Shown here: positions 1 to 64,000 of the stretch, in pieces
Layout of the letters: each line of letters opens with the position of its first letter
How positions within the stretch are numbered: the stretch's first letter is position 1
Source of the DNA: Acutalibacteraceae bacterium
GTDB lineage: Bacteria > Bacillota > Clostridia > Oscillospirales > Acutalibacteraceae
Direction of reading: 5' to 3'
Length of the DNA stretch: 64,000 nt
Assembly: GCA_045633485.1 (NCBI GenBank)
Contig: JAZQYL010000022.1
Span: 1,235 to 65,234 of the forward strand
Translations under genes and position numbers: made by a program
The notes under the pieces: generated by a model
Databases searched by the model: none
What the model was told of the DNA's origin: nothing
The model's input: the letters and a program-made list of their open reading frames with translations, nothing else

Positions 1-1884
1 GAAAATTTTGTAATGAATTACAACGGTAATAGCTACAATATGACCAATATGGGCACAACAAAACCTGCTGTTACCTTTGTGCCGGGCAAACAATTTAACT
101 TTGATGTCGAATTTAGCAATCCGGAACAGGTTGATACTGTTTATGTTTGCAGTACTCGCAGTAATGTAACCAAGCGTATAGAAGCCGTTTGGAACGAAAC
201 AACACAGTCATATGTAGCAAATGGTCTTTTCGACCCTTCCAATAATAGCTACGTGCCGGGAACAATTACAGTTGAATATTCGCAAGTGCGTGATTCTATC
301 AGCTTTACATCAGGTGAAATTGATTACACATCTAATAAATACATAAACGGCGCAAGTAATCCTATAAAGAATGCTGTGGCGGGCAATGTTGAAGATTGCA
401 TAAAAGACCTTAAAACCGATGATAACCAAATTAGCGGTTTTATCGAATTGATTGATGTTAACTCTAAACTTGATTTCAACATAATGACCGACGTCATTCC
501 GTCTTATCTTGATCCTGATAACGCTACCGAATATGGTTACAAGGTTATTGAAGACGACTTTGGTGCTAAAATGTATCTTAAGGTTGCAGAATGTGCCGAA
601 GATGAAATTCGCGGTCAGATTGTTGACTTTGCAACCGAAAAAATAACCGATTTCTGTATTGAAGGAGGTTATATTAACCTTGATACTGCGGTAGGAAATT
701 ATTTCTCTTTTGTGGAAGCCTTAGGTTATGTTGATACCATGATAACTTGGGATAATAATCGTACCTCCATCAAAGAATCTCGTCAGGCAATTTTGTCATC
801 AAATATGACCGACGCAGAAAAAACTGCCGCTATACAAAAACTTGAATATGCTTCAAAAGCGAATAACGGTGTTGTTGCAGCAATGGCTTTGCAGATTATA
901 TTTAGCGTTGCAGGTATTGCAATACCATTCCCGGCAAGCATGATTCTTCCCTTGCTTGCTATGAGCAATGAAAACTATGTTAACGGAGTTCTTGGTAACT
1001 TTGGATACTTAAATGCATCCGAAAGCGATGGTGCCCAGTTTACATTCCGTTGGGCAATTGATCCTAGTGGTTATGTTTATGAAGGCGTAACAAGCAATCG
1101 TATTCAAGGCGTTAAGGTTACAGTTTCCCACATTCCGTATGACGAAAACGATGAAAACTTCTGGGATACTCCCAAAACCGAAAATGCTCAGGTTTGGGAT
1201 GCTGAGCAATGGGATCAGGTTAATCCTCTTTATACTGATGCTACCGGTTGTTACGCATGGGATGTTCCCGAAGGTTGGTGGCAAGTTAAATATGAAAAAG
1301 ATGGCTATGAAACAACATATAGCGATTGGCTCCCTGTTCCCCCGCCGCAAACCCAAGTTAACATTGGTCTCGTTTCCACAAGCAGCGCATACGTCGAAAA
1401 CTTTGCGCTTAATGACGATTCTCTGCTTATAACCTTTAGTCAATACATCGACCCCGAGACATTCAGCGGCATTATTCTTAAAGATGTTGACGGAAATATT
1501 ATTGACTATTCCGTGGAGTATAATCAAAACGAAACCGACATAAACGGTAATGTTTTTGCAAAAGAATTTACACTTAAATTTTCATCTGATTATATTCCTT
1601 ATGAAATCGAAATTCCTGAAACGGTTACGAATTATGCCGGCAATCCAATAACAGCATATCGTGGATTAATAAAAGAGGTTGTATATGGTGATATTAATGA
1701 CGATGGTGCCATCAACAACAAGGACTTGGCATTACTTATTCAGTACATAAATGGTTGGAATGTGGATATCGTTGTTCTTGCGTGCAATGTTTACTTTGAT
1801 AATGCAATTAACAACAAAGACATAGCTTTACTTGCCCAGTATATAAATGGCTGGTTAGTAACAATAGGACCCGTAAAAAATTAA
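1..1884 (+). CDS. Dockerin-bearing secreted/surface protein, probably 5'-truncated by the window edge
   Basis: Frame 1 is open from nt 1 (ENFV precedes the first ATG at 13). The C-terminus has a two-segment dockerin (GDINDDGAINNKDLALLIQYINGW ... NVYFDNAINNKDIALLAQYINGW, about 1687-1860). There is a beta-sandwich-like segment IDPSGYVYEGV...KDGYETTYSDW. A strong terminator follows. Confidence 0.6.
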   Translation, partial: ENFVMNYNGNSYNMTNMGTTKPAVTFVPGKQFNFDVEFSNPEQVDTVYVCSTRSNVTKRIEAVWNETTQSYVANGLFDPSNNSYVPGTITVEYSQVRDSISFTSGEIDYTSNKYINGASNPIKNAVAGNVEDCIKDLKTDDNQISGFIELIDVNSKLDFNIMTDVIPSYLDPDNATEYGYKVIEDDFGAKMYLKVAECAEDEIRGQIVDFATEKITDFCIEGGYINLDTAVGNYFSFVEALGYVDTMITWDNNRTSIKESRQAILSSNMTDAEKTAAIQKLEYASKANNGVVAAMALQIIFSVAGIAIPFPASMILPLLAMSNENYVNGVLGNFGYLNASESDGAQFTFRWAIDPSGYVYEGVTSNRIQGVKVTVSHIPYDENDENFWDTPKTENAQVWDAEQWDQVNPLYTDATGCYAWDVPEGWWQVKYEKDGYETTYSDWLPVPPPQTQVNIGLVSTSSAYVENFALNDDSLLITFSQYIDPETFSGIILKDVDGNIIDYSVEYNQNETDINGNVFAKEFTLKFSSDYIPYEIEIPETVTNYAGNPITAYRGLIKEVVYGDINDDGAINNKDLALLIQYINGWNVDIVVLACNVYFDNAINNKDIALLAQYINGWLVTIGPVKN

Positions 1885-1910
1885 TCACATTAGTTTGTAA
1901 ACATCCTAAA

Positions 1911-1952
1911 AGACCTTGAAAGAGTATAAACTCTTTCAAGGTCTTTTGTTTT
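1911..1952 (+). terminator. Rho-independent terminator
   Basis: Perfect 15-bp stem agaccttgaaagagt / actctttcaaggtct, loop ataa, followed by tttgtttt. Confidence 0.75.
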
Positions 1953-2020
1953 ACAAATATTATTTAAAAATATAATGACAAATTGACAAATATGTGGTAT
2001 TATAAAAGAAAAATATTTTA

Positions 2021-3235
2021 GTGGTGATGATAATGTATTATTACAATCTTATATTAGACTATGCCAAAGCGAATTACAAAAAAATGTTTCGTGAGCCCGA
2101 TGGATTACTCGCTCACAAATTTATAGTGCCCGGCGCGGCATACTCTAACAGTCTTTGGGACTGGGACAGTTGGCTTACCAATATTGCGCTTCGCGACTTC
2201 GTCACAGAAGATATTTCAGAATACGAAAAAGGCTGCGTAATCAATTTTTTGGAACATACGGACGAGCGTGATAGAATACCTGTATATATGTTACCTTCAT
2301 TAGAGTTTTATCACTGTGACAATCTTACTGTTACCAACATCCACAAGCCATGCCTTGCGCAACACGCAGCTTTTCTTGTGAAAACATATAACGATGATGC
2401 CGAATGGCTTCGTCCATATTTTGACAAGATGCTTAAATTTATTGATTATTACTATAACAATCAGCGTCACGAATCAGGACTTTATTTTTGGATAAACGAC
2501 TGCGCTATTGGTGTAGATAACGACCCCAGTACATATTATCGTCCCGATAACAGCTCAGGTTCAATCTATTTAAACTGTCTAATGTATAGAGAACTTGAGG
2601 ATGTTTGTTACATAGGCGAGCTACTCGGCGTAAATGTTGATTTTTATAAAGCAGAAGCCGAAAACCTTAAAAACACGGTTCGTGACCTCTGTTATGACGA
2701 GAAAGATGGTATGTATTATAGCGTAGACTTGAACTTACTACCTATTAATCCTAATAATGTCATGCACTCGGGTGCACCAAGACATTGGAATACACTCATT
2801 CAGCGTATTGGTTGTTGGTCGGGCTTTATGACTATGTGGGCAGGAATTGCCACACCCGAGCAGGCCGAGCGTATGGTAAAAGAAAATCTTCTTGACGAAA
2901 AAGCATTCTGGGCACCATACGGCGTGCGTACACTTTCAAAATACGAAAAAATGTATTCTATTAAAAAGACGGGTAATCCATCCTGCTGGTTAGGACCGAT
3001 TTGGGGCATTTCTAACTATATGGTATTTGACGGCCTTGTTAAATATGGATTTATTGACGAGGCACGTGAACTTGCAGAAAAGACACTCAAACTGTTTGGT
3101 GAAGATATTGCCAAAACCGGTGAATTGCACGAATACTACGACCCTGAAAGCGGCGAATGGGTTAATAACCCCGGTTTCCAAAACTGGAATCTTTTTGCAA
3201 TAAGAATGGGTCAATGGCTTAATGAAAATAAATAA
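2021..3235 (+). CDS. (alpha/alpha)6-barrel glycoside hydrolase, GH63/GH37 trehalase-like family
   Basis: 404-aa ORF with LWDWDSWL, YFWINDCAIGVDNDPS and C-terminal EYYDPESGEW...GFQNWN motifs typical of six-hairpin glycosidases. No signal peptide. Start uncertain (GTG 2021, ATG 2027 or 2033). Confidence 0.5.
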   Translation: MVMIMYYYNLILDYAKANYKKMFREPDGLLAHKFIVPGAAYSNSLWDWDSWLTNIALRDFVTEDISEYEKGCVINFLEHTDERDRIPVYMLPSLEFYHCDNLTVTNIHKPCLAQHAAFLVKTYNDDAEWLRPYFDKMLKFIDYYYNNQRHESGLYFWINDCAIGVDNDPSTYYRPDNSSGSIYLNCLMYRELEDVCYIGELLGVNVDFYKAEAENLKNTVRDLCYDEKDGMYYSVDLNLLPINPNNVMHSGAPRHWNTLIQRIGCWSGFMTMWAGIATPEQAERMVKENLLDEKAFWAPYGVRTLSKYEKMYSIKKTGNPSCWLGPIWGISNYMVFDGLVKYGFIDEARELAEKTLKLFGEDIAKTGELHEYYDPESGEWVNNPGFQNWNLFAIRMGQWLNENK

Positions 3236-3262
3236 TTTTTAAAATTTGAACGGAGTTTTAAA

Positions 3263-5650
3263 ATGAAAGATACAGCGGCAATTATTCTTTGTGCGGGTAA
3301 AGGCTCGCGTATGAACGACAATTCAAAAAGCAAGGTATGCTTTGACTGTGCAGGTGTACCGGTTATTCGTCGAATAATCGACAATATGAAAGCGGCAGGC
3401 GTTAGCCGATTTGTTGTTGTCATTGGTCATCAGGCATATAGCGTTATGGACTGTCTTGATGGTGTTGACGGAGTAATTTATGCCTATCAAAAGGAACAAA
3501 AAGGTACGGGACACGCCGCTCTTTGCGGACTTAAAGCACTTTCCTCTATGGGCTATGACGGACCGGTTATTGTTTCTATGGGCGATAAAATTATATCAAC
3601 GGGCGTTATCCGCGGCATACTTGACAAAGCCGAAAGTGCTGATGCCGTTTGGGGTGTTCAACCACTTGCCGCCAACTTTAACGGCGGTCGTGTCGTTGTG
3701 CGTGACGGCAAACCCATTGGTGTAATCGAGTTTACCGATGCCGCGCTTATGGCTCTTGGTAACACAACGCCCGATAATTACGAAAATATGTTAAGTGGTA
3801 TCGGTCTTAATCCTAAAAAGGCAAAGAAGGTTCTTGATATAGCAAACAAACAAGTTCCCTCACCCACCAAAAAACTTTGTGGCATTGAGTTCGGCGCGGA
3901 TGAAGTATTATCAGCACCTTACGCAAACGCAGCTCTTTATTGCTTTAATACAAATAAAGTTATTGATGCCATTTCTACTCTTAATTCCAATAATGCACAG
4001 GGCGAAATATATCTTACAGACACTCTTGAAATTTTTGCATCGAAAAATCAAGCTGTATTATATGAAATAACCAATAAAACTGATATGCTCACATATAGTA
4101 CAAAACAGGAATTGTGCAAGGTTAGTGAACATTTTATGCGCACAGCATCACAATATGTTGACGATATAAATTCCGGTAATTTGGATGCATTATTCACTTC
4201 TCTTTACGGTGACGAGATAGTATCACAAAAAGCAAGATATATTGAATTGCTTGATAAATTTATAAAAGAATTTGGAGATAAAAAGGTTGTTATTACCCGT
4301 TCGCCAGGCCGTATAAATTTGATGGGACGTCATATCGATCATCGTGGTGGCGGTATTAATGTTATGGCAACCGATAAGGATCAGGTTTTTGTGTCGGCTC
4401 GCCGCGAGGATGATACTGTTCGCATTTCAAATCTTGACCCTGACTATCCAAATCGTGATTTTTCTATTAGCGAAACACTTTCACTCGGTTCTGATGAATC
4501 TTGGTTATCATATCTTGCCAGTGAAAAGGTTGTTCAAGCCTTGCATGAAAGCAAGGGTGATTGGTCAAATTATGTAAAATCTGCCGTTATACACGCACAG
4601 TTTAAAACCAACTATCCGCTTTGTGGCATGGATATGGTGTCTACCGGCAACATTCCAGTCGCTGCCGGTCTTTCATCCTCTTCCGCAATTGTTGTAGCAG
4701 TTATGGAAGCACTTGTTGCACTAAACTGCCTTAATTTAACCGAGCGCGAATTTATAGATCTTTGCGGTGAAGGCGAATGGTTTGTTGGTTCACGCGGAGG
4801 CGCCGGTGATCACGCAGCAATGAAATGTGGACAAAAAGACGCTATTGTTCATTTAGGATTTAAGCCTTTTTATGTCGGCGAAAAACAAAAATTTTCCGAT
4901 AAATATGCGGTTTTAGTTGCTAATTCAATGCTAATGGCAAAAAAATCCGAAGGCAGTAAGGATACCTTTAACGCCAAAGTTGCTTGTTATGAATTTGCGC
5001 TTATGTTGCTTAAAAAGAATTATCCCCATTATGAGTTAAAAGAATTCCGAGATTTAGCAAAAATAAGGCCTTATTCTACTGTATATAAAATGATAGAATC
5101 ACTGCCTGAAACCATAACTCGCGGTGGTATTAAAGCACTTCTTCCGGAATATAAACAGCGTCTTAATGAAATTTTTGCTAATCATAAAGATCCACAAGTT
5201 TATGAACTTCGCAACGTTACGCTATACGGAATTTCCGAATGTGAACGAGCCGATAAATTTATGGAAATATTAAAAACCGAAGATTATATTGCTCTTGGTA
5301 ATATGATGAAAATTAGTCACAATGGTGACCGACTTGGTGTTGAGAGCGTAAGCGATAAACACCTTGAGGAGCTAATATCTAATAATACACCGTTTGAAGA
5401 GGAATCAGGTTCTTATAAATGTTCAACGCCCGAAATCGACTATCTTTGTGATCTTTTGGATTCTACAGATGGTGTTTTAGGTAGTGAAATCGTTGGTGCC
5501 GGACTTGGAGGTTGTGTGATAGCTTTGATTGATAAATCAAAAGCTGATAGTATCATAAATAATATAAATCAAAATTATTATGACAAATACAACTTTGCTC
5601 ACGCTGCTAATGTCTATAGTGCTTCAAGCGGTTCATCGGTTATATTTTAA
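3263..5650 (+). CDS. Bifunctional sugar-1-phosphate nucleotidyltransferase (N-terminal) / galactokinase-like GHMP sugar kinase (C-terminal)
   Basis: N-terminus has AIILCAGKGSRM (GxGxR nucleotidyltransferase loop). The C-terminal half has the galactokinase-type signature GRINLMGRHIDHRGG, GHMP motif PVAAGLSSSSA and GAGLGGCV. GGAG RBS lies 8 nt upstream of the ATG. Confidence 0.7.
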   Translation: MKDTAAIILCAGKGSRMNDNSKSKVCFDCAGVPVIRRIIDNMKAAGVSRFVVVIGHQAYSVMDCLDGVDGVIYAYQKEQKGTGHAALCGLKALSSMGYDGPVIVSMGDKIISTGVIRGILDKAESADAVWGVQPLAANFNGGRVVVRDGKPIGVIEFTDAALMALGNTTPDNYENMLSGIGLNPKKAKKVLDIANKQVPSPTKKLCGIEFGADEVLSAPYANAALYCFNTNKVIDAISTLNSNNAQGEIYLTDTLEIFASKNQAVLYEITNKTDMLTYSTKQELCKVSEHFMRTASQYVDDINSGNLDALFTSLYGDEIVSQKARYIELLDKFIKEFGDKKVVITRSPGRINLMGRHIDHRGGGINVMATDKDQVFVSARREDDTVRISNLDPDYPNRDFSISETLSLGSDESWLSYLASEKVVQALHESKGDWSNYVKSAVIHAQFKTNYPLCGMDMVSTGNIPVAAGLSSSSAIVVAVMEALVALNCLNLTEREFIDLCGEGEWFVGSRGGAGDHAAMKCGQKDAIVHLGFKPFYVGEKQKFSDKYAVLVANSMLMAKKSEGSKDTFNAKVACYEFALMLLKKNYPHYELKEFRDLAKIRPYSTVYKMIESLPETITRGGIKALLPEYKQRLNEIFANHKDPQVYELRNVTLYGISECERADKFMEILKTEDYIALGNMMKISHNGDRLGVESVSDKHLEELISNNTPFEEESGSYKCSTPEIDYLCDLLDSTDGVLGSEIVGAGLGGCVIALIDKSKADSIINNINQNYYDKYNFAHAANVYSASSGSSVIF

Positions 5651-5653
5651 TGT

Positions 5654-5681
5654 AAAAAAGAGGCGGTAATCGTCTCTTTTT
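5654..5681 (+). terminator. Rho-independent terminator
   Basis: Hairpin aaaagaggcg-gtaat-cgtctctttt (one G:U pair) followed by a T-run. Confidence 0.5.
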
Positions 5682-5695
5682 ACATTCTTTATACA

Positions 5696-5724
5696 TTGAC
5701 ATGGTTTTTAAATAGTGATAAAAT
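5696..5724 (+). promoter_or_regulatory. Sigma-A type promoter of the cysK-metF-metH operon
   Basis: TTGACA (5696-5701), 17-nt spacer, TGaTAAAAT extended -10 (5716-5724). It lies about 30 nt upstream of the cysK start. Confidence 0.5.
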
Positions 5725-5753
5725 AATTTTATATTATTTAAAGGATGATTTTA

Positions 5754-6683
5754 ATGGCAAAAATATATAATTCTGTTGATGAAATTATCGGCAACACTCC
5801 CCTTTTGGAACTTAAACAAATTGAAAATCAGTTTAAGCTTAAAGCTCGTCTACTCGCAAAGCTTGAATGCTTTAATCCTGCAGGTTCAGTTAAAGACCGT
5901 GTTGCTCTTTCTATGATCAATGATATGGAAAAAAGTGGAAAACTAACACACGACTCGGTTATAATTGAACCAACTAGCGGCAATACCGGAATTGGTCTTG
6001 CGTGTGTTGGCGCAGCAAGGGGTTACCGTGTTATAATTGTAATGCCGGACAGTATGTCTGTTGAACGTCAACTGTTAATGAAGGCATATGGCGCAGAACT
6101 TGTTCTTACCGACGGAGCGCTTGGTATGTCCGGGGCAATAGAAAAAGCTAAAGAATTAAACAAAAAAATTCCAAACAGCATCATTGCGGGCCAATTTACA
6201 AATCCTGCAAATTCGCAAGCACATTTTGAAAATACAGGCGTTGAAATATACAACGATACTAATGGCAAAATTGATGTATTTGTAGCAGGCATAGGAACAG
6301 GTGGCACAATTACAGGCACAGGCAAATATTTAAAATCTAAAAATCCTAACATAAAAATTATTGCTGTTGAACCTGCCTCTTCCCCATTACTTTCTAGCGG
6401 AGTTGCCGCACCACACAAAATCCAAGGCATTGGAGCAAACTTTGTACCAGAGGTTCTCGATACTAACATTTACGATGATGTTATTACTGTATCAAACGAA
6501 GACGCCTTATATTTTGGTAAACTCATCGCAAAAACAGAAGGTGTTCTTGTAGGAATATCATCGGGCGCTGCTCTTGGAGCCGCTATTGAGATTGCAAAAC
6601 GTCAGGAAAACATAAATAAAACAATTGTTGTTTTATTTCCTGATACGGGTGAACGATACCTTTCTACTGAAATGTTTAAATAA
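5754..6683 (+). CDS. cysK: Cysteine synthase A (O-acetylserine sulfhydrylase)
   Basis: MAKIYNSVDEIIGNTPLL N-terminus, PLP-lysine motif NPAGSVKDR, GIGTGGTITG loop. AAGGA RBS lies 8 nt before ATG 5754; the track start at 5745 is less likely. Confidence 0.9.
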   Translation: MAKIYNSVDEIIGNTPLLELKQIENQFKLKARLLAKLECFNPAGSVKDRVALSMINDMEKSGKLTHDSVIIEPTSGNTGIGLACVGAARGYRVIIVMPDSMSVERQLLMKAYGAELVLTDGALGMSGAIEKAKELNKKIPNSIIAGQFTNPANSQAHFENTGVEIYNDTNGKIDVFVAGIGTGGTITGTGKYLKSKNPNIKIIAVEPASSPLLSSGVAAPHKIQGIGANFVPEVLDTNIYDDVITVSNEDALYFGKLIAKTEGVLVGISSGAALGAAIEIAKRQENINKTIVVLFPDTGERYLSTEMFK

Positions 6684-6695
6684 AGGATTTTTACC

Positions 6696-7571
6696 ATGAA
6701 AATTATTGATATACTTAATCAAAATAAGTTATCACTTTCTTTTGAAGTTTTTCCTCCCAAAACCGAAACTAATTTTGAAAGTGTAAAATCTGCTACTGAG
6801 GAAATTGCAAAATTACGTCCTTCTTTTATGAGCGTAACATATGGGGCTGGTGGCGGAACAAGCCGTTACACCCTCGATATTGCCCAAAACATCAAATCGC
6901 TCTATGATGTTCCAACATTAGCTCATCTTACTTGTGTTTCATCTACTAAAGATACTGTAAAACAAAAAATTGCCGAAATCAAAAATGCCGGAATTGAAAA
7001 CGTAATGGCGTTACGAGGTGATATTCCAATTGAACATAAAGAAAATAGCCGTAATAATTGGTATTATAAATATGCTATCGATTTAATATACGAACTCAAA
7101 TCGGCTAACAATGACTTTTGCATCGGTGCAGCATGCTACCCCGAAATTCACCCCGAAAGTTTAAATCAAATAGATGATATAAAATATCTTAAAGAAAAAG
7201 TAGATGCCGGCGTAGATTTTCTAACAACTCAAATGTTTTTTGATAACAATTTGTTATATAATTTTTTATATAAAATTCGCGAAGCCGGTATAACCGTTCC
7301 CGTAATACCCGGTATTATGCCAATTACAAACGCAAATCAGATAGAACGCTCTATAAAGCTATCCGGTTCTTTTATGCCACAACGATTTAAAAGCCTTGTT
7401 GATAAATTTGGCAGTAATACCCTTGCAATGAAGCAAGCAGGTATTGCATACGCTACTGACCAAATAATTGACCTTTATGCAAACGGTATTAAAAATGTTC
7501 ATGTATACTCCATGAATAAACCTGATGTTGCCGCAAAAATTCAAGACAATTTATCAGAGATAATAAAATGA
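6696..7571 (+). CDS. metF: Methylenetetrahydrofolate reductase
   Basis: FEVFPPKT N-terminal motif, TYGAGG, LRGD. 291 aa, typical MetF length and context next to metH. Confidence 0.85.
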   Translation: MKIIDILNQNKLSLSFEVFPPKTETNFESVKSATEEIAKLRPSFMSVTYGAGGGTSRYTLDIAQNIKSLYDVPTLAHLTCVSSTKDTVKQKIAEIKNAGIENVMALRGDIPIEHKENSRNNWYYKYAIDLIYELKSANNDFCIGAACYPEIHPESLNQIDDIKYLKEKVDAGVDFLTTQMFFDNNLLYNFLYKIREAGITVPVIPGIMPITNANQIERSIKLSGSFMPQRFKSLVDKFGSNTLAMKQAGIAYATDQIIDLYANGIKNVHVYSMNKPDVAAKIQDNLSEIIK

Positions 7572-8158
7572 ATAATATAATTATCAAAACCTACCCTGCA
7601 CCACCAATTAATCTAAAAGAGGTTTTGCGTTATGCAGGTGCTATCAAAAACCAAAACACACAAAAAATTTTATACGAGTGTATAAAAGAAACAACAAATA
7701 TACTTACATTTAATGTATGCTACTGTGAATTGCCCATAACAATCAATAATGATGTTTGCGATTTTGATGCTTTTAAAATAACATCACAAAATCTTGCATC
7801 TAATCTAAAAAATTGCAAACGCGTTATTGTTATGGGTGCTACTGTCGGAATCGGTCTCGACCGACTTATAGTAAAATATTCTCATATTTCACCCACAAAG
7901 GCATTATTGCTTCAAGCATTTGGCACAGAACGTATTGAAACATTATGTAATACTTTTACTGACGACATTAAAAACACTCTAAATTCATCCCTTAAGGCAC
8001 GTTTTAGTCCAGGGTATGGTGATTTGTCGATAGATACGCAAAAAATTATTTTTGCGCAATTAAATCCACAAAAACATATAGGTTTAACACTTAATGACAG
8101 TATGCTAATGACACCATCAAAATCAGTCACCGCGTTTATTGGCATAGAAGAGGCTTAA
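7568..8158 (+). CDS. Stand-alone methionine synthase activation (AdoMet-binding) domain protein
   Basis: 196-aa ORF whose start overlaps the metF stop (ATGA), immediately upstream of a metH lacking the C-terminal activation domain. RFSPGYGD motif resembles the MetH reactivation domain. Confidence 0.65.
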   Translation: MNNIIIKTYPAPPINLKEVLRYAGAIKNQNTQKILYECIKETTNILTFNVCYCELPITINNDVCDFDAFKITSQNLASNLKNCKRVIVMGATVGIGLDRLIVKYSHISPTKALLLQAFGTERIETLCNTFTDDIKNTLNSSLKARFSPGYGDLSIDTQKIIFAQLNPQKHIGLTLNDSMLMTPSKSVTAFIGIEEA

Positions 8159-8159
8159 T

Positions 8160-10553
8160 ATGAAGTTTAAAAAGTTTTTAAGAGAAAATATCGTATATCT
8201 CGACGGCGGCACGGGCACGCTTTTACAAGCAAATGGACTAAAAGCGGGTGAACTACCTGAAACATGGAACATTACCCATCCCGAAATTATTACAAAAATT
8301 CACGCCGATTATTTTAATGCAGGAAGTAACGTAGTTTGCACAAACACTTTTGGCGCAAACTCACTAAAATTTGACGAAAAAAAACTTGATGAAATTATTA
8401 TGTCGGCAGTTTTTAATGCAAAAAATGCCGCAAATAAAAGTATTGGTACTCAAGAAAAATTCGTTGCTCTTGACATTGGCCCTACGGGAAAACTTTTAAA
8501 ACCGCTCGGCGACCTCGACTTTGAAGATGCTGTATCAATTTTTGCAAAAAACGTTAAGCTTGGCGTTAAGTATGGTGTTGACCTTGTAATAATTGAAACA
8601 ATGAACGACTCCTACGAAACCAAGGCAGCACTTCTTGCTGTAAAGGAAAACTGTGATTTGCCTGTTATTGTTTCTAACGCATATAGCGAGGACGGTAAAC
8701 TAATGACGGGCGCTTCACCCGCCGCTATGGTCGCTTTAGTTGAAGGTATGGGAGCGGATGCAGTTGGCGCTAATTGCTCGCTAGGTCCAAAACAGTTACA
8801 CTCTGTAGCCCTAGAACTGCTAAAAAATGCATCTATTCCCGTTATTCTAAAACCTAACGCAGGACTACCGAAATCAGTTAATGGCACAACTGTTTTTGAT
8901 ATTACAGTAGATGACTTTGCTAATGAACTTGCTGAAATTATTAAAATAGGTGTTCGTGCTGTTGGTGGTTGTTGCGGTACAACACCCGAGTATATTAAAG
9001 CACTTACAAATAAAACCTCGCAATTTACACCTGCACCGCTTACCAACAAAAATTTAACAGTAATTTCCTCATATAGCCATGCAGTAGATTTTGGCGATTC
9101 GCCCATTCTTATTGGCGAGCGAATTAATCCCACGGGTAAAAAACGTTTTAAACAAGCGCTCCTACAAAACGATATCGACTATATATTATCAGAAGGTGTA
9201 AATCAGCAAGAAAAAGGCGTTCACGTGCTTGACGTTAATGTTGGTCTTCCCGAGATCGACGAAACCGCTATGTTAAAAAATGTTATTTGTGAGTTACAGG
9301 CCATAATTGATTTACCGCTACAAATTGACACCGCAAATATTTCAGCTATGGAAACTGCTCTTCGACGTTATAACGGTAAAGCAATGATTAACTCGGTAAA
9401 CGGCAAGATTGAGAGTATGTCGGCAATATTCCCTCTTGTTAAAAAATACGGCGGTGTTGTTGTGGCTCTTACATTAGACGAAGACGGAATACCCACAACT
9501 GCCGAAAAAAGAGTGGAAATTGCCAATAAAATACTTACTACAGCAAATGAATATGGCATAGATAAAAAAGACATTATTTTTGACACACTTGCTATGACCA
9601 TCAGCGCCGACACATCGGCGGCTACGCAAACGCTAAAAGCACTTAACATTATAAAAAACAGTCTCGGTTGTCATACGTCACTTGGCGTTTCAAACGTTTC
9701 TTTTGGACTTCCCAATCGCGATGCTATTAATAGTACATTCTTTGCCATGGCTTTGTCTAACGGTCTTTCGGCAGCCATTATGAATCCACATTCTGCTGAT
9801 ATGATGAAAACCTATTACACTTTTAAAGCCCTTAATAATCTTGACGAAAACTGCGCTGACTATATTGCTCATGCCAACGAATTTACCGCTACCGTGCAAT
9901 CGGCTACAACAGTTAAAATTGATGTTGATTGTTCTAACGACTTACAACACGCCATTATAAATGGTTTTAAAGACAAGGCGGCCGAACTAACAAAACAATT
10001 ACTAGTAAACGTAAAACCCCTCGACCTTGTTAATGGTTATATAATCCCCGCGCTTAATACTGTAGGTCTTGGTTTTGAAAACAAAACTGTATACTTACCA
10101 CAACTACTTATGAGCGCCGAGGCGGCAAAAAACTCATTTGAGGTTATAAAATCGTCTGTTTCTGCCGAAAACGAAAAGCAAAGTGACCAAACTATTGTTA
10201 TTGCAACAGTTCACGGCGATATACACGATATTGGTAAAAACATTGTGAAACTTCTATTGCAAAACTACGGCTTTAACGTGATTGACCTTGGAAAAGACGT
10301 TCACCCTGAAACTATTGTAGAAAAGGTTATTGAACTGAATGCAAAAATTGTAGGTCTTAGTGCGCTAATGACAACTACCGTACCTGCAATGCAAGAAACA
10401 ATTGCTTTGTTAAAAGATAAAGCACCCTCTTGCAAAACGATAGTAGGCGGCGCAGTACTCACTAAAGAATATGCCGATAAAATCGGCGCCGATAAGTACG
10501 CAAAAGACGCTATGGAAGCAGTAAGATACGCAGAGGAAATATTTTCTTTTTAA
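8160..10553 (+). CDS. metH: Cobalamin-dependent methionine synthase (Hcy-, pterin- and B12-binding modules; no activation module)
   Basis: DGGTGT and GGCCGTTPE (homocysteine S-methyltransferase), central pterin-binding region, B12 motif GDIHDIGKN, then SALMTTT and VGGA. Confidence 0.9.
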   Translation: MKFKKFLRENIVYLDGGTGTLLQANGLKAGELPETWNITHPEIITKIHADYFNAGSNVVCTNTFGANSLKFDEKKLDEIIMSAVFNAKNAANKSIGTQEKFVALDIGPTGKLLKPLGDLDFEDAVSIFAKNVKLGVKYGVDLVIIETMNDSYETKAALLAVKENCDLPVIVSNAYSEDGKLMTGASPAAMVALVEGMGADAVGANCSLGPKQLHSVALELLKNASIPVILKPNAGLPKSVNGTTVFDITVDDFANELAEIIKIGVRAVGGCCGTTPEYIKALTNKTSQFTPAPLTNKNLTVISSYSHAVDFGDSPILIGERINPTGKKRFKQALLQNDIDYILSEGVNQQEKGVHVLDVNVGLPEIDETAMLKNVICELQAIIDLPLQIDTANISAMETALRRYNGKAMINSVNGKIESMSAIFPLVKKYGGVVVALTLDEDGIPTTAEKRVEIANKILTTANEYGIDKKDIIFDTLAMTISADTSAATQTLKALNIIKNSLGCHTSLGVSNVSFGLPNRDAINSTFFAMALSNGLSAAIMNPHSADMMKTYYTFKALNNLDENCADYIAHANEFTATVQSATTVKIDVDCSNDLQHAIINGFKDKAAELTKQLLVNVKPLDLVNGYIIPALNTVGLGFENKTVYLPQLLMSAEAAKNSFEVIKSSVSAENEKQSDQTIVIATVHGDIHDIGKNIVKLLLQNYGFNVIDLGKDVHPETIVEKVIELNAKIVGLSALMTTTVPAMQETIALLKDKAPSCKTIVGGAVLTKEYADKIGADKYAKDAMEAVRYAEEIFSF

Positions 10554-10696
10554 TTAATAGAGGTACTACTATGAAAAAAGAAATAGTAAATCAAGAAATC
10601 ATTAAAATGGATATACATAATTATTGTGTATATGATTTAAAAAGACTGGTTTTCCCTTTTGTTGTTACTTTATAAATTTCTTTGAATTAGAACAAT

Positions 10697-10732
10697 AAAA
10701 AACAGGATTCTCACTTGAGAATCCTGTTTTTT
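10697..10732. terminator. Bidirectional rho-independent terminator
   Basis: 12-bp stem aacaggattctc / gagaatcctgtt with an A-run upstream and a T-run downstream, between convergent metH and the 10731-11171 gene. Confidence 0.7.
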
Positions 10733-11171
10733 ATTTACTTTTAATATATTCTTCCAATATCTCACTCGCCGTGCGAACACATTTCACACAAGGACGTTCG
10801 TGATAGTATTTTTCGGTGCGCGCTTCGGGTACGCCACCTTTTTCTTTTGTTTTTAAAATTTCGCGGCAGATTATAGACTCGTTAATTTCAGCAAACTTAT
10901 CGCAAAGAACGCGAGTTTGCTCATAGTGTTTCATTTTTATTTCGCCCGTTTCAGGTGTTTCGTAGCCGTAAAGGTAACCAAATACCATAAGCATACCACT
11001 TACTGCGCCACACACCTCACGCTGACGACCAATTCCACCACCAAACGGTGCCGCAATTTTAAGCGCAGTCGCCTTGTCAAAACCGATCTCGTCACCAAAA
11101 GCGCCAAACACCGCCTGAGCGCAATTATATCCGTCAGTAAATAATTTTACTGCTTTTTCACTATTCTTCAT
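10731..11171 (-). CDS. C_GCAxxG_C_C family putative redox-active protein
   Basis: GYNCAQAVFGAF near the N-terminus, CGAVSG in the middle, C-terminal CVKC. The pattern matches the C-GCAxxG-C-C family. Confidence 0.65.
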   Translation of the reverse strand: MKNSEKAVKLFTDGYNCAQAVFGAFGDEIGFDKATALKIAAPFGGGIGRQREVCGAVSGMLMVFGYLYGYETPETGEIKMKHYEQTRVLCDKFAEINESIICREILKTKEKGGVPEARTEKYYHERPCVKCVRTASEILEEYIKSK

Positions 11172-11268
11172 TTAATCACAACCTTTATTTTAATTTTAAC
11201 ATAATTAAACACAAAAATAAAGACATAATTTAAAAGGACGACCATTGGTCATCCTTTTAAATTAATAT

Positions 11269-11553
11269 TTATTTCATCGATACGCTCGGCAAGTTGCTAA
11301 GGTTGTTATTTTCACTTCCGTCGGGTATTGCCTTTAAATATTCGCTATCTCCCCTGTGCGCTATTGCAACGCCTTTTATATCGCCCTGCTTTGCCATTGC
11401 TACAGCTTGCGGTTTTTCTACAATAGTGTTATCCGACAATTTGTAACCCGTTACTCTACCGCTCTCCTTTACAATACCTACTATTTGCTTGGCGTCAGAT
11501 TTAGGAGGCGGCATTTGATCCAAAGTGTTTTTTACTAAATCTTTTACGTTCAT
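11269..11553 (-). CDS. Small conserved hypothetical protein (DUF3892-like)
   Basis: 94-aa ORF with an RBS-like AAAGGAGTG upstream. The assignment rests only on remembered similarity of the YKLSDNTIV...AVAMAKQGDIKGV segment. Confidence 0.4.
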   Translation of the reverse strand: MNVKDLVKNTLDQMPPPKSDAKQIVGIVKESGRVTGYKLSDNTIVEKPQAVAMAKQGDIKGVAIAHRGDSEYLKAIPDGSENNNLSNLPSVSMK

Positions 11554-11594
11554 ATTTTCACTCCTTTTTAATAGTTTGTATCGGTAAAACTGTA

Positions 11595-12263
11595 TTATAC
11601 AAATATGCTAAGCTCGTGATTATCATCACAAATAGCAAGAATTATTTCCTTCGTGTCTTTATAACCTTGACATTTTAATTCCTTATTGAGCCAGTTTATA
11701 TCAAGTCCCATACGCTTTAAATTATCATGCAATATTCTTCCATCCATTATAAGTTCAGTGTTTATAGTTTCGGATGGAGGTACAATATTTAAATCATTAG
11801 GGTTTACAGGTCGTTTTGTTGCTTTTGGCAATATGGTTAATCGTCCGTTATATTCAAAAATAGCGGTAGCAATGTCATTTAAATTAAAATAACCTTCTTG
11901 CCTGCACATAACCATAAATTCGCTTAAATCCATCTTTGCCTTTTTCATATTTTTGCGATATATTTTACTGTTATTCATAATTATTGTTGGTGTACCGTTA
12001 ATATATTTGCGAAGTCTTGGTACCTTACTCGTAAAGAATGTAAGAATTACGGTTATTACACCATAGACCACCATTGCAATAAGAGGTTTCCATGGTTTTT
12101 CAAGCTCGGTTGCAAGTTCTGCAGCTACTGAGCCGATTGTAATGCCAGTTATATAATCAAAAAAATCAAGTTGTGACATTTGCTTATGCCCCATAACCTT
12201 TGCAATTAAAAACAATGTAACTGCTGATAAAACTGAGGTCAAAATTATCTTTAGAAACTCCAT
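11595..12263 (-). CDS. DUF421 (YetF-like) membrane protein
   Basis: N-terminal TM helices with QLDFFDYITGITIGS followed by a soluble domain. AGGTG RBS precedes the ATG at 12263, so the track start at 12290 is probably too long. Confidence 0.6.
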   Translation of the reverse strand: MEFLKIILTSVLSAVTLFLIAKVMGHKQMSQLDFFDYITGITIGSVAAELATELEKPWKPLIAMVVYGVITVILTFFTSKVPRLRKYINGTPTIIMNNSKIYRKNMKKAKMDLSEFMVMCRQEGYFNLNDIATAIFEYNGRLTILPKATKRPVNPNDLNIVPPSETINTELIMDGRILHDNLKRMGLDINWLNKELKCQGYKDTKEIILAICDDNHELSIFV

Positions 12264-12368
12264 AAAATCACCTAAAAATATTGTTACCAAAATAATGACA
12301 TTTAAAGTTTTGTGTGATATAATTATTAAAATTATTGTGAAGATTCAATTAATTTAATAGAGGTATTT

Positions 12369-12872
12369 ATGAATAAAATTATTATAATCGGTTGCCCCGG
12401 TAGCGGTAAAAGCACTTTTTCAAAAGCGTTGCAAAAGAAAATCAACCTACCACTTTATCATCTTGATATGCTTTTTTGGAATGCAAACAAAACCCATGTT
12501 ACGCGTGAGGTTTTTGACCAAAGACTTGCCGAAATACTAAATACGGATAGTTGGATTATAGATGGTAATTACGGCAGAACGCTTGAAACACGTCTTAAAG
12601 CGTGCGATACCGTCTTTTTACTCGACTTCCCCACTAGTATCTGCTTATCAGGAGTAGCGGCGCGTATAGGCAAACCACGTGACGATATGCCGTGGGTAGA
12701 GCAAGAGTTTGACGAAGAGTTTAAAAAGTGGATAACCGACTTTCCGCAAAATGAACTACTGCACATATACTCATTGCTTGATAAATACAGTAAGAAAAAC
12801 ATTATAATTTTAAATTCTCGCGAGCAAATAAAAGAATTTTTAAACCAGATTCAACAAAAATTTGCTCGCTAA
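12369..12872 (+). CDS. P-loop nucleoside/nucleotide kinase-like protein (topology modulation protein family)
   Basis: Walker A IIIIGCPGSGKSTF at the N-terminus; 167 aa. Confidence 0.6.
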   Translation: MNKIIIIGCPGSGKSTFSKALQKKINLPLYHLDMLFWNANKTHVTREVFDQRLAEILNTDSWIIDGNYGRTLETRLKACDTVFLLDFPTSICLSGVAARIGKPRDDMPWVEQEFDEEFKKWITDFPQNELLHIYSLLDKYSKKNIIILNSREQIKEFLNQIQQKFAR

Positions 12873-12902
12873 AAACAATTTTGAAATTTATTAAAATTTT
12901 TA

Positions 12903-12931
12903 TTGACTTTTCAATTAAAATGATATATAAT
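12903..12931 (+). promoter_or_regulatory. Consensus sigma-A promoter for tRNA-Pro
   Basis: TTGACT (12903-12908), 17-nt spacer, TATAAT (12926-12931), about 28 nt upstream of the tRNA 5' end. Confidence 0.6.
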
Positions 12932-12958
12932 AGTGACTCGGTTAGCAAACTAACTTAT

Positions 12959-13034
12959 CGAGGTGTGGCGCAGTTGGTAGCGCACTAGTTTTGGGAACTA
13001 GATGCCGCAGGTTCGAGCCCTGTCACCTCGACCA
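12959..13034 (+). tRNA. tRNA-Pro (anticodon TGG)
   Basis: Manual cloverleaf: acceptor cgaggtg/cacctcg, D-arm gcgc-agttggta-gcgc, anticodon stem ctagt/actag with loop TTTGGGA (anticodon TGG), T-arm gcagg-ttcgagc-cctgt, encoded CCA. Confidence 0.92.
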
Positions 13035-13037
13035 AAA

Positions 13038-13072
13038 AGCAGTTATGACCTTCGGGTCGTAGCTGCTTTTTA
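13038..13072 (+). terminator. Rho-independent terminator after tRNA-Pro
   Basis: 13-bp stem agcagttatgacc / ggtcgtagctgct (two G:U pairs), loop ttcg, T-run. Confidence 0.7.
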
Positions 13073-13094
13073 ATTTATGTCTAGTGATCGAATT

Positions 13095-13167
13095 CTTAGT
13101 TAGAGCGCACAGCAGTCAAGTAACGAATGCAAATCACATATGCCGTTCTTTGTCACCTCGACCAAAA
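13095..13167 (+). pseudogene. Degenerate tRNA-Pro-derived fragment ending in a perfect 17-bp copy of the tRNA 3' end
   Basis: 13151-13167 (tgtcacctcgaccaaaa) is identical to 13021-13037. Upstream there are also agcgcac (D-arm-like, 13104-13110) and atgccg (13140-13145). The anticodon arm and T-arm are not conserved. Confidence 0.6.
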
Positions 13168-13264
13168 TCTAAAATTCGCTATAAATGATTAAACCGCCAA
13201 AGTTTTTTACACTTTGGCGGTTATCTTTATTTTTTGGATTTATATTCCCTATTAAGTTTATAAA

Positions 13265-13594
13265 TTAAAATATTCCTTTGTTATATTTAATCATTGCCGC
13301 AAAACTAATAACAAGTCCTACTATGATAGAAACAATTAATAGGACGGTTCCGATTAAAACAAATACATTTTTATCAGTATGTAAGGTTATTGAAGACAAA
13401 ACGCTGAATACAACTACACCTATGCCGACAATTATAGTACCAAGTCCTACTTGTTTTCCAAAAGGAATTATATCTTCTTTTGAAACACGATGCTTGTGAT
13501 AAGAATGTAAAGACGATATATTTCCTCTCATATTTGAAATTCCCAGAGCAATACACACAACCCCCACAAGAAAAGTTACAATATTAGCTACCAT
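13265..13594 (-). CDS. Small integral membrane protein (3 predicted TM helices)
   Basis: 109-aa ORF with three hydrophobic stretches and AAAGGAAGA upstream of the ATG. No family recognised with confidence. Confidence 0.45.
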   Translation of the reverse strand: MVANIVTFLVGVVCIALGISNMRGNISSLHSYHKHRVSKEDIIPFGKQVGLGTIIVGIGVVVFSVLSSITLHTDKNVFVLIGTVLLIVSIIVGLVISFAAMIKYNKGIF

Positions 13595-13689
13595 AATATA
13601 TCTTCCTTTTAAAATCTTAATTTATAAATTAATTATATCATATTTAAATTATCATTTCAATAAACAACTGTTTTTGCTCATTGTCTACT

Positions 13690-14331
13690 TTACATATCAC
13701 AAATATAAGTATAGATCATCACAAGCGCCGAGCTAATAAGTGCGCCACCAATAATATCACTAAGCCAATGCACGCCCGAAACAAGTCTGCCGATTACCAT
13801 AAAAGCAATAAATAAAGCAATAATCAGTAATGTGCACCGTCTAAATATTTTGTTTTTTATACGTGTGTTAAACTGCATCATTGCCGTCGGCATAACACAC
13901 ATAACAACTAAGGTTGTTGAAGACGGATAAGATACTTCCAGATATCCATCAATTAAAACAGGTCTAAAATTGATTACAACCGTTTCAAATAAAATATATA
14001 CCGCCATTACGATTATATAAAATCCGCCAAGTATTAACAAACTTTTATCAACTTTTAGAAGTTTTTTCCTTTTAATCCACTGAGCAAGACCAACTACAGC
14101 GAAAGAAAAAGCAATACCAATCGGCACAAGACCTAGCCAATCGGTAATGTTATATAACACAAAATGCACACCCGTAAAATTATGAAAAAACATGTTAATT
14201 TTTGCAAACCCTACAGATGAACCCGATGGACCTATCGCCTGCACATCTACGAAATAAAGTGAAACCGTCCACATAACAAACGCCGTAAGCAGACTAACCC
14301 CTATTATTATATTATTTCTAATCCTTTTCAT
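13690..14331 (-). CDS. PAP2-family membrane phosphatase
   Basis: Multi-TM protein with C-terminal SGVHWLSDIIGG, the PAP2 acid-phosphatase motif 3 context. Confidence 0.65.
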   Translation of the reverse strand: MKRIRNNIIIGVSLLTAFVMWTVSLYFVDVQAIGPSGSSVGFAKINMFFHNFTGVHFVLYNITDWLGLVPIGIAFSFAVVGLAQWIKRKKLLKVDKSLLILGGFYIIVMAVYILFETVVINFRPVLIDGYLEVSYPSSTTLVVMCVMPTAMMQFNTRIKNKIFRRCTLLIIALFIAFMVIGRLVSGVHWLSDIIGGALISSALVMIYTYICDM

Positions 14332-14437
14332 TTTTCTACCATCCTTTTTTATGTTTGGCTTTTGCCATGATATAAATTTAAAATAAGATGATTAAAAACG
14401 AAAGAATTTATCCGTCACATTTTCGATACTAAGCGTA

Positions 14438-15043
14438 TCATTTGCGTTTAATAAGTATAAACGCCTTTATTACCAAAAAGATAAACAAAAATGTTGCTGC
14501 ATACGATTGCGGACTAACAATAAAAAGAAGCGCTCCTATTCCATTTAATACTAAAGATATTTTGCTTTTGTTATTCACCCAAAACACCCAAGAGCAATTT
14601 TGTAGGACAAGAGTAAGGATTCCAGATACTACTATTCCGATTACAGCAATAAAATATACCGTTTTCATATATGGTGTAATTTCAGTAAGGGATAAAAGGG
14701 ACACTTCTTGCAATATTCCATCTATTTCCTGCCAAAAGAACGGCAGAAAAAAGAACATTGCTATACTTAGATCAAGCAGTCCAAATACCAAATCACGGAA
14801 ATGTCTTTCTTTTTGCTTGTTCTCTTCTTCCGCTATAGTAAGCAATTCATCACCGGACAAAAGTTTATCAATTGTTATCGAAAAGAATTTTGCAATTTGT
14901 TTTAATGATTCTATATTTGGGTATCCCCTGTCTGACTCCCACTTAGATATAGCAGTTCGTGTAACATAAAGCTTTTCTGCAAGTTCATCTTGCGTAAGGT
15001 TTTTATCAGTTCTTAGTTTCTTTAATTTTTCACCAAAGGTCAT
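14438..15043 (-). CDS. XRE-family helix-turn-helix regulator fused to a C-terminal multi-TM domain
   Basis: N-terminus LKKLRTDKNLTQDELAEKLYVTRTAISKWESDRGYPNIESLKQIAKFF is a classic Cro/C1 HTH. The C-terminal half has about 4 hydrophobic helices. GGAGGGAAT RBS. Confidence 0.8.
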   Translation of the reverse strand: MTFGEKLKKLRTDKNLTQDELAEKLYVTRTAISKWESDRGYPNIESLKQIAKFFSITIDKLLSGDELLTIAEEENKQKERHFRDLVFGLLDLSIAMFFFLPFFWQEIDGILQEVSLLSLTEITPYMKTVYFIAVIGIVVSGILTLVLQNCSWVFWVNNKSKISLVLNGIGALLFIVSPQSYAATFLFIFLVIKAFILIKRK

Positions 15044-15285
15044 AGTATTCCCTCCTTTATTTCTACAGTTAAGTATAACATATATCCCATATCAAATCAC
15101 GACACTATTTCTCACATTTACATCAATTCAACGCAAAGTAGGTTGAGTTCAAGCGAAAAGGAGGTTTTCCTTTATTTCGGTTGCGAAATTAATTACAATA
15201 TGATATAATATAAAAAATTAATATTTCTCAAAAATTATATGTTCTAATATAGAATATTTTCTTTAAAATATTTAGGAGTGAAACT

Positions 15286-16077
15286 ATGCAATATCTTGTT
15301 CAAGTCAGCGGCGATATTTCTGACAAACAAAATAGGACCTATGTTGTTAATTCAGATTCTGCCGAAAATGCGCAAATAATTGCCACACAAAACTTCTGTG
15401 AAGAGTTTTCGTCTAATGGTGATGTAGTTTGTGTTGAATCTCATAAACGTACTAATAAAGCAATTTTAGCATTTGCTTTTATGCTTATTCCAATCCTTTT
15501 GTCATTTATAAATTGGAAAAGCGGTCATGAAACTATTTCGATTGGTCCTGATTACATTTCTTGCCTATATGGCGTGCTAATTTATGCGGCTTTTATTGTA
15601 CGTTTTAAAGGAATACAAAGAACCGTTAGCTCATGGGTTGATATCTTATTTTGTATATTTGTTGTTTTGTTAATATCATCTTTTATAAAAACAATTTTCA
15701 TTACAAAAACCTTTAGTTTTTTAGGATTAAGTAGTTTTTCAATCGAAACAAGTTACATCTTGCCTATCGCTATTATCTTATCCTGGCTTGGCCTAAAAAT
15801 TGTTAGTCTTATATGTATGGGCGGAATCGCAGTTATAGCACTATTTAATATAACTTCTCTTAATGGCGCAATGGGCATAATTTGCGGTCCACTTTACATA
15901 ATTTGTTCATTTATAGGCATTATGTTATATCTTTCCATCGAGCCCGCTTTTATAGAATCAATATATCAACTAAAAGCAACAACATCAAAAGGTATTAATT
16001 ATGTTAAAAAAGATGTTCTACAAGCTAAAAGCAATATAGTTGACGTAAAAACTGAATTATCTAAAAAAGATTCATAA
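15286..16077 (+). CDS. Hypothetical polytopic membrane protein
   Basis: About 60-aa soluble N-terminus followed by 5-6 hydrophobic helices. AGGAGTG RBS. Divergent from the XRE-TM gene. Confidence 0.45.
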   Translation: MQYLVQVSGDISDKQNRTYVVNSDSAENAQIIATQNFCEEFSSNGDVVCVESHKRTNKAILAFAFMLIPILLSFINWKSGHETISIGPDYISCLYGVLIYAAFIVRFKGIQRTVSSWVDILFCIFVVLLISSFIKTIFITKTFSFLGLSSFSIETSYILPIAIILSWLGLKIVSLICMGGIAVIALFNITSLNGAMGIICGPLYIICSFIGIMLYLSIEPAFIESIYQLKATTSKGINYVKKDVLQAKSNIVDVKTELSKKDS

Positions 16078-16101
16078 CAATATAGATTCGAGGAAATATA
16101 T

Positions 16102-16533
16102 ATGAAAAACAAACTAATAGTTCCAATCCTTGTTCTTTTATCATTATTCTTATTAACAACATCATTAACCGGTTGTTCTGATAAAAATGACATTGCACAA
16201 AAGAATACCAAAGATAGATATTTAACTATAATTAATGCTACCGAACAAACAATAAACGAAATACACGTAACTGTTGGCGAAGGCACTGAAATTGAATCTA
16301 TGACACGCAAAAATCCGGATGCAGAAAGTTTATCAATTAAAATTCCTGAAGCTTATAATGAATATACTGAATTCACCGTAACATTAATTGACAGATATGA
16401 TTTAAAATATCAAAAAACAATTTCTAATGTTCCTTTAAAAGGAAGAAGCGAGGTTAAGATTACAAAAGATGATTATGTTAAAGAAAAAGGCGATTTGAAG
16501 GATAAAATCGATAAATTCTTTAATGGAGATTAA
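16102..16533 (+). CDS. Hypothetical lipoprotein
   Basis: Signal peptide with lipobox LTGC; GAGGAAAT RBS; terminator hairpin actcctcata...tatgaggagt downstream. Confidence 0.55.
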   Translation: MKNKLIVPILVLLSLFLLTTSLTGCSDKNDIAQKNTKDRYLTIINATEQTINEIHVTVGEGTEIESMTRKNPDAESLSIKIPEAYNEYTEFTVTLIDRYDLKYQKTISNVPLKGRSEVKITKDDYVKEKGDLKDKIDKFFNGD

Positions 16534-16698
16534 CACTCAACAACTTCCCTATTCCAAGTCAAATGTGAAAAACAAAGAACTCCTCATATACGGCAAGTGC
16601 CGTTTATGAGGAGTATATTTTTTAAACACAATTTGTCCCACAAAGAAATATGGAATATGCTGAGTCAATAAAGACACAAGGGATTAAAGGTATCAATT

Positions 16699-17160
16699 TT
16701 ATAAGTGTCTTCTAATAATCTCTATTTTTTCTTCGTCTTTCTTTTTGCGGACGTTTATTCTATATCCATCCTTTAAAGAGGCTGTGTAAACCTTTAGATA
16801 TTGTTCTGGTGACAAAACTTTAAACTTGGTATTGCACTCGCTATGCTCTAATATGTTCGACAATTTTATGTTTGCAAAAGTTTCGAGCTCCTCTATAGAA
16901 GCATAGGAATAACAAACATCATCTTTTTTAAAAGTATGTTCGCGCTCGTCATAAAGCTGGTACCCTTCATTTTCCAATTTATCAACAAACTCGTTCCACA
17001 ACTCTTTTATAAATATTTCAGGTATCAGGATATCAATATCATCAGCGTCTAAACACTCGCCGATAATGTATTCGACTCCCAAAGAGCCGTACATTAGCGG
17101 AGTAATATTAAACATTTTATTAAGTAATTTTGCATTTTCAAAAAATAATGATTTTTTCAT
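16699..17160 (-). CDS. Nucleotidyltransferase-fold protein (aminoglycoside 2''-nucleotidyltransferase-like)
   Basis: PLMYGSLGVEYIIGECLDADDIDILIP resembles the G-S...D-x-D NTase core seen in ANT(2'')-type enzymes. Assigned from memory of the family pattern only. Confidence 0.35.
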   Translation of the reverse strand: MKKSLFFENAKLLNKMFNITPLMYGSLGVEYIIGECLDADDIDILIPEIFIKELWNEFVDKLENEGYQLYDEREHTFKKDDVCYSYASIEELETFANIKLSNILEHSECNTKFKVLSPEQYLKVYTASLKDGYRINVRKKKDEEKIEIIRRHL

Positions 17161-17162
17161 GG

Positions 17163-17339
17163 TTATTCAACTACCGGGCTTATAACAGGTTTACCGTCTT
17201 TATCGAGCAGTACGGTCATCCCCCCTGAATAACCGCTTTGGCGGAATAAATAATTAACACCTGTTTTCTTGTCAACCCAAATTTCAATAGTACCCATATT
17301 CTGCGAATATACCCTTTCGAATCTTTTATCTTTTGCCAT
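17163..17339 (-). CDS. Small protein, DUF6440-like (absent from the ORF track because it is under 60 aa)
   Basis: My translation: MAKDKRFERVYSQNMGTIEIWVDKKTGVNYLFRQSGYSGGMTVLLDKDGKPVISPVVE. GGAGGGAAT RBS lies upstream of the ATG at 17339. The stop is 2 nt before the start of the downstream gene. Confidence 0.5.
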   Translation of the reverse strand: MAKDKRFERVYSQNMGTIEIWVDKKTGVNYLFRQSGYSGGMTVLLDKDGKPVISPVVE

Positions 17340-17408
17340 ATTATTCCCTCCAAATATCTTTAAAACTATAGTAACATAAAATTACAATTTTTTCAACAAA
17401 ACAAAAAA

Positions 17409-17440
17409 CACGCCCGTTACAGCAATGTAACGGGCGTAAC
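17409..17440 (-). terminator. Rho-independent terminator of pck
   Basis: Stem acgcccgttac / gtaacgggcgt; on the minus strand it is followed by gttttttgtttt. Confidence 0.7.
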
Positions 17441-17467
17441 AATTTTAGTTATTAAATGTAAATAAAA

Positions 17468-19252
17468 TTACATCTTTGCAAGGTTTGCTTTAAGAGTGTC
17501 AAGCTGTTCACGAAGTGCAGCAGGCAACTTGTTGCCAAACTTCTTGTAATGCTCTTCAATTTCTTCAGCTTCCTTGGACCAAACGTCCTTATCAACCTTA
17601 AGGATTGATTTAAGTGTTTCAATATCCATATCAAGATCAGTAAGATCGATATCTTCCGGTTGTGGAATGTAACCAATAGCAGTTTCGGTAGCTGTTGCTT
17701 TACCTTCACAACGGTCAATAATCCAGTTAAGAACGCGCATATTGTCGCCAAAACCAGGCCATACGAAGTTGCCTTCATCATCAGTACGGAACCAGTTAAC
17801 GTTAAAGATCTTAGGAGCGTTCTCACCAAGCTTTTCGCCCATTTCGAGCCAGTGTGCAAAGTAGTCACCCATATGGTAACCGCAGAATGGAAGCATTGCC
17901 ATTGGGTCACGACGAACAACACCTACTGCGCCTGCAGCTGCGGCTGTTGTTTCAGAAGCCATTGCAGAACCTACAAATACACCGTTAACCCAATCTTTTG
18001 ATTGATATACAAGTGGAGCGCACTTAGCACGGCGGCCACCAAATACGATTGCAGAGATTGGCACACCAGCGCCCTTGTTGAACTCGTCAGAGATGCATGG
18101 GCAATTTTCAGCAGGAGCTGTAAAACGTGAGTTTGGATGTGCAGCGTATGTTGACTTATCAGCCTTTACGAACATTGAAGGATTCCAAGCATTGCCCTTC
18201 CACTCAAGTGCATTTTCGGGCGGATTCTTATCAAGACCTTCCCACCAAACGGTATTATCGTCAAGATTAAGACAAACGTTTGTAAAGATTGTGTTCTTCT
18301 TGGTTGACTCAAGAGCGTTAAAGTTAGAGTGAACATTAGTACCTGGAGCCACGCCAAAGAAGCCGTTTTCGGGGTTAATCGCATAAAGTCTACCATCAGG
18401 ACCTATCTTCATCCATGCAATGTCGTCACCAACTGTCCAAATCTTATAACCCTTTTCACGTAAATATTCGGGTGGAATAAGCATAGCAAGGTTAGTCTTA
18501 CCACATGCTGATGGAAACGCAGCAGCAATGTAACGAACCTCGCCCTGTGGATTTTCAAGACCAAGTATAAGCATATGCTCAGCCATCCAGCCTTCCTTCC
18601 AACCTTGGTAAGAAGCAATACGAAGCGCAAAGCACTTTTTACCAAGAAGAACGTTACCGCCGTAGCCTGAGTTAACAGAAATAATTGTATTATCCTGTGG
18701 GAAGTGACAAATGTATCTCTTTTCAGGATCAACGTCGCAACGTGAATGTAATCCGCGTACCCAGTCATTGCTATCGCCTAAAACTTCAAGAACTTTAGGA
18801 CTAACACGAGTCATAATTACCATGTTAAGAACAACGTAGATAGAATCAGTTACTTCGATACCAACCTTAGCGATTGGTGAACCGATAGGACCCATTGAAT
18901 ATGGGATAACGTACATTGTCTTACCCTTGTAGCTACCACGAGCAATGTCGTAGAGTTTTTTATACATTTCAGCAGGATCACACCAGTTATTTGTTGGGCC
19001 TGCTTCTTCTTTAGTTGTTGTGCAGATAAAAGTTCTATCTTCTACACGTGCAACGTCATTAGGATTTGTACGGTGCAAGTAGCAACCTGGAAGCTTATCT
19101 TGATTAAGCTTGTGTAATTCGCCGATTTCACAAGCTTCTGCGCGAAGTGCTTCAATCTGCTCTTTGCTGCCATCGATCCAAACAACTTGATCAGGGGTGA
19201 GAAGTTCTTTCATCTCATCGAGCCATTTTAATACAGTTTTGTTTGTGGTCAT
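17468..19252 (-). CDS. pckG: Phosphoenolpyruvate carboxykinase (GTP)
   Basis: 594 aa with the GTP-PEPCK kinase-1a loop AAFPSACGKTNLAML and conserved WMKIGPDG and NWFR segments. Strong codon bias and higher GC than the neighbours. Confidence 0.93.
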   Translation of the reverse strand: MTTNKTVLKWLDEMKELLTPDQVVWIDGSKEQIEALRAEACEIGELHKLNQDKLPGCYLHRTNPNDVARVEDRTFICTTTKEEAGPTNNWCDPAEMYKKLYDIARGSYKGKTMYVIPYSMGPIGSPIAKVGIEVTDSIYVVLNMVIMTRVSPKVLEVLGDSNDWVRGLHSRCDVDPEKRYICHFPQDNTIISVNSGYGGNVLLGKKCFALRIASYQGWKEGWMAEHMLILGLENPQGEVRYIAAAFPSACGKTNLAMLIPPEYLREKGYKIWTVGDDIAWMKIGPDGRLYAINPENGFFGVAPGTNVHSNFNALESTKKNTIFTNVCLNLDDNTVWWEGLDKNPPENALEWKGNAWNPSMFVKADKSTYAAHPNSRFTAPAENCPCISDEFNKGAGVPISAIVFGGRRAKCAPLVYQSKDWVNGVFVGSAMASETTAAAAGAVGVVRRDPMAMLPFCGYHMGDYFAHWLEMGEKLGENAPKIFNVNWFRTDDEGNFVWPGFGDNMRVLNWIIDRCEGKATATETAIGYIPQPEDIDLTDLDMDIETLKSILKVDKDVWSKEAEEIEEHYKKFGNKLPAALREQLDTLKANLAKM

Positions 19253-19361
19253 TGTAAATTCTCCTTAACAATTTTTTACAAATTTTTGCTTTTATATTAT
19301 AATATTATTAACCATAAAAATCAATATAAATCTTTAAAATTTAAGAAAAAATTTATAATAC

Positions 19362-19390
19362 TTGACACTTCTTACTTTTTTGTGTAAAAT
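19362..19390 (+). promoter_or_regulatory. Sigma-A type promoter
   Basis: TTGACA (19362-19367), 17-nt spacer, TAAAAT (19385-19390). It lies inside the over-extended track ORF, which supports the downstream start at 19428. Confidence 0.5.
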
Positions 19391-19427
19391 CGTAATACTT
19401 GATTTTATAGAAAAGTGGTATAAATTT

Positions 19428-20675
19428 ATGAAAATAGTTCCATTTACCAAGGAAAATATTGAAAATTGGTCACAAATCTATCCTACTCCCTTTTACGTAT
19501 ATGATGAAGTGGGAATTCGAAAATGTGTGACTGATTTGTATAAGGCATTCTCTTGGAACAAAGGTTTTAAAGAATACTTTGCAGTAAAGGCAACCCCTAC
19601 CCCTGCTATTTTGCGTCTTTTAAATGAACTTGGTTGCGGCACCGACTGCGCGTCAATACCTGAACTTGTTTTATCTCAAAAAAGTGGAATAAACGGTAAA
19701 AATATAATATTCACCTCTAACGAAACAACCGTCGAAGAATATAAAGCGGCTATTGAATGTGGCGCTATAATAAACTTTGACGATATTACTCATATTGAGT
19801 TTTTCGAAAAACTCGCTCCGCTTCCCGATACTGTTTGTTGTCGTTATAATCCCGGTAAATTTAATATCACCAACGATATTATGGGGCATTTGCACGACAC
19901 AAAATTTGGTATGACGCATGAGCAAATACTCGAAGCTTTTGCTATTTTGAAATCTAAAGGCGTAAAGCATTTCGGTATTCACTCAATGCTTGCAAGTTGC
20001 TCGCTTGTGGAGGAATATTATCCTCGTCTTGCAAAAAAATTATTTAAGTTTGCCCTGGAAATTAAAGAAAAGCTTAATATCAACGTTGAATTTATTGATC
20101 TTTCAGGCGGTATTGGTATACCATATAAACCCACCGAAGAACCTATTGATATTTTTGCAATTGGCGAAGGTGTACGTCAGGTGTACGAAGAAATTATAGT
20201 TCCTGCCGAAATGGAAATTGCATTATTCACCGAAATGGGACGTTACATTACCGGCCCATACGGTTATCTTGTTACAAAAGCGCTTCACTATAAGCATATA
20301 TACAAGGAATATATCGGTGTTGATGCTAGCGCATGCGATCTTATGCGTCCTGCTATATATGGTGCATATCATCACATAACAGTTATGGGTAAGGAAAACG
20401 AGAAACCGGTTGGAAAATTTGATGTTGTTGGTTCACTTTGTGAAAATAATGATAAATTTGCCGTTGAACGCGAATTACCACAGGTTGAAATTGGCGACTA
20501 TCTTACAATTCACGATGCGGGTGCTCATGGCCATTCGATGGGTTATAATTATAATGGCAAACTCCGTTGCGCCGAGCTTATGCTAAAACCCAACGGTAAC
20601 GTGCAACTTATCCGCCGCGCACAAAGTATGGCAGACTATTTTGCTACGCTTGATATTGATGAAGAATTCAAATAA
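19428..20675 (+). CDS. PLP-dependent group IV (Orn/DAP/Arg) decarboxylase, diaminopimelate decarboxylase-like
   Basis: FYVYDE, PLP-lysine context FAVKATP, LSGGIGIPY, GSLCENNDKF, HDAGAHG. Confidence 0.65.
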   Translation: MKIVPFTKENIENWSQIYPTPFYVYDEVGIRKCVTDLYKAFSWNKGFKEYFAVKATPTPAILRLLNELGCGTDCASIPELVLSQKSGINGKNIIFTSNETTVEEYKAAIECGAIINFDDITHIEFFEKLAPLPDTVCCRYNPGKFNITNDIMGHLHDTKFGMTHEQILEAFAILKSKGVKHFGIHSMLASCSLVEEYYPRLAKKLFKFALEIKEKLNINVEFIDLSGGIGIPYKPTEEPIDIFAIGEGVRQVYEEIIVPAEMEIALFTEMGRYITGPYGYLVTKALHYKHIYKEYIGVDASACDLMRPAIYGAYHHITVMGKENEKPVGKFDVVGSLCENNDKFAVERELPQVEIGDYLTIHDAGAHGHSMGYNYNGKLRCAELMLKPNGNVQLIRRAQSMADYFATLDIDEEFK

Positions 20676-20752
20676 AATATTTTTCTTGTAAAAAATGTTT
20701 TTATTTGATATACTGTAATTGTATGGAATTTTAAATTAAAGGGATGAATAAA

Positions 20753-21301
20753 ATGTCAGTTGGTTTTAGAAAAAGTCTTTTTGGCTTTAACTGCGATGAT
20801 GTAGTGTCTTATATTGAAGAATCACACAAAAAATTCTCGGCAAAAGAAGAAGCGCTAAACCAAAAAATTGATAGTCTTGATAATACTATTGCTGATGTTA
20901 ATGCTCAACTTGAGGATGTTAAAGCAGCAAAGGCGATTGTTGAAGCCCAGCTTAAGGAATATACCGATAAATACGATGAAATTGAAAGACTTTCTCAAAA
21001 TATCGGTAAGTTATATTTGGTAGCGCAGGCCAATGCAAAATCAATTATGCAAAATTCTACTGATAATCGTGATATTGCAAACCGTGAGGTAGAAAAAAAT
21101 CTGCATTCTATTGATAACGCACACGAACAACTTGCAACACTTAAAGCCGAAATTATGCAAACATCAGATGATTTTGTAGCCAAGGTAGATGCTCTTGTTA
21201 ACTCACTTGCTGTTGCTCGCGAGCAGGTTACTCAAAAAAATGCGGAAAATCGCGAACTTGCTGAACAATTCGAAAATCTTTTTGCAGATATAAACAAATG
21301 A
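20753..21301 (+). CDS. DivIVA-domain coiled-coil protein
   Basis: N-terminus FRKSLFGFNCDDVVSYIEE resembles the DivIVA N-terminal motif; the rest is a heptad-rich coiled coil. Alternative start at 20744. Confidence 0.45.
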   Translation: MSVGFRKSLFGFNCDDVVSYIEESHKKFSAKEEALNQKIDSLDNTIADVNAQLEDVKAAKAIVEAQLKEYTDKYDEIERLSQNIGKLYLVAQANAKSIMQNSTDNRDIANREVEKNLHSIDNAHEQLATLKAEIMQTSDDFVAKVDALVNSLAVAREQVTQKNAENRELAEQFENLFADINK

Positions 21302-21837
21302 ACGAATATTATTTAAACACTATCGAGCTTAAAGCTTTTTGTAAAAAGTTGCGTGTTGGTGATAAAGTTTACTTAAGCGGATGCGTTTATACCAGCCGTG
21401 ATGCTGCGCATAAACGCATTTTTGATTGCATTAATAAACAAACAACTCTTCCCTACAATATTGAAAACTCGGTTATTTATTATGCCGGTCCAACGCCAAC
21501 ACCCAACAATCTTGCAATAGGCAGTTGCGGACCTACAACGTCCTCACGAATGGATTTATACGCACCTATGCTTTATGATATGGGCCTTGCTGCAACCATA
21601 GGCAAAGGTGAACGCAACCAGGCAGTTATTGATTCAATAATCAGAAATCAGGCCGTGTATCTTTGCGCAATAGGCGGCGCAGGCGCGCTCGCTTCACAAA
21701 GCATTGTTTCAAGCCGTGTTATTGCTTTTGATGATTTAGGTTGTGAATCGGTAAAACAACTTGAATTTTATAATTTTCCACTTATTGTCGGCATTGACTG
21801 TAACGGCGGTAATATTTTTAATAAAACTATCCTTTAA
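21298..21837 (+). CDS. Fe-S type hydro-lyase beta subunit (class I fumarate hydratase / L(+)-tartrate dehydratase C-terminal domain)
   Basis: GCVYTSRDAAHKRI, GPTTSSRMD and IGKGER motifs. The start overlaps the upstream stop (ATGA). Confidence 0.7.
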   Translation: MNEYYLNTIELKAFCKKLRVGDKVYLSGCVYTSRDAAHKRIFDCINKQTTLPYNIENSVIYYAGPTPTPNNLAIGSCGPTTSSRMDLYAPMLYDMGLAATIGKGERNQAVIDSIIRNQAVYLCAIGGAGALASQSIVSSRVIAFDDLGCESVKQLEFYNFPLIVGIDCNGGNIFNKTIL

Positions 21838-21847
21838 ATATTTTTTT

Positions 21848-21877
21848 GCAAGATGCTTTTTGCATCTTGCTTTTTTT
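21848..21877 (+). terminator. Rho-independent terminator
   Basis: 9-bp stem gcaagatgc / gcatcttgc, loop ttttt, followed by ttttttt. Confidence 0.65.
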
Positions 21878-21944
21878 ATTTTTTTGTGTATAATATAATA
21901 AAGTGTTCTATTTGGAACACAATTTCAAAATGGAGGTGTAACCA

Positions 21945-22550
21945 ATTAACTGTTTTTTATTTAACGGACTTACAGAAAACGAAAAAAGTGATATATATTC
22001 ATATCTTCCTCCTCCCCAAATATTTATTAAGGGGGATGAAATTTATAAAAACGGTATGCTTGGCATTATATTAGATGGTACTGCCACTGTAAAAAGACAT
22101 AACGATATTGGAGACAGTATCACAATACGAACAATATCAGGCGGTGAACTTTTTGGTGCTGCATCGGTTTTTGGTTCTTGGAAAGATGGAATGAGTAGTA
22201 TAATTGCTGATACTTGTTGTAAAGTACTATTTATTGATCAAAATGAATTTTGCTTTCTTATCAATCAATATCCACAGTTATCGCTTAATTATATCATATA
22301 TCTTAGTGATCGCATTCGTTTTTTAAACCAAAAACTTGATGCTTTTACCGCAAAATCGACCGAAGAAAGACTTTATGAATATTTATTATCTCAGTCTGAT
22401 TCAAGCGGCAACATTAATCTTGGTTTTGGTATAGCGGAATTAGCAAGACGTTTAAATGTCGGAAGAACTAGCATTTATCGTGATATTGCATCCTTAGAGT
22501 CAAAAAAATTAATTAACAGAGATGGTCACAACTTCAAAATTAACAAATAA
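21945..22550 (+). CDS. Crp/Fnr-family transcriptional regulator (start codon unresolved; possibly ATT at 21945)
   Basis: The frame is open from 21942 and encodes LFNGLTENE...IFIKGDEIY...GELFG (cNMP-binding barrel) and IAELARRLNVGRTSIYRDIASLE (HTH). The first ATG (22056) would delete half the barrel. GGAGG (21932-21936) lies 8 nt before ATT 21945. Confidence 0.65.
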   Translation: MNCFLFNGLTENEKSDIYSYLPPPQIFIKGDEIYKNGMLGIILDGTATVKRHNDIGDSITIRTISGGELFGAASVFGSWKDGMSSIIADTCCKVLFIDQNEFCFLINQYPQLSLNYIIYLSDRIRFLNQKLDAFTAKSTEERLYEYLLSQSDSSGNINLGFGIAELARRLNVGRTSIYRDIASLESKKLINRDGHNFKINK

Positions 22551-22560
22551 GGTGATACAA

Positions 22561-23568
22561 ATGAAAAAACTACTTGCAATTTTATTAACATTAACCCTCG
22601 TATTTTCGCTTGTTGCTTGCAGCAATACCAATAACACTTCTTCAGTTTCGGATGTTTCAAGCGTAGTCCCATATTCTGCTGTTGATATGTCGGTTGCTTA
22701 TATGACCGGTCCTACTGGAATAGGTATGGCGAAACTTAACGCCGATAGCGATGCTGGCATAACAGCCAATAATTATACCTTTACTGTAGCAAGCGCTGCT
22801 ACCGACATTACCGGTAAGTTTTTAAAGGGTGAAATTAACATTGCATCGGTACCTACCAATGTTGCTGCCACACTTTATAATAAATCAAACGGCAAGGTTA
22901 GAATGCTTGCCGTAAACACTTATGGCGTTTTATCCATCCTTGAAAACGGCGACACTATTAAATCTGTTAGCGATTTAAAGGGTAAAACCATCTATTCAAC
23001 CGGAAAAGGTCAAAATCCTGAATTCATTTTAAATTATATTTTAGAAAAAAATAACATTAATCCCAGCACTGATGTTACCATTAACTTTGTATCTAGCGAA
23101 GACCTAGTAGCAAAACTTATTAGTGGTGAGGCCGAGATTGCTTTAGCACCAGAACCTGCCGCTACCACTGTTTTAGTAAAAAACCAAAGTCTTAAGCGTG
23201 TTCTTAGCATAAACGATGAATGGGCAAATGTTTCCGACAGCAAGCTTATGATGGGTTGCGTCATTGCTCTTGACGACTATATAAACGCAAATCCTAAGGC
23301 AATCGAAAAATTCTTAGAAGAATATGCGGCATCAATAAAATTTGCTACCGAAAACATTGACGAAGTCGCAACCTATTGTGAAACATACAAAATTGCGGCA
23401 AGCGCAACAATTGCCAAAAAGGCAATTCCTACTTGCAACCTTTGCTATGTTACCGGTAACGATATGAAAATAAATGTAAACGAATATCTTAACGTTTTAT
23501 TTAATGCAAATTCTGATTCAATTGGAGGTAAACTTCCATCTGATGATTTCTACTATAAATCAAAATAA
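22561..23568 (+). CDS. ABC transporter substrate-binding lipoprotein (NMT1/sulfonate-nitrate-taurine type)
   Basis: Lipobox LVAC after a signal peptide; AAGGTGA RBS before the ATG at 22561. Followed by a TauC/SsuC-like permease and an ATPase. Confidence 0.6.
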   Translation: MKKLLAILLTLTLVFSLVACSNTNNTSSVSDVSSVVPYSAVDMSVAYMTGPTGIGMAKLNADSDAGITANNYTFTVASAATDITGKFLKGEINIASVPTNVAATLYNKSNGKVRMLAVNTYGVLSILENGDTIKSVSDLKGKTIYSTGKGQNPEFILNYILEKNNINPSTDVTINFVSSEDLVAKLISGEAEIALAPEPAATTVLVKNQSLKRVLSINDEWANVSDSKLMMGCVIALDDYINANPKAIEKFLEEYAASIKFATENIDEVATYCETYKIAASATIAKKAIPTCNLCYVTGNDMKINVNEYLNVLFNANSDSIGGKLPSDDFYYKSK

Positions 23569-24346
23569 AAAAAGTTTTTGGCAAAAAACACTAATAGTTG
23601 TTGGAGTTACGGTTTTCTGGCTTCTTATCTGGGAAACCGCATCTCGCCTTGTAAGTCGAAACAATCCGTTACTTTTACTAATATTACCAAGTCCGCTTAC
23701 TGTGCTAAAAAAATGGTTTCAAATTGCATTTACAAAAGAATTTTTGACAGCAGAATTTTTAACACTATTAAGAATTTTTATTGGATTTATATTAGGTGTG
23801 GTATCAGGATTCATTTTAGGTCTAATAACACATATTTGGGATATTGTTAATCACTTATTGTCTCCCATCATCAAAATCATTCGTGCTATTCCTGTTGTTG
23901 CAATAATAATTTTAATGTATTTGTTTTTCTCCAGTTCTACCCTACCCATATTTATTGTATGTCTTATGGTACTTCCTATTGTATGGCAAGCGGTACATGA
24001 TGGACTTAAAAACACCGATGTAAAGCTTTTGGAAATGGCTAAGGCGTTTGATATTTCAAGCAAAAAAACACTTTTAAAAGTAAAGCTCCCTCATATTATG
24101 CCACAACTTATAACCTCTTGCGTTAGTGCATTGGGGCTTGCTTGGAAATCAGGTGTTGCTGCTGAAGTTATTTGTTTACCAACCGCTTCTCTCGGTACGC
24201 TTTTATGGCACGGAAAAGGCGCAGTCAATTATGACGAGGTATACGCTGTAACACTTACCGTCATTTTACTTAGTATTATTATTGAATATTTCTTTAAATT
24301 CCTTTGTAAAAAATATGTTTTAACAGGAGGAATTAACAATGATTGA
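23543..24346 (+). CDS. ABC transporter permease (NitT/TauT family-like)
   Basis: Six hydrophobic helices and an EAA-like loop LEMAKAFDISSKKTLLKVKLP. The start is uncertain. Confidence 0.7.
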   Translation: MISTINQNKKSFWQKTLIVVGVTVFWLLIWETASRLVSRNNPLLLLILPSPLTVLKKWFQIAFTKEFLTAEFLTLLRIFIGFILGVVSGFILGLITHIWDIVNHLLSPIIKIIRAIPVVAIIILMYLFFSSSTLPIFIVCLMVLPIVWQAVHDGLKNTDVKLLEMAKAFDISSKKTLLKVKLPHIMPQLITSCVSALGLAWKSGVAAEVICLPTASLGTLLWHGKGAVNYDEVYAVTLTVILLSIIIEYFFKFLCKKYVLTGGINND

Positions 24347-24905
24347 ACTAAAAAAAGTTAATTTCTCATACGATGATCAAAAAATATTAAGCGATTTTTC
24401 ACTGTCGATAAAGGGCGGCGAATGCATACAACTATCCGGCATTTCCGGTAGCGGTAAAACTACCGTAGCAAGGCTTATAACAAACCTCGAAAAACCTACC
24501 GACGGTACAATAATTGCACCGCAAAAAATATCGATTGTTTTTCAAGAAGATAGATTGTTGGAAAATCTTGATGTACAAAAAAACATTCGACTACCACTTT
24601 CTAAAGAACAATATTCTTTAGCAGATAATTTATTAAAAGAATTTGGATTGTATGATATTCGCAAAAAAAGAATATCACAATTAAGCGGCGGTATGAAACG
24701 GCGTGTAGCGCTTATAAGAGCAATAGCATTCGGTGGTGATGCGCTGATTCTAGACGAAGCTTTTAATGGTCTTGACACAGAAAATAAAAAAATTGCGGCA
24801 ACCATTATCAAACGTGAATTTTTATATAAAGATAAACCCGTTTTGCTAATTACGCATACGAGTGAGGATGCCGAATTACTTGATGCAAAAACAGTTCAAA
24901 TTTAA
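24339..24905 (+). CDS. ABC transporter ATP-binding protein (short, 188 aa)
   Basis: Walker A GISGSGKTT, signature LSGGMKRRVAL, Walker B LILDEAF. AGGAGG RBS. Confidence 0.85.
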   Translation: MIELKKVNFSYDDQKILSDFSLSIKGGECIQLSGISGSGKTTVARLITNLEKPTDGTIIAPQKISIVFQEDRLLENLDVQKNIRLPLSKEQYSLADNLLKEFGLYDIRKKRISQLSGGMKRRVALIRAIAFGGDALILDEAFNGLDTENKKIAATIIKREFLYKDKPVLLITHTSEDAELLDAKTVQI

Positions 24906-24929
24906 CTATTCATAAAAAAACACGAGTCA

Positions 24930-25817
24930 TCATGACTCGTGTTTTTTTATATCTTTTTCTAATATAACACCCGTTGCGTAACAAATAGGCATACCGCTTT
25001 TTATACGGTCTATGTATGCACGACGAAGTGAAGTATTGTTTGGCAAAGTGTCAGGATTGCCATCATAAAGGCAATCAAACAGGCGCCAAACTTCGCTATA
25101 ATCGTTATATTTACCCGTCTCTACAATGGTAAAGTCATCATAAAATTGTGCGAGATTAGAACGATCATCTAAAACTGTTCTATTCCAAGGATCTAAAAGC
25201 CAGCTGTTACAAATGAATATGATATTTTTGTTAAACTCTTTTTTAAAAAACTGCTCTGCTTTTTTATAAGAATCTAATACTAAAGAATGCTCAAGTTTGG
25301 TTCCCGTACGCGGTATGTGTACACTTAAAACCTTTGTACCCTTCGGTATTACAACGCCATTGACCATGCATTCAAACCAGGTATGATTAATTTCAAACTG
25401 CAGACGACCAAGCGCAAAAATTCTCATTTCAAAAAAACCTTTATACCAACGCGGTACAAATGTACCACATTTACCGTGAATTAAACGACACTCTTCAAGT
25501 TTATAACGCAAATCCATAATTGTATCATAAAAGATTGTATCATCAATGCCCATTTCGATATATCTTTTATGCAACTTAGGAGTCATACAAATAAACAGCA
25601 ACATATATGCCCCATATTTGCAAACATCATATTTTAAAGCAAGATTTTCTGTGTCTTCGATTGTTTTTAAAAAATCAAAGTTTTCGGAGCCATAACGATT
25701 TACAATTTCAGAAAATTCAGAAGAAGTTGAAAAAATATCAAATATTTGCAACAATTCTTGTTCCGCATATGTCGGAAAACAAAGTTTTTGCATTAATTGT
25801 TTTACATCATTTTTCAT
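24930..25817 (-). CDS. Conserved hypothetical protein (possibly NAT_N/GNAT_C-type acyltransferase family)
   Basis: 295-aa ORF. The only hint is a CNSWLLDP segment, which I recall from that family. Weak. Confidence 0.3.
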   Translation of the reverse strand: MKNDVKQLMQKLCFPTYAEQELLQIFDIFSTSSEFSEIVNRYGSENFDFLKTIEDTENLALKYDVCKYGAYMLLFICMTPKLHKRYIEMGIDDTIFYDTIMDLRYKLEECRLIHGKCGTFVPRWYKGFFEMRIFALGRLQFEINHTWFECMVNGVVIPKGTKVLSVHIPRTGTKLEHSLVLDSYKKAEQFFKKEFNKNIIFICNSWLLDPWNRTVLDDRSNLAQFYDDFTIVETGKYNDYSEVWRLFDCLYDGNPDTLPNNTSLRRAYIDRIKSGMPICYATGVILEKDIKKHES

Positions 25818-25826
25818 AATAACAAA

Positions 25827-26315
25827 TCATTTATTAAGCGTAACATTGCTAAAAGTTACCTTAAGATTAATGTCCTCCACTTCCAATTTAATTGGCAATC
25901 CTTGCGGTGAAAAAAGAAAACTATATTCATGATCATTAACATTACCATTAATTTCACAATTATCGTTATTATAAACTGTTTTCTTATTTACAACATCCTT
26001 TAGAATATCAAACATAGCCTTTATAACGGCACCCTTAGGTGCTGTGTTGACATCTACGGTATACGAAACGCCCTTAAATCCAGCCGTAATGCCGTTTTTG
26101 TCAACTTCAAACATCAATCCATTAATCTTTTCAGGCTTCCTTACAGTTAATTTTAAACCGCTATCAGAGGTAACGCCATCTACCATACAATTTATATCTT
26201 CACATTCTATTTGCGCCGTAAAGGAAATATTTTTTAGCACGGGTTTTACAGGCTTTAATCTTGCGCAACCACAAAATAATAAAAAAACAAGCGGAAAAAC
26301 AATAATTTTTTTCAA
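25827..26315 (-). CDS. Hypothetical lipoprotein
   Basis: Signal peptide with lipobox FCGC. Its start (26315) lies 7 nt downstream of the nnr stop codon (26325-26327). Confidence 0.5.
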   Translation of the reverse strand: MKKIIVFPLVFLLFCGCARLKPVKPVLKNISFTAQIECEDINCMVDGVTSDSGLKLTVRKPEKINGLMFEVDKNGITAGFKGVSYTVDVNTAPKGAVIKAMFDILKDVVNKKTVYNNDNCEINGNVNDHEYSFLFSPQGLPIKLEVEDINLKVTFSNVTLNK

Positions 26316-26324
26316 TCAAATCAC

Positions 26325-27785
26325 CTAATCAGAAATTGTTTTTAAACCTTCTATAATATCGGTTGGTAAAATTGCACGCGTTGGAATTGTTTTAGAAAGC
26401 TCATCAGCAACTGCGCCGTGCAACCACACCGAATTAAGAACGGCATCAAGAGGCGCATATCCCTGTGCAAGCCTGGACACAATCATTCCAGATAACACAT
26501 CACCGCTACCACCTGTAGCCAGAGCGTCATTTCCGGTAGTATTAAAGAAAATTCTTCCATTTGGCGTTGCAACAATCGTATGTGCACCCTTAAGTAATAA
26601 ATAGCAATTATTTTCTACGGCAAACTTTTTGGCATATTTAACACGTCCCGCTTCAATCTTTTCGGTGGTTGTGTTACACAGACGAGCCATCTCAGCTGGA
26701 TGCGGGGTTAGTATTACGGGCGCGTTAATTTTTCTAATAATATCTATGCAACCCTGTAACGCATTTATTCCGTCAGCATCAATTACTACAGGAATTTGTG
26801 TTTGTTTAAGTGAGCGGATGATAAGGTTTTTTGCATATTCATTTCTACCTAGTCCGCAACCAACAAGCAATGCCGTAGAACTCGCAATTGCATTAATCAA
26901 AACATGATCATAAATTTCTATCGCGCCACACTCGGTTGTTTGTGTCGGAATTGTAACCGCTTCGGGAACCGCGGCGGTAAAAGCCGAGTAATTTTTATCA
27001 CAAACAAGCGCCTTTAGTATACCAACACCGCTTCTGAGTGCTGCACGCGCAGATAAAATTTGTGCTCCACACATTCCGTAACTACCGCAAATTAATAAAG
27101 CCGTACCAAATGTGCCTTTGTGAGAAATTCTAGGCCTTTTAACCTTTTGAGGTTTATCAATTGTGAGATAAGCATAATCACTAATTGGTAAACCGATATC
27201 AAGCACAACTGTTTCGCCGCAATATTCGCTTGTTTGAGGTAAAAGTTGGCATAGCTTATAGCAACTGAAAGTTAGGGTTAAATCAGCACGAAAGGCACAC
27301 AGGACCTCTCCACCGTCGCAAAAAAGTCCACTTGGAATATCAATAGCAATCTTAGTGCAATTATACTCATTGATTTTTCTTATAAGTTCTGACAACTTTT
27401 CTGATAAAAATCTATTAAGACCAATACCAAAAAGCGCATCTATAATTATATCAAAATCACCTGTAAAATCGTTTAGTAGTTTTATATCGGCAACCCCTTC
27501 CTTAAAGAGTAATGCCGTATCGGTGGAAGGAAATCCAATAGGCGCTAACAAAGATACCTGTGCGCCCTGTTTTTTAAGATTAGATGCAATTACTAAACCG
27601 TCACCGCCATTATTACCGCAACCACATATAATTAAAATGTTTTTTCCGACAACATTAAATCGATTGGTTATTACTTTAGTAGCGGTATTTCCGGCAGACA
27701 GCATTAAATCTGCATAAGAAAAATTGCCGTTTTTAACGGCAATATCTTCTGCTGCTCTTACCTGATTTGACAATAAAACCTTCAT
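26325..27785 (-). CDS. nnr: Bifunctional NAD(P)H-hydrate epimerase / ADP-dependent dehydratase
   Basis: YjeF N-terminal motif GCGNNGGDG and C-terminal carbohydrate-kinase motif GGSGDVLSG. GGTGA RBS before the ATG at 27785. Confidence 0.85.
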   Translation of the reverse strand: MKVLLSNQVRAAEDIAVKNGNFSYADLMLSAGNTATKVITNRFNVVGKNILIICGCGNNGGDGLVIASNLKKQGAQVSLLAPIGFPSTDTALLFKEGVADIKLLNDFTGDFDIIIDALFGIGLNRFLSEKLSELIRKINEYNCTKIAIDIPSGLFCDGGEVLCAFRADLTLTFSCYKLCQLLPQTSEYCGETVVLDIGLPISDYAYLTIDKPQKVKRPRISHKGTFGTALLICGSYGMCGAQILSARAALRSGVGILKALVCDKNYSAFTAAVPEAVTIPTQTTECGAIEIYDHVLINAIASSTALLVGCGLGRNEYAKNLIIRSLKQTQIPVVIDADGINALQGCIDIIRKINAPVILTPHPAEMARLCNTTTEKIEAGRVKYAKKFAVENNCYLLLKGAHTIVATPNGRIFFNTTGNDALATGGSGDVLSGMIVSRLAQGYAPLDAVLNSVWLHGAVADELSKTIPTRAILPTDIIEGLKTISD

Positions 27786-27795
27786 AAAATCACCA

Positions 27796-28290
27796 TTAAA
27801 GATTTTCTGCAACAAAGCGTGGTAAAAATGCTTTCATTGCTTCTCGTGTGCGCTCGTTTGGAGCAAAAACAAATGTGCTTTTTGAATTACCATCTTCTTT
27901 AAAATATACAATTACAGCATTTTCATCATCTTGATTACACGCAAGCAAACAATCATTCGAAACGTCATGTGGTATTTTACCATTAAATTTTTCAATACGC
28001 TGTACCGAAGTTAAATCAATACTTATCATACGCTTGCGTGAACTTTTAGCAATTATTTTGTCGATATCCATGGACGAATTGGTAATAATATATTCATATT
28101 CTATATTAAGTTGTGAATATAATTTATAAGCACCGAAAACAATTAAAGCATCAAGCGCTAAAAATATCGGTTCAAAAAACAGATATGACGCCGTCATTAA
28201 GATAATGGCGGCTAACGCAATCAAAAGATATGCTATCCATGTCTTTCCTGTCTTTTTTATAGTAATAATTTGTTCAACGAAAGTATCCAA
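27796..28290 (-). CDS. Hypothetical membrane protein (DUF6106-like)
   Basis: Two N-terminal TM helices, then the segment EYEYIITNSSMDIDKI. The family assignment is from memory only. Confidence 0.4.
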   Translation of the reverse strand: MDTFVEQIITIKKTGKTWIAYLLIALAAIILMTASYLFFEPIFLALDALIVFGAYKLYSQLNIEYEYIITNSSMDIDKIIAKSSRKRMISIDLTSVQRIEKFNGKIPHDVSNDCLLACNQDDENAVIVYFKEDGNSKSTFVFAPNERTREAMKAFLPRFVAENL

Positions 28291-28310
28291 AACAATTCCT
28301 CCAAATAACT

Positions 28311-28359
28311 TACTTGCATTATAAATTATTTTAGTATATAATTATAAAAAATGCAAGTA
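28311..28359. promoter_or_regulatory. Perfect 10-bp inverted repeat in a divergent promoter region (candidate operator)
   Basis: tacttgcatt (28311-28320) and aatgcaagta (28350-28359) flank a 29-nt AT-rich spacer containing tatataat. Confidence 0.3.
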
Positions 28360-28394
28360 TTGGTTTATAATATTTATATGAATCAGGTGAAAAA

Positions 28395-28664
28395 ATGAAA
28401 ATCAAACAAGGCTTTACTTTAAAAAGAGAAAAAAATCAAAACATTATTGTTTGTGATCGAAATTTACACAAAGATTTTACTGCTTTAATACAACTTACAG
28501 ATATTTGTGCTTTCTTATGGGATTTGATTGCCAACGGTAACAACCCTACCAAAGAAGAAATGTTGAACGAATTACTAAATAATTTCGACATTTCAACTAT
28601 ATTGGCACTTAACAACATTGATATGTTTATAAGAATTTTAACAGAAAATGGAATTTTAGAATAA
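28395..28664 (+). CDS. PqqD-family (RiPP recognition element-like) small protein
   Basis: 89 aa. The pattern ...IIVCDRN...ALIQLTDICAFLWDLI...PTKEEMLNELLNNFDIS...IDMFIRILTENGILE matches the PqqD/RRE layout of a beta-strand region followed by a winged helix. Confidence 0.5.
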   Translation: MKIKQGFTLKREKNQNIIVCDRNLHKDFTALIQLTDICAFLWDLIANGNNPTKEEMLNELLNNFDISTILALNNIDMFIRILTENGILE

Positions 28665-30295
28665 TGAAACAAAGAACAAACAAATGGATTTTTAGCAAGG
28701 TTAAGCCTTTTATTCCACAGGTTGTTTTAATTTCCTTTTTAAATATTGTGGCATCACTTGCATATATATTCTTAGCAAAAATCTCACAAACGGTTATTGA
28801 TAGTGCAGCAGATAACACTACACACATATTTATGATAGGTAGTATACTTCTTTTTGCTCTTATTTTACTACATATATTCGTAGAAGCTGCTGTATCAATC
28901 ATCTCAACAAGCATTTCAACCAAAATGAACATATCACTTAAAAACTATATGTTTACTCGATTGTTGAAGAAAAAATACTCATCTATTTCTGAATATCATT
29001 CCGGTGATTTACTTAATCGCTTTTCTTCAGATGTAGAGGTTATCGTAAACGGTAGTATATTGCTCATCCCCTCGATAATTTCGATGCTTACTAAAATTAT
29101 TGCAGGTATTACCGCGATTTGCATTGAAAATTATTATTTTGCTTTTGCGGTTTTGATAATAGGTTTTTTCTTTCCGCTTATTGGAAGAATACTTAGCAAA
29201 AAATATAAGTATTTACACAAACAGGTACAACATACCGAAGGTATAACTCGTTCATTTTTACAAGAAGCATTTGCAAATGTGGTTGTAGTAAAAACACTCG
29301 GCGGTGAAAAACCATTTTTGCTAAAACTTAACGAACATTTAAACGATAATCGCAAATTAAGAATTAAAAAAAGTGTTTTTTCGGTTATAATTTCTACGTT
29401 TTTATTTTTGTTTTTCAGTTTGGGATACTATGGAGTTTTAGTTTGGGGTGCTGCGCAAATAGCTACGAATGCAATAACCTATGGTACTCTTATTTATTTT
29501 TTGCAATTAATTTCTATACTTCGATCACCTCTTCAAAACATATCAGGCATTATACCCAAATATTACTCAATGACCGCTTCTGCTGAGCGACTTATAGAAC
29601 TCGAAAAATTACAGTCCGAGCAAGAAACGAATGACAAATCAATAATAAATTTTGAAAAAATTACGGCACAAAACCTAACATTTGCTTATACCAATGAAAT
29701 TATACTACGCAACAATAATTTTGAAATAAACAAGGGCAGTATAACGGCAATAACCGGTCGTTCGGGCAGTGGAAAAAGCACTCTGTTTAAGCTTTTGCTT
29801 GGACTTTTCCCCTCCACCGGAGGTAATTTATACTTTGATAATTCTGTGGTTATTGACGAAACAACCCGTCATATGTTCGCTTATGTACCGCAAGGCAATA
29901 TGATAATCTCGGGCACTATACGTGATAATATTTCGTTATGTGATGAAAGTGTTGGCGATGATGAAATCATACAGGCTGCAAAAACCGCCGCGATTTATGA
30001 TTTTATTACCACTTTGCCCGATGGACTTGATACAGTAATTTCCGAACGAGGTCAAGGACTATCCGAAGGACAAATTCAGCGAATAGCCATTGCAAGAGCA
30101 TTGCTCTTTGATGCGCCGATAATATTATTGGACGAAGCAACTTCTGCGCTTGACGAAACAACCGAAACCATACTTTTAAACAATCTAAAAACACTTACGG
30201 ATAAAACCATTTTGTTTATTACCCATCGCAATACTTCGCTTGAAGTGTGTGATAAAACACTTAATTTATCTGGTGGCGTCTTTTCCGAAAATTAG
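28664..30295 (+). CDS. ABC exporter, fused permease/ATP-binding protein (type I exporter)
   Basis: Six-TM N-terminal half; Walker A GRSGSGKST, signature LSEGQIQRIAIARAL, Walker B ILLDEATSALD. The ATG overlaps the PqqD-like stop (TAATG). Confidence 0.85.
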   Translation: MKQRTNKWIFSKVKPFIPQVVLISFLNIVASLAYIFLAKISQTVIDSAADNTTHIFMIGSILLFALILLHIFVEAAVSIISTSISTKMNISLKNYMFTRLLKKKYSSISEYHSGDLLNRFSSDVEVIVNGSILLIPSIISMLTKIIAGITAICIENYYFAFAVLIIGFFFPLIGRILSKKYKYLHKQVQHTEGITRSFLQEAFANVVVVKTLGGEKPFLLKLNEHLNDNRKLRIKKSVFSVIISTFLFLFFSLGYYGVLVWGAAQIATNAITYGTLIYFLQLISILRSPLQNISGIIPKYYSMTASAERLIELEKLQSEQETNDKSIINFEKITAQNLTFAYTNEIILRNNNFEINKGSITAITGRSGSGKSTLFKLLLGLFPSTGGNLYFDNSVVIDETTRHMFAYVPQGNMIISGTIRDNISLCDESVGDDEIIQAAKTAAIYDFITTLPDGLDTVISERGQGLSEGQIQRIAIARALLFDAPIILLDEATSALDETTETILLNNLKTLTDKTILFITHRNTSLEVCDKTLNLSGGVFSEN

Positions 30296-30305
30296 ATTTG
30301 TATCC

Positions 30306-30343
30306 AAAACGATACTTGATTCTAAATCAAGTATCGTTTTTTT
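30306..30343 (+). terminator. Rho-independent terminator
   Basis: Perfect 16-bp stem aaaacgatacttgatt / aatcaagtatcgtttt, 3-nt loop, T-run. Confidence 0.8.
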
Positions 30344-30445
30344 ATGCCGATTACATACAACCATTAACCGAATAGCTCAAAATTTAAAAATTGCCTTTAA
30401 AATATGATATGCTTATTTTGTAAATGTTTTTAGGAGTGATTAAAT

Positions 30446-31177
30446 ATGTATGAAATCAAAACAACAAATCTTTTTAAACGATACAAAAAAGTAACTGCTG
30501 TCAACAACTTGAATCTGCAGATTAAATCAGGCGAACTATTCTCTTTACTTGGTGTTAACGGAGCCGGTAAAACAACGGTAATTAAATTACTCAGTTGCCT
30601 TACAAAGCCAAGTGATGGTGATGCTTTTGTAGCTGGTTTTAGTATAAAACATCAGTCAAAAGATGTAAAACGACTAATTTCGGTATCACCACAAGAAACC
30701 GCCATAGCGCCCGGACTTTCAGTTAAAGAAAACCTTGAACTTATTTGTGGAATCCATGGTTTTTCAAAAGAAAAAACAAACACATCAATTCAAAAACTTT
30801 CTAAACAATTTTCACTGGATGATATACTATACAAAAAGTCGGGAAAATTATCCGGTGGATGGCAACGAAAGGTTAATATCGCTATGTCACTAATTAGCGA
30901 ACCAAAAGTTTTGTTTTTAGATGAGCCCACACTCGGATTAGATGTAATTGCAAGACACGAACTTTGGGAAATAATTCGCTCACTAAAAGGCAAGATAACT
31001 ATTATTCTTACTACACATTATATGGAAGAGGCGCAATCTCTATCCGACAGTATCGGGATTATGAAAAACGGAAGGCTTCTTTCCGTGGGAACAATTGAAC
31101 AACTAAAAGTTCAAGCTAAAACAGATTCTTTTGAAAAAGCTTTTGTTAATATCATAAATCAAGAGGTGCAACCATGA
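30446..31177 (+). CDS. ABC-2 type transporter ATP-binding protein
   Basis: Walker A GVNGAGKTT, signature LSGGWQRKVNIA, Walker B LFLDEPTLGLD. AGGAGTG RBS. Confidence 0.85.
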   Translation: MYEIKTTNLFKRYKKVTAVNNLNLQIKSGELFSLLGVNGAGKTTVIKLLSCLTKPSDGDAFVAGFSIKHQSKDVKRLISVSPQETAIAPGLSVKENLELICGIHGFSKEKTNTSIQKLSKQFSLDDILYKKSGKLSGGWQRKVNIAMSLISEPKVLFLDEPTLGLDVIARHELWEIIRSLKGKITIILTTHYMEEAQSLSDSIGIMKNGRLLSVGTIEQLKVQAKTDSFEKAFVNIINQEVQP

Positions 31178-31905
31178 AAACAATAACATTCGCAAAAAGA
31201 TGCGCCAAAGAAATATTGCGTGATCCAATAAATATTTGTTTTGGTCTGGGCTTTCCTTTGGTACTACTGGTACTACTTACTTCATTGCAAGCAAAAATTC
31301 CAGTAAAACTATTTGAAATAAATACATTAACACCAGGAATAACAGTATTTGGACTATCGTTTATAACTTTGTTTTCTGCTACACTTATCGCAAAAGATCG
31401 TGAAAGTGCCTTCTTACAAAGATTGTACACAACTCCGCTTTCGCAATTTGATTTTATAATAGGTTATATGTTGCCTATGTTGTTAATAGCCTTAGGTCAA
31501 ACTACACTATGTTATTTATTTGCGATTCCTCTTGGTATAAATTTTAATATAAATATTATTTATGCTATTATCGGTATTATTCCTATGGCTATTTTTAATA
31601 TCTCGCTAGGTCTTTTAGCAGGCAGCATTTTTAACGTAAAACAAGTAGGTGGAATTTGTGGCGCATTACTCACAAACCTTTCCGCTTGGCTTTCGGGCGT
31701 ATGGTTTGATTTAAATTTAATAAACGGATTATTTAAAAAAGTTGCTTATTTTCTTCCGTTTGTCCATGCTGCCCAACTTGAAAAATCGTTATTTGACGGA
31801 AATTTCAGCGAGATTATTCCTCAACTTTTAATAATTACTGCGTATTCTGTTTTCACAACAATTATGGCTATGATTTGTTTCTTAAACCAAATGAAAAATC
31901 AATAA
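31174..31905 (+). CDS. ABC-2 type transporter permease
   Basis: Six hydrophobic helices. The start overlaps the ATPase stop (ATGA). Confidence 0.7.
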   Translation: MKTITFAKRCAKEILRDPINICFGLGFPLVLLVLLTSLQAKIPVKLFEINTLTPGITVFGLSFITLFSATLIAKDRESAFLQRLYTTPLSQFDFIIGYMLPMLLIALGQTTLCYLFAIPLGINFNINIIYAIIGIIPMAIFNISLGLLAGSIFNVKQVGGICGALLTNLSAWLSGVWFDLNLINGLFKKVAYFLPFVHAAQLEKSLFDGNFSEIIPQLLIITAYSVFTTIMAMICFLNQMKNQ

Positions 31906-31912
31906 AAATTAA

Positions 31913-31954
31913 AAAACGGGAAGCCGAATGATATAATCATCCACTTCCCGTTTT
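31913..31954. terminator. Bidirectional terminator between convergent units
   Basis: Stem aaaacgggaag / cttcccgtttt with an internal atgat/atcat sub-stem. Confidence 0.65.
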
Positions 31955-31966
31955 AATTATAATATT

Positions 31967-32206
31967 TTACATTAACCAAAAAATAATGGTTATTATAAGA
32001 AAAATAATCGTCAAAAATCCGACTGCAATAAGCGTTGGTTTTAGCATCATTTTGGTAGCCTGCCAGTATGTGCGCCAAATTTCCTTAAAGCTTGAGGTTG
32101 TACCCCTCTTTGCCCAAGCATAACGCTCTGGTAGATTCGACATATCCGCAATTGTTCTACCGTCATCGATATAGATTATTTTTTCTTTATTCTTTTTTTT
32201 ACTCAT
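31967..32206 (-). CDS. Small membrane protein at the 3' end of the opp operon
   Basis: 79 aa with a Lys-rich N-terminus and one C-terminal TM helix. It starts 2 nt after the oppF stop codon (32211-32213). Confidence 0.4.
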   Translation of the reverse strand: MSKKKNKEKIIYIDDGRTIADMSNLPERYAWAKRGTTSSFKEIWRTYWQATKMMLKPTLIAVGFLTIIFLIITIIFWLM

Positions 32207-32210
32207 AGTA

Positions 32211-33212
32211 TTATTCCTGATTCAACAAATGGCACGCTGCACAATGGCCATTACCAAAATCGCGATATTCCGGAGCTACCTCACTACATATATCCATAGC
32301 CTTTGGACAGCGAGTGTGGAAACGGCATCCTTTGGGTGGATTTGCCGGTGACGGAATATCACCCTTAAGTATTATTCTGTTCATCTTAACATCTGGATCA
32401 GGCTGTGGTATTGCCGAGAACAACGCCTGAGTATATGGGTGCAAAGGATTATCAAAAATATCATCCTTGGTACCAAATTCTACCATAGAACCCAAGTACA
32501 TTACGCCAATTTTATCTGAAATAAATTTTACAACAGAAAGATCGTGAGAAATAAATAAGTATGTAAGATTCATTTCTTTTTGTAACTTTTTAAGCAGATT
32601 AATAATTTGCGCTTGTATTGATACATCAAGTGCCGATACAGGTTCATCGCAAATAACCAATTTTGGATTTACTGACAATGCACGCGCTATACAAATACGT
32701 TGTCTTTGTCCACCAGAAAACTCATGCGGATATCTTTCATAATAATAATCACGAAGACCGCACTTATCCATCAAATCAAGCACATAATCCTTAACTTGTG
32801 ACTTAGGCACAATTTTATGAACCTCTACAGGCTCCGACAAAATACCGCCTACAGTACTACGCGGAGGCAAAGACGAATATGGGTCTTGGAAAATAATCTG
32901 CATACGCTTACGAATTTCACGCATTTCAGATGATTTTAGATTTGTAATGTCTTTACCCTCAAAAATAATTTGACCGCCATTTGATTCGTGGAGTTTAAGA
33001 ATGGTTCTTCCTAAGGTTGTTTTACCACAACCTGACTCGCCAACAATACCAAGAGTTTCACCCGGCATAAGTTTAAAGGAAACATCATCAACCGCAATAA
33101 GTTCCTGTGTTACCTTACCTGTAATTGTCTTTTTTATAGGAAAGCACTTACGAAGATTTCTAACCTCTAAAATAGCATTCGGGTCAAATTGCTGTGTAAT
33201 TTTTTCTTCCAT
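32211..33212 (-). CDS. oppF: Oligopeptide ABC transporter ATP-binding protein
   Basis: Walker A GESGCGKTT, FSGGQRQRICIARAL, C-terminal Cys-rich oligopeptide-ATPase extension. GAGGAG RBS before the ATG at 33212. Confidence 0.85.
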   Translation of the reverse strand: MEEKITQQFDPNAILEVRNLRKCFPIKKTITGKVTQELIAVDDVSFKLMPGETLGIVGESGCGKTTLGRTILKLHESNGGQIIFEGKDITNLKSSEMREIRKRMQIIFQDPYSSLPPRSTVGGILSEPVEVHKIVPKSQVKDYVLDLMDKCGLRDYYYERYPHEFSGGQRQRICIARALSVNPKLVICDEPVSALDVSIQAQIINLLKKLQKEMNLTYLFISHDLSVVKFISDKIGVMYLGSMVEFGTKDDIFDNPLHPYTQALFSAIPQPDPDVKMNRIILKGDIPSPANPPKGCRFHTRCPKAMDICSEVAPEYRDFGNGHCAACHLLNQE

Positions 33213-33213
33213 A

Positions 33214-34362
33214 CTATTTTTGCTCCTCATTGTACAAATGGCATGCTACAAAATGAGTAGGAGTTACCTGAATCATATTAGGATATTCTCCTGAACATTT
33301 TTCGGTGCAATTTGAACATCTTTCCTTAAAATAACAATGTGTAGGCATATTTATTGGATTGGGTACATTACCCGGAATGTTATAAAGTGTATCACTATCA
33401 GAATTTAAAGTCGGTTTTGACTTTTGAAGACCAATTGTGTATGGATGCATAGGGTTGTGGAATATCTCATCAACCGTTCCTTTTTCAATAACCTTGCCCG
33501 CGTACATAACCACCACATAATCTGCCATTTCAGCAATTATACCAAGGTCATGCGTAATAAGCATGATAGAACCGTCAATCTTATCCTTAAGATCACGTAA
33601 TAAATCAAGTATTTGTGCTTGAATAGTAACGTCAAGTGCAGTTGTAGGTTCATCCGCAATAATAAGACGAGGATCACTTGCTAGAGCCATTGATATCATA
33701 ACACGTTGACGCATACCACCAGACAATTCGTGTGGAAACGCATTGTAAACACGTTCCGGCATGGCGATACCAACAAGATTTAACATCTCAATTGATTTTG
33801 CCTTTGCATCATCTTTCGTGGCATCAGGATTATGTATGAATGTAACCTCATCTAGCTGCTGACCTATTGTAAAAACAGGGTTAAGAGATGTCATCGGCTC
33901 TTGGAAAATCATAGCAATTTGGTTGCCTCTAATTTTATGTATATCAGCAATCGGCATTTTAGCGATGTCGTAAACCTTTTCCTGTCCGTTTTTATCCTTA
34001 GATTTAAAACGAATTTCACCAGAATAAATTTGTCCTGTGGGACCCTGTAAAAGACGCATAACCGACATACTAGTAACCGATTTACCGCATCCCGACTCAC
34101 CCACAACACCTACCGTAGCATTCTGCGGCACATCAAAGGATACACCATTGACCGCTTTAACCACACCTTGCTCGGTAAAAAAGTAAGTATTAAGCTGATC
34201 AATTTCAAGAATATTTTCTCGATTTTTCATTTCTGTTAAATATTCAGACTCATCAGCTTTGCGATATTTGTACGCCTCAAGGCGCTTCATAATCTTTTTG
34301 TTTTCTCGAGCAATATCACGAATTTCTTTGCCCGATAGGTAGTTTTTTTCCGTTTTTGCCAT
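33214..34362 (-). CDS. oppD: Oligopeptide ABC transporter ATP-binding protein (with about 50-aa N-terminal extension)
   Basis: Walker A GESGCGKSV, LSGGMRQRVMISMAL, Walker B IADEPTTALD. Confidence 0.85.
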   Translation of the reverse strand: MAKTEKNYLSGKEIRDIARENKKIMKRLEAYKYRKADESEYLTEMKNRENILEIDQLNTYFFTEQGVVKAVNGVSFDVPQNATVGVVGESGCGKSVTSMSVMRLLQGPTGQIYSGEIRFKSKDKNGQEKVYDIAKMPIADIHKIRGNQIAMIFQEPMTSLNPVFTIGQQLDEVTFIHNPDATKDDAKAKSIEMLNLVGIAMPERVYNAFPHELSGGMRQRVMISMALASDPRLIIADEPTTALDVTIQAQILDLLRDLKDKIDGSIMLITHDLGIIAEMADYVVVMYAGKVIEKGTVDEIFHNPMHPYTIGLQKSKPTLNSDSDTLYNIPGNVPNPINMPTHCYFKERCSNCTEKCSGEYPNMIQVTPTHFVACHLYNEEQK

Positions 34363-34368
34363 ATTAAA

Positions 34369-35412
34369 CTACCTCCTTGCCTTTGGGTCTAACGCATCAC
34401 GTAAACCATCACCAATAAAGTTAAATCCAAGAACAGCAATAACAATGCATATACCTGCCGGCACCCAAACATTCAAATGGTTTTGAAGTATATCTTGATT
34501 GGTAGAAATAATGTTAATCATTGTTCCCCATGCAGCATATGGTGCTTTTACACCAAGATTTAGGTATGACAAGGTTGCTTCGTAAAGAATCATACTGCCA
34601 AGGCTTAAACTCATCTGAACTATAAGCTGTGGCATAACATTTGGAACCAAATGCTTAAATATTTTTCTTGATGTAGAATAACCCATAGCCTCGGCCGCAA
34701 CCATATATTCTTGTTCACGAAGTGAAAGAATCTGTCCACGCACAAGACGTGCCGTACCGGGCCAAGAAATGAATGTAAGATATATCATAAGTAAATAAAT
34801 ACGATATTTTGCATCAATACCCGACGCATCTAATATGGTACTTATAATAAGTAAAATCGGGACGCCCGGCAAGCAAATCAGTATATCACAAAGTCGCATT
34901 ATGATATTATCAACCGCGCCGCCAAAATAGCCCGCAATACCACCTAAAATTACACCTAAAATTGTGATTAAAAATACTGCAATAAAGCTAACTATAAGTG
35001 ATATCCTACCGCCATACATAAGGCGCACAAAAATATCATATCCTTCGTTATCGGTACCTAAAATATGATCTTTTGATGGCGACGCCAAAAAATTATCTTT
35101 AAGAGATTTTTCGGTTGTTTGATGAATTGTATATTCCTGACCGTCTACGCTATATGTAGTTTCAGATGTTGAATATTCAATTTTACCACTTTCGTCAAGC
35201 TCGATTTCGCCCCACTGTGTATAAACCAATGGACCCAAAAAACTAAACAAAAACAGACCCACAACCATTATCAAACCGACAATACTTAATTTTGATCTAA
35301 AAAATCTTCGAATTACCATTCTTGTCGGCGACATTAAACGCACATTTTTTTCGTGAGGCACTTCTTCAATAGCAGTTTCTTCAACTACTTCATTTTTAGT
35401 AATTTCTTCCAT
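34369..35412 (-). CDS. oppC: Oligopeptide ABC transporter permease
   Basis: BPD-transporter fold with an extended extracytoplasmic loop after TM1 and EAA loop EAMGYSTSRKIFKHLVPN. Confidence 0.85.
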   Translation of the reverse strand: MEEITKNEVVEETAIEEVPHEKNVRLMSPTRMVIRRFFRSKLSIVGLIMVVGLFLFSFLGPLVYTQWGEIELDESGKIEYSTSETTYSVDGQEYTIHQTTEKSLKDNFLASPSKDHILGTDNEGYDIFVRLMYGGRISLIVSFIAVFLITILGVILGGIAGYFGGAVDNIIMRLCDILICLPGVPILLIISTILDASGIDAKYRIYLLMIYLTFISWPGTARLVRGQILSLREQEYMVAAEAMGYSTSRKIFKHLVPNVMPQLIVQMSLSLGSMILYEATLSYLNLGVKAPYAAWGTMINIISTNQDILQNHLNVWVPAGICIVIAVLGFNFIGDGLRDALDPKARR

Positions 35413-35423
35413 AAAGCGCCTCC

Positions 35424-36416
35424 TTACTCTAATTTAACACGCGGGTCAACTATGCCGTACATTAGGTCTGCAAGCAATACGCCTATAACACTAAGAAGTG
35501 CCAAAAACATATTATATCCCATTATAAACGGTATATCACCACGATTCATAGCATCAAGAGCTATGTTACCGATACCAGGCAAATCAAATACTTGCTCTGT
35601 AATGATTGCACCTGAAAAAAGTGATGGTAAAAGTCCTGCAAGTGAAGTAACAAGTGGAATGAGTGTGTTACGGAACGCATGCTTATTAACAACCACTTTT
35701 TCACTAAGACCTTTTGCGCGAGCTGTACGTATATAATCGGAATTCATAACCTCAAGCATATTTGTACGTGTCATTCTCATGCGTGCGCCAATACTAAGTA
35801 TTACAATTGTAAGAATTGGTATGAACATATGTCTTACATAGTCAAGCAACAACTGCACTCCCGTATAAGAAGCAGTAGCGTTTACAAGACCTGACGCCGG
35901 AAACCAACCAAGTTTCAGCGCCAATAAATCTTTTAACATTTGTCCAAAGAAGAATGATGGCAATGATATACCAACCATTACAAGTACGGTTACTAGATAA
36001 TCCCTAAAACTATACTGATGAGTTGCCGCAGTAATACCTAATGGTATTGCAATTAAAAACTCAAAAATAGTCGCAACAAGAGCTATTGCAAACGAAATAC
36101 CCATATGCTCAAAAATTACGTCAGCAACGGGAATTCCGTACACGAAACTAGTTCCCAAATCAAAATGCGCTAATGCTCCAAGCCAACTAAAATAACCCTT
36201 TAAGATGCCCCAGAGACTGTTGTCCCCTAATCCGTACATTTCATACATTGCGTTAACCGTTTCTTCACTAACGGTGGCGCCACCCTGATTGATGGCGTTG
36301 ATTTTATCCTGGATAAAATCAACGGGCATCAATCGGATAAGAAAATAAATAATCATTGAAACGCCAAGCAATATAAATACGGACATTACTAATCTTTTTA
36401 ATATATATTTAAACAT
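35424..36416 (-). CDS. oppB: Oligopeptide ABC transporter permease
   Basis: MFKYILKRL N-terminus typical of OppB/DppB; EAA loop TARAKGLSEKVVVNKHAFRN. Confidence 0.85.
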   Translation of the reverse strand: MFKYILKRLVMSVFILLGVSMIIYFLIRLMPVDFIQDKINAINQGGATVSEETVNAMYEMYGLGDNSLWGILKGYFSWLGALAHFDLGTSFVYGIPVADVIFEHMGISFAIALVATIFEFLIAIPLGITAATHQYSFRDYLVTVLVMVGISLPSFFFGQMLKDLLALKLGWFPASGLVNATASYTGVQLLLDYVRHMFIPILTIVILSIGARMRMTRTNMLEVMNSDYIRTARAKGLSEKVVVNKHAFRNTLIPLVTSLAGLLPSLFSGAIITEQVFDLPGIGNIALDAMNRGDIPFIMGYNMFLALLSVIGVLLADLMYGIVDPRVKLE

Positions 36417-36432
36417 TAGTAGTTACTCCAAA

Positions 36433-39006
36433 TTATTTTGCAAATTCAACTTCCCAAATTCTGTCAAGTGGTGATGAATAAGGATTCATTTCTTTTTCAT
36501 CAGGCAAACTTTCGCTGCTTATAACCTTTGAATTATATGCGTAAAGAACGCTTCTTTGGTAAACAGGAAGTTCAATAGCAAGATCAAGAATTTGTTCCAT
36601 TGCATCCTTGTATAGATCCGAACGCTCTTCCTGATCGTTTGTTTCACGAGCTTCGTCAATAAGCTCACTAAGTTCATCAAGAATATCTAATTCTTCAGGA
36701 GTACCGCTTGTTTTAAGGTAATTATAGCCCCATGCAAGTGTACTTGTAGCTGTAGAATCCTTATGATATACCTGGTAAAGATCAGGGTCAAGAGCTGAAG
36801 ACCAAGCCGCAGCCCAAACTTCAAGTGAACCGGTGTTGATTTTTGTAAGTGCTTGTGTATCGCAAACAACTTCAACATCCCAACCCAAGTCGTTAAGCAA
36901 TGCTGCTGCATCACGGAATACTTTGTATGTAGGATGATCCTGCAAACTTGTACCTGCAATTGTAAACTTAACCTTAAGATCACTATCGCCTGCGCTTACA
37001 CCAGCTTCTTGCATATATTTTTCAACATTAGCAACAGCGATTTCTTTGCTCCAAGAGCCAATTGGTGGATAATCAAAACCGTTATCCTCCGCATCTGATC
37101 CCTTTGGATATGCCCAACTTACTTTAGACATTGGCCAGAAAATTTGCTCAGCGGTACCTGCACGATAATAGTCGAGTGCTAGTGATGTATTCATAGCACA
37201 CATAATAGCTTTTCTAAGATTTATATCATTAATCTTTGCAGAGTTTATACCAATATAACCGTAACCTAATTGATCGGTTGTAAGTGTAACCATACCTTTT
37301 TTTGAAAGGCCTTCAAGTTTTTCGTAATTGTCGGTTGTAAGTGATGGAGAAATGTAGTGTACATTACCCTCTTGTAATGCTGCAATAGCATTTTGCGAGC
37401 TAACTACTTGGTAACGAATTTTTTCAATCTTAGCGTTTTCAATACCACTACCTACAGTATTAAAGTGCTCATTTGATTTAAAGTATACAACATTATTAAT
37501 ATAAAATTCACTTTCGGAAGGATTGTCCTTGTTCTTATTGTTAGTAGCCTTATAAGAACCTGCGCCTACTGGAATTTTAATATTTCTTGTAGACTGTATA
37601 ATATCGGTCATAAAATCAAAACTTGCAAATTCAACGCCAAATTTATTGTCTTCGATATCAACATCAACGCTACTGCCCTCGCCATAATAATGTTGTGGAG
37701 CTATGGTAATTGCAAAGTTCCAAATTGCTTTTGGATCAATACCATCTATTGTTACAGAAAGAACGTCATATTCATCCGGATTTTTAACTGTACCATCATC
37801 GTTATGTGCAGATGCAATGGTATATTCAGTGCCGTTAATTTCGATTTTTTCACCGGCTTGATCGGTATGACCAAGTGAAACAATACCTGAAATGTTTTCT
37901 ACAGCTAAAGTTCCGTCATCGGAAACATTTTCGTGAAGTATTACTTCTTTTGCCTTTGCTGAAAATTCAGTATTTAATGTGTTTGCTGTACCCCAGTACA
38001 ACAAAATAACATCAAGATTTCCTGCAATTTGATCATTATAAACATAATCGATTGCATCTTCTTTTGACTTGATTGAGTTAGGATATGATGGTGTTAATTT
38101 CTTAATCTTGGTGCGGTCAATTTTTCCGTCCTCACCCTCTTCATATTCAACCTCTACATAACCTTCGTTATACATAAAGCAGAATATTTCATCATCAAAT
38201 TCTTCATATGACTTGTATGGCTCATCAACATATGATTCTTGAGCGCCTAGGTAATCATCTTCAAGTTCTTCTTTAAAGAGTTTGAGTGCATATTCGTAAT
38301 CTTCTAAAAGATTTTTGTTAGTAACCTCTTCCGGTTTGTTTGATATAGCCGACTGATAACCGCTGCTAACTGTGTAAGCATTGATTGCTTTTTTCATTGC
38401 ATCGTAACCTACTTCATTAGTAGAAGAATTGTCTCTTTCGGAGATATATAGGTTAATTAGCTCATTTATACGAGCCTCTGCTCTTGAAATAGCCTGTGAT
38501 GAAATCAAGTCATCGCTGTCATCCGAAGCTGAACCAACGGTCTGTGTGCGATATTCCGAAAGGCCTAAAATATCGGTAGAATACAATGTATTTGAGCCGG
38601 TATACACAGGGTCAAGATATACATAATAGTTAAAGAGTACATCTTCCATGGTAAGTGGTTGACCATCAGAAAACTTGATGCCGTTTTTAAGTACAAAATT
38701 ATATGTAACGGTATCATCGTCATTTTCTACGATATCGTAGTCTTTGGTAACAACAGCCTCATCTTCACCGTATGCAACCTGAACTTCACCGTCAACATAC
38801 TTAGAGCCAAGCATACCAATTTGTGTCATAGCAACAATTGTACCATCGGCAGCTGCTGTGTAAAAGAATGGATTAAACAATCCGTCTAACTGCTCTGTCA
38901 TAATAACAAGAGCATCTGCTCCACCTGCACCGCAACCGGTAAGTGAAGATAGCATGCCGGCACAAATTGCCACGCACAACAAGAGAGAAATAATTCTTTT
39001 TTTCAT
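36433..39006 (-). CDS. Family-5 (OppA-like) peptide-binding lipoprotein, unusually large (857 aa)
   Basis: Lipobox LTGC; NGIKFSDGQPLTMEDVLFNY is a typical SBP_bac_5 motif. It lies directly upstream of oppBCDF. Confidence 0.8.
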   Translation of the reverse strand: MKKRIISLLLCVAICAGMLSSLTGCGAGGADALVIMTEQLDGLFNPFFYTAAADGTIVAMTQIGMLGSKYVDGEVQVAYGEDEAVVTKDYDIVENDDDTVTYNFVLKNGIKFSDGQPLTMEDVLFNYYVYLDPVYTGSNTLYSTDILGLSEYRTQTVGSASDDSDDLISSQAISRAEARINELINLYISERDNSSTNEVGYDAMKKAINAYTVSSGYQSAISNKPEEVTNKNLLEDYEYALKLFKEELEDDYLGAQESYVDEPYKSYEEFDDEIFCFMYNEGYVEVEYEEGEDGKIDRTKIKKLTPSYPNSIKSKEDAIDYVYNDQIAGNLDVILLYWGTANTLNTEFSAKAKEVILHENVSDDGTLAVENISGIVSLGHTDQAGEKIEINGTEYTIASAHNDDGTVKNPDEYDVLSVTIDGIDPKAIWNFAITIAPQHYYGEGSSVDVDIEDNKFGVEFASFDFMTDIIQSTRNIKIPVGAGSYKATNNKNKDNPSESEFYINNVVYFKSNEHFNTVGSGIENAKIEKIRYQVVSSQNAIAALQEGNVHYISPSLTTDNYEKLEGLSKKGMVTLTTDQLGYGYIGINSAKINDINLRKAIMCAMNTSLALDYYRAGTAEQIFWPMSKVSWAYPKGSDAEDNGFDYPPIGSWSKEIAVANVEKYMQEAGVSAGDSDLKVKFTIAGTSLQDHPTYKVFRDAAALLNDLGWDVEVVCDTQALTKINTGSLEVWAAAWSSALDPDLYQVYHKDSTATSTLAWGYNYLKTSGTPEELDILDELSELIDEARETNDQEERSDLYKDAMEQILDLAIELPVYQRSVLYAYNSKVISSESLPDEKEMNPYSSPLDRIWEVEFAK

Positions 39007-39036
39007 AAGTGTCGCGCTCCTTTATAAATAAATATT

Positions 39037-40338
39037 TTACTTTTTAAAATCTAATGTTACTGTATTTTCACTTACAGTAATATTAACTTTTTCAGGTTTA
39101 TCTCCGGTAGCAGTGCAGTCAATTTGTGCGGTTGAAAGTTTTGTAAAATCACCCATACCGCAAACAAGACCTATCGAATAATCATCAGTAGCAAAGTAAC
39201 TGCCCGAATCAATCATTAAATGACTGTTTAAAATACATACATTGTTAAATTCTGACTTGTCAGAAATCGTTCCTGCAAGCAAACCGTAATTAGTACCGGC
39301 CTTGCGAGCACCCGATTTAATAATGAATGTTATATTATCAAAATTAACATCTAAAATTTGAGCCTCATCAGAAACATATCCAAAAAGTCCGGCATTAACC
39401 TTAGAGTTATTCGTTTGTGTTATTTGCACGTTTTTAATCGTATAACCATTACCCTTAATTACACCGCTAAAATTACCGTAAACAAAACTTGTTGGCCATA
39501 TTTTATCGGTAAAATCAAGATCTGCAAACAACTCGTAATTACCCGTTAAACTTGCGCTTTCAATAAACTGATCCGTATTATAAATACGATACCATTCACC
39601 CTTTGTCCAATCAACATAGAGTTTTAAAACCGAATCTGTTGCCGTAGCATTTTCAACATTTACAGTACCGGGATGTGTAAGTATCTCCCCTGTAAGTTCA
39701 TTGGTGGCTTCTAAATCAAAATAAGCTTTATTAAATGTATAACCCTCTCTTTTCGGGAAATCGTACATATCTACGGCACCTGTTTCTTCATTCCAAGCAG
39801 GTATTTTAAGCTGCTTTTCACCGGATGGATCATATTGCATTTTATCAATTAATTCACCAGTTTGCAGCGAATAAAATTCAATCTCAAACATTGGTACCCA
39901 CGCAGCATAAAGAGTAAGCACAGGTTTATCAGCTGAATATTCTTTCTCTTTATCAATATTTAAAACATCATTTTCAAAATCCCATTTATTCGAATATTCG
40001 TAAAATGTTTCGCCTGAATCATTGGTTTTTTCAATTCTCTCTTTATACCACCCCGCAAGAAAATAACCGTTTTTGGTGGCGGTAAAAGCATCGTTATCAC
40101 GCCTTGAATCATCTGGCGCTATGAGCGAAATATACTCTTTATCAGCTTTAAAGGAATCAACAATCACCGAAGTATTTGTTGTAAAGGTACCTCCGTTAGC
40201 GTCAAATTTGACGCTAACGGTGTAACCGTCTTTGTTGTTAGTATCATATGGAGTAGCATTTTCTGCGCAACCTGAAAGCACAGTCACAAAAGCTATTATA
40301 AGTAGCAAAAATGTAAATACTTTAATTTTCTGTTTCAT
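39037..40338 (-). CDS. Lipoprotein with Listeria-Bacteroides-type repeats and a GLUG/beta-helix-like C-terminal region
   Basis: Lipobox LSGC; VKFDANGGTF...GYFLAGWY repeat signature; C-terminal NAGLFGYV...NYGLLAGTI. The start overlaps the protease gene end by 17 nt. Confidence 0.5.
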   Translation of the reverse strand: MKQKIKVFTFLLLIIAFVTVLSGCAENATPYDTNNKDGYTVSVKFDANGGTFTTNTSVIVDSFKADKEYISLIAPDDSRRDNDAFTATKNGYFLAGWYKERIEKTNDSGETFYEYSNKWDFENDVLNIDKEKEYSADKPVLTLYAAWVPMFEIEFYSLQTGELIDKMQYDPSGEKQLKIPAWNEETGAVDMYDFPKREGYTFNKAYFDLEATNELTGEILTHPGTVNVENATATDSVLKLYVDWTKGEWYRIYNTDQFIESASLTGNYELFADLDFTDKIWPTSFVYGNFSGVIKGNGYTIKNVQITQTNNSKVNAGLFGYVSDEAQILDVNFDNITFIIKSGARKAGTNYGLLAGTISDKSEFNNVCILNSHLMIDSGSYFATDDYSIGLVCGMGDFTKLSTAQIDCTATGDKPEKVNITVSENTVTLDFKK

Positions 40339-43300
40339 TTTCCAGTACTTCCTCCTTATGATGCTTTTTTTGTTTAATATTTTTTACAAAAGCAGAAATT
40401 TTTGAAAACAAGAATTTTACAAATGATATTACCTTTGTAAAAATCAATTTTGCTATTTTAACAACTTGTTGCACAATTATTTTTGTCCATTTAATTAAGA
40501 AAGGTTTAATAACGTTAAATATCTTAACAAAAAACACCTTACATGCCACAAAAATTTTAACAACAAGTTTTGCTACAAAGGCAATAGAAATCTTAATTAC
40601 TGATATAACTTTAGCAAAAATCGGTTTTAAAATTTTTGCTGTGCTTTTAAATATAGGTTTACAAAAAGCTGCCATTTTATCGGTTACCGGCTTACAAAAA
40701 ACAACTATCTTATTCAAAATAGGTTTAATAAATTTTGAAATTTTTTGAATTAAAGGACTAACTAACGCTGAGATTTTATCGCATACAGGTTTTGTAAACT
40801 TAACGATATGTTGCTTAAACTTTTTAATAAGCAAAATTGCTGCTAAAACAACTGTTGCAAATATCGCAATTATCAAAACTAAAATACCGATATTAAATCC
40901 TTCTTTATTATCGTTTGTCTCTTCATTCTTTTGCGCATCAGGATCAAGCGCTTTTATACGTTGCTCGGCCGAAACAAGATCTGAATAGTTCTTTACAAGT
41001 GACTGTTGCTCAAGTGTTGCTATTTTTGAGTAAGCAGCACGTGCGCTTTCTACAAGACCCTTGTCGTCATAGCTAACTCTTTCTGGAATTGCCTTAATAG
41101 CGTTTATGGCATCAACCGCTACATCATCCGGCGCAGCAGGACCATCAATTACTAAATCAAAATACTGATTACAAATAAACGAATCGTATCCTACGCCGTT
41201 AATCGGACGTACCATTGTAAGCTTATTTTCAACCTTACCTACGTAGTCAACAAATGTTGCTCCGTAAAATACGTTAGAATACATCTCACCGGTTGCATTC
41301 CACATAAAGAACGGAATTATGCCCAAACCGTTTATCTGAACCTCGTTACCATCATAGTCGGTATAAGTTCCAAAATCACCCGTACCCGGGATATTCTCAA
41401 AACTACCGTAGTATGAAGGATCAAATTCTTCTTCAAAGTTTGGTACGGTATGACTACCAAAAGTAACCATATCAAGCATATTACAATCATAGAAAGCCTT
41501 GTGTCCGATTGCGGTAGTACTAAATGGCATTTTTACTCTGACAACATCGCTACCTGCAAAAGCATAAGCGGTAATACGTACGGTATCATCAGCAATAACA
41601 ACATCGTTGTTGTTTGTACCTGAATATGTTATAAGTTCCATTCCCTTTTCATTCATACAATAAAGTGAACCTTCAATAACAAATACGGTATCGCTTATTT
41701 CATAATTGTAAACCGTTACCTCTTTTTCTTTTCCATTTACTTTTTGCTTTTGTGTAGTGCTAAAAGGTTCGAGTTTACACATAGCAAACGGGTTGTCCGC
41801 AATCTTTTCAATATCTTTACCCAAAACAACTTTAAATGGTGTCAGGGTTTCTTTGATAAAAACATTTCTACCAATATTAACAGCAGCGGTAAGATCAGCT
41901 GATGTAATTGCTGTATATGCAAATGCATAATCACCAATGTTTTCCACACAGTTAAGATTATCAACTATGTCAAGCGGATCGCAATAAGAGAACGCGCCCT
42001 CACCTATCTGTTCGGTTTTTTCGCAAAACTTTACAGTTTTAAGCAAACGGTTAGATACAAATGCATACTTATCAATGTTTTCGGTTGCGGATACATCAAG
42101 AGTTTCTAATCCGCACTCCATAAATGCGTACTCGCCGATTGTTTCAACCTTGGAAAGATTTATACTCTTTAACGCATCACAACCTGCAAATGTATAGGGT
42201 TTAATTTCTTTTATATCATCACTTAATTCAACTTGAACAAGTTGACGACAATATGAGAACGCATATTCACCAAGAGTTTCTGCAGACGAAATATCGGCAT
42301 TTGTTATTTGCGGTCCGTGATATGTGTAATGATAATAACCATTTGAATTAACCGCTGCAACGGTCATATTTTCATCAAGACAAGCATAATACACATCGCC
42401 CGAAATCGCATAATCACCAATTTCTTTAACCTTTGATAAATCAATATTCTTAAGGCTTGATGTATTATAGAATGCCATTTTTTCAAGTTTTGCGCCCTCA
42501 CCTAAAGTAACGGTCTCAAGACTTGCGGCATTTGAAAACGCGTTTTCGCCGATTTGAGCATTTTTACCTATAGTAAGTGAGATTAATGGTGATGAAAATA
42601 CATATCTGAACAGTTTTTGTTCACCGTTCATATACATTTCTACCTTGAATGCTCTATCTTTGTCCATACTAAAGGCGTATTTTCCAATTTTAACATCATC
42701 GCCTATAACAACGGTTGTCAAATCTACGCATTCACTAAATGTTCCCTCTGCAATTTCCATCTTATCAGGAATTGTAACCGATGTTAATTTAGTAAACGAG
42801 AATGCATATTTGCCTATTTTTACCTTTTTATCAAGGTTCGGCATTGTAGTAATTGATGTTTCAAAAAATGCATAATCACCAATTTCTTTAAGTTCACCAA
42901 GAGATACCGAAATCAATCCCTCATTAGACGCAAGACCGTACTCACCAATTGCAGTTACCTTTTCCATCAAAACCGATGTAATTTTTTGGTTGTGTGAAAA
43001 AGCACCTTTAGCAATTTCATTAACCTTTTTACCACCTATATTATCATAGGTAAATTCGCCCTCAATAAGAGGTGATACGGCAATAAGTTTTTTACCGTCA
43101 GAAGAAAGTATATATGCCTTATCGTGAGCCTTAAAGTTTTTATTTCCTTTTTCAATTTCAAATTCTGAAATTTTTGTATCTCTGAATGCGAATACCCCGA
43201 TATCGTTAACATCAGGACCTATGGTAAGTTTTTTCATATCATCGCATTCGTAGAACATACCTTCAGGAAGAACTGAAGAATTTACATAAAACTCTTTAAG

Positions 43301-46300
43301 TGTTTCGCAGCTGGTAAATGCATAAGGACCGTATTTTACCTTTTTAGCATCAATTTTTACATCTTTTAGCTTTTTGCAGCCTGCAAATGCATATTGGCCA
43401 ACAGAATAAAGATTTTCACCAAGTTCAATACCTTTTAATTTTTGATTACCTGCAAATGCATAATCAGAAATTACACAAACAGATGGTAGTTTTAACGTAT
43501 CGCGTAAATCGCAATTTTCAAATGCGTTTTGGTTAATTATCTTTAGATTATTTTCGCCGCTGAAAGTAATTTTTTGAAGAGCAGTACAACCATAAAACGC
43601 ACCATAATCTATTGATTCAAGGGTTGATGGGAATACAACCTCTTCCAACGCAGTCAAATTAGCGAAGGCATAACTTGCAATGCTTTCTACACCCTCAGGT
43701 ATTACAACCTTTGTGATGGTATTATCACCAATAAACCAAGCCTTTGATGTTTCGGCATCGTCAAAAGCAAGTTCTTCCTCCGTTTTCATAATATATTCGA
43801 AATTAGAGAAGGCAAACTGACCGATCTGAGTTAAGGATAGATCCTCCGGTATATTAACAAGACCGCCGTTACCATAATAGTGTGTAAGACTTGCGCCTGT
43901 TGTCACATATGGATCCTTAACTTCAACATTAACAGTTTCAGAATAATATGTGCTCTTATCATCAAGCAATACCTTAACTGTGATAGAGGCAAAGCCTTCT
44001 GCTTGAGCTGTAACCAAACCTGAATTGTCAACCTTTACAATATTTTCATTACTGCTTTCAAACGATACAGATGTATCATTCTTAAAGAATGAATCTAACG
44101 AGAAGTTGAGCGCTACCTCTTCCGAAGGATACATTTCCAATTTGTAATTTCCTTCAAAGAAGTTTGTACTACCGGTATCACCTAATTTTTTATCTTCATT
44201 TTCAAGAATATAGTACGCCTTGTTGGTATAAAAACCATCTAATGTAAATACATCGGCAACCGGTTTATCATATCGGCGATATCCATCATCACCTTTTTCA
44301 AGAACAGTAACATTAAAGGTTATACTTTTATTGTTTAGCGGATCCTGTGCCTTGATAATCGCATTACCACTCTTAACCGCTACAAGTTTATTGTTAACAA
44401 CACGAACTACACTCGGTTTAGAAGAAGAATATTCTAATAACTCCGCCCACTCTGTATCGGGAACAATAACAGGTTCGAGTGTATATACCTCGTTTGGACT
44501 AAGAGTAATTCCGTCCTCAACACCTTCAAAGTAAAAGTCGGTAAAATCATCAGGAAGTGACAATTCATATGTTGCGTAATTCAGAGCATAGTCATATGCA
44601 TTAATTACGAACGTATTCTTAGTAGTAGCATTATTTTTAATATCGTAAATATAATCGGTAAGTTCATATGTAACCTTAGTTGTATCATTGCGTTCAGAAT
44701 AAACAGGTGTCATATACTGCTCTAATGTTTTCATAGCAGGACCAACATTACCGTCCGCATCAGCTTCTTCGGTAACATAACCAATTTGTGAACACATAGC
44801 ATAATGATTGTCATAAATCATTACATCAGCATATAATCTGTTTTTCTTTAAGGTTTTATCATATTCATATCTGTATTCCACATCGGTGATTGTGGGGGCT
44901 TCAAAGTCGGCAACAAGTGGGAATTCAAAAACATTGTTTTTATTTGTTTGAAGTCCGCCATCGCCGTAATCAACATAACCTACAAGTCTTACTGTATATT
45001 CACTATTATTTTCAAGATTATATTCGGTAGTGTCAAATTCTATTTTTACATTCGAAGGATAAATTGACGCACCACCGTCACTATAAGACTTGCGGATATC
45101 ATTTTCTACCTTTTCGAATACTACATCACCAGTAATGTCATCGGTTATTGTTATTTCAATTTTTGCAGCATTTCGTAATAGACCTGCCCAAACAAATCTT
45201 AGAGAATGTATTGTACCCACTTGGTTTGACAACGCAACATAATTTTCATTTGCAGAGATAACCATGTCATCAGGATCCTGCAAGAAATAATATGAACCAA
45301 GGTAGCTTACATAGTCATCACTAACGCCGCCTACAGGACGAGTAGCATATGCGTCGGCTTTTGTTTTATCTTCTTCATCAATACCATCATCAAGTTCATC
45401 AGCATTTGTATCATAGTATGTAAGGTCAAAAAGCGGAGCTTGTGTCCAATCACCATAAAATGCAAGATAAGGAACATTAAGATCAACCTTTGTACCGGAT
45501 TTTGCCTCTAAAGTAACAAATCCTTCAACATACATACCATTTTCAAACGACTTGTCCAAATACTCTTTATCTTCTTTACCAAGAGTAATCTTCACAGTAA
45601 CTTCTGTTTGACCGTTTTTCTTAACTCGTACGGTATTTTTATTCGATTTTTTGCCATTAATAGCCACAACCTTAACCTTTGCGCCGTCTAACAAACGCGC
45701 CTCTTCGGTAATGGTTGTTTCGCCTGCGGCAGTTTTGGTATCACTAACACCCTCGGTCATTACATACGCATCAATATCGTATGATACCGCATGTTTTGCG
45801 GTATTGTTTATGGTAAACGTCATGGTGTATTCGCCTGATTTTCTTGGATCATCACCAAGTTCAAGTTTGGCTTTATCTGTTATTTCACCATCTTCGTCTT
45901 TAACGGTTATATACGCTGGTGATTTAATAGAATTTGTAAGGTTTGCAAGACCTGCGCCCTGTTTTCTTACCGAGTACGGAAGACCATTTTTCGCAAGCGC
46001 AATATCTGCTGTAGACATAATCAAACAATTAACCATTGTGTTGACAGCTTGATTATCATCGGCAATTTCGGGATAATTTTCCACAACGTATTGACGAAGC
46101 AACACAACAACACCTGCATAGTTAGGACATGCCATTGATGTACCTGACAAACGGTCATAACTACCGCCGGTAATTGAAGAAAGTATGCTACCACCGTGAG
46201 CCGTAATTTCAGGTTTAATTTTAAGGTCTGGTGTAGGCCCCCACGATGAAAAGTCAGAAATAAATGGACCCGAAGTTTGCTTGCGGCTTATCTTTAAGGT

Positions 46301-47959
46301 ACCTTTGCCCTTAGCAGCAAGCAATTCACCATCGTCTTGTGAAATAGAACATACCGCAAGTGTCGCATCTCCAACATTCATTTTAATATCGCCGGATACA
46401 TTGTTATAAATTATAATACCTGCAGCGCCTTGCTGTTGCGCAATCATTGCCTTTTCTTCAAATGTGTTTGAACCACGGCGAACAAGCGCAATCTTACCCT
46501 CTACATTCATGCCTGTATAGTCGGCACTACGGCCAACGCCGGGTATTAACACATAATCAATCTTTATGGATTTTTTATCACCGAGTAAGGAATCGTAAAA
46601 ATTGTTTTCTTCTGCGGAACCATTTGTCGATTCAACAAAGTAAATAATTTTATTATCAAATTCAATATATGGTGTTTCTGCGCCGGCAATAGAAGCTACC
46701 GACATAACGCCGTCATAGGTTGAAGGCGAGCCAACAGTACCGGTATCGGGATTAGAGGTAAGACCTAAATTACCGTTCTTTTCTGAGCCATATGCTGAGC
46801 TATAACTGTTAGAAGCCGCTACAACCATACAGATACCAGAATCGCGAAGCTTATCATATATTCCGTCAACCGCTTCTTCATCGCTTTCACGGCTGAAACC
46901 ACAAGCAGTACCGATTGACATATTAATAACATCAACGCCCAAAACAATGCAGTCCTCAAGAGCAGCTAAAATCCAAGCGGTACGTGCGGTATCCATAACA
47001 TCGGAAAATATCTTCATGGATACAAGTTGAGCGTTAGGAGCAACGCCTCGTATTGTATCATCGTTACCAACAATTACACCCGATACATGAGTACCGTGAT
47101 TGTTATGTGTTGAATATGCATCAGAATCAACATCTGCATAGTCAAAGTTATATGGGATTTTTTCGTTTATATAAACATCATCAACCGTAAGTCCGTCTAA
47201 TTGCTCGCTTGCCACAGTATCCTTAATAACTGCAGCAACATCATCATATGTAAGACCCAATTTTTTGCTTGTAAAATTATCTGTCGAAAACGCAGTATGA
47301 TTTGAATCTATACCTGTATCAAGCACAGCAACAACCATACCTGAACCATCGTAACCCGAATCAGAGCTATCAAAAATGCCGGTATCAAAAACGTCAACGG
47401 CGTTTTCAACAAGTTCTGTTTCACAAGTATTGTATTCCTCGCCAACAATTATGTTCATATCGTCGCTTATGGAATCACAAATTTTCTCAAAGTCAGAAGC
47501 TTTAATAAGAAGCTCAAAACCATTTATTATAGTAGAATATTCTTCGCCTGTTTTATAAGAAATGTTTTTCTCATCAAGTATAGCAAGCACCGACTCCTTA
47601 CCATTGGCAAGAGACTGCTTTGCCACTTTAGCGTAATCACCATTTGAAGCAAAGTCTGATAAGCTCATTGTTTTATCAGTACCCTCATAAACATCAATAA
47701 CAGCCTTATCACCTGTTGTTATTATTACGGAAATTTCGTCATTGTCATTAATTGTTTCAGGCAATTGATAAACTTTCGTATCATCAAAATACTTTGAATA
47801 ATCTAGCGCTATATTATCTATTTTTTTAATATCGGAATTATAAGATTTATCCGATAATGCATAGATGCTCGACATTGGTAGTGATGCTGCCGCTATCACA
47901 ACAGACAATACTGCGGCTGACATACCTTTTAATAATTTTTGTAATTTTAAGCACTTCAT
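40322..47959 (-). CDS. Giant (2545 aa) membrane-anchored S8 subtilisin-like cell-envelope protease with PA domain, Ig-like domains, about 800 aa of BspA-type leucine-rich repeats, a TM helix and a Lys-rich periodic tail
   Basis: Signal peptide. Catalytic triad contexts VAVLDTGID (about 47320), HGTHVSG (about 47090) and SGTSMACP (about 46135). PA-like insert KIALVRRGSNTFEEKA...GAAGIIIYNN. Big_2-like segments at about 43930-44520. LRRs at 41460-43860. TM at about 40832-40900. Confidence 0.85.
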   Translation of the reverse strand: MKCLKLQKLLKGMSAAVLSVVIAAASLPMSSIYALSDKSYNSDIKKIDNIALDYSKYFDDTKVYQLPETINDNDEISVIITTGDKAVIDVYEGTDKTMSLSDFASNGDYAKVAKQSLANGKESVLAILDEKNISYKTGEEYSTIINGFELLIKASDFEKICDSISDDMNIIVGEEYNTCETELVENAVDVFDTGIFDSSDSGYDGSGMVVAVLDTGIDSNHTAFSTDNFTSKKLGLTYDDVAAVIKDTVASEQLDGLTVDDVYINEKIPYNFDYADVDSDAYSTHNNHGTHVSGVIVGNDDTIRGVAPNAQLVSMKIFSDVMDTARTAWILAALEDCIVLGVDVINMSIGTACGFSRESDEEAVDGIYDKLRDSGICMVVAASNSYSSAYGSEKNGNLGLTSNPDTGTVGSPSTYDGVMSVASIAGAETPYIEFDNKIIYFVESTNGSAEENNFYDSLLGDKKSIKIDYVLIPGVGRSADYTGMNVEGKIALVRRGSNTFEEKAMIAQQQGAAGIIIYNNVSGDIKMNVGDATLAVCSISQDDGELLAAKGKGTLKISRKQTSGPFISDFSSWGPTPDLKIKPEITAHGGSILSSITGGSYDRLSGTSMACPNYAGVVVLLRQYVVENYPEIADDNQAVNTMVNCLIMSTADIALAKNGLPYSVRKQGAGLANLTNSIKSPAYITVKDEDGEITDKAKLELGDDPRKSGEYTMTFTINNTAKHAVSYDIDAYVMTEGVSDTKTAAGETTITEEARLLDGAKVKVVAINGKKSNKNTVRVKKNGQTEVTVKITLGKEDKEYLDKSFENGMYVEGFVTLEAKSGTKVDLNVPYLAFYGDWTQAPLFDLTYYDTNADELDDGIDEEDKTKADAYATRPVGGVSDDYVSYLGSYYFLQDPDDMVISANENYVALSNQVGTIHSLRFVWAGLLRNAAKIEITITDDITGDVVFEKVENDIRKSYSDGGASIYPSNVKIEFDTTEYNLENNSEYTVRLVGYVDYGDGGLQTNKNNVFEFPLVADFEAPTITDVEYRYEYDKTLKKNRLYADVMIYDNHYAMCSQIGYVTEEADADGNVGPAMKTLEQYMTPVYSERNDTTKVTYELTDYIYDIKNNATTKNTFVINAYDYALNYATYELSLPDDFTDFYFEGVEDGITLSPNEVYTLEPVIVPDTEWAELLEYSSSKPSVVRVVNNKLVAVKSGNAIIKAQDPLNNKSITFNVTVLEKGDDGYRRYDKPVADVFTLDGFYTNKAYYILENEDKKLGDTGSTNFFEGNYKLEMYPSEEVALNFSLDSFFKNDTSVSFESSNENIVKVDNSGLVTAQAEGFASITVKVLLDDKSTYYSETVNVEVKDPYVTTGASLTHYYGNGGLVNIPEDLSLTQIGQFAFSNFEYIMKTEEELAFDDAETSKAWFIGDNTITKVVIPEGVESIASYAFANLTALEEVVFPSTLESIDYGAFYGCTALQKITFSGENNLKIINQNAFENCDLRDTLKLPSVCVISDYAFAGNQKLKGIELGENLYSVGQYAFAGCKKLKDVKIDAKKVKYGPYAFTSCETLKEFYVNSSVLPEGMFYECDDMKKLTIGPDVNDIGVFAFRDTKISEFEIEKGNKNFKAHDKAYILSSDGKKLIAVSPLIEGEFTYDNIGGKKVNEIAKGAFSHNQKITSVLMEKVTAIGEYGLASNEGLISVSLGELKEIGDYAFFETSITTMPNLDKKVKIGKYAFSFTKLTSVTIPDKMEIAEGTFSECVDLTTVVIGDDVKIGKYAFSMDKDRAFKVEMYMNGEQKLFRYVFSSPLISLTIGKNAQIGENAFSNAASLETVTLGEGAKLEKMAFYNTSSLKNIDLSKVKEIGDYAISGDVYYACLDENMTVAAVNSNGYYHYTYHGPQITNADISSAETLGEYAFSYCRQLVQVELSDDIKEIKPYTFAGCDALKSINLSKVETIGEYAFMECGLETLDVSATENIDKYAFVSNRLLKTVKFCEKTEQIGEGAFSYCDPLDIVDNLNCVENIGDYAFAYTAITSADLTAAVNIGRNVFIKETLTPFKVVLGKDIEKIADNPFAMCKLEPFSTTQKQKVNGKEKEVTVYNYEISDTVFVIEGSLYCMNEKGMELITYSGTNNNDVVIADDTVRITAYAFAGSDVVRVKMPFSTTAIGHKAFYDCNMLDMVTFGSHTVPNFEEEFDPSYYGSFENIPGTGDFGTYTDYDGNEVQINGLGIIPFFMWNATGEMYSNVFYGATFVDYVGKVENKLTMVRPINGVGYDSFICNQYFDLVIDGPAAPDDVAVDAINAIKAIPERVSYDDKGLVESARAAYSKIATLEQQSLVKNYSDLVSAEQRIKALDPDAQKNEETNDNKEGFNIGILVLIIAIFATVVLAAILLIKKFKQHIVKFTKPVCDKISALVSPLIQKISKFIKPILNKIVVFCKPVTDKMAAFCKPIFKSTAKILKPIFAKVISVIKISIAFVAKLVVKIFVACKVFFVKIFNVIKPFLIKWTKIIVQQVVKIAKLIFTKVISFVKFLFSKISAFVKNIKQKKHHKEEVLENETEN
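40325..40825 (-). repeat. 167-aa cytoplasmic tail built from about 11-residue Lys/Ile/Phe/Val periodic units
   Basis: KPILNKIVVFC / KPVTDKMAAFC / KPIFKSTAKIL / KPIFAKVISVI / KIFVACKVFFV / KFLFSKISAFV and similar. 35 Lys in 167 residues by my count, with almost no acidic residues until the last 10. Confidence 0.75.
41460..43860 (-). repeat. Protein-level BspA-type leucine-rich repeat array within the protease
   Basis: Dozens of about 23-aa units of the form ...I.IP..V..IG.YAF..C..L..V... (for example IGQFAFSNF, IASYAFANLTALEEV, IDYGAFYGCTALQKI, IGEYAFMECGLETL). Confidence 0.7.
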
Positions 47960-48145
47960 ATTTTTTATAAAGCTCCCTTATAATTTTGTTATACATACTA
48001 GATATATATATTCAATTTATTTTACCCTATTTTACTTAAAAAAGCAAGAACAAAATATATATAATATATATTTAATATATAAGATTTACATTTGGGGAAT
48101 TTTATGCTATAATTATTCAAATTCTTTAGTTTGGGGTAGTATGAC

Positions 48146-48574
48146 ATGACAAAAGAAAAGACTGTTTATTTTCGTAAAATATATAAAATTCTGCTAAGTG
48201 CGTCGATTATTATTGCCGGAATAAGCCTTATAGTCGGATGTGTTACAATATATTTTTCAGGCAACGGATATTCAAGACAATTAGTAGCAAGCACATTTTC
48301 CAAAATTAACATCCCCGTTTATTTGTGCTTGGCGCTAATTATAGGTGATATTATTTGGGAGTTGCTTTCGCCAACCGACAAAGATTTTAAATCGGTTAAA
48401 AAAATTAAGACCGAGAACAAACAACCCACAGATAGCAAACACCTTTTTATTATTAAGCTTTGTATTCTTGGTGTTGCCATAATCGCCTTGATAGGTGGTT
48501 TCTTAGCGGGTGGTTATAACGATGTTCTAACAAAAGCAGTTAATATCTGCACCGAATGTATCGGTCTTGGTTAG
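48146..48574 (+). CDS. Small polytopic membrane protein ending in a CxxC motif (CD1871A-like)
   Basis: Three hydrophobic segments. The C-terminus NICTECIGLG carries the CxxC at 48548-48559. It lies directly upstream of the 4Fe-4S membrane protein. Confidence 0.5.
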   Translation: MTKEKTVYFRKIYKILLSASIIIAGISLIVGCVTIYFSGNGYSRQLVASTFSKINIPVYLCLALIIGDIIWELLSPTDKDFKSVKKIKTENKQPTDSKHLFIIKLCILGVAIIALIGGFLAGGYNDVLTKAVNICTECIGLG

Positions 48575-48585
48575 GGAGTTGTATT

Positions 48586-50046
48586 ATGAATAAAATAATT
48601 GAAAAAATAAAAAAACTCAAACCCACAAGACGAAAAATAATTCAACTTTATACAGCACTACTTTTTAATGTGAATTTTAAAGGTTTTGTTTCGGGAAATA
48701 TTTATCAAGGCAACACAAAAATCGCCTGTATTCCAGGACTAAATTGCTATTCATGTCCCGGTGCCGTAGGTGCCTGCCCATTAGGCTCACTACAAGGCTC
48801 ATTTAGCGCAAACAAAAGTACATTGTTTTATGTGGGCGGTATATTGCTTCTTTACTCAATAATGTTTGGAAGGTTTGTTTGCGGTTGGCTTTGTCCGTTT
48901 GGACTTATACAAGAGCTCATATACAAAATCAAAACTCCAAAACTTAAAAAGAATCGAGCAACAAAAATATTATCATACTTTAAATATATTATACTGGCAT
49001 TTTTTGTTTTTATAATTCCTATTGCTTACGCTTTAAAAGATACTCCCTTCCCTGCTTTTTGCAAGTACATATGCCCGGCTGGAACACTTGAAGGCGGATT
49101 AAGTCTTCTGGCGAACAAAGTAAACGACAGTTATTTTTCAATGCTGGGTCCAATTTTTACATGGAAATTTTTATTACTTATAAGCATAGTTGTGGCTTGT
49201 ATATTTATTTTTAGAATGTTTTGCCGTTTTATTTGTCCACTTGGCGCTTTATACGGCTTGTTTAACAAAATTTCTATTTTTGGAATTAAACTTGATAATA
49301 GTAAATGTATTAACTGTAATTTGTGTAAAAACAAATGCAAAATGGACATTACCCATGTAGGCGACAGCGAGTGTATAAGTTGTGGCGAATGCATTGATGT
49401 TTGCCCTACCGATGCTATTGTTTGGAAAGGAATTAAAAAGAATAAAATTTCGACAGATGATATAATATCCCATAAAAAATCAAGAATAATTACACGAGCG
49501 ATATCTACAGTTTTAATGGTTGCCATTATCGTTACATCGTCAATTTATTTTTGGAAAGACAGTAGTACCAAAACAAATTACGGTACAGAGATTGGTGAGT
49601 TGTGTTACGGCGCTGAGCTCCCTGTTGTAACACCGGACGGTGTGAGTGATAACACAATTAATCCTGCGAAAACAGGCAAAATTACGATAATAAACTTTTG
49701 GGGAACTTGGTGTACTCCTTGTGTGAAAGAGCTTCCCTATTTCGACCAAATTGCAAGTGAATATACAGACGAAGTAACGGTTGTAGCGATTCATTCAAGC
49801 GCCAGCAAAGAAACCTCTACTGAGTATGTTAAAACACATTACCCCAACAGTAAACTTGTTTTTGCAAATGATATTCCCGATGAAAACGATGTATTTAATG
49901 GAAAATATTATTTAAATCTTGGTGGAAGCGGCGCATACCCATATACCGTAATAATCGATCAAGAAGGCGTAATACGTCAAATATTTGTTAAGGCTTTACA
50001 CTACGAAGATCTTAAGCAATCGGTGGAAAGTATATTAAAAGACTAA
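48586..50046 (+). CDS. NapH/MauN-like membrane polyferredoxin fused to a C-terminal TlpA/ResA-type thioredoxin domain
   Basis: CYSCPGAVGACPLG, FVCGWLCPFG, FCKYICPAG and FCRFICPLG; two ferredoxin motifs, CINCNLCKNKC and CISCGECIDVCP. These are followed by an extra TM helix and then INFWGTWCTPCVKELPYF. AGGGAG RBS precedes the ATG at 48586. Confidence 0.75.
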   Translation: MNKIIEKIKKLKPTRRKIIQLYTALLFNVNFKGFVSGNIYQGNTKIACIPGLNCYSCPGAVGACPLGSLQGSFSANKSTLFYVGGILLLYSIMFGRFVCGWLCPFGLIQELIYKIKTPKLKKNRATKILSYFKYIILAFFVFIIPIAYALKDTPFPAFCKYICPAGTLEGGLSLLANKVNDSYFSMLGPIFTWKFLLLISIVVACIFIFRMFCRFICPLGALYGLFNKISIFGIKLDNSKCINCNLCKNKCKMDITHVGDSECISCGECIDVCPTDAIVWKGIKKNKISTDDIISHKKSRIITRAISTVLMVAIIVTSSIYFWKDSSTKTNYGTEIGELCYGAELPVVTPDGVSDNTINPAKTGKITIINFWGTWCTPCVKELPYFDQIASEYTDEVTVVAIHSSASKETSTEYVKTHYPNSKLVFANDIPDENDVFNGKYYLNLGGSGAYPYTVIIDQEGVIRQIFVKALHYEDLKQSVESILKD

Positions 50047-50047
50047 C

Positions 50048-50088
50048 AAAAAAACACAAACAGCAATTAATTGCTGTTTGTGTTTTTT
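50048..50088. terminator. Bidirectional terminator between convergent units
   Basis: Stem acacaaacagcaa / ttgctgtttgtgt, loop ttaa, flanked by an A-run and a T-run. Confidence 0.8.
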
Positions 50089-50095
50089 AAATTGT

Positions 50096-51676
50096 TTAGA
50101 AATAAACAAGTGGGCCTTGATTAATGTTTTTGTCAGCACTACTTGGCTTATCCTCAGGAACTAGAGGTTCATCAGGTTCTTCTGGAACAACAGGTTCATC
50201 GGGTTCTTCCGGAACCTTAGGTCCTAAAGTCACATTCCAACCATTAAGATATTGCATCAGTAAACCGTAATCTTTATTATTGATTGCCTTATCATCATTA
50301 ACATCGGCTGTTTCGGTAATAATTTCAACATCCCAGCCGTTAAGATATTGCATCAACAAACCTAGGTCCTTATTGTTAATGTTTCTGTCGCCGTTTATAT
50401 CGCCGATTTCAAAGGGCGCTCTTACAAATCCACACACATTGCAGGTTGTATCAGCATTGTCATCATATACGTGAGCATCGGCATCAACCGATATGATAAC
50501 GTCGGCTTCGCGTGATAATTCTTCATTACATACTGTACAGTATACAACCATATCACACAATCCTTCGTTTGTGCAGTTTGCAGGAGTTTTAATCTCCTGT
50601 GTGGGCGCACCTTCGGTATGAGGTAATACATCGGTAATAACAACCTCACGAGATATTTCCTCGCCACATACTGTGCAAATGATTATATTTTCATAAGAAC
50701 CGTTTTGTGTGCAGGTAGCTGGAACCTCTTTTTCTTTGGTTGGTGCGCTTTCTGTGTGTTTAAAGAAACACATTGCTGTCACATCTTCATCATAATAACA
50801 AGCAAATAACCATGCGTCATCTGAATCATAAATAAAAGCATCCTCGCCACTATACCATCTGTTAGAATCACCGACTTCTTTGAAAATTTCAATCAAATCG
50901 ATGGTAAGCGGATAATAAAATGACGGTATTGTACCGGTTTCATCATCGGTAAGCGCATCTAAATATTCATACAAAGCAGCAGTGTAATCAACCTTGCGTG
51001 TTACCTTGTTGTCATCATCGTAATATACAGCCGACACTTTACCATTTGAAACCATACTATAAAGCGAAATCATATATTCATCATGTAAATTTGCGAAAAG
51101 CACAGGGCCATTCTCATCATTAAGATGATAGCATCCGTCACTGCCTAAAACAGCATTATCTATTATTTCATCTTCAAAATCAATGTAATTGTCAGAAAGC
51201 GACTCAACATCTACATTAGATGGCATTGTGAATTTTTTAGGAGATTGAACGTTTTGGTAAATTTCCCACGGTATTTCGCCACTTAAATCAAGGTCTGTGC
51301 GTGTAACTGTAATGGTAGCCTCAGCAAGCTCTGAATTTAAAGCAATCATTATTGCCTGACCTATATCATTACATTCCCAAGTTATGGTAGTGGCGTTTAC
51401 ATTATCTGCAGTAGGGTCATTTTGAACCCACATATCAATATAACTTACAATACCAATAAGACCATCATTTGTTGTAATGGTGTATTCGCCAATATTGGTA
51501 GGTGCAAGTATGTATACTGTATATTCAGTTGAAGTTTCTACAGTATACACGTTAGTGCCTTCCGTTAGTACAGTCGAACTAATAGTATAATTTTCTTCCG
51601 CCATAACCGTCATTGGCAATAATAAAAGGGCCATTATTAGCATTGCGCTTACAGCGATTTTAAATATTTTCTTCAT
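50096..51676 (-). CDS. Secreted dockerin-bearing protein with Cys-rich modules and the shared YH-NGP/WL-C-YY domain
   Basis: Signal peptide; the domain CYHLNDENGPV...AWLFACYY; modules PATCTQNG...CTVCGEE and PANCTNEG...CTVCNEE; a canonical two-segment dockerin (about 50222-50412); a P/E-rich tail. Confidence 0.7.
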   Translation of the reverse strand: MKKIFKIAVSAMLIMALLLLPMTVMAEENYTISSTVLTEGTNVYTVETSTEYTVYILAPTNIGEYTITTNDGLIGIVSYIDMWVQNDPTADNVNATTITWECNDIGQAIMIALNSELAEATITVTRTDLDLSGEIPWEIYQNVQSPKKFTMPSNVDVESLSDNYIDFEDEIIDNAVLGSDGCYHLNDENGPVLFANLHDEYMISLYSMVSNGKVSAVYYDDDNKVTRKVDYTAALYEYLDALTDDETGTIPSFYYPLTIDLIEIFKEVGDSNRWYSGEDAFIYDSDDAWLFACYYDEDVTAMCFFKHTESAPTKEKEVPATCTQNGSYENIIICTVCGEEISREVVITDVLPHTEGAPTQEIKTPANCTNEGLCDMVVYCTVCNEELSREADVIISVDADAHVYDDNADTTCNVCGFVRAPFEIGDINGDRNINNKDLGLLMQYLNGWDVEIITETADVNDDKAINNKDYGLLMQYLNGWNVTLGPKVPEEPDEPVVPEEPDEPLVPEDKPSSADKNINQGPLVYF

Positions 51677-51708
51677 ATAATTTACTCCAAAAAATTATAA
51701 TATGTGCT

Positions 51709-52743
51709 TTATGCATATTTAATTAAAAATTCAATATCTGTTGCTTTATACTGATTACGCTTATCAGGCTTAATTCCTACCGTGATTCTTAAAACATCAC
51801 CTTTATTAACCTCGACCTCTACATAGGTACCAAGATCATCAGACTTAACCTCGCCTTCTTCTGTTGCTTCAGTACTTCTTAATGCAGAATTACGAAGATT
51901 TTGAACCATTAATTGACCTTTTTTTGTTCCACTCAAAAGATAAAAACGAATAGTTCCATCTTGTTTTGCTGTGTACTGATATACATAACCTTGATTATCG
52001 TCATCTTCTAAATGACGCTTAATACTTTCATCAATCGATTTTATCTGTGCCGGAGCATCAATAGTTCCGAGTTCAGCTTGGAAAATAACACTAAAAGTTT
52101 CAGGTGCGGAGCCAGCGTTACCAAACTCAAGCATAATAAACTCATTGGACATTGCATCGCTTTCTACGAAGAAGGTTAATTTACCATTGTTTGCCGTATG
52201 TTTTTCACCATTATAAACAACATATGCATTGGGACTATTAATGATTAAAATTCTATTGGCAGCACCACGAACCTTATAAAACAATGATTTGCCTGCCGGA
52301 ATTTCATGTGTTAAAAATGTTCCATCCTCGGAAAGGAATGCTTCATACGCGGTATCGGTCGTTTCACCATTACCGCTTCCAACTTGAGGTGTGTCGGGTA
52401 TTTCAGGTGGTGTCTGGGTATTGTTGGTAAAGTCGTTATTGTTATCATTGTTGTCGGAATTTTCGACATCACCATCAGAATTATTGTTGCTATTTGAATT
52501 ATTGTTCGAATTGCCTTGTTGACCACTTTCTGTGGTATCGGACGTTTCATCAAGAAGAGATTCAAGATTACTTTCGTTATCATTTATAATATCAACACTA
52601 TCATACGTAATACTACCGGTGGATGATGTGCTTAAATAATCGTCACCTTGATTACCGCCAATTTTACGGCAAGATGTCAATGATAAAACAAAACATAATA
52701 TTAATAAAAACGCAACAAATTTTTTGCATAAATTTTTATTCAT
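51709..52743 (-). CDS. Hypothetical lipoprotein with an Asn/Ser/Asp-rich linker
   Basis: Lipobox LTSC; low-complexity NSNNNSNSNNNSDGD...; beta-rich C-terminal part. Confidence 0.5.
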   Translation of the reverse strand: MNKNLCKKFVAFLLILCFVLSLTSCRKIGGNQGDDYLSTSSTGSITYDSVDIINDNESNLESLLDETSDTTESGQQGNSNNNSNSNNNSDGDVENSDNNDNNNDFTNNTQTPPEIPDTPQVGSGNGETTDTAYEAFLSEDGTFLTHEIPAGKSLFYKVRGAANRILIINSPNAYVVYNGEKHTANNGKLTFFVESDAMSNEFIMLEFGNAGSAPETFSVIFQAELGTIDAPAQIKSIDESIKRHLEDDDNQGYVYQYTAKQDGTIRFYLLSGTKKGQLMVQNLRNSALRSTEATEEGEVKSDDLGTYVEVEVNKGDVLRITVGIKPDKRNQYKATDIEFLIKYA

Positions 52744-52768
52744 TTGGAATACCTCTTTTATGGAAAAG

Positions 52769-53173
52769 TTAAGCTATTGTATTGTTCAGAACAATAGTAT
52801 AAGATGTTAAATCATCTTCAAGATAAATCTCCTCTTCCCCTGTATATTCATAGCCTTCAGGGCAAGACATTACTGACAATTTGTGCTCGTCGGTTATCAC
52901 TGTGTTAAATACTGCAACACCGTTTTCATCCGTCATAGCAGGGGTGCAAACATCTTTGCAAATTTGTACCATAACACCCTTAACCGGACTATCGTTTTGA
53001 TCTGTAACAATAACCTCGAATTTAGAAGTTGTTTCATCATCGGAAGATGTTTCATCCTTGGCACTTTCGGACTTACTTACACCATCATAAATAGTCTTCT
53101 CATCATTGCCAAAGCAACCGCAAAGACAAAAAGTAAGAACTAAAGCCAAAATAAGAGCTATGAGTTTTTTCAT
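52769..53173 (-). CDS. Small lipoprotein with a prealbumin/CarboxypepD_reg-like beta-sandwich
   Basis: Lipobox LCGC; FEVIVTDQNDSPVKGVMVQI...DENGVAVFN pattern. Alternative start at 53182. Confidence 0.5.
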   Translation of the reverse strand: MKKLIALILALVLTFCLCGCFGNDEKTIYDGVSKSESAKDETSSDDETTSKFEVIVTDQNDSPVKGVMVQICKDVCTPAMTDENGVAVFNTVITDEHKLSVMSCPEGYEYTGEEEIYLEDDLTSYTIVLNNTIA

Positions 53174-53195
53174 GTATACCATTCCTTTTATATCA

Positions 53196-53804
53196 TTATT
53201 TTATATCACTTACATTTTTAATGGTTGTATGTTTATAGTTATCAGCCGTAAAGAAAGCAAATATTTTTTCAAATACACCTTCCTCAGTTATGCTACCCAT
53301 ATGCATAAAAGCGATTGAGCCATAACGATCTATAACAACCGTTGTCGGAAATCCTTGTAAAGAAAAAGCGGAAATCCAATCCTGCTCTCCCTTTATCATA
53401 GGCAATGTAATATTATTTTGTTCTGCAAATTTTTGAATATCTCTTTGCTCATCATCAGTCGGATTAATAGCGAAAACAATAACATCATCATCGTACTTAT
53501 CAGCTGCTGCTTGCAAATAAGGAAATTCCATCTGACAGGGTCCGCAGCCGACAAACCAAAAGTTAAGAACTATCGCTTCTTTTTCTTTGAAAACCTCAGA
53601 GAACTTATATGTGTTACCGTTTATATCCGTAAGACTGTGATTACCCATTAAATCACCAAGTTTATAATCACACAAATTAAGTGATGGATTATCCACAAGG
53701 CTGACTTTTCTTTCCGTAGCTTTACAACCAATTAACGAAAGAACAAGTAATAAACATATAATTATTGAAACAATTTTTAAAAAATATCTGTTCATATTAA
53801 TCAC
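53196..53804 (-). CDS. TlpA/ResA-family thiol:disulfide oxidoreductase lipoprotein
   Basis: Lipobox LIGC; LNFWFVGCGPCQMEFPYL with the CGPC at 53535-53546. A GTG start overlaps the upstream stop (GTGA); an alternative ATG is at 53795. Confidence 0.8.
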   Translation of the reverse strand: MINMNRYFLKIVSIIICLLLVLSLIGCKATERKVSLVDNPSLNLCDYKLGDLMGNHSLTDINGNTYKFSEVFKEKEAIVLNFWFVGCGPCQMEFPYLQAAADKYDDDVIVFAINPTDDEQRDIQKFAEQNNITLPMIKGEQDWISAFSLQGFPTTVVIDRYGSIAFMHMGSITEEGVFEKIFAFFTADNYKHTTIKNVSDIK

Positions 53805-55039
53805 TCAGCATAACAACACATAAATAACCATGCTATTTCTGCGTTTATATCTGTCATATTATTGCCCGAATCATCTTTAAACATATAGGTTGGGTTTTCA
53901 ATATCCCACCAACCAACATATTCACCACGTTGTTGAATAATATATTTTAAATCTTCTGTAAGTGGGTAAACACCATTGTCTTCGTCAACGTATTCTATAT
54001 ATTCAAGCAAGCACTCCGAATAACTTTCTTTTTTGATAAAGTTATTGTTTTCATCAAAGAAATACTTATTAACACCTGATCGATCAAGTATTGTTTTAAA
54101 ACAAGCAATGTACTCGTTATCCTCGGCAAGGCGAACAAGCACTATCGGTCCATTTGCATCGTTCAAATGATAATAACCTTCATCTTCATTCAAAACCAAT
54201 TTATATGCATCGGTTGAAGCGGTTAAATCAAATTCTTTTATTTCAAGATTATTAGGTAAAATATAGTCTTGAAGTTCAACCGATTTTTGATAGACAGTCC
54301 ATGGTTCATCTTCAACCGTCTTTATAGCATCTCCTAATCTATTAATACCAATAATACAGTTTTTCGCTTTTTTATCAGCATCAACACCAATTACAAACGT
54401 TGATGTACCAGTACCATTCGTACCAATCATACCTGATTTAACATTTATGGTAAATTTATTATCCTTTACCTCAGTTGCCGAATTGCTTTGAACAAAGTGC
54501 GGTGCGCCGTAATAGCCTATTGTAGCATTTTTGCCTTCCGGAATCGAAAACTCATAATTTCCTTCCTTACTAGGTGTGAAAAGGAAATAATTACGACTTC
54601 CCGACTTCAGTTCTACATAGGTACAACCCGTATCTATTGTATACGCATCATATTCATCAGAACCAACATATAATTTTTCGGGCTTCCCTGTGATTTTATA
54701 GGCTAAAATAACGTCAACCTCATTTTTTCGTGGAGAAAGCTTTATGTTTTTATCATAATGATATTGGATTTTCTCATCAGCAAACTGAAGAACAACATCA
54801 TACTTTCCGTTAATTAATGATTTTATTGCGGCACCCTGCTCGTTGCAAGATTGCATTGCAACCTGTTTACCATCCTGCATAAACTTCACTACTATACCTG
54901 ATGAATAAGGATTGCCTAGAGCATCCTTAACATTCACCGTGTAATCCTTTTCACCCTTGCCGCATGCGGCAAGAGTGAAAAGAGAAATTGTAATGATTAT
55001 TACTAGAAGGATTGAAATTAATCTTTTAATGCTTTTCAT
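53801..55039 (-). CDS. Lipoprotein: beta-sandwich, jelly-roll-like domain and the shared YH-NGP/WL-C-YY domain
   Basis: Lipobox LAAC after MKSIKRLISILLV. The start is 55039 or 55048; the track start at 55114 overlaps the upstream gene. C-terminal GYYHLNDANGPIV...AWLFMCCYAE. Confidence 0.55.
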   Translation of the reverse strand: MKSIKRLISILLVIIITISLFTLAACGKGEKDYTVNVKDALGNPYSSGIVVKFMQDGKQVAMQSCNEQGAAIKSLINGKYDVVLQFADEKIQYHYDKNIKLSPRKNEVDVILAYKITGKPEKLYVGSDEYDAYTIDTGCTYVELKSGSRNYFLFTPSKEGNYEFSIPEGKNATIGYYGAPHFVQSNSATEVKDNKFTINVKSGMIGTNGTGTSTFVIGVDADKKAKNCIIGINRLGDAIKTVEDEPWTVYQKSVELQDYILPNNLEIKEFDLTASTDAYKLVLNEDEGYYHLNDANGPIVLVRLAEDNEYIACFKTILDRSGVNKYFFDENNNFIKKESYSECLLEYIEYVDEDNGVYPLTEDLKYIIQQRGEYVGWWDIENPTYMFKDDSGNNMTDINAEIAWLFMCCYAE

Positions 55040-55061
55040 TTTTATCATACTTTCATTAAAA

Positions 55062-57908
55062 TTAATTGTTTGGACCAAGAGAATCATAATAATAACAAAT
55101 CTTGAGCCATGCATTTTCTACATCGTCAAACGTATATTTGTCCATAAGTTGTTGTAAAAGTTCAGCAAGTTCTTCATCAACAACTACACAACCATCAATC
55201 TCAGTTCCCGATTTGTCAATTTTACTTATATACTTTTTAATATCTTCAGTGCAATCATCACCATCACCATGATATCTACCGGCAAACACATCATCTAACT
55301 GATATATTTCAGCATTCTCATCATATTCGTCGCCCCAAAGTTTTTTAAGATATTCTCTTGTTTTTTCTATATCGTTGTCGTTCTGCTTCAAGTATGCCAA
55401 AATTTCACCATCAGTTTCTGACTTACTGAAATCAAAACCGCCCATTTGAATCATCTGAACAATAGATTGACTAAACACAGGTGTGATGCCTGTAAAGTCG
55501 GCATAAATCAAACTTCCATCTTTACTATCGTAATATTTTCCGTCTTTTAGTTTTGGTTTAATACCACCTGTGATAATATCATACATTGCATTACCGGTAG
55601 CGTCGGTATCATATGTGAAATATCCCGGAGCTGCCAATCTTAAAAGTTTGTATGTTGCACCAATAAATTCAACATCATAATTAATTGTACCGGTTGCATA
55701 TACATCCCAAAACGCCATATTTATATAATACGGTGTTCCGGCATTCATATAGTAAACCATAGAACAGTTTTTATCATCGGCAAACATTCTTTCGTCGTGC
55801 TCATATGTATATACGAGTTTACCATCTTTGTCAAAAATCCAAGCTTCAATGCCCTCTTCGTAATCGCTCTTTGAAGTAAAGCGATACACACCTGACTGTG
55901 ATGGCACAAACTCGGCAAACATACCTCTTGGAATTATAGCTCGGTCATAGTAGAAATTATTGCTCGGTATGTTTTTACCTAGAGTTACTTTAAAAGCACT
56001 AAATGTTGCAAGACCTTTAATTGGGTCTTCAAGCTGTGTAGCACCCTTACCATATGCTTGATAATACTTACACATCTTAAGCCATTCATTGTCATCATCT
56101 TCAAAACCTGCAACTCTAGCTACCTGCTTAAGCATCTCGGCTAGTTCTTTATTAACAGTACAAACACCATTGATTCTTGAGTTAGATGCATATGAGAAAT
56201 ATTGCACCATACCAAGACCATTTTCTTCCTTTTTGTCGTAAAGACTTACACCATCTTCATCGGCATCGCCTTCTGTAACGATTGTTTGAACCGATTCTTC
56301 CTCGCTAAATGGTGTAAAGCCCATAAGATCAGCAAGTAGTAAAGGACCGTTTGCGTTACCTACATGATAGTAACCATCATTTTCGTTAAATACTACATCA
56401 ACATAAGTGTACTTGTCGTTTTCATCAGCAACTGCTGCATAACGAGGTAGATATGTTGCTGTGTCGATTTGTGACTGATCTACAACACGCATATTATCAA
56501 TATAAACCGTATCATCTCCATCAGAACCATCTTCGTCCTTAAGGAAGCATAGCGCAATCTCGTACGTACCGTCTTTATCCGCAACGCAAGGATAACATGA
56601 TTTCCATTCTTCAGGAGAAGATACGCCGGATATTTGGAAAATATCCTCATCATTTACTATGACGTACATAATGTCGCAACCTAATTCCGATGAAACAAGG
56701 TAGTCAAATCCCACTGCCTGACCAGCTTTAAGTTCAATATCCGCATATAGGATTGCATATGAACTATCAATACCAGTATTTGAAGCTTTTACACAAGAGC
56801 GTCCGGATTTTTCGGAAATTATAAAGGGCCAGATAAACTCTGCATTTTCATCTTCGGTTTCGGGTCTGTAGTTCACGTTTATGTTACCTACATTTATTGT
56901 AGCAGCAATTTCGTCAGATGACGGCATTTCATAGGTTGGTTTAATTTGTGTTACAAGATCACCTATACCATTTTCACATACCTTTTGGTTATACGGATCA
57001 GCTGTAAAATGGTCAAACGCACATACCCAAGGGCGCTTACTTGTAATAGCGCCTGATTCTAATACGCAAATAACACCATATTGGTCAATAAATACCGATG
57101 TAGGATAACCTTGTACACTAAATGTGTTTGACCAAGATGCAGGACATGCAGCCATATTAAAAGAATAACCATATTGTTTTTGAAATCCGTCAACTACATT
57201 GTTGTCTTCCATTGGATTAATGGCGATGATTTCGACATCATCCTTATAATCGTTGTAAACTTCCTCCATAAGCGGGAATTCTTCTAAACACCAGCTACAT
57301 GTTGTATACCAAAAGTTAAGAACAACCAACTTTTTGCTCTTTAAAACTTCAGAAAGTTTGAGCTCCGTGCCATCCGGTTTCATGACTGTAAAGTCATACA
57401 TTACATCACCAAGTCCCAATGTGGCGGTTGAAATATCCTCGTCAGTAATAAGCGATGATGTTAAAACTATATCAACTTTATGATCGTTAAATTTATAAAA
57501 CTTTTCTACATTATAACCCTTTGGAACCGATTGTAATTCAATTACATAATTCGAACTTTCATCAAGATTAAATGTTGCTTCACCCTTGTCGTTTGTTTTT
57601 GTGTAGTCAATCATATCACTCATAGTATCATCGGTATATATGTAAGCATCAATGCCCGACATAGGCATACCGCCTGCAGTTTTAATACTCAATGAATAAA
57701 GAGTGTCACCTTGAGGTCTATCAAATTCAGTTTCATTATCCTTGCCTTTAAAATTGAATAAACCCGGAACAAAAATTACTCCACAAACTATTGCAACAAC
57801 TAAAGCCGCAGCAATAATTATAAAAAGAACTTTTTTAGCCTTTACAACTTCCCAAGCCTTTTTGAACAGTTTGCCAATTTTGTTAAAGAAAGCTTTTAAT
57901 TTTTCCAT
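55062..57908 (-). CDS. Signal-anchored 948-aa modular protein with a beta-sandwich, a TlpA-type thioredoxin, jelly-roll-like domains and two copies of the shared domain
   Basis: AGGAGG RBS precedes the ATG at 57908. The TM helix is VLFIIIAAALVVAIVCGVIFV. The thioredoxin motif LNFWYTTCSWCLEEF has its CSWC at 57288-57299. The shared domain occurs at about 56050-56385 and 55065-55545. Confidence 0.7.
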   Translation of the reverse strand: MEKLKAFFNKIGKLFKKAWEVVKAKKVLFIIIAAALVVAIVCGVIFVPGLFNFKGKDNETEFDRPQGDTLYSLSIKTAGGMPMSGIDAYIYTDDTMSDMIDYTKTNDKGEATFNLDESSNYVIELQSVPKGYNVEKFYKFNDHKVDIVLTSSLITDEDISTATLGLGDVMYDFTVMKPDGTELKLSEVLKSKKLVVLNFWYTTCSWCLEEFPLMEEVYNDYKDDVEIIAINPMEDNNVVDGFQKQYGYSFNMAACPASWSNTFSVQGYPTSVFIDQYGVICVLESGAITSKRPWVCAFDHFTADPYNQKVCENGIGDLVTQIKPTYEMPSSDEIAATINVGNINVNYRPETEDENAEFIWPFIISEKSGRSCVKASNTGIDSSYAILYADIELKAGQAVGFDYLVSSELGCDIMYVIVNDEDIFQISGVSSPEEWKSCYPCVADKDGTYEIALCFLKDEDGSDGDDTVYIDNMRVVDQSQIDTATYLPRYAAVADENDKYTYVDVVFNENDGYYHVGNANGPLLLADLMGFTPFSEEESVQTIVTEGDADEDGVSLYDKKEENGLGMVQYFSYASNSRINGVCTVNKELAEMLKQVARVAGFEDDDNEWLKMCKYYQAYGKGATQLEDPIKGLATFSAFKVTLGKNIPSNNFYYDRAIIPRGMFAEFVPSQSGVYRFTSKSDYEEGIEAWIFDKDGKLVYTYEHDERMFADDKNCSMVYYMNAGTPYYINMAFWDVYATGTINYDVEFIGATYKLLRLAAPGYFTYDTDATGNAMYDIITGGIKPKLKDGKYYDSKDGSLIYADFTGITPVFSQSIVQMIQMGGFDFSKSETDGEILAYLKQNDNDIEKTREYLKKLWGDEYDENAEIYQLDDVFAGRYHGDGDDCTEDIKKYISKIDKSGTEIDGCVVVDEELAELLQQLMDKYTFDDVENAWLKICYYYDSLGPNN

Positions 57909-57971
57909 AACTCCTCCTAAATAAAAGACAATTTTTTTGTGGTAGATACAATCCATCCAATTATTCAACTT

Positions 57972-58001
57972 ATTGTACCATACAATAAGCGTTATCGTCA
58001 A
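57972..58001 (-). promoter_or_regulatory. Candidate sigma-A promoter of the secreted-thioredoxin operon
   Basis: On the minus strand: TTGACG (58001-57996), 18-nt spacer, TGgTACAAT extended -10 (TACAAT at 57977-57972). Confidence 0.45.
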
Positions 58002-58019
58002 CAAAAAATTACAATAAAT

Positions 58020-58056
58020 TAAAAAAATATCCCGATTTATTGCAAATCGGGATATC
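58020..58056 (-). terminator. Rho-independent terminator after the radical SAM gene
   Basis: Stem atatcccgattt / aaatcgggatat followed on the minus strand by a T-run. It overlaps the stop codon. Confidence 0.6.
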
Positions 58057-58933
58057 AAATAATTCCTGTTAAATCAAACTCCGGTATAAACTCTTTGTTA
58101 GCACTGGAAATTTCTTGAATATAACAGTTTTCAAATTCTGTATTCTCTATATAATCTATAACCTTTTCATACTCTCTTGGTGTAATTTTACGATTTATTT
58201 TTGGTGTATTTTCTGCCTTGTACATTGGTATATACTGGCTCATTATACTAAAATACGCATTAGGCAAATTATTGCGCACCCAGTCAAAAGCAGCTATTGC
58301 GTCATTAGTTGATTGAGGCATTAAAAGATGACGCACAATAACACCCTTTTGCATAATATCACCTTTAAATACACATTTACTTTGTTGGCGATACACCTCA
58401 AGTAAGGCCTCTTTACACACCGATGGATAATCAACGGTGTTAGAATAAAGTTGTGATTTTTGTGAATCGATATATTTAAAATCCATTAAAAATATATCGA
58501 TATAACCCTCCAGTCGCCTAAGTGTGTCAACACATTCATAGCCACTTGAATTATAAACAATGGGTATATTAGGTTTATAAATATCAAGAGCTCCAATAAT
58601 AGCATCAACAAAATGCGTTGGTGTAACAAGATTTATGTTATGCGCGCCTTCGTTTTCAAGACGCTTAAATATATCGGCTAATTGATTAACAGTTACACAC
58701 ATTCCCTTGTTCTCGGTACTAATGATACTATTTTGACAAAAAACACAATGCAGCGAGCAACCGCTAAAAAACACCGTTCCGGAACCTTTTTGTCCACTAA
58801 TAGACGGTTCTTCCCAAAAGTGTAATGCAGCACGTGAAATTACAGGTGCATCGGGCATACCACATATACCACCAATGTTACCGTCGGCAGTGCGTATAGC
58901 GTTACACCGTCGTGGGCACAGATTGCACTGCAT
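58055..58933 (-). CDS. Radical SAM protein, PflX-like (pyruvate formate-lyase activase homologue family)
   Basis: N-terminal CNLCPRRC and the radical SAM triad in FFSGCSLHCVFCQN. AAGGAGG RBS lies 9 nt before the ATG at 58933. Confidence 0.75.
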   Translation of the reverse strand: MQCNLCPRRCNAIRTADGNIGGICGMPDAPVISRAALHFWEEPSISGQKGSGTVFFSGCSLHCVFCQNSIISTENKGMCVTVNQLADIFKRLENEGAHNINLVTPTHFVDAIIGALDIYKPNIPIVYNSSGYECVDTLRRLEGYIDIFLMDFKYIDSQKSQLYSNTVDYPSVCKEALLEVYRQQSKCVFKGDIMQKGVIVRHLLMPQSTNDAIAAFDWVRNNLPNAYFSIMSQYIPMYKAENTPKINRKITPREYEKVIDYIENTEFENCYIQEISSANKEFIPEFDLTGII

Positions 58934-59801
58934 TTTCACCATCCTCCTTGGGTTTTAGCTTAGGCTCCAAAATGCGACGTCTTACCACTAATCTATCAAA
59001 GGTTTGACGATAACTTACTCGGCAAATGTATTTTTTCCCGCAATCGTTACAAACAAAATTACCGTTAAACCAATTGTTGTGGTATTTCCATTTAGTAAGT
59101 CGCTTTAGTTTTGACTCGCACTTTTCACAATAAAAAATTTGTGTATCCTTTTCTATTCGCTCATCGTTCATACGGCTAATATAATAGGGTTTAAAATACA
59201 ATCGTTTATAAAACTCGGGGTTAGAGGTATCTTTAATCAAATTATCAAAGGCTGCCCCGTTGTAATACTTTTTAAGCAACGCGGCACAAAGCAAACTATC
59301 ATCTTTTGCATTATGCAAATCATAAATATCGGTAGTAATGCCTAACAATTCAGCAGCGCCACCAAGAGAAATTTGAGACTTAATATCATGTCCTAATGCA
59401 CGAAGTTCACCTTGAATAAAAACTTGCAAATCTAGATATTTGTCTATTTTAAATTTCTGGCCATTAAGCAAAATTTTCTCATTTTCAGCAATAGTGTAAA
59501 GATCGGAATTACTCCAAGTTATTGTGATTGTATCCTTTCCCAACCAATTGTTATATTCCTCTACAGCTTGTTCAAGAGACATTCCTTCAAGCATCATCTC
59601 TTTGGTTATTCCCGTAAGTTCGGTAAAGCGCTTTGATACTCTTTTAGAAACTGATGATTTAACCGTAACATCAAAAATATCTACTATATTAAATTTTTCA
59701 TCCAATTTAACAGCGCCTATTTGCAAAATTTGATTTACAAATCTTTTGTGCAGTTTGTGATAGACACTGTCCCATTCCATATCAAGTATTACATAATGCA
59801 T
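58902..59801 (-). CDS. DEDD-family 3'-5' exonuclease with a C-terminal zinc-ribbon
   Basis: YVILDMEWD (Exo I), LHNAKDDS (Exo III H-x4-D), and C-terminal CEKCESKL...CNDCGKKYIC. The ATG overlaps the typA stop (TGATG). Confidence 0.65.
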   Translation of the reverse strand: MHYVILDMEWDSVYHKLHKRFVNQILQIGAVKLDEKFNIVDIFDVTVKSSVSKRVSKRFTELTGITKEMMLEGMSLEQAVEEYNNWLGKDTITITWSNSDLYTIAENEKILLNGQKFKIDKYLDLQVFIQGELRALGHDIKSQISLGGAAELLGITTDIYDLHNAKDDSLLCAALLKKYYNGAAFDNLIKDTSNPEFYKRLYFKPYYISRMNDERIEKDTQIFYCEKCESKLKRLTKWKYHNNWFNGNFVCNDCGKKYICRVSYRQTFDRLVVRRRILEPKLKPKEDGENAVQSVPTTV

Positions 59802-61630
59802 CAGCGGTTTTTCGCCTCGTGTTTCATTCGTAATTCCTTATTAAGTATACGCTTTCTGATACGTATATTATTTGGTGTTATTTCTACCAATTCGTCATCC
59901 TTAATAAAATCAAGTGACTGTTCAAGACTCATTACAGACGGGGGTGTGAGTTTAAGTGCATCATCCGAACCGGATGCTCGCGTATTGGTAAGATGTTTCG
60001 CCTTACAAACATTACATACAATGTCTTCACTTTTAGGACTTTCACCCACTATCATACCCTCGTAAACCTGAACGCCCGCTCCAATAAAAAGTCGTCCCCT
60101 GCTTTGTGTATTAAACAGTCCATACGCTGTGCTTTCGCCAGTTTCGTGAACAATAATAGATCCTGTGCTACGTCCAAGTATATCGCCCTTATATTCCTCA
60201 TATCCATTAAAAATATGATTCATAATACCATTGCCGTTTGTGTCGGTCATAAATTGAGAACGGTAACCCAGCAATCCCCTTGCGGGAATTAAGAATTCAA
60301 GATGTGACATACCGCCCTCACGAGTACCCATATTTTGTAGTTCGGCATGCCTTGTACCAAGTCGCTCCATAACAGCGCCAACATATTGTTCGGGCACTTC
60401 AATCATAAGTAATTCTATAGGTTCAAGCAGCTTACCGCTTTCGTCGTGCTTGTAAATAACATTTGGCGGAGAAACCTGAAATTCGTAGCCTTGGCGGCGC
60501 ATGGTTTCAATAAGTATAGAAAGATGTAGTTCCCCACGTCCCGATACCTTAAACGTATCAGCGCTATCTGTCTCCTCAACACGAAGACTTACGTTTGTAA
60601 GCACTTCTTTAAAAAGTCGCTCGCGCAAATTACGCGATGTTACATACTTACCATCTTTACCTGCAAAAGGCGAATTATTTACCATAAAATTCATTGCCAA
60701 AGTAGGCTCATCAATTTTAACAAAAGGTAGAGGTTCGATACGATCTATATCGCATGCGGTCTCACCTATTTCAAGCTCGCTAATACCAGCCACCTGAATG
60801 ATATCGCCAATCGTAGCCGTTTCTACCTCGGTGCGCTTAAGTCCGCGATACATAAATAGTTTTGCAATTTTAACACGTGTGCTTGTACCATCTTTATGAC
60901 ACAATGCGACCGTTTGTCCGACGTTTACCGTACCGCGAATCACACGACCGACGCCAATTCTACCAATATAGTCATCGTATTCAATATTGGTAAACAATAT
61001 TTGCAATGCATCATCAGCGTCACCAACAGGAGGTTCTATTTCTTTTACAATTTCTTCAAAAAGAGGTTTCATATCCTGACCGGCAATATCCGGCGCATAT
61101 GTTGCATAACCATCGCGACCCGACGCAAATACAACGGGAAATTCTATCTGCTCCTCGTCGGCACCAAGTTCGATAAACAAATCCAAAACCTCATCAACAA
61201 CCTCAATGGGACGCGCCATAGGTCTGTCAATTTTATTAATCACAACTACCGCTTTTTTACCAAGCGCCAATGCTTTTTTAAGTACAAATCGTGTTTGCGG
61301 CATACAGCCTTCAAAGGCATCCACAAGCAACAATACACCATCAACCATTTGTAAAATGCGCTCTACCTCACCGCCAAAATCGGCATGTCCGGGAGTGTCA
61401 ATAATATTAATTTTCACACCATTGTACATAACACTGGTATTTTTAGAAAGTATTGTTATACCACGCTCACGCTCAAGATCGTTTGAGTCCATAACGCGCT
61501 CATCAACCGCTTCGTTATCACGAAAAGTTCCGCTTTGGCGGAGCAATTGGTCAACAAGTGTGGTTTTACCGTGGTCAACATGCGCAATAATCGCAATATT
61601 GCGTATATCTTCTCTTTTTTTAATTGCCAT
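59801..61630 (-). CDS. typA: Translational GTPase TypA/BipA
   Basis: IRNIAIIAHVDHGKTTLVD (G1), DTPGHADFGGEVER (G3), NKIDRP (G4). About 609 aa from the ATG at 61630. Confidence 0.95.
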   Translation of the reverse strand: MAIKKREDIRNIAIIAHVDHGKTTLVDQLLRQSGTFRDNEAVDERVMDSNDLERERGITILSKNTSVMYNGVKINIIDTPGHADFGGEVERILQMVDGVLLLVDAFEGCMPQTRFVLKKALALGKKAVVVINKIDRPMARPIEVVDEVLDLFIELGADEEQIEFPVVFASGRDGYATYAPDIAGQDMKPLFEEIVKEIEPPVGDADDALQILFTNIEYDDYIGRIGVGRVIRGTVNVGQTVALCHKDGTSTRVKIAKLFMYRGLKRTEVETATIGDIIQVAGISELEIGETACDIDRIEPLPFVKIDEPTLAMNFMVNNSPFAGKDGKYVTSRNLRERLFKEVLTNVSLRVEETDSADTFKVSGRGELHLSILIETMRRQGYEFQVSPPNVIYKHDESGKLLEPIELLMIEVPEQYVGAVMERLGTRHAELQNMGTREGGMSHLEFLIPARGLLGYRSQFMTDTNGNGIMNHIFNGYEEYKGDILGRSTGSIIVHETGESTAYGLFNTQSRGRLFIGAGVQVYEGMIVGESPKSEDIVCNVCKAKHLTNTRASGSDDALKLTPPSVMSLEQSLDFIKDDELVEITPNNIRIRKRILNKELRMKHEAKNR

Positions 61631-61694
61631 TAAAAAATCCCCTATTAATAAATTTACAAAATACATAATACCACATTAATCGAGTAAAATCAAC

Positions 61695-61721
61695 AAAAAA
61701 GGCTCCATAAGGAGCCTTTTT
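61695..61721. terminator. Rho-independent terminator
   Basis: ggctcc-ataa-ggagcc flanked by an A-run and a T-run, downstream of the cohesin-dockerin gene. Confidence 0.7.
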
Positions 61722-61734
61722 AAATGATAAACTT

Positions 61735-64000
61735 TTACTTTAACTCTACATCCCAACCGTTAACATAACGTATAAGTAATGCGTAGTCTTTATTGTTAAT
61801 TTGACCGTCACCCGTAACATCTGCGGCACTAATATCAATTTCTACGTCCCAACCATTAATATATTGTAACAATACACCAAGGTCTCGGTTATTAACAAGG
61901 GTATCACCTGTTACATCACCTTTAATAGAATCAGCAATTGTAATAACACCGTTTTGAGTTGCAAAAATAACATGTTCAAAATTTGAATTATAGACATCGT
62001 CATAATCATAATTTACTGTTATTGATGCATCTCCCGAAGGAGCACTGTTTTTAACCCTGAATATTAGCGTTGCTACTGCGCCGTTTGTTGTATTATCGGG
62101 ATTAATACTGTCAATCCAGTTTATAACAAGCGGATGCGCGGTAGCCGGTCCAAATGTTATGTCGGCAAAATCTTCTTCACCGATTGCAACAAATTCAAAT
62201 ACATTTGGATCATAATCTATGAGTAGTCGCATCGAGATTATACCCGGATTGTTTTGTAAATTAACCTTTACGCTAAAGATATCACCCCTGCGAACCGCTT
62301 TGTCTTCTATTACAAATATTGGCGAATTCTCATCAAAAGCGGGCGCATTTACCGTAATTTCAAAATAGGTTGAAATTCCTTGATAAATAACGGTAACTCT
62401 TTTTACACCCGGAGTGTTAGTATCAACACCAAGTGTTGTATAGCCATCGCTTATAATATTATGGGAACCATCACTATAATTTTGCTTTAAGGTAAGACCA
62501 TCAAGCACAAGTTCTTCGCCCAAATTATAAACGGTTTTGTTTGGCAAAGTATGAATATTAAGCGAAATATAAACAGCATCTTGAGGTTCTACAACAACTC
62601 GGCATTCTGCTTTATATTCTATACCATTATATCTTAATGTTGCCACAACCTTTGCCGTACCCTGTGTCACTGCAGTGATAACACCATCATGCACGGTAAC
62701 AACGTCATTATCGGTAGATGACCAAATAACGTCCATATCAACAGGTGTGGTAGCAACAGTTAGTGTTTCGGTGTTACCGATTGTTATAATCTTGCTGCTT
62801 GATGAAAGGGTTACCGTAGGTCTTGAAACGTTAATTTCAAAGCTTGTGGTAAATCCATCATAGTTAACATTAACTGTTTTCTGACCGGTTGATTCGGTGT
62901 TTGCCACCCAGGTAAATCCACTATCAATAATTTGTGTATGACCATTGCTGTACGTAGCCTTAATGGTAAATCCGGTAGTATCAATTCCATCACCGATATA
63001 ATACTCGGTTTTATCGGGCAGTGTCTCTACCGCAATGTCGGTAATCCAGATGCCTACAATAATATCAAAGCTTGTAGTAAAGTCACCGTACGTTACCGTA
63101 ATGGTTTGCACGTCTGCATTAAGCGAGTTATAACCCGATACGGTATAATCGGTAATAGCCACCTGTGAACCGTCGGTATAGGTTGCCTTAATCACAAGAC
63201 CTGTAAGGTCAAGCTCTTCACGGCAGTCATAAACGGTTTTATCGGGCATTGTGTCTACAATAATACCGGTAAGTTTTGGTCTTGGGTCTACAACGTTTAC
63301 AGTAAAGGTTGAGCGCAAAGTATTGCCGTCGGCAGAAACCCACTCAACAGTTACGGTGCAAGCACCCTCTACACTGCTGTCAAAACCGCTTACTGTATAA
63401 TTTGTTACCTCTTTATATGAGTTATCGTAATAATTTACCTGCACGGTCATACCGCTAAGGTCTAGCTCATCACCCAAAACGTAGTCAAGCTTTGTAGGCA
63501 GATTTGTAATGGTAAGATTTTTATCATCACGTATGTGTAGCGTAAATTGATATGTAACACCGCTTGACGCCGTAGCCGTAATCACGGTATCACCGCTATA
63601 ACGCACATAAATGTCGTGACCATTAAAGCTGACGTTACCATTGTTTGCGGTAAGTGTAATAACGTCGGTGCTGTCTAGCGGATCGCTTTCAAACACAGCG
63701 CGGTATGTCTCGCCGCGGTCTATGATAATATACTTTTCTCCGCTTTCAAGCGCAATGCCGTTTGATGGCACGCAGTTATCTACAAACAAAAATCCGTACT
63801 TGTCGGCAAAGGTTTGCGCATAACTGCCGCTTTTACCAAAAATAGTTGTCTTTTTTGGGTAAGAAAATGCCGTTGTAGAAATGGTTGTAACCGACTCGGG
63901 AATAACAACCTCTAATAGCGAATAGTCGTTCATAAATGCCTGGCTACCTATTGTTTTAAGACCCTTTGGCAATACAACCTTTGCAAGCTTAGAGCAATCT
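61735..64000 (-). CDS. Surface protein with BspA-type LRR, Big_3-like and Big_2-like Ig domains, one cohesin-like module and a C-terminal dockerin (5' end outside the window)
   Basis: The frame is open to nt 64000; the track start at 63972 is a TTG inside an LRR unit (DCSKLAKVVLPKGLKTIGSQAF). Four units have the form LPxKTxYxxGEELDLxGL...TV. Confidence 0.7.
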   Translation of the reverse strand, partial: DCSKLAKVVLPKGLKTIGSQAFMNDYSLLEVVIPESVTTISTTAFSYPKKTTIFGKSGSYAQTFADKYGFLFVDNCVPSNGIALESGEKYIIIDRGETYRAVFESDPLDSTDVITLTANNGNVSFNGHDIYVRYSGDTVITATASSGVTYQFTLHIRDDKNLTITNLPTKLDYVLGDELDLSGMTVQVNYYDNSYKEVTNYTVSGFDSSVEGACTVTVEWVSADGNTLRSTFTVNVVDPRPKLTGIIVDTMPDKTVYDCREELDLTGLVIKATYTDGSQVAITDYTVSGYNSLNADVQTITVTYGDFTTSFDIIVGIWITDIAVETLPDKTEYYIGDGIDTTGFTIKATYSNGHTQIIDSGFTWVANTESTGQKTVNVNYDGFTTSFEINVSRPTVTLSSSSKIITIGNTETLTVATTPVDMDVIWSSTDNDVVTVHDGVITAVTQGTAKVVATLRYNGIEYKAECRVVVEPQDAVYISLNIHTLPNKTVYNLGEELVLDGLTLKQNYSDGSHNIISDGYTTLGVDTNTPGVKRVTVIYQGISTYFEITVNAPAFDENSPIFVIEDKAVRRGDIFSVKVNLQNNPGIISMRLLIDYDPNVFEFVAIGEEDFADITFGPATAHPLVINWIDSINPDNTTNGAVATLIFRVKNSAPSGDASITVNYDYDDVYNSNFEHVIFATQNGVITIADSIKGDVTGDTLVNNRDLGVLLQYINGWDVEIDISAADVTGDGQINNKDYALLIRYVNGWDVELK
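61738..61920 (-). other. Dockerin module
   Basis: GDVTGDTLVNNRDLGVLLQYINGW ... ADVTGDGQINNKDYALLIRYVNGW. Confidence 0.8.
61935..62322 (-). other. Cohesin-like module
   Basis: PIFVIEDKAVRRGDIFSVKVNLQNNPGIISMRLLIDYDPNVFEFVAIGEED...GAVATLIFRVKNSAPSGDASITV matches the cohesin pattern (a Gly-Asp strand, 'gi.a.q..i.yD..v'). Confidence 0.55.

Follow-up and report, generated by a model that had tools for sequence, protein, structure and literature searches.

The sequence analysed here (the window) is a stretch of 64,000 nucleotides from an Acutalibacteraceae bacterium with an A/T-rich genome (~35% GC); all features described below lie on the minus strand. On the basis of the ORF listing and Pfam, the protease/LRR gene (40322-47959, stop codon 40322-40324) was assigned to a membrane-anchored cell-envelope S8 protease/leucine-rich repeat (LRR) protein of 2545 aa. 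A Sec-type signal peptide (about aa 1-35, 47855-47959, boundary approximate) was read straight from the sequence, MKCLKLQKLLKGMSAAVLSVVIAAASLPMSSIYALS, which combines a basic n-region and a hydrophobic core with a cleavage region of small residues. It is followed by a subtilase (S8) catalytic domain with an inserted PA domain (aa 205-670, 45950-47347; PF00082, E 9.4e-43; PF02225, E 1.1e-14), in which the D/H/S triad is intact (VLDTGI at aa 212, HGTHV at aa 288, GTSMA at aa 606). Further Pfam matches were obtained to fn3_5 (PF06280), Big_2 and LRR_5, the last in eight stretches (E 3.8e-118) that together with LRR_8 define a BspA-type LRR region (about aa 1414-2015, 41915-43720); the NCBIfam match of this region is HupY/LrrG adhesin-like and lies below the model cut-off. 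The nearest NCBIfam model of the protease is the SGO_0316/0317 LPXTG serine peptidase family (E 6.9e-84, score 282 against a cut-off of 1400).

The ectodomain is followed by a single transmembrane (TM) helix, GFNIGILVLIIAIFATVVLAAILLI (aa 2354-2378, 40826-40900), a 25-residue uncharged hydrophobic stretch that was annotated as a stop-transfer anchor and whose position is kept in 120 of 120 orthologue clusters. Near the C-terminus of the protease no LPXTG motif was found (the sole loose match being IPGTG at aa 2190), the Pfam search gave no SLH domain in the protein, and the curated NCBIfam models of C-terminal sorting domains gave no match in its last 292 aa. The preliminary description had set the anchor apart from the LPXTG, S-layer-homology and simple stop-transfer types, and this was borne out: it is the more distant orthologues that carry ordinary stop-transfer tails (7-20 aa). 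Since these orthologues evidently function without the module described below, it is not essential for anchoring.

The next gene (39037-40338) encodes a lipoprotein of 433 aa with the lipobox LSGC and overlaps the protease gene by 17 nt. Its Shine-Dalgarno sequence AAGGAGG (40351-40357) and ATG (40336-40338) are embedded in the codons of the short acidic protease C-terminus, HHKEEVLENETEN (40325-40363), which is dual-coded with the translation-initiation region. Among 14 unfused related loci, an automated search placed the start codon inside the last protease codons in 11, ten of these with a GAGGAGG-type Shine-Dalgarno sequence ahead of it; the terminal sequences of L014 and L016, read by eye beyond that search, also appear to overlap, and only in L018, with a tail of 16 aa, was no overlapping start seen. 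The EEVLENETEN end is accordingly better explained by the overlapping ribosome-binding site and start codon than by tail design, and the lipoprotein is translationally coupled to the protease. The lipoprotein belongs to a conserved "hypothetical" family, and its AF2 model (pLDDT 75) gave no PDB fold match at E below 1e-3. The operon is completed by oligopeptide ABC transporter genes assigned with Pfam (32211-39006): an OppA-like SBP (36433-39006; SBP_bac_5), two Opp permeases (35424-36416 and 34369-35412; BPD_transp_1, OppC_N) and two Opp ATPases (33214-34362 and 32211-33230; ABC_tran, oligo_HPY). The order protease-lipoprotein-Opp is conserved in 18 loci.

Between the TM helix and the end of the protein lies a tail of 167 aa (aa 2379-2545, 40825-40325) with 35 Lys, 2 Asp, 5 Glu and no Arg; the Glu residues all fall within the terminal EEVLENETEN. 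Its core (aa 2379-2532, 40364-40825) consists of 14 units of 11 residues and has a net charge of +32. The observation in the preliminary description was confirmed throughout: its coordinates and its count of Lys were reproduced, and the six 11-mers quoted there (KPILNKIVVFC, KPVTDKMAAFC, KPIFKSTAKIL, KPIFAKVISVI, KIFVACKVFFV and KFLFSKISAFV) are present and in register. The 11-residue period proposed at the same time proved to be exactly 11/3 and phase-coherent. The Kyte-Doolittle spectral power is 25.7 at a period of 11/3 = 3.667 (expected ~1) and 0.8 at 3.60; none of 5000 composition-preserving shuffles reached the observed power, for hydrophobicity and for the Lys indicator alike; and the direction of the moment stays within ~90-140 degrees over all 150 residues. 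In the suggested check at 3.67 residues per turn, the mean hydrophobic moment of the 154-aa core was 0.467 at 98.2 degrees per residue as against 0.087 at 100 degrees. Hydrophobic residues make up 58% of the tail and aromatic residues 13%, the charge is +0.21 per residue, and a Heliquest-type D above 1.34 was reached in 76% of the 18-aa windows (mean hydrophobicity 0.70, mean charge +3.3 per window). Proline occurs seven times in 151 aa; in the first half it returns at intervals of 11 residues. As expected for an amphipathic helix, AF2 predicted one unbroken helix over tail residues 2-162, at moderate confidence (pLDDT 68, ~60 in the second half) and in a model that takes no account of membranes. 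No other ORF of 60 aa or more overlaps the tail region in any frame, and no comparable periodicity was detected elsewhere in the 64-kb window. The DNA shows no period-33 tandem repeat, so at the nucleotide level the units have drifted apart.

The periodic core is kept in 62 of the 120 orthologue clusters (62-179 aa; best period 3.62-3.70, median 3.67), with net charges of +11 to +39 (median +25.5; +0.13 to +0.26 per residue) and the unit consensus K-P-[VI]-x-[DE]-K-[IVL]-x-x-[FV]-x. These orthologues come from Acutalibacteraceae/Oscillospiraceae MAGs from ruminant hindguts, and the organisms are uncultured ruminant-gut Clostridia. Complete absence of the tail from orthologues, named beforehand as an outcome that would speak against it, was encountered in the more distant half of the family but not in these 62 clusters. 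The tail is the fastest-evolving part of the locus (identity 37-52% versus 72-86% for the adjoining ectodomain), and its dN/dS is ~0.24 versus 0.045 for the adjacent ectodomain. The ~500-nt frame is open in all lineages of the clade, bar a few apparent losses. A sequencing frameshift near 40830, considered earlier as a possible origin of the tail, is excluded by more than 60 independent assemblies that keep the frame and by dN/dS below 1. Judged from these alignments, the tail is real and under purifying selection, and what is conserved is its pattern, which is invariant, and not its sequence. The tail alignment contains six independent blocks of insertion or deletion, each exactly 11 columns wide, and close orthologues with an otherwise identical protein and operon carry 0 to ~16 repeat units. 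On an unbootstrapped NJ tree, the module would have arisen within one clade of Acutalibacteraceae/Oscillospiraceae, and it may have grown from a short stop-transfer tail through gain and loss of 11-codon units. A search of 1.84 billion representatives with the tail profile gave no homologue beyond the orthologue group; the profile neighbours were phage tape-measure 11-mer repeats, which are charge-neutral and regarded as analogues.

The sidedness of the tail was read from natural fusions. In six orthologues (P0026, P0028, P0031, P0048, L011 and L013) the lipoprotein is fused to the tail, which is then flanked by TM1 and by a TM2 that shares homology with the lipoprotein signal peptide. The protein has an N-terminal signal peptide, and both flanks of the tail are extracytoplasmic. 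Because the tail is thus placed between two TM helices with extracytoplasmic flanks, it is cytoplasmic, in agreement with the preliminary description. On the helical wheel over the 62 tails, IVLM make up 82% of the residues at the hydrophobic centre; measured from there, F/W/Y lie at +/-65 degrees, K reaches 60-67% at -98 and +131 degrees, and D/E reach 17-30% at +/-164 degrees. This residue placement is the class-A lipid-associating pattern.

The reading frame, its conservation and purifying selection, the cytoplasmic topology, the 11/3 coherence, the class-A distribution and the helix propensity were established computationally; from there we infer lipid binding, an in-plane orientation and a role in anchoring or positioning. 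The tail is probably a TM-tethered, cytoplasmic, strongly cationic amphipathic 3-11 helix that lies in plane on the inner leaflet, and the earlier reading of a 3-11 amphipathic helix on the cytoplasmic leaflet is partly supported, all of its predictions at the level of sequence having held. After export of the 2350-aa protease/LRR ectodomain and arrest of transfer by the single TM helix, the final ~150 residues would fold up against the anionic inner leaflet as a single helix of ~22 nm, kinked at the prolines. With the helix in the membrane plane, a ~200-degree sector of Ile/Val/Phe/Leu would be buried among the acyl chains, Lys residues at both polar/non-polar boundaries would snorkel to lipid phosphates, and the few Asp/Glu residues would face the cytosol. 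The outcome would be a large in-plane footprint with a patch of ~30 bound anionic lipids, which could stabilise the protease and position it laterally beside the lipoprotein and the Opp peptide importer encoded in the same operon. Helices that bind surfaces reversibly seldom reach a mean hydrophobicity of 0.70, and this value would also allow a deeper or oligomeric insertion; any 11/3 amphipathic helix, moreover, fits the hendecad a-d-e-h pattern.

In an extended form of this proposal, which we consider unlikely, the tail would represent a new kind of module by which bacteria organise their membrane: a cationic 3-11 helix of giant size, tethered by a TM helix, that arose de novo from an amplified 11-codon juxtamembrane unit and sequesters ~30 anionic lipids per copy on the inner leaflet. 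Many copies would then either build a lipid/protein microdomain that brings the protease together with the Opp importer and with its lipoprotein, whether fused or coupled, or offset outward curvature stress from the crowded 2350-aa ectodomains. Capture of the unit from a prophage tape-measure gene is a less likely variant.

The alternative that survives best, although it is somewhat unlikely, is a hendecad coiled-coil module, in which the tails of several protease molecules pack their a-d-e-h stripes into a straight, tape-measure-like bundle that projects ~22 nm on the cytoplasmic side and gathers the enzyme into trimers or higher oligomers. The 11/3 stripe is exactly that used by hendecad coiled coils, and the a-d-e-h hydrophobic pattern is present by construction; its flanks, however, are all Lys, which is unfavourable, and with +11 to +39 uncompensated charges per core, repulsion would be expected in a parallel homo-oligomer. 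Among the top matches of the profile search, which are 11-mer repeat regions, seven of seven sampled were phage tape-measure proteins; the top match, P0121, has units LKP[IV]GD[AW]I that resemble the KP[VI]xDKI of the tail. The best PDB match was the phage 80alpha tape-measure protein (6v8i, E 3.9e-7), and the PHROG tape-measure families matched reciprocally but weakly (E 2e-6 to 1e-3, 15-27 bits), all of these E-values being inflated for periodic, biased sequences. A similarity of ~20 bits over 140 residues is accounted for by shared periodicity and is not demonstrable homology. Tape-measure proteins contain 11-aa repeats with W/F markers that evolve through gain and loss of units (PMC3271669), and the tails share the unit length, the frequent W and F residues and the mode of evolution. 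Tape-measure repeats, in contrast, are charge-neutral and internal to phage proteins of 800-4600 aa encoded in tail gene clusters, and they function in the lumen of the phage tail as bundles of helices. For the 150 best matches, mostly of tape-measure type, the matched regions have a median net charge of ~0 (+0.01 per residue) and no adjoining TM helix. The tail differs from them in its location, since it ends an S8/LRR surface protein whose gene belongs to a protease-lipoprotein-Opp operon, and in its charge, the +0.13 to +0.26 per residue of the cores departing from the rough charge balance that suits helices in a bundle. Proline at 11-residue spacing in the first half of the tail also speaks against a coiled coil, as does, at the level of a predicted monomer, the AF2 chain, which is not folded back on itself.

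A tail with no specific function is a decidedly unlikely alternative. It would be a runaway 33-nt repeat expansion of a positive-inside juxtamembrane segment, tolerated because an amphipathic, Lys-rich stretch does no harm on the membrane, and kept open mainly by the embedded 3' ribosome-binding site and start codon of the downstream gene. The absence of the module from about half of the orthologues with the same architecture and operon would fit, as would its fast evolution, its variable length (62 to 179 aa), the preference of a ~35% GC genome for Lys, Ile and Phe codons and the constraint that the overlapping start region imposes on the C-terminal codons. Yet dN/dS (~0.24) is clearly below 1, period, phase and class-A placement are kept over 62 clusters at 37-52% identity, the indels keep the 11-residue register, and a 500-nt frame at 35% GC has stayed open across the lineages of the clade, few apparent losses aside. 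A Lys-rich helix whose ligand, instead of lipid, is a polyanion (nucleic acid or polyphosphate) or a protein partner in the cytosol or membrane (e.g., the Opp ATPases) would suit the very high net charge (+32), the co-transcription and translational coupling with the lipoprotein/Opp operon and the covalent joining to the next protein in some orthologues, but it is highly improbable, given that pattern-only conservation at low sequence conservation argues against a specific protein interface, that a continuous stripe with 58% hydrophobic residues would not stay soluble unless a hydrophobic surface were at hand, and that the direct TM tether holds the tail at the membrane.

A literature search for a TM-tethered 11-mer helix as the cytoplasmic tail or anchor of a bacterial surface protease or enzyme returned no description, and we know of no bacterial surface enzyme whose cytoplasmic tail is a long 11-mer amphipathic helix held permanently by a TM tether. 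The orthologues with 0 to ~16 units form an unusually clean natural series in which to ask what is gained (retention, lateral organisation, curvature or lipid sorting) when a single-pass anchor is supplemented with an in-plane helix, and the family displays the origin of a repeat module and its in-register growth in steps of 11 codons. The tail is also a candidate for a compact tag with which proteins could be fixed to the anionic membranes of bacteria.

Among Firmicutes cell-envelope proteinases, the protease was compared with lactococcal PrtP/lactocepin, streptococcal C5a peptidase and the SGO_0316/0317 family. It shares with the PrtP and C5a peptidase types the S8 domain with PA insert and an Fn3-like domain, and its likeness to the SGO_0316 family (E 6.9e-84) stays below the family cut-off. 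The lactococcal proteolytic system is likewise tied to an oligopeptide ABC importer, as the protease here is genetically linked to Opp genes. Whereas those enzymes are joined by sortase to peptidoglycan via LPXTG (PMC7783315 for that of L. lactis), the present protease has a TM helix and a 150-aa periodic tail in place of that anchor. Unlike PrtP-type enzymes it carries ~600 aa or more of BspA-type LRRs, and its co-translated partner is a lipoprotein without a PDB fold match and not a maturase of the PrtM/PrsA type.

In eukaryotes, the binding of lipid surfaces by long amphipathic helices made of 11-mers is textbook knowledge (apolipoproteins, synuclein, perilipins). The tail has in common with synuclein, ApoA-I and the perilipins tandem 11-residue units whose hydrophobic stripe is straight only at 11/3, and with apolipoprotein-type helices the class-A arrangement of Lys at the interface and acidic residues in the middle of the polar face. 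In alpha-synuclein, apolipoproteins and perilipins, the 3-11 helices form on lipid and place their Lys residues at the interface (PMC3135411, PMC5889406), and by analogy the tail would be expected to fold on, and lie in the plane of, a lipid surface. Proline punctuation is as in ApoA-I (7 Pro in 151 aa versus 7 Pro in 186 aa; PMC5889406, Table 1), and the succession of a cationic repeat region and an acidic end recalls alpha-synuclein. The Pfam Apolipoprotein, Synuclein and Perilipin models gave no match to the tail at E up to 1; its only Pfam match, AAR2 (E 0.23), was rejected as spurious. Apolipoprotein-type helices are soluble and exchangeable, whereas the tail is bacterial and permanently TM-tethered, far more hydrophobic (58% hydrophobic, 13% aromatic, mean 0.70) and nearly purely cationic (+0.21 per residue). 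A bulkier hydrophobic face abolishes curvature and charge selectivity and leads to constitutive binding (PMC3135411); from its high hydrophobicity and cationic charge, binding of the tail is predicted to be constitutive and not selective for curvature or lipid. The tail would work like the class-A 3-11 helices without being a member of those families.

A further counterpart of the proposed arrangement is viral and evolutionarily unrelated, Arg-rich instead of Lys-rich, and free of 11-periodic tandem repeats: lentiviral Env gp41, a single-pass surface protein with a cytoplasmic tail of ~150 residues made up of long cationic amphipathic LLP helices. These helices rest on the inner leaflet around the TM helix, as is proposed here for the tail of the protease.

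The protein that carries the tail is encoded by an ORF on the minus strand (40322..47959, 2545 aa); it has a Sec-type signal peptide at its N-terminus, Pfam-type domain matches to a subtilase with PA insert, to Fn3-like and Big_2 domains and to eight BspA-type LRR_5 stretches, and intact catalytic D/H/S motifs. Besides the N-terminal signal peptide, its sole hydrophobic span is the helix GFNIGILVLIIAIFATVVLAAILLI (aa 2354-2378, window positions 40900-40826, minus strand), which precedes the 167-aa tail (40825-40325, minus strand; 35 K, 0 R, 2 D and 5 E, all five E residues lying within the terminal EEVLENETEN). When the tail was set in rows of 11, the 11-mers quoted in the preliminary description were obtained, and its coordinates and residue counts were correct. 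Extra TM segments inside this tail were ruled out by its longest K/R/D/E/H-free run, which is 10 residues; uncharged stretches of 15-16 residues are present in the tails of a few orthologues. No Pfam family was found for the tail at E up to 1, and no sorting-domain model was found in NCBIfam with the last 292 aa as query.

Periodicity was determined on the 154-aa core of the tail (aa 2379-2532, 14 units of 11 residues). The Kyte-Doolittle hydrophobicity of the core gave a spectral power of 25.7 at a period of 11/3 (3.667), compared with 0.8 at the canonical 3.6 and approximately 1 elsewhere, and the observed value was matched by none of 5000 composition-preserving shuffles, either for hydrophobicity or for a Lys indicator. 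In all 22-residue windows of the tail, the hydrophobic moment pointed in a direction of approximately 90-140 degrees. The whole-core mean moment was 0.467 at 98.2 degrees per residue and collapsed to 0.087 at 100 degrees per residue, so that the amphipathicity of the tail is coherent only at 11 residues in 3 turns, in agreement with the 3.67 residues per turn at which the preliminary description had proposed to analyse it. No further 11/3-periodic segments were found elsewhere within the 64-kb window, and no ORFs of at least 60 aa in alternative frames over the tail region. At the DNA level, TRF recognised no 33-nt tandem repeat in the tail-coding region, the 33-nt units being too diverged for its detection; its sole match there (40382-40423, 16 nt, 2.6 copies, A/T-rich, TTTTACAAAACAAAAA) is probably Lys/Phe codon bias and not a functional element.

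The helix type was assigned by placing all residues of 62 orthologue cores on an 11/3 wheel, positioned relative to the local moment. Ile, Val, Leu and Met account for 82% at the hydrophobic centre (0 degrees), Phe, Trp and Tyr are concentrated at +/-65 degrees, Lys accounts for 60% at -98 degrees and 67% at +131 degrees, Asp and Glu for 17-30% at +/-164 degrees, and Pro for 37% at -131 degrees. Judged by sequence, this layout corresponds to the class-A lipid-associating pattern, in which the interface is basic and the opposite side acidic. Heliquest-type values per 18 residues (mean hydrophobicity 0.70, mean moment 0.48, mean charge +3.3) gave D >1.34 in 76% of the tail windows. From a 26-sequence tail alignment, AF2 predicted a single uninterrupted helix over tail residues 2-162 with a moderate pLDDT (68 overall, approximately 80 for the first 50 residues and approximately 60 later), the membrane being ignored by the model. 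The recurrent prolines and the uncompensated Lys on both flanks make the main rival explanation, in which the tails form a hendecad coiled-coil oligomer, less likely.

The side of the membrane on which the tail lies was deduced from topology. Its 35 Lys satisfy the positive-inside rule. In several orthologues the protease and the lipoprotein encoded downstream of it are fused into one ORF of 2913-3042 aa (match proteins P0026, P0028, P0031 and P0048; related genome loci L011:1854-3810 and L013:6838-8785), in the order TM1, periodic tail, acidic linker, TM2 and a domain with homology to the mature lipoprotein; TM2 takes the place of the lipoprotein signal peptide, with which it aligns, and is devoid of the lipobox Cys. 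Such fusions occur at at least two places on an unbootstrapped NJ tree. Since the tail of the fusions sits between two helices whose flanking domains are both extracytoplasmic, the tail is predicted to be cytoplasmic.

The best-supported reading is that the tail would be a 3-11 helix tethered by the TM segment and lying in-plane on the anionic cytoplasmic leaflet. The 3-11 helices of alpha-synuclein, apolipoproteins and perilipins fold on lipid and position their Lys at the interface (PMC3135411, PMC5889406). When the hydrophobic face is bulkier, selectivity for curvature and charge is lost and binding becomes constitutive (PMC3135411). Given its composition (58% hydrophobic, 13% aromatic) and being already membrane-held, the tail would be constitutively adsorbed; approximately 150 residues at a rise of 1.5 Å would span approximately 22 nm, and the +32 charges of the core could hold about 30 anionic lipids. 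Candidate roles are added anchorage of the 2350-aa ectodomain, lateral positioning beside the lipoprotein and the Opp importer (oligopeptide ABC importer) encoded downstream, and curvature compensation.

The preliminary description had proposed a search for the tail alone in other genomes. A tail-only query of a word-indexed database of 5.8 billion proteins gave zero matches, which was rejected as proof of absence, since local phmmer with the same query matched orthologue tails (E down to 7e-42) that the index had failed to propose. A whole-protein query provided an orthologue set of 120 full-length clusters (67-85% identity), 62 of which carry a Lys-rich core of 62-179 aa after the TM helix, with best periods of 3.62-3.70 (median 3.67) and net charges of +11 to +39. 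The other, more distant orthologues end in stop-transfer tails of 7-20 aa or in short acidic tails without periodicity; the objection that orthologues might lack the tail thus holds for these and fails for the 62 clusters. In an NJ tree calculated from the 900 residues N-terminal to the TM helix, without bootstrap or support values, the proteins with a tail cluster in one contiguous group that includes a few nested tail-less members, and all outgroup lineages are tail-less, which suggests a single origin and some losses. A scan of GTDB species genomes located 18 loci, all in MAGs from the hindguts of goats, sheep and deer that are assigned to Acutalibacteraceae, Oscillospiraceae or 'Ruminococcus sp.'.

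Identity to the window protein is 37-52% in the tail and 72-86% in the adjacent ectodomain; that of the OppA-like protein is 83-91% in most loci and 72% in the most distant, L018. Pairwise dN/dS was approximately 0.24 in the tail, compared with 0.045 in the ectodomain, dS being saturated for most pairs; the least saturated pair (loci L003 and L006) gave 0.22 and 0.03, respectively. Six separate indel blocks in the tail alignment are exactly 11 columns long, others span 4 and 7 columns, and the KP-anchored unit consensus (n=356 units) is K0 P1 [VI]2 [FTI]3 [DE]4 K5 [IVL]6 [AVS]7 [KA]8 [FV]9 [LCIV]10. The tail is under purifying selection, which acts on the pattern and not on residue identities. 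The view that the tail is a tolerated junk expansion is made less likely by its dN/dS, by indels that keep the register and by the conservation of the pattern. A frameshift or assembly artefact, about which the preliminary description had been concerned, was ruled out: the frame is open in the 62 cluster representatives and in 15 loci of independent assemblies, and dN/dS is <1.

The acidic end of the protease has to be considered together with the next gene. The last 13 codons, HHKEEVLENETEN (40322-40363 including the stop, minus strand), overlap the lipoprotein initiation region: the Shine-Dalgarno sequence AAGGAGG (40357-40351, minus strand) forms K-E-E codons of the protease, the start ATG (40338-40336, minus strand) lies within AAT-GAA, and ENETEN-stop reads in the +1 frame as MKQKIK, the start of the lipoprotein. 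An automated search found an overlapping start in 11 of the 14 unfused related loci, 10 of these after a GAGGAGG-type Shine-Dalgarno sequence; on reading of the terminal sequences, L014 and L016 also have one, leaving L018 as the only locus without. This overlap accounts for the conservation of the '...(D/N)ETEN' end, which many orthologues that lack the periodic tail also share; the acidic end is thus not to be taken for a designed element of the tail module.

The lipoprotein itself (39037-40338, minus strand, 433 aa, lipobox LSGC) is a member of a well-conserved family whose only annotation is 'hypothetical'. Searches of Pfam and NCBIfam gave sub-threshold Listeria-Bacteroides repeat matches only, and its AF2 model (pLDDT 75, mostly beta) had no Foldseek match in the PDB at E below 1e-3. 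Downstream of both genes, and on the same strand, lies a complete Opp importer (32211-39006, minus strand) consisting of an unusually long OppA-like lipoprotein (857 aa), two permeases and two ATPases with oligo_HPY. The order protease-lipoprotein-OppA is found in 17 of 18 related loci, including L018 with its 16-aa tail; the contig of the 18th ends too early.

Elsewhere in the window, TM-adjacent cationic amphipathic helices of comparable strength were found only in the ORF at 55062-57956 (minus strand), a 964-aa membrane protein whose ectodomain is redoxin/thioredoxin-like. In this protein a Lys-rich amphipathic helix of 25 residues, MEKLKAFFNKIGKLFKKAWEVVKAKK, probably forms the true N-terminus and leads directly into the TM helix (moment 0.53 over 25 residues and up to 0.71 in the best 18-residue window, net +7 to +8); it is a short counterpart of the tail, at the N-terminal end. 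A weaker cationic amphipathic helix follows a TM segment in the ORF 11595..12263. Type I dockerin C-termini are present in three secreted proteins (13-1884, plus strand; 50096-51676 and 61735-63933, minus strand), the last of which also carries a cohesin and Big_3 repeats, so that the organism has a cellulosome-like assembly system.

Relatives in other families were sought with a profile of 26 tails against 1.84 billion representatives, which gave 5035 matches at E up to 1e-3, HMMER E-values being inflated on periodic, compositionally biased sequences. Among the best 150 of the 5035 matches, the only true orthologue was P0168, a fragment; the rest were internal 11-periodic regions of long proteins with a median net charge of approximately 0 and, except for P0251, no adjoining TM helix. 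As only these best 150 were inspected, TM-adjacent analogues may exist in other families. All seven sampled top matches were phage tail tape-measure proteins (PHROGs), and the best solved-structure match was that of phage 80alpha (6v8i, E 3.9e-7, inflated by periodicity and bias). Tape-measure proteins have 11-aa repeats in variable number with W/F markers (PMC3271669). The tails matched PHROG tape-measure families weakly (15-27 bits), and membership in these families was rejected on charge, context and these scores; the similarity is read as shared hendecad periodicity, an analogy that is retained as a rival mechanism. The top match, P0121 (1792 aa, tape-measure-like), contains approximately 20 tandem 11-mers LKP[IVL]GD[AW]I at residues ~470-700, which have K-P-[IV]-x-D-x-I in common with the tail unit KP[VI]xDKI, either by convergence of hendecads that start with proline or by a distant shared ancestry.

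Literature searches revealed no published account of a bacterial surface protein with a tail of this kind. The chief source of interest is the orthologue series, which spans 0 to approximately 16 units and is a ready-made experiment. Overall, the protein is linked to Opp and resembles cell-envelope proteases of the PrtP/C5a-peptidase type; it differs in being devoid of the LPXTG anchor, a defining trait of those enzymes (PMC7783315). Its tail would be alike in function and structure to the 11-mer helices of the apolipoprotein and synuclein type, although not homologous to them. In architecture, the closest analogue is presumably the amphipathic cytoplasmic tail of lentiviral gp41.

Follow-up and report, generated by a model that had tools for sequence, protein, structure and literature searches.

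Organization of the locus

Two adjacent genes on the forward strand of the window (the whole 64 kb stretch of DNA that was analyzed) form the subject of this study. The first, the partner gene (48146..48574), encodes a membrane protein of 142 aa with predicted helices at residues 15-33, 56-74, and 100-118 and a C-terminal tail, GGYNDVLTKAVNICTECIGLG, which reads ...NICTECIGLG. The CTEC motif of the tail (48548..48559, forward strand; Cys135 and Cys138) always lies four residues from the C-terminus. The second gene (48586..50046) encodes a fusion protein of 486 aa, in which a NapH-like membrane module is followed by a ferredoxin domain with two [4Fe-4S] motifs, a fifth helix, and a ResA/TlpA-like thioredoxin domain; its stop codon ends at 50046. 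A sequence-only reading of this DNA had placed a small polytopic protein ending in CTEC 11 nt upstream of the fusion. Its coordinates were confirmed, with a gap of 11 nt between the partner gene and the fusion ATG, three helices are predicted in the protein, and it proved to be an obligate neighbor. A mechanical call of the fusion reading frame starts at 48556, but we prefer the ATG at 48586 because a ribosome-binding site (AGGGAG, 48573..48578, forward strand), read directly from the sequence 7 nt before this ATG, and all homologs support that start.

A promoter-like site (48085..48113, forward strand) composed of TTTACA, a 17-nt spacer with TG, and TATAAT precedes the partner gene by about 33 nt, in a divergent AT-rich intergenic region (47960-48145), and is recognized solely by its 11/12 match to the consensus. 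An 18-bp terminator-like hairpin, bidirectional (50049..50088), directly follows the stop codon of the fusion.

The two neighboring TlpA domains that had been read from the letters alone are real. Both are encoded on the reverse strand, one in a TlpA/ResA-like lipoprotein (53196..53804; lipobox LIGC, active site CGPC) that is a candidate downstream acceptor, the other (CSWC) in a protein of about 950-998 aa (55062..58058) that is anchored in the membrane at its N-terminus and also contains an Ig-like region and, toward its C-terminus, a large unknown region. The latter protein is a conserved neighbor in 17 loci. The three Trx-like ORFs of the window all lie between 48.5 and 58 kb, and further TlpA-like genes occur within 10 kb in 27 of 80 related loci, as they do in the window. 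The locus is also rich in secreted proteins with many cysteines, among them a dockerin protein (50096-51676) with repeated CxxC pairs.

No nap, nos, mau, or rdh genes were found in the window or among the conserved neighbors of the 80 loci, and neither FMN_bind (PF04205) nor ApbE was matched in the fusion or in conserved neighbors. The absence of a visible ccdA/dsbD gene from the window, which had been claimed earlier, held up: the DsbD/CcdA family (PF02683) had no match in the fusion, the partner, or 10 scanned membrane-protein ORFs of the window, a scan that left out ORF 3263-5650 (795 aa, 2 predicted helices). Similarly, neither gene was found among the conserved neighbors of related loci (within 10 kb on either side of each locus). 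Note however that the genome may encode CcdA outside the 64 kb window.

Architecture of the fusion protein

Pfam matches along the fusion comprise two copies of Fer4_5 (E 3e-18), Fer4 and dicluster families, and Redoxin, AhpC-TSA, and Thioredoxin at residues 345-472. The NCBIfam model of NapH/MauN (TIGR02163) spans residues 16-279 with 78.1 bits against a cutoff of 213, the NapH model NF007013 reaches 61.1 bits against a cutoff of 234, and the ResA model reaches 62 bits against a cutoff of 170; a CcoG match is weak and confined to the ferredoxin motifs. Since it scores under both curated NapH cutoffs, the fusion is, judged by these sequence models, a relative within the NapH superfamily and not a NapH.

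The NapH-like membrane module (48586..49290, residues 1-235) was delimited by the two Fer4_5 matches, TIGR02163, an alignment with E. coli NapH, and hydropathy, which places its four helices at about residues 18-36, 80-98, 128-150, and 195-213. The alignment indicates that canonical NapH has just two CX3CP motifs, one after TM2 and one after TM4, and both have counterparts in the fusion. The first, CGWLCP (48880..48897, residues 99-104), lies at the cytoplasmic end of TM2, is invariant, and aligns with CSWVCP of E. coli NapH; the second, CRFICP (49222..49239, residues 213-218), lies at the cytoplasmic end of TM4 and aligns with CGHICP. Both ferredoxin motifs of the fusion align with those of E. 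coli NapH as well, so that the helix and motif pattern of the NapH/MauN family (four helices, CX3CP after TM2 and TM4, then two [4Fe-4S] motifs) is found in full.

Two further motifs on the predicted outer face are not in E. coli NapH. One is a cluster in loop 1, C48-x5-C54-x2-C57P-x5-C64P (48727..48777), which is unchanged in A1, A2, and A3 as well as in 239 of 239 homologs and lies in a loop with low K+R density across the family. The other is a third CX3CP motif, CKYICP, in loop 3 (49060..49077, residues 159-164). The six cysteines of these two predicted outer loops are insertions relative to the E. coli protein. Every cysteine motif named in the sequence-only reading is present, but its description of all four membrane motifs as NapH/MauN-style was wrong, since the alignment with E. 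coli NapH makes two of them family-specific insertions of the outer loops. These membrane-module features, like those that follow in the fusion, are all encoded on the forward strand.

The membrane module is followed by two ferredoxin motifs of the form CxxCxxCxxxC (49306..49407), predicted to be cytoplasmic, with cysteines C241, C244, C247, and C251 in the first and C263, C266, C269, and C273-P in the second. Pfam Fer4, Fer4_7, and related families match this region, its eight cysteines are all invariant, and it is rich in K+R across the family. A fifth transmembrane helix (49498..49554, residues 305-323; hydropathy 1.93) is predicted to return the chain across the membrane. Throughout the family, basic residues precede this helix and an acidic stretch (net -5.7) comes after it, and an AlphaFold2 model shows a helix spanning residues 290-323.

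The C-terminal part (49585..50043, residues 334-486) is a thioredoxin-fold domain of the ResA/TlpA/CcmG type, modeled with pLDDT above 90, with the active site WCTPCVKELP; its WCTPC (49708..49722, residues 375-379) contains C376 and C379. Foldseek aligned the domain with DsbE, ResA, TlpA, CcmG, and Etrx1 at a TM of about 0.8 (3gl3, 4nmu, 1su9, 1jfu, 3kh7), and a profile alignment against the PDB recovered a WGTWCxPCxxExPY motif common to the domain and ResA. All structural matches are extracytoplasmic reductases; FetE and TlpA-ScoI complexes are also among them. The features that define the fold (WCxxC, CxxCxxE.P, and the conserved Pro of the cis-Pro loop) are present, and E382, P384, and P452 are invariant in the family. 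The active site of homologs reads CTPC, CGPC, or CAPC, and such xP dipeptides mark the reducing type of Trx-fold active site. The AhpC-TSA match in Pfam reflects a shared fold; a peroxiredoxin identity was rejected, the active site being of the thioredoxin type (WCxPC).

Predicted topology

Hydropathy, charge bias, and homology were used to derive the topology. The ferredoxin domain is predicted to be inside, and the thioredoxin domain, the outer loops, and the tail of the partner are predicted to be outside. The positive-inside bias holds across 74 sequences, and the last helix of the partner is preceded by 4.1 K+R and followed by 1.6, which predicts an extracytoplasmic tail. Furthermore, equivalents of the thioredoxin domain that are encoded by separate genes carry a signal peptide or a lipobox. 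The earlier placement of the thioredoxin on the membrane face opposite the ferredoxin motifs agrees with this prediction, both in the charge bias of the whole family and in the export signals of the separate-gene versions.

Two AlphaFold2 runs, using 26 and 74 sequences, were confident for the thioredoxin domain alone, and the membrane part and every cysteine loop fell below pLDDT 50-70. Because the models are unreliable in these regions, we make no claims on distances between cysteines. Sequence profile and fold searches of the PDB returned thioredoxins and soluble ferredoxins only, and no NapH-like membrane structure.

Distribution and conservation of the two-gene unit

The fusion architecture is present in more than 8000 database proteins, in at least 598 species-level genomes, and in 888 clusters at 50% identity (E <= 1e-30). 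An origin of the fusion by misassembly or frameshift was rejected, given thousands of homologs with the same architecture and an identical protein already in the databases; the fusion first read from this DNA is genuine and very widespread. All 239 full-length homologs keep the 10 cysteines of the membrane module, the 8 ferredoxin cysteines, and the CxxC of the thioredoxin domain, and in each of them the loop-1 motif, the three CX3CP motifs, the two ferredoxin motifs, and the CxxCxxE.P site were recovered. The hosts are many gut and rumen Clostridia, and carriers of the module include bins assigned to Faecalibacterium, Agathobacter, Blautia, Ruminococcus, and Oscillospiraceae. Rubrerythrin and Fur-family genes lie close to some module loci.

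Wherever the 5' flank of a locus is intact, an equivalent of the partner lies directly upstream of the fusion. Its tail is highly conserved, with both cysteines in 80 of 80 loci, the Glu in 79, and the terminal GLG in 78-80, and the tail of the window partner is identical to the consensus of the 80 loci. The last 38 residues of the window partner score 31.2 bits against NF040920 (the CD1871A family, cutoff 32), its relatives score 40-65 bits, and stand-alone peptides of 44-47 aa beside module relatives score 62-65 bits. No Pfam family and no PDB relative were found for the N-terminal helices of the partner.

In other genomes the parts occur as a split operon, in which a secreted or lipoprotein TlpA-like redoxin is followed by a CXXC peptide of about 45 aa and an unfused NapH-like protein. 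One locus (L089) encodes a lipoprotein redoxin, a 46-aa peptide, and an unfused NapH-like gene, in that order; another (L081) encodes a secreted redoxin, a 47-aa peptide, and the fusion. In L084 a redoxin of 582 aa is divergently transcribed from the pair, in L090 a Sec-type TlpA lipoprotein lies downstream, and in L092 all three parts are annotated by RefSeq. In L091 the pair formed by peptide and NapH-like protein has no redoxin nearby, so this core pair may act more widely or in other ways. Finally, protein P0489 joins an NAD(P)H-oxidoreductase (Fer4_20 and Pyr_redox_2; GltD-like) to the same membrane module, a fusion that points to cytoplasmic electron input.

A putative route for reducing equivalents across the membrane

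We consider it probable that the products of the two genes form a membrane complex through which reducing equivalents pass from the cytoplasm to proteins with a thioredoxin fold on the outer face, and we infer from sequence that its function would be that of a transmembrane disulfide reductase driven by ferredoxin or NAD(P)H. The cytoplasmic domain with two [4Fe-4S] motifs would accept electrons from a low-potential donor, which could be reduced ferredoxin or, in relatives with an N-terminal GltD-like domain, NAD(P)H. Electrons would then pass to the canonical CX3CP pair, where TM2 and TM4 end on the cytoplasmic side, and from there across the membrane to the six cysteines that are specific to this family and lie in two outer, possibly re-entrant, loops. 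The partner tail ...NICTECIGLG may plug into this outer site, either as a dithiol/disulfide shuttle or as a source of extra ligands, and the tethered ResA/TlpA-type domain (WCTPC) would be reduced. That domain could in turn reduce extracytoplasmic clients such as the neighboring TlpA-domain proteins or oxidized surface proteins. The role would equal that of DsbD/CcdA with cytoplasmic thioredoxin, built on a module of the NapH/NosR/RdhC type and fed by Fe-S centers.

The suggestion of an Fe-S conduit to extracytoplasmic thioredoxins had been made from the sequence alone. It agrees with the anatomy of the fusion, the predicted topology, the obligate CXXC partner, and the clustering of TlpA-like genes; the part that did not stand is the NapH/MauN-style label for all four motifs. 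Some points count against a conduit. Two-electron thiol chemistry would have to couple to one-electron Fe-S centers, electrons would have to cross about 30 angstroms, and it would be unusual for a Gram-positive membrane to have Fe-S clusters assembled on its outer face. The cysteines of the membrane and of the outer face may be Fe-S ligands or a thiol relay. Only about 8 Fe per protein have been reported for NosR (PMC5928378), and for this reason the CX3CP motifs may not bind clusters.

The same anatomy could also support a reverse flow, in which the outward thioredoxin would oxidize extracytoplasmic thiols and the cysteine array would lead the electrons inward, either to the Fe-S domain or to an acceptor in the membrane, by analogy with DsbB or VKOR-thioredoxin. 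VKOR-Trx oxidases also consist of a membrane redox module and an outward thioredoxin, secreted proteins with numerous cysteines abound in the locus (e.g., the CxxC pairs of the dockerin protein at 50096-51676), and the direction of flow is not fixed by present data. However, the domain is ResA/TlpA/CcmG-like and carries the CxPC and CxxCxxE.P signature of reductases, not CPHC, and its hosts are strict anaerobes (gut and rumen Clostridia) with no terminal oxidant evident in the locus. Moreover, the GltD-like fusion for NAD(P)H input favors outward flow, and the rubrerythrin and Fur-family genes by some loci fit an antioxidant, reducing role. On balance we find reverse flow unlikely. A quinol dehydrogenase of the kind proposed for NapH, whose module would exchange electrons with menaquinol and whose ferredoxin domain would merely dock a cytoplasmic partner, strikes us as less likely again. 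The NapH family model scores far under its cutoff (78 vs 213 bits), nap, nos, or rdh genes are missing from its surroundings, and NapH has nothing that corresponds to the CXXC peptide or to the six additional cysteines of the outer loops. Going by known midpoint potentials, menaquinol (about -75 mV) does not reduce strongly enough for disulfides of the TlpA type, and quinone synthesis is not known in many of these Clostridia. On the other side stand the homology with NapH, including two CX3CP and two [4Fe-4S] motifs in identical order, and the proposal that NapH is a quinol-oxidizing subunit (PMC5928378, PMC8238504).

Least likely of the three is a function in metal handling. Cu or Fe at the surface would be reduced or chaperoned by the TlpA-like domain and the outer face with its many cysteines, in the manner of the cupric reductase CcoG, the TlpA/Sco pair, and FetE in iron uptake. 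CcoG belongs to the same polyferredoxin superfamily (a weak NCBIfam match), but its match is limited to the ferredoxin motifs. FetE and TlpA-ScoI complexes are among the structural matches, and L084 has a copper ATPase and a CsoR-like repressor close to the module; across 80 loci, however, no metal transporter or chaperone is conserved as a neighbor, and the conserved neighbors are instead more TlpA-domain and surface proteins.

Comparison with known systems

The closest resemblance is to NapH, NosR, and RdhC (PceC), the 'NapH-like' extracytosolic electron-transfer systems of Meheust et al. 2021 (PMC8238504), which share the four-helix module with CX3CP after TM2 and TM4, its combination with an extracytoplasmic redox carrier and, in NapH and NosR, the C-terminal cytoplasmic domain with two [4Fe-4S] motifs. 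The carrier differs, being a C-terminal ResA/TlpA thioredoxin behind a fifth helix in the fusion and an N-terminal FMN-binding domain or a cytochrome/NapG partner in those systems. The six extra invariant cysteines of the outer loops and the obligate CXXC-tailed partner are further differences, and ApbE, nap, nos, or rdh context is lacking.

DsbD, CcdA, and ScsB have the role that is proposed here for the fusion, the delivery of reducing equivalents to extracytoplasmic thioredoxins of the TlpA/ResA/CcmG type, and DsbD and ScsB also have fused periplasmic thioredoxin-fold domains. They have no sequence relationship with the fusion (no PF02683 match) and a different membrane fold, and their input is cytoplasmic thioredoxin, whereas that of the fusion would be Fe-S centers supplied by ferredoxin or NAD(P)H. 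The fusion can thus be regarded as a possible analog of DsbD/CcdA, not a family member. VKOR-thioredoxin fusions and DsbB likewise join or pair a polytopic membrane redox module with an outward thioredoxin fold, but they are quinone-dependent oxidases with no Fe-S domain and an unrelated membrane fold. The chemistry that would be required, in which one-electron Fe-S donors reduce a disulfide at a cluster-adjacent cysteine pair, is known from ferredoxin:thioredoxin reductase (FTR) and from heterodisulfide reductases with CCG domains (HdrB, DsrK). This is an analogy only. These enzymes show no homology in Pfam or NCBIfam scans and act in the cytoplasm or on the cytoplasmic side of the membrane, not across it. 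MdrA, a soluble AhpD-like family, was rejected as a relative because it is unrelated.

The last 38 residues of the partner match the CD1871A model (NF040920), a named family with no assigned function, yet the window partner has two extra N-terminal helices and most Oscillospiraceae relatives have four. CD1871 of C. difficile is mentioned in two papers, as a conjugative-transposon gene in one and as an ABC permease gene in the other, and neither gives functional data.

Implications for envelope thiol reduction

Thiol reduction in the bacterial envelope is currently explained by the DsbD/CcdA relay from cytoplasmic thioredoxin, and a 2026 review gives no other route. We found no published description of the two-gene system in the literature searched, in line with the earlier statement that no characterized example was known, and the unit looks like an undescribed route by which cytoplasmic reducing power reaches surface thiol enzymes. 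A ferredoxin-fed Fe-S route, if true, would revise the view of how strict anaerobes supply their surface with reducing power. Among the carriers of the module are very abundant gut commensals, whose tolerance of surface oxidation bears on colonization.

More tentatively, and with somewhat more doubt than assent, we propose that the unit would add to DsbD/CcdA a third class of transmembrane disulfide reductase with a mechanism of its own. Ferredoxin or NAD(P)H would drive this NapH-type module, in which the membrane cysteine array and a 45-aa CXXC peptide turn Fe-S electrons into an outer-face dithiol, and it would serve as a main route of surface-thiol reduction in many gut Clostridia and reveal the role of CX3CP in NapH, NosR, and RdhC. 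The function of CX3CP in the membrane modules of these proteins is an old open question (PMC5928378). The thioredoxin output and the CXXC peptide partner point to thiol chemistry for these motifs, and the question becomes testable.

The components currently carry generic names ('redoxin family protein / 4Fe-4S binding protein', 'CD1871A family CXXC protein' or 'thioredoxin', 'TlpA family protein') and can now be annotated as one system. In the RefSeq annotation of Peptoclostridium acidaminophilum, for example, the CD1871A-family name is given to a gene beside a '4Fe-4S binding protein'.

Architecture and spread of the fusion protein

The partner gene (48146-48574, + strand) is a 142-aa ORF with three predicted transmembrane helices and the C-terminal end GGYNDVLTKAVNICTECIGLG, in which CTEC is read at 48548-48559. 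A gap of 11 nt, with AGGGAG lying 7 nt before the ATG at 48586, separates it from the fusion gene, a 486-aa ORF on the same strand that ends at 50046, and the positions that the sequence-only reading had assigned to both ORFs were recovered. Since a strong promoter-like site before the partner gene (48085-48113) and a bidirectional, 18-bp terminator-like hairpin after the fusion gene (50049-50088), each a consensus match only, bracket the pair, the two genes appear to form a self-contained operon.

Pfam models matched two Fer4_5 stretches (E 3e-18), 4Fe-4S dicluster families at residues ~236-286, and Redoxin/AhpC-TSA/Thioredoxin at residues 345-472 of the fusion protein. Among NCBIfam models, NapH/MauN was nearest to the N-terminal 280 residues (78 bits against a cutoff of 213), and ResA, StoA, DsbE and TlpA were nearest to the C-terminus. 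Both AlphaFold2 models were confident only at residues 334-486, the membrane part and Cys loops being unreliable and cluster or disulfide geometry lying outside their scope. The confident segment superposes on DsbE, ResA, TlpA, CcmG, Etrx1 and FetE, all of its structural matches are extracytoplasmic proteins, and the signature WGTWCxPCxxExPY is common to this domain and ResA. An additional cysteine at the start of the thioredoxin domain (Cys340, 49603-49605, in G-x-L-C-Y-G) is invariant in the clade of the window only; its equivalent occurs in both domains of two-thioredoxin-domain variants and is missing in relatives of 39-45% identity, which carry the usual TlpA-like 'PDF' segment instead.

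The identical fusion protein is already recorded for an NCBI contig. A word-indexed search returned at least 8000 scored candidates, with the full architecture in all of the top 120 listed, and a second search that started from relatives of 39-45% identity had the same outcome. The record and these homologues dispel the concern that the fusion was a product of misassembly or frameshift. Homologues bear generic source names ('redoxin family protein', '4Fe-4S binding protein', 'thiol-disulfide isomerase/thioredoxin/ferredoxin'). Scanning one genome per GTDB species for the pattern confirmed at least 598 loci, the best 80 of which belong nearly all to gut or rumen Clostridia: Oscillospiraceae, Faecousia, Lachnospiraceae and Christensenellales-like bins, together with bins assigned to Faecalibacterium, Agathobacter, Ruminococcus, Mogibacterium and Oscillibacter. 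Among 1.84 billion representatives, searched exhaustively by profile, 888 clusters lay at E <= 1e-30. Variants with two thioredoxin domains are common and those with three are rare. The architecture is neither an artefact nor a rarity.

Invariant cysteines and predicted topology

In alignments spanning 39-100% identity, C48, C54, C57, C64, C99, C103, C159, C163, C213, C217 and the eight ferredoxin cysteines are invariant, as is the second cysteine of the thioredoxin active site, the first being nearly so. The loop-1 motif C-x5-C-x2-CP-x5-CP, the three CX3CP motifs, both ferredoxin motifs and at least one CxxCxxE.P site were kept in all 239 full-length homologues, whose active sites read CTPC (185), CGPC (86) or CAPC (38).

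Alignment with E. coli NapH limited the shared elements to CGWLCP, CRFICP and the two ferredoxin motifs; the four-Cys cluster in the TM1-TM2 loop and CKYICP in the TM3-TM4 loop lie in insertions that NapH lacks. Consequently, of the four motifs described as NapH-style in the sequence-only reading, two are canonical and the other two are family-specific. The fusion protein is a relative of the NapH/NosR/RdhC module that falls below the NapH family cutoff and stands outside a NapH operon context.

Hydropathy placed helices at residues ~18-36 (weak), 80-98, 128-150, 195-213 and 305-323. Across 74 sequences, lysine and arginine averaged 5.9 in the 17 N-terminal residues, 2.9 in 44 residues of loop 1, 6.0 in 29 of loop 2, 2.4 in 43 of loop 3 and 15.9 in the ferredoxin region, with a net charge of -5.7 after helix 5. 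On these grounds, the N-terminus and ferredoxin domain are predicted to be inside and loops 1 and 3 and the thioredoxin domain outside, so that the earlier placement of the thioredoxin across the membrane from the ferredoxin motifs is also what hydropathy and charge predict. The arrangement agrees with the four-helix topology of E. coli NapH, for which Brondijk et al. 2004 reportedly found both termini inside. The partner has 4.1 lysines and arginines ahead of its last helix against 1.6 behind, which predicts that the CXXC tail is outside as well. Taken together, the two topologies would bring six fusion cysteines, the partner CXXC and the thioredoxin CxxC to the same outer face.

The partner protein and split forms

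The last 38 residues of the partner match NF040920 ('CD1871A family CXXC motif-containing protein', an NCBI family model with no assigned function) with 31.2 bits, just below the cutoff of 32. A same-strand ORF bearing the same tail lies directly upstream of the fusion gene in the window and in 79 of 80 related loci, often overlapping it by a few bases, and the sole exception is a locus truncated at its 5' end; the partner is therefore obligatory, being present wherever the 5' flank is complete. Within the tail, cysteines occupy positions -8 and -5 in all 80 loci and glutamate position -6 in 79, D-V-L-x-K-A spans -17 to -12, and G-L-G forms the extreme C-terminus. The constant spacing from the second cysteine to the C-terminus suggests that the tail inserts into a defined pocket.

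The region upstream of the tail, which has no Pfam family or PDB relative, varies in size. In a hydropathy screen, partner relatives had mostly one helix (44-52 aa), three (as in the window) or five (~260 aa, most Oscillospiraceae), with 2, 4, 6, 7 or 8 helices in nine of them. The tail profile matches 1170 proteins, many of them 40-80 aa peptides named 'thioredoxin' by NCBI. Annotation of the partner is inconsistent across records, with 45-50 aa in some and ~260 aa in others; for example, NCBI lists just a 50-aa 'thioredoxin' (P0242) for an Agathobacter contig on which the frame (L003:9225-9995) is open for 256 aa and encodes five predicted helices homologous to other long partners.

The search of representatives also yielded shorter proteins (280-310 aa), in which the outer-loop cysteines are kept and the fifth helix and thioredoxin are missing. 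In one such locus (L089), a TlpA-like lipoprotein redoxin (WCTWC) precedes a 46-aa peptide (...NLCLECIGIG) and a NapH-like gene; in another (L090), a 44-aa peptide and a NapH-like gene are followed by a TlpA-like lipoprotein. Both small peptides score 62-65 bits on NF040920. On the megaplasmid of Peptoclostridium acidaminophilum (L092), RefSeq names three components within 3 kb: 'TlpA disulfide reductase family protein', 'CD1871A family CXXC motif-containing protein' and '4Fe-4S binding protein'. A fourth locus (L091) has peptide and NapH-like gene with no redoxin nearby. The L090 lipoprotein gene (L090:2130-2786, +) carries an in-frame TGA (2469-2471) in place of the first active-site Cys codon (..LNVWTTT*PSCITEIP..), and its product is probably a selenocysteine UxxC redoxin. 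Gene callers split it into 113-aa and 95-aa products, and a 7-bp hairpin begins 22 nt past the TGA, its fold not being significant (z -1.4).

Fused versions also recruit extra redoxins. One locus (L081) combines a secreted redoxin (WCPPC) with a 47-aa peptide and the fusion, and in another (L084) the gene for a 582-aa redoxin is divergent from the pair. With a custom thioredoxin-domain HMM, one or more additional TlpA-like genes were found within 10 kb in the window and in 27 of 80 related loci, a count that leaves out three raw entries that are the fusion gene itself. The only three thioredoxin-like ORFs of the window all lie between 48.5 and 58 kb. Fusion and fission tie redoxin, CXXC peptide and NapH-like module together. 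Architecture, conservation, partnership and the link to secreted redoxins are shown by these comparisons.

Proposed electron route and alternatives

The best-supported reading, which we hold to be somewhat more likely than not, is that partner and fusion protein constitute a transmembrane disulfide reductase. A cytoplasmic donor would reduce the two [4Fe-4S] clusters, which would pass electrons to the inner CX3CP pair, from there to the outer cysteine array acting together with the partner CXXC tail, then to the tethered ResA/TlpA domain and ultimately to extracytoplasmic clients. Electron flow along this path, the way it runs, the donor and the chemistry of the membrane cysteines are all our inference. 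A 789-aa protein of the representative library (P0489) retains the outer-loop cysteines and carries a GltD-like NAD(P)H oxidoreductase (Fer4_20 and Pyr_redox_2) at the N-terminus of its NapH-like module, a fusion hinting that electrons enter from the cytoplasm. In NosR, only ~8 Fe were found and disulfide chemistry at CX3CP was judged likelier than a cluster (PMC5928378), and an Fe-S cluster on the outer face of a Gram-positive cell would be difficult to assemble; we are therefore inclined to see the outer side as a thiol relay. By analogy only, the inner side would hold an FTR-like junction of Fe-S cluster and disulfide; Pfam and NCBIfam scans detected no homology to FTR. Rival readings have electrons flowing in reverse, with the module oxidising, make the route depend on quinol, as proposed for NapH, or give the module a role in metal handling.

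As a transmembrane disulfide reductase, the module would resemble DsbD/CcdA in role, to which it is unrelated. A scan of 10 membrane-protein ORFs of the window detected no DsbD/CcdA family gene, in keeping with the sequence-only reading, and none turned up among conserved neighbour clusters of related loci. The catalogue of Meheust et al. 2021 (PMC8238504) covers NapH-like modules joined to FMN-binding domains and distinguishes three classes of extracytosolic carrier: cytochromes, thioredoxin-like proteins and flavinylated proteins. NapH-like modules joined to thioredoxins are not described there. The DsbD route is the only one mentioned in a 2026 review of disulfide maintenance. Comparison with DsbD/CcdA, the NapH family, these two publications and NCBI models leads us to regard the system as a new form of the NapH-type conduit, one whose output is a thioredoxin and which has a CXXC peptide as a subunit. 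It has a reasonable chance of being a distinct class of envelope disulfide reductase.

Genomic neighbourhood

About 20 loci share the synteny of the window: a ~450 aa protein and a ~2500 aa protein (S8 peptidase, PA, Fn3 and BspA-type LRR domains; 40322-47959 in the window) are divergent from the pair, and an Ig-like protein, a ~520 aa protein and a ~1000 aa protein with a TlpA domain lie downstream on the other strand. In the window, the divergent genes (39037-47959, -) encode a 433-aa protein with no Pfam family and a 2545-aa protein with S8 subtilase, PA, Fn3-like and about seven BspA-type LRR stretches and a hydrophobic, lysine-rich C-terminal tail. Twenty related loci have the giant protein at this position and 10 have the 433-aa protein there, which may reflect either a functional link or merely inherited synteny.

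Downstream, three secreted or anchored proteins (50096-51676, 53801-55114 and 55062-58058, all -) share an unannotated domain, because they merge under single-linkage BLAST clustering, and are possible clients of the thiol system. The first has a type I dockerin and three CxxC motif pairs (CTQNG...CTVCGEE, CTNEG...CTVCNEE, CNVCGF). Together with a protein at 61735-63972 (-) that carries Big_3 repeats, a cohesin and a type I dockerin, it indicates a cellulosome-type surface organisation in this low-GC (~36%) member of the Clostridia.

Elsewhere, rubrerythrin lies near the module in several loci (L084:11265-12138; neighbour cluster 10, e.g. L050:6096-6734), accompanied in L084 by a Fur-family regulator, which fits a context of oxidative stress. 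A further arrangement, seen in a single contig family (L081:8006-11882, +), places HydF and two radical-SAM genes, one of which has a BATS domain, after the redoxin-peptide-fusion operon; the three resemble HydF, HydE and HydG, the maturases of [FeFe]-hydrogenase.

Follow-up and report, generated by a model that had tools for sequence, protein, structure and literature searches.

A conserved thioredoxin-containing operon of gut Clostridia and its possible role in thiol-disulfide exchange at the cell surface

Introduction

In Streptococcus pneumoniae, the surface thioredoxin lipoproteins Etrx1 and Etrx2 work with CcdA1/2 and MsrAB2 (PMC3914529). In the DsbD/ScsB relay, a membrane electron transporter feeds a thioredoxin-like domain, which is followed by an Ig-like beta-sandwich with a cysteine pair and finally by the clients in the envelope (PMC3322552). 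Here we describe a six-gene operon, found in many uncultured ruminant-gut Clostridia, in which thioredoxin domains are combined with beta-sandwich modules and a new domain.

Results

The operon was identified in the window, i.e., the whole 64,000-nucleotide stretch of Acutalibacteraceae DNA that was analysed. Six minus-strand ORFs (hereafter G1-G6) run in one direction from 57908 to 50096; ORF calls recovered each of them where the initial annotation had placed it, with the same tight spacing (22, -4, 22, 25 and 32 nt in order from G1 to G6, negative values being overlaps). The proposed succession of a terminator and a promoter ahead of G1 was likewise located: a terminator-like hairpin on the minus strand (58026-58056; a 14-pair stem, then a T run) ends the upstream radical-SAM gene and marks the upstream boundary of the unit, and is followed by a candidate sigma-70-type promoter on the same strand (57972-58001; TTGACG-18-TACAAT with an extended TG, 10/12 matches), which we take as positional evidence only because promoter-like matches as a class are not enriched (53 found vs 49.8 expected from shuffles). 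An AGGAGG precedes the G1 ATG at 57908. At the other end, a bidirectional terminator (50049-50088; an 18-pair stem with T runs on both strands) is common to G6 and a convergent polyferredoxin gene.

To assess conservation, we compared 80 species-level loci from Clostridia MAGs, mostly labelled Oscillospiraceae/Acutalibacteraceae. The order G1>G2>G3>G4>G5 recurs across them, with matches to all five genes in 72, while the flanks vary; the gene-neighbourhood check suggested at the outset thus came out in favour of the cassette. Part of this synteny may be inherited gene order, since all the genomes belong to one bacterial class. G6 is variable, and bears a sortase-like anchor, bears a dockerin or is absent. 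The six genes make up a single conserved operon in which G1-G5 are the core and G6 is an outer component that varies.

Inspection of the sequences bore out the predicted set of one signal-anchor, four lipoboxes and one SPI-type signal peptide, so that all six products carry export signals. G1 has a basic N-terminus and a single TM helix at aa 27-45 (a signal anchor); lipoboxes are found in G2 (LAAC), G3 (LIGC), G4 (LCGC) and G5 (LTSC); and G6 has an SPI-type signal peptide (...VMA/EE). The thioredoxin domains behind the signal anchor of G1 and the lipobox of G3 are predicted to lie outside the membrane, and the products together would build an assembly at the cell surface, with G1 anchored by its TM helix, G2-G5 by lipid and G6 tethered to the wall or to a cohesin.

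The two thioredoxin domains belong to G1 and G3. G1 (55062-57908, minus strand; 948 aa), an N-terminal signal-anchor protein, consists of a prealbumin-like beta-sandwich (aa ~67-150), a ResA/TlpA-like thioredoxin domain (aa 163-291), a region without a family assignment (aa ~300-500), a first copy of a shared C-terminal domain (C-domain; aa ~505-625), a beta region (aa ~690-800) and a second C-domain copy (aa ~800-948). G3 (53196-53804, minus strand; 202 aa, starting with the GTG at 53804 or the ATG at 53795) is a lipoprotein with a single ResA/Etrx-like thioredoxin domain. Pfam Redoxin/AhpC-TSA scores above threshold in both (G1 aa 167-286, G3 aa 50-173; Redoxin 50.5 and 53.6 bits, respectively, vs a cut-off of 26.6), and the active-site motifs, CSWC at 57288-57299 in G1 (FWYTTCSWC) and CGPC at 53535-53546 in G3 (FWFVGCGPC), map exactly where they had been reported. 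The accompanying label “TlpA-type” holds at the superfamily level only, as neither domain reaches any NCBIfam equivalog/subfamily cut-off: the ResA model gives 76.1 and 75.3 bits vs 170, and the StoA model 30.3 and 46.6 bits (the latter for G3) vs 210. Their closest solved relatives are ResA, pneumococcal Etrx (2yp6, 4hqs, 4hqz and 4evm) and StoA. G-Y-P-T in G1 and G-F-P-T in G3 occupy the place before the last strand where the cis-proline loop is expected, as read from the sequence alone. A peroxiredoxin (AhpC/TSA proper) was rejected as the identity of either domain on account of the thioredoxin-type CxxC in place of the PxxxT/SxxC motif, and a Sco1/SenC copper chaperone was rejected for G3 (19.3 bits vs the Pfam cut-off of 22.8, and CxxC rather than CxxxC).

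The CxxC is retained in 97% of the orthologs of G1 (C204/C207) and 100% of those of G3. The G1-type domains read C[ST]WC in 59 of 83 cases, and all 78 of the G3 type read CxPC. CGPC is the classical reducing thioredoxin motif, and the XX dipeptide of CXXC is known to affect reducing strength; since C[S/T]WC has an aromatic residue at the second X and no proline, the G1 domain is predicted to be the less reducing.

The remaining domains are typified by G2 (53801-55039, minus strand), a 412-aa lipoprotein whose start we place at 55039, rather than at that of a longer ORF from 55114, because its orthologs are 408-415 aa long. It comprises a beta-sandwich (aa 30-115), a jelly roll similar to PPC and collagen-binding domains (aa 121-236) and the alpha/beta C-domain (aa 238-412, window 53804-54328), which ends in W-L-F-M-C-C-Y. 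That three products start with a prealbumin-like beta-sandwich was upheld by hhalign, which unites the N-terminal sandwiches of G1, G2 and G4 (G1-G4 97.4%, G2-G4 97.3%, G1-G2 82.5%); the Pfam matches are weak (SpaA/Big_1/CarboxypepD_reg) and the AF2 model is consistent with the assignment. For the G2 jelly roll, Foldseek returns collagenase PPC and collagen-binding domains (probability 1.0, E=4e-4).

The C-domain, an alpha/beta unit of ~170 aa, is found in G2, in G6 and twice in G1 (G2-G6, BLASTP E=7.6e-18; G1 copy 1 with G2 97.8% and with copy 2 97.4% by hhalign). The initial annotation had thus correctly named the three proteins sharing it and missed that G1 holds two copies. It had also called the domain uncharacterised, with which our searches agree: the sequence has no significant match in Pfam, NCBIfam or PDB, and the confident model (pLDDT 82, pTM 0.79) has no fold match in the PDB (best Foldseek E=0.72, TM below 0.2). 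The C-domain is a new domain with no relative in these three databases. Each G1 copy keeps one cysteine pair (C583/C613 and C907/C938), G2 conserves C343, C408 and C409, and the tail motif of the family is W-[LM]-F-x-C-C-Y, with the vicinal C-C kept in the wider family. No polar catalytic residues are common to the paralogous copies, and the prealbumin-like spacer sandwiches, the jelly roll and the C-domain all look non-catalytic. Of 56 longer family representatives, 22 have a Redoxin/thioredoxin domain fused to the G2-type module, and Redoxin is the only catalytic-type Pfam domain found with the module among these 56. One subclade has, at the G3 position, an ORF of ~1050 aa that clusters with G2; similar family representatives of ~1060 aa consist of an N-terminal Redoxin domain and a G2 module. 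These gene fusions strengthen the association of the thioredoxin domain with the G2-type module.

G4 (52769-53173, minus strand) is a 134-aa lipoprotein with a lone prealbumin-like beta-sandwich, whose C72, C76 and C104 are kept in 76-88% of orthologs. G5 (51709-52743, minus strand; 344 aa) is a lipoprotein whose linker is rich in Asn, Ser and Asp and whose C-terminal half has no family match; its position is kept in relatives and it has almost no conserved cysteine. G6 (50096-51676, minus strand; 526 aa) is a secreted protein with a G2-type module recovered by BLASTP at aa 42-297 (aligned C-domain slice aa 140-300, window 50777-51259), followed by Cys-rich repeats with 3-4 cysteines each (aa ~303-415), a type I dockerin (aa 425-478, window 50243-50404; Dockerin_1 36.2 bits vs a cut-off of 22.9) with two D-x-N-x-D repeats at aa 426 and 458, and a Pro/Glu-rich tail of 48 aa. 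The dockerin had been described as the end of this last product; it is present, and the tail comes after it. Among 42 G6 orthologs searched by regex, the dockerin is not conserved and a sortase-like anchor is commoner: 24 end in a sortase-like xTGD sorting signal, 7 have a dockerin with two repeats, and several more a single repeat or a dockerin-like C-terminus. G6 is missing in several close relatives. A 745-aa protein encoded 4 kb away (61735-63972, minus strand) combines Big_3, Big_2, Cohesin (36.0 bits vs 24.1) and Dockerin_1 (45.3 bits vs 22.9), and might bind the G6 dockerin. The suggested cohesin-dockerin display accordingly narrows to G6 and to some lineages.

Converging on the operon is a plus-strand gene pair. 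Its first member is a CD1871A-family CXXC membrane protein (48146-48574; NF040920, 31.2 bits vs a cut-off of 32) with three hydrophobic segments and a C-terminal CTEC tail, whose gene overlaps the start of the next. The latter encodes a NapH-like membrane polyferredoxin::thioredoxin fusion (48556-50046) with Fer4_5 (65.9 bits vs 22), three CX3CP motifs, two 4Fe-4S motifs of the form CxxCxxCxxxC, a TM helix late in the sequence (aa 311-329) and a C-terminal Redoxin domain, a TlpA-like thioredoxin with CTPC; given the order Fe-S domain, TM helix, thioredoxin domain, we place the thioredoxin outside. This protein scores below the NCBIfam NapH cut-off (77.9 vs 213.05 bits), and there are no Nap, Mau or Cco genes near it in the window.

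Divergent from the pair is a minus-strand block, the first gene of which encodes a 2545-aa cell-envelope protease (40322-47959; Peptidase_S8 + PA + fn3_5, BspA-type LRRs and a C-terminal TM helix). Next come a 433-aa lipoprotein without a family match (39037-40338), whose place between S8 protease and Opp binding protein is constant, and an Opp-type ABC transporter operon (32211-39006; an 857-aa SBP_bac_5 lipoprotein, two permeases and two ATPases). The initial annotation saw no obvious substrate genes nearby and overlooked this block, which is the best functional clue to the cassette at hand. The cassette abuts it in 42 of the 80 loci, at G2 identities of 47-83% and in two arrangements: the Opp operon lies directly upstream and co-directional in 22, and the polyferredoxin pair directly downstream in 20, with the S8 gene detected beyond the pair in 17 of these. 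One contig holds a full array of ~30 kb, namely the pair, then divergently the S8 gene, the lipoprotein, OppABCDF, a small ORF and G1, with G2-G6 following. The two need not be linked: the protease/Opp block is missing from roughly nine loci whose flanks extend ~5 kb or more on each side, one genome has the two 300 kb apart, and one block occurs without an adjacent cassette. The polyferredoxin pair stays with the S8-lipoprotein-Opp block even where the cassette lies 300 kb off or does not adjoin it, and belongs mainly to that block rather than being primarily the partner of the cassette. The earlier association of pair and cassette therefore stands as regards their convergence here and the 20 loci, but the pair tracks the protease block. 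As had been noted before, no cytochrome c maturation partners are seen: the 34 larger window ORFs, those scanned against Pfam, gave no match to the CcdA, ResB/C or Msr families, and no CcdA, ResB/ResC, Msr, cytochrome or peroxiredoxin genes are prominent among the conserved neighbours in the 80 loci.

Discussion

We favour, tentatively and at a little under an even chance, the reading that the cassette is a cell-surface thiol-disulfide exchange module, probably working with the adjacent protein-foraging block. The earlier proposal of a dedicated cell-surface thiol-redox module gains from the conserved unit, the conserved CxxC motifs and the fusions, its “redox” nature being inferred from the thioredoxin domains. 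On the observed anatomy, conservation, gene fusions and genomic linkage, its activity, redox direction, electron source and clients may be proposed as follows. The operon probably breaks or reshuffles disulfide bonds outside the cell: the two ResA/Etrx-type domains of G1 and G3 would be the catalytic parts of an assembly that exchanges thiol-disulfides on proteins beyond the membrane, and the beta-sandwich modules and C-domains would hold protein clients or relay disulfides. Reducing power from the cytoplasm might pass through the NapH-like polyferredoxin::thioredoxin, with its CTPC motif, and its CXXC partner, in place of CcdA/DsbD; as the pair tracks the protease block and not the cassette, its role as electron conduit to G1 and G3 is guesswork. 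Because the cassette repeatedly adjoins the S8-lipoprotein-Opp block, the likeliest clients would be disulfide-containing proteins that the foraging system handles. These may be exogenous substrates, which would have to be opened before they are cleaved, or the Cys-rich protease/LRR protein itself.

If the C-domain cysteine pairs are mere structural disulfides, the thioredoxins might instead be oxidases or isomerases for their own partners. This would be a self-contained oxidative-folding and isomerisation set, in which they only form, proofread or recycle disulfides of the co-encoded surface proteins, CSWC and CGPC making an oxidase/isomerase plus reductase pair like DsbA/DsbC or actinobacterial MdbA, and G1, G2, G4, G5 and G6 act in adhesion or binding via their beta-sandwiches and C-domains. 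We consider this unlikely: it leaves the recurrent S8-Opp adjacency in two configurations unexplained, no DsbB/VKOR-type reoxidant is seen in the window or the 80 loci, G5 has almost no conserved cysteine, and a thioredoxin pair dedicated to five proteins would be unusual. It does suit the conserved cysteine pairs in every C-domain copy and elsewhere in G1, G2 and G4, the persistent vicinal C-C tail, the extra 3-4-Cys repeats of G6, the difference between C[ST]WC and CGPC, the frequent occurrence of the thioredoxin domain and G2-type module in one polypeptide, and the several genomes that have the cassette without the protease block.

Envelope defence is doubtful to a similar degree. Here, as with Etrx, the role of the thioredoxin lipoproteins would be to maintain surface proteins in the reduced state or to mend Cys and Met oxidised on exposure to oxygen, with the other products as scaffolds. 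The structural matches of both domains to Etrx (2yp6, 4hqs, 4hqz, 4evm) and ResA and the Etrx-like lipoprotein anchoring and surface exposure (PMC3914529) accord with such a role, from which an obligate anaerobe whose surface bears Cys-rich LRR proteins of the BspA type would benefit. However, Msr, peroxiredoxin and CcdA are absent from the scanned window ORFs and not prominent near the 80 loci, and neither the persistent pairing of the thioredoxin with a specific C-domain and binding-type sandwiches nor the wall- or cohesin-tethered G6 is explained. A classical ResA/StoA role, in which the thioredoxins would reduce apocytochrome c ahead of haem attachment or reduce a protein of spore-cortex synthesis, is very improbable. 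The best NCBIfam matches are indeed ResA (about 75-76 bits) and StoA (46.6 bits, G3), but these lie far under the cut-offs of 170 and 210; ResB/ResC/CcdA/cytochrome genes are missing from the scanned window ORFs and not prominent among the conserved neighbours; and the dockerin/sortase-type anchoring of G6 points to the vegetative cell surface. A SpoIVB-type S55 peptidase near the cassette in about 10 loci would fit sporulation, but it is found on either side and in either orientation and so looks like backbone synteny.

Like Etrx, the exchange module that we favour belongs to Gram-positive bacteria and has TlpA/ResA-like thioredoxins that are lipid-anchored, exposed at the surface and encoded in small operons. 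It differs from Etrx in having no CcdA or MsrAB partner in the scanned window ORFs or the loci, two CxxC types, a thioredoxin domain that occurs together with prealbumin-like sandwiches and a new domain, and in relatives is fused to them, and a neighbouring candidate electron conduit that is a polyferredoxin::thioredoxin and not CcdA. Bacillus subtilis ResA and StoA, which work with CcdA, are the nearest relatives of its two thioredoxin domains in sequence and structure, and are likewise membrane-anchored and extracytoplasmic, with a WCxxC motif; in sequence, the cassette domains also show a candidate cis-Pro-type G-[YF]-P-T loop; the cassette domains nevertheless score less than half the NCBIfam cut-offs, in a wholly different domain architecture, with different operon partners and no ResB/C, CcdA or cytochrome genes seen in the 34 window ORFs scanned or among the conserved neighbours of the 80 loci. 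The multi-domain relay of DsbD/ScsB fits the proposed cassette as a concept, whereas the membrane component here is NapH-like with Fe-S clusters rather than a DsbD/CcdA-type domain, the cysteine-bearing partner is a new alpha/beta fold and not the Ig-like DsbD-alpha, and the parts are spread over several lipoproteins.

The lactococcal proteolytic system consists of the cell-envelope S8 proteinase PrtP, the maturase lipoprotein PrtM and the Opp transporter. The adjoining block similarly encodes an S8 + PA + fn3_5 protease, a lipoprotein and an Opp transporter in one direction; in contrast to the lactococcal system, it has no PrtM-type PPIase, its protease bears BspA LRRs, and it is coupled to extracytoplasmic thioredoxin components, a coupling of which we know no description for PrtP/Opp systems. 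The neighbouring polyferredoxin, finally, resembles NapH, MauN and CcoG in its Fer4_5 CX3CP motifs, about four TM segments and two-cluster ferredoxin domain, and departs from them by adding a TM helix and one external TlpA-like thioredoxin, of which some relatives carry two.

Organization, boundaries and export of the cassette

All six minus-strand ORFs of the initial annotation were recovered with identical coordinates: G1 (55062-57908, 948 aa), G2 (53801-55039, 412 aa), G3 (53196-53804, 202 aa), G4 (52769-53173, 134 aa), G5 (51709-52743, 344 aa) and G6 (50096-51676, 526 aa), with successive spacings from G1 to G6 of 22, -4, 22, 25 and 32 nt. The predicted boundaries of this cassette are clear: on the same strand, a terminator-like hairpin (58056-58026) and a promoter-like site, TTGACG-18-(TG)TACAAT (58001-57972), lie upstream of G1, whose ATG at 57908 is preceded by an AGGAGG ribosome-binding site, and a bidirectional terminator with an 18-bp stem (50049-50088) is common to G6 and the convergent polyferredoxin gene. 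The window is not enriched in promoter-like matches as a class relative to shuffled sequence (53 observed vs 49.8), and hence the call upstream of G1 rests on its position. The sole match in an Rfam scan of the window for riboswitch or T-box leaders was a tRNA-Pro. The BipA, exonuclease and radical-SAM genes upstream were considered as members of the cassette and rejected, since just 12 loci, those of the closest relatives, keep them.

By inspection of the sequences, every product carries an export signal: G1 has a basic N-terminus followed by a single TM helix (aa 27-45), G2, G3, G4 and G5 have the lipoboxes LAAC, LIGC, LCGC and LTSC, respectively, and G6 has an SPI-type signal (VMA/EE). G6 additionally contains a type I dockerin (aa 425-478) between Cys-rich repeats and a Pro/Glu-rich tail. 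Regex classification of 42 G6 orthologs found a sortase-like xTGD sorting signal at the C-terminus in 24 and a terminal dockerin in at least seven, probably about 15; thus, G6 can be seen as an outward-tethered component with an interchangeable tether. The earlier proposal of display through cohesin-dockerin contacts would apply to G6 alone and in some lineages only; a cohesin protein, its possible partner, is encoded at 61735-63972. This adaptor-scaffoldin-like protein of 745 aa (minus strand), 4 kb upstream of the cassette, combines three Big_3 repeats, a Big_2, a Cohesin (aa 555-654) and a Dockerin_1 domain (aa 684-738). A further 623-aa protein (13-1884, plus strand) has a C-terminal Dockerin_1 (aa 558-612) as its single Pfam match. 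The Cys-rich region of G6 (aa ~303-415; 50430-50770) comprises two and a half copies of a ~45-aa unit of the form H-T-E-x-A-P-T ... P-A-x-C-T-x-x-G ... C-T-V-C-x-E-E-[IL]-S-R-E with 3-4 Cys each; these repeats have no Pfam match and could be zinc-ribbon-like or disulfide-knot modules.

The thioredoxin domains

G1 (aa 167-286) and G3 (aa 50-173) each contain a Redoxin/AhpC-TSA domain scoring above the Pfam threshold; the alternative peroxiredoxin and Sco readings of these matches were ruled out by the active-site motifs. Among solved structures, those of ResA, StoA and the pneumococcal Etrx proteins lie nearest to both. Both miss all the NCBIfam equivalog and subfamily cut-offs widely (e.g., ResA, 76 bits vs 170), and by these profile comparisons they are members of the TlpA/ResA superfamily that are orthologs of no characterized enzyme. 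Each of the two is the nearest paralog of the other (35.6% identity, E=1e-31). Their CxxC motifs are conserved yet of different types: C[S/T]WC is found in 59 of the 83 G1-type domains, whereas all 78 G3-type domains have CxPC, with CGPC in 44. The XX dipeptide of the CxxC motif influences the redox potential, as in the CGPC of thioredoxin vs the CPHC, CGHC and CPYC of oxidases, PDI and glutaredoxin. On this basis, G3 with its CGPC is predicted to reduce more strongly than G1.

A novel domain and its partners

An N-terminal beta-sandwich is common to G1, G2 and G4 (hhalign 97.4% for G1-G4, 97.3% for G2-G4 and 82.5% for G1-G2), for which Pfam gives weak SpaA/Big_1/CarboxypepD_reg signals. The AlphaFold2 model of G2 (pLDDT 84.7) has three domains, namely this beta-sandwich (aa 30-115), a jelly roll (aa 121-236) that matches the collagenase PPC, collagen-binding domains and DUF3823 in Foldseek searches, and an alpha/beta C-domain (aa 245-412); the Foldseek matches of the full model are confined to the first two. 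The C-domain recurs in G6 (BLASTP E=7.6e-18) and in two copies in G1 (hhalign 97.8% and 97.4%). Modelled alone, it is predicted confidently (pLDDT 82, pTM 0.79), and it has no neighbour among PDB folds in Foldseek (best E=0.72, TM below 0.2) and no sequence match in Pfam, NCBIfam or PDB. In sequence searches of PDB, G1 recovered thioredoxin matches only, and the G2 profile and G5 nothing meaningful; G5 and aa 300-500 of G1 were also without matches in family searches and hhalign. A single PPC-like family uniting G5 with aa 300-500 and aa 690-800 of G1 was likewise unsupported (hhalign probabilities <30%).

The non-thioredoxin regions contain strongly conserved Cys. In G1 these include the pairs C583/C613 and C907/C938, one for each C-domain copy, as well as C438/C454 and others outside the thioredoxin domain; in G2 they are C343/C408/C409 and in G4 C72/C76/C104, and the C-terminus W-[LM]-F-x-C-C-Y is kept across the wider family with the G2 module, i.e., the G2-type architecture including the C-domain. 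An alignment of the four paralogous C-domain copies shows zero polar residues conserved throughout, which makes a second enzymatic activity less likely. In 22 of the 56 longer family representatives, the G2 module shares its chain with a Redoxin/AhpC-TSA domain, and the remaining Pfam matches are, except for two one-off cases, Ig-like or prealbumin-type sandwiches. Thus, thioredoxin is the sole catalytic-type partner found with this module.

Conservation across gut Clostridia

A 90%-clustered protein collection yielded 1724 G2 homologs, of which every one with a source name is annotated as hypothetical, the named sources being Clostridia MAGs; an exhaustive profile search (E<=0.001) gave 923 representatives of the G2-module family at 50% identity clustering. 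A scan of one genome per GTDB species identified 121 loci and hence at least as many species-level genomes with the cassette, from Clostridia of ruminant and other animal guts; 80 loci were retained for analysis. All of these genomes are MAGs, with goat, sheep, buffalo, deer and yak gut as the stated hosts, and are labelled Clostridia, Oscillospiraceae, Acutalibacteraceae, Faecousia, Fimenecus, Avispirillum and, in some cases, Lachnospiraceae. The order G1>G2>G3>G4>G5 repeats across the 80 loci wherever the flanks permit, and 72 match all five genes, as counted from naive longest-ORF calls that sometimes chose an antisense frame. The core of the initial annotation, a conserved and undescribed extracytoplasmic operon centred on thioredoxins, is upheld.

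The cassette varies in certain lineages. G6 is absent and G4 duplicated in a group of close relatives (L004, 5, 6, 10, 13 and 17). In another clade (L048, L051-L053, L055, L058, L060, L061, L069-L072, L078 and L082), the G3 position is occupied by an ORF of ~1050-1350 aa, which clusters with G2, and very large lipoproteins (485-1402 aa) stand in place of G5 or beside it; the sole one inspected fully (L069) consists of repeated G5-like units. Family representatives of ~1060 aa that resemble these long ORFs have a Redoxin domain at the N-terminus in addition to the G2 module.

Linkage to an envelope protease/Opp block

The cassette converges on a pair of genes (48146-50046) whose products are a CXXC membrane protein of the CD1871A family and a NapH-like polyferredoxin. 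In the latter, three CX3CP and two 4Fe-4S motifs precede a late TM helix and a predicted external thioredoxin domain, with CTPC in 16 of the 20 such domains compared. Its relatives are very numerous, and some have a second thioredoxin domain: P0286, P0292, P0311 and similar proteins of 640-680 aa have two in tandem, with CTPC at aa 390 and 549 in P0286. We considered relatives of 650-680 aa as fusions to the CXXC protein and rejected this, as there is no BLASTP similarity and the surplus length is the second thioredoxin domain. This pair had been taken as the context of the cassette; the convergent arrangement is indeed found in 20 loci, but the constant partner of the pair in other genomes (L083-L086) is a divergent three-part block. 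This comprises a ~2400-2550-aa envelope protease with S8, PA and fn3_5 domains and BspA LRRs, a ~440-aa lipoprotein and an ABC transporter of the Opp type whose binding protein is 857 aa long. In the window, the block lies at 32211-47959, where it had been left unconnected to the cassette.

In 22 further loci the cassette lies directly downstream of Opp in the same direction, and with both configurations it is joined to the block in 42 of the 80 loci. One array of ~30 kb includes the polyferredoxin pair and, divergently, the S8 protease, the lipoprotein, OppABCDF, a small ORF and G1, with G2-G6 following on the same contig. As the association covers G2 identities of 47-83% and two configurations, it suggests a linkage exceeding inherited gene order, though all the genomes belong to one class. 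Conversely, about nine loci lack the block despite long flanks at either end, 300 kb separate the cassette from the block in one genome, and one block has no adjacent cassette.

Several components of the block have features of their own. The last ~190 aa of the S8/LRR protein (40322-47959, minus strand) consist of a C-terminal TM helix (aa 2359-2377) and a long, unusual Lys-rich tail with repeated amphipathic ...K-x-I-x-K-F-x-K-P-I... units and further hydrophobic segments, which would be cytoplasmic or at the membrane surface. The Opp binding protein (36433-39006, minus strand) exceeds a typical SBP_bac_5 by about 300 aa, with Pfam coverage mainly at aa 471-749, and shows identities of 74-86% vs 47-62% for G2 in the same genomes (L002, L031-L081). 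The 433-aa lipoprotein (39037-40338, minus strand), always between the S8 protease and OppA, has no Pfam match; it has 1781 homologs, of which all those with a source name are called hypothetical, and by eye it shows Listeria-Bacteroides-repeat-like and GLUG-like stretches, with PF09479 in one homolog. Wherever the Opp operon precedes the cassette, a conserved ORF of 62-116 aa separates OppF from G1 (e.g., L085, 18236-18424; L031, L032, L038, L041, L057 and L064); this ORF is absent from the window. Elsewhere in the window (5745-10553, plus strand), a PALP enzyme, MTHFR, a 196-aa ORF without matches and a cobalamin-dependent methionine synthase form a sulfur amino-acid/one-carbon cluster that is probably unrelated to the cassette.

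Functional interpretation and relationship to known systems

The observed facts fit a surface-anchored thiol-disulfide exchange assembly. We tentatively favor a version in which it is fed by the polyferredoxin::thioredoxin and cooperates with the S8 protease/Opp block. The membrane polyferredoxin::thioredoxin would keep G3, and possibly also G1, reduced, and the sandwiches, jelly roll and Cys-bearing C-domain would bind protein clients or relay disulfides. These clients might be exogenous disulfide-rich proteins prior to proteolysis or the Cys-rich protease/LRR protein itself. A more specific scenario, which we consider quite improbable, is an Fe-S-driven, CcdA/DsbD-independent route for protein foraging: the cassette and polyferredoxin pair would carry cytoplasmic reducing power to wall- and lipid-anchored thioredoxins, the C-domain and collagen-binding-like jelly rolls would grip clients, the thioredoxins would open dietary or host proteins rich in disulfides by reducing them, and the S8 protease would cut the opened proteins for import of the peptides by Opp.

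The cassette might instead be self-contained and serve the oxidative folding or isomerization of its own Cys-pair proteins, with adhesion as the true role of those proteins, which we regard as unlikely; an Etrx-like envelope repair system, toward which the nearest solved structures would point, seems unlikely too. A classical ResA/StoA role is highly improbable, being disfavored by the scores, the absence of its partners among the scanned window ORFs and the loci, and the surface tethering. A sporulation link via adjacency to SpoIVB was also considered and judged to be backbone synteny because its position and orientation vary.

A limited literature search found no paper describing the cassette, nothing on CD1871A and no link of dockerins with thioredoxin or of NapH-like proteins with thioredoxin domains. 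To our knowledge, Gram-positive extracytoplasmic thioredoxins are known mainly from cytochrome c maturation, spore cortex synthesis and oxidative-stress repair, all of which are CcdA-dependent. The cassette represents a fourth setting, widespread and uncharacterized, that joins thioredoxins to a domain with no relatives in Pfam, NCBIfam or PDB, and its repeated occurrence beside the protease/Opp block and the membrane polyferredoxin::thioredoxin offers a functional lead. If this link is true, it would imply that strict anaerobes have a new transmembrane electron route and that extracellular digestion of protein in the gut includes a redox step. Even a conservative reading defines a new domain family, which is well-posed for structural and biochemical work since thioredoxin is its only recurrent catalytic partner.

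The nearest described systems are the pneumococcal Etrx1/2-CcdA-MsrAB2 (PMC3914529) and Bacillus ResA/StoA-CcdA; in concept, the DsbD/ScsB relays (PMC3322552) are close as well. In the type and location of its thioredoxins the cassette resembles these systems; in contrast to them, it occurs without their partners among the scanned window ORFs and the loci, and it is distinguished by a domain and an architecture that are both new and by a candidate membrane conduit of another kind.
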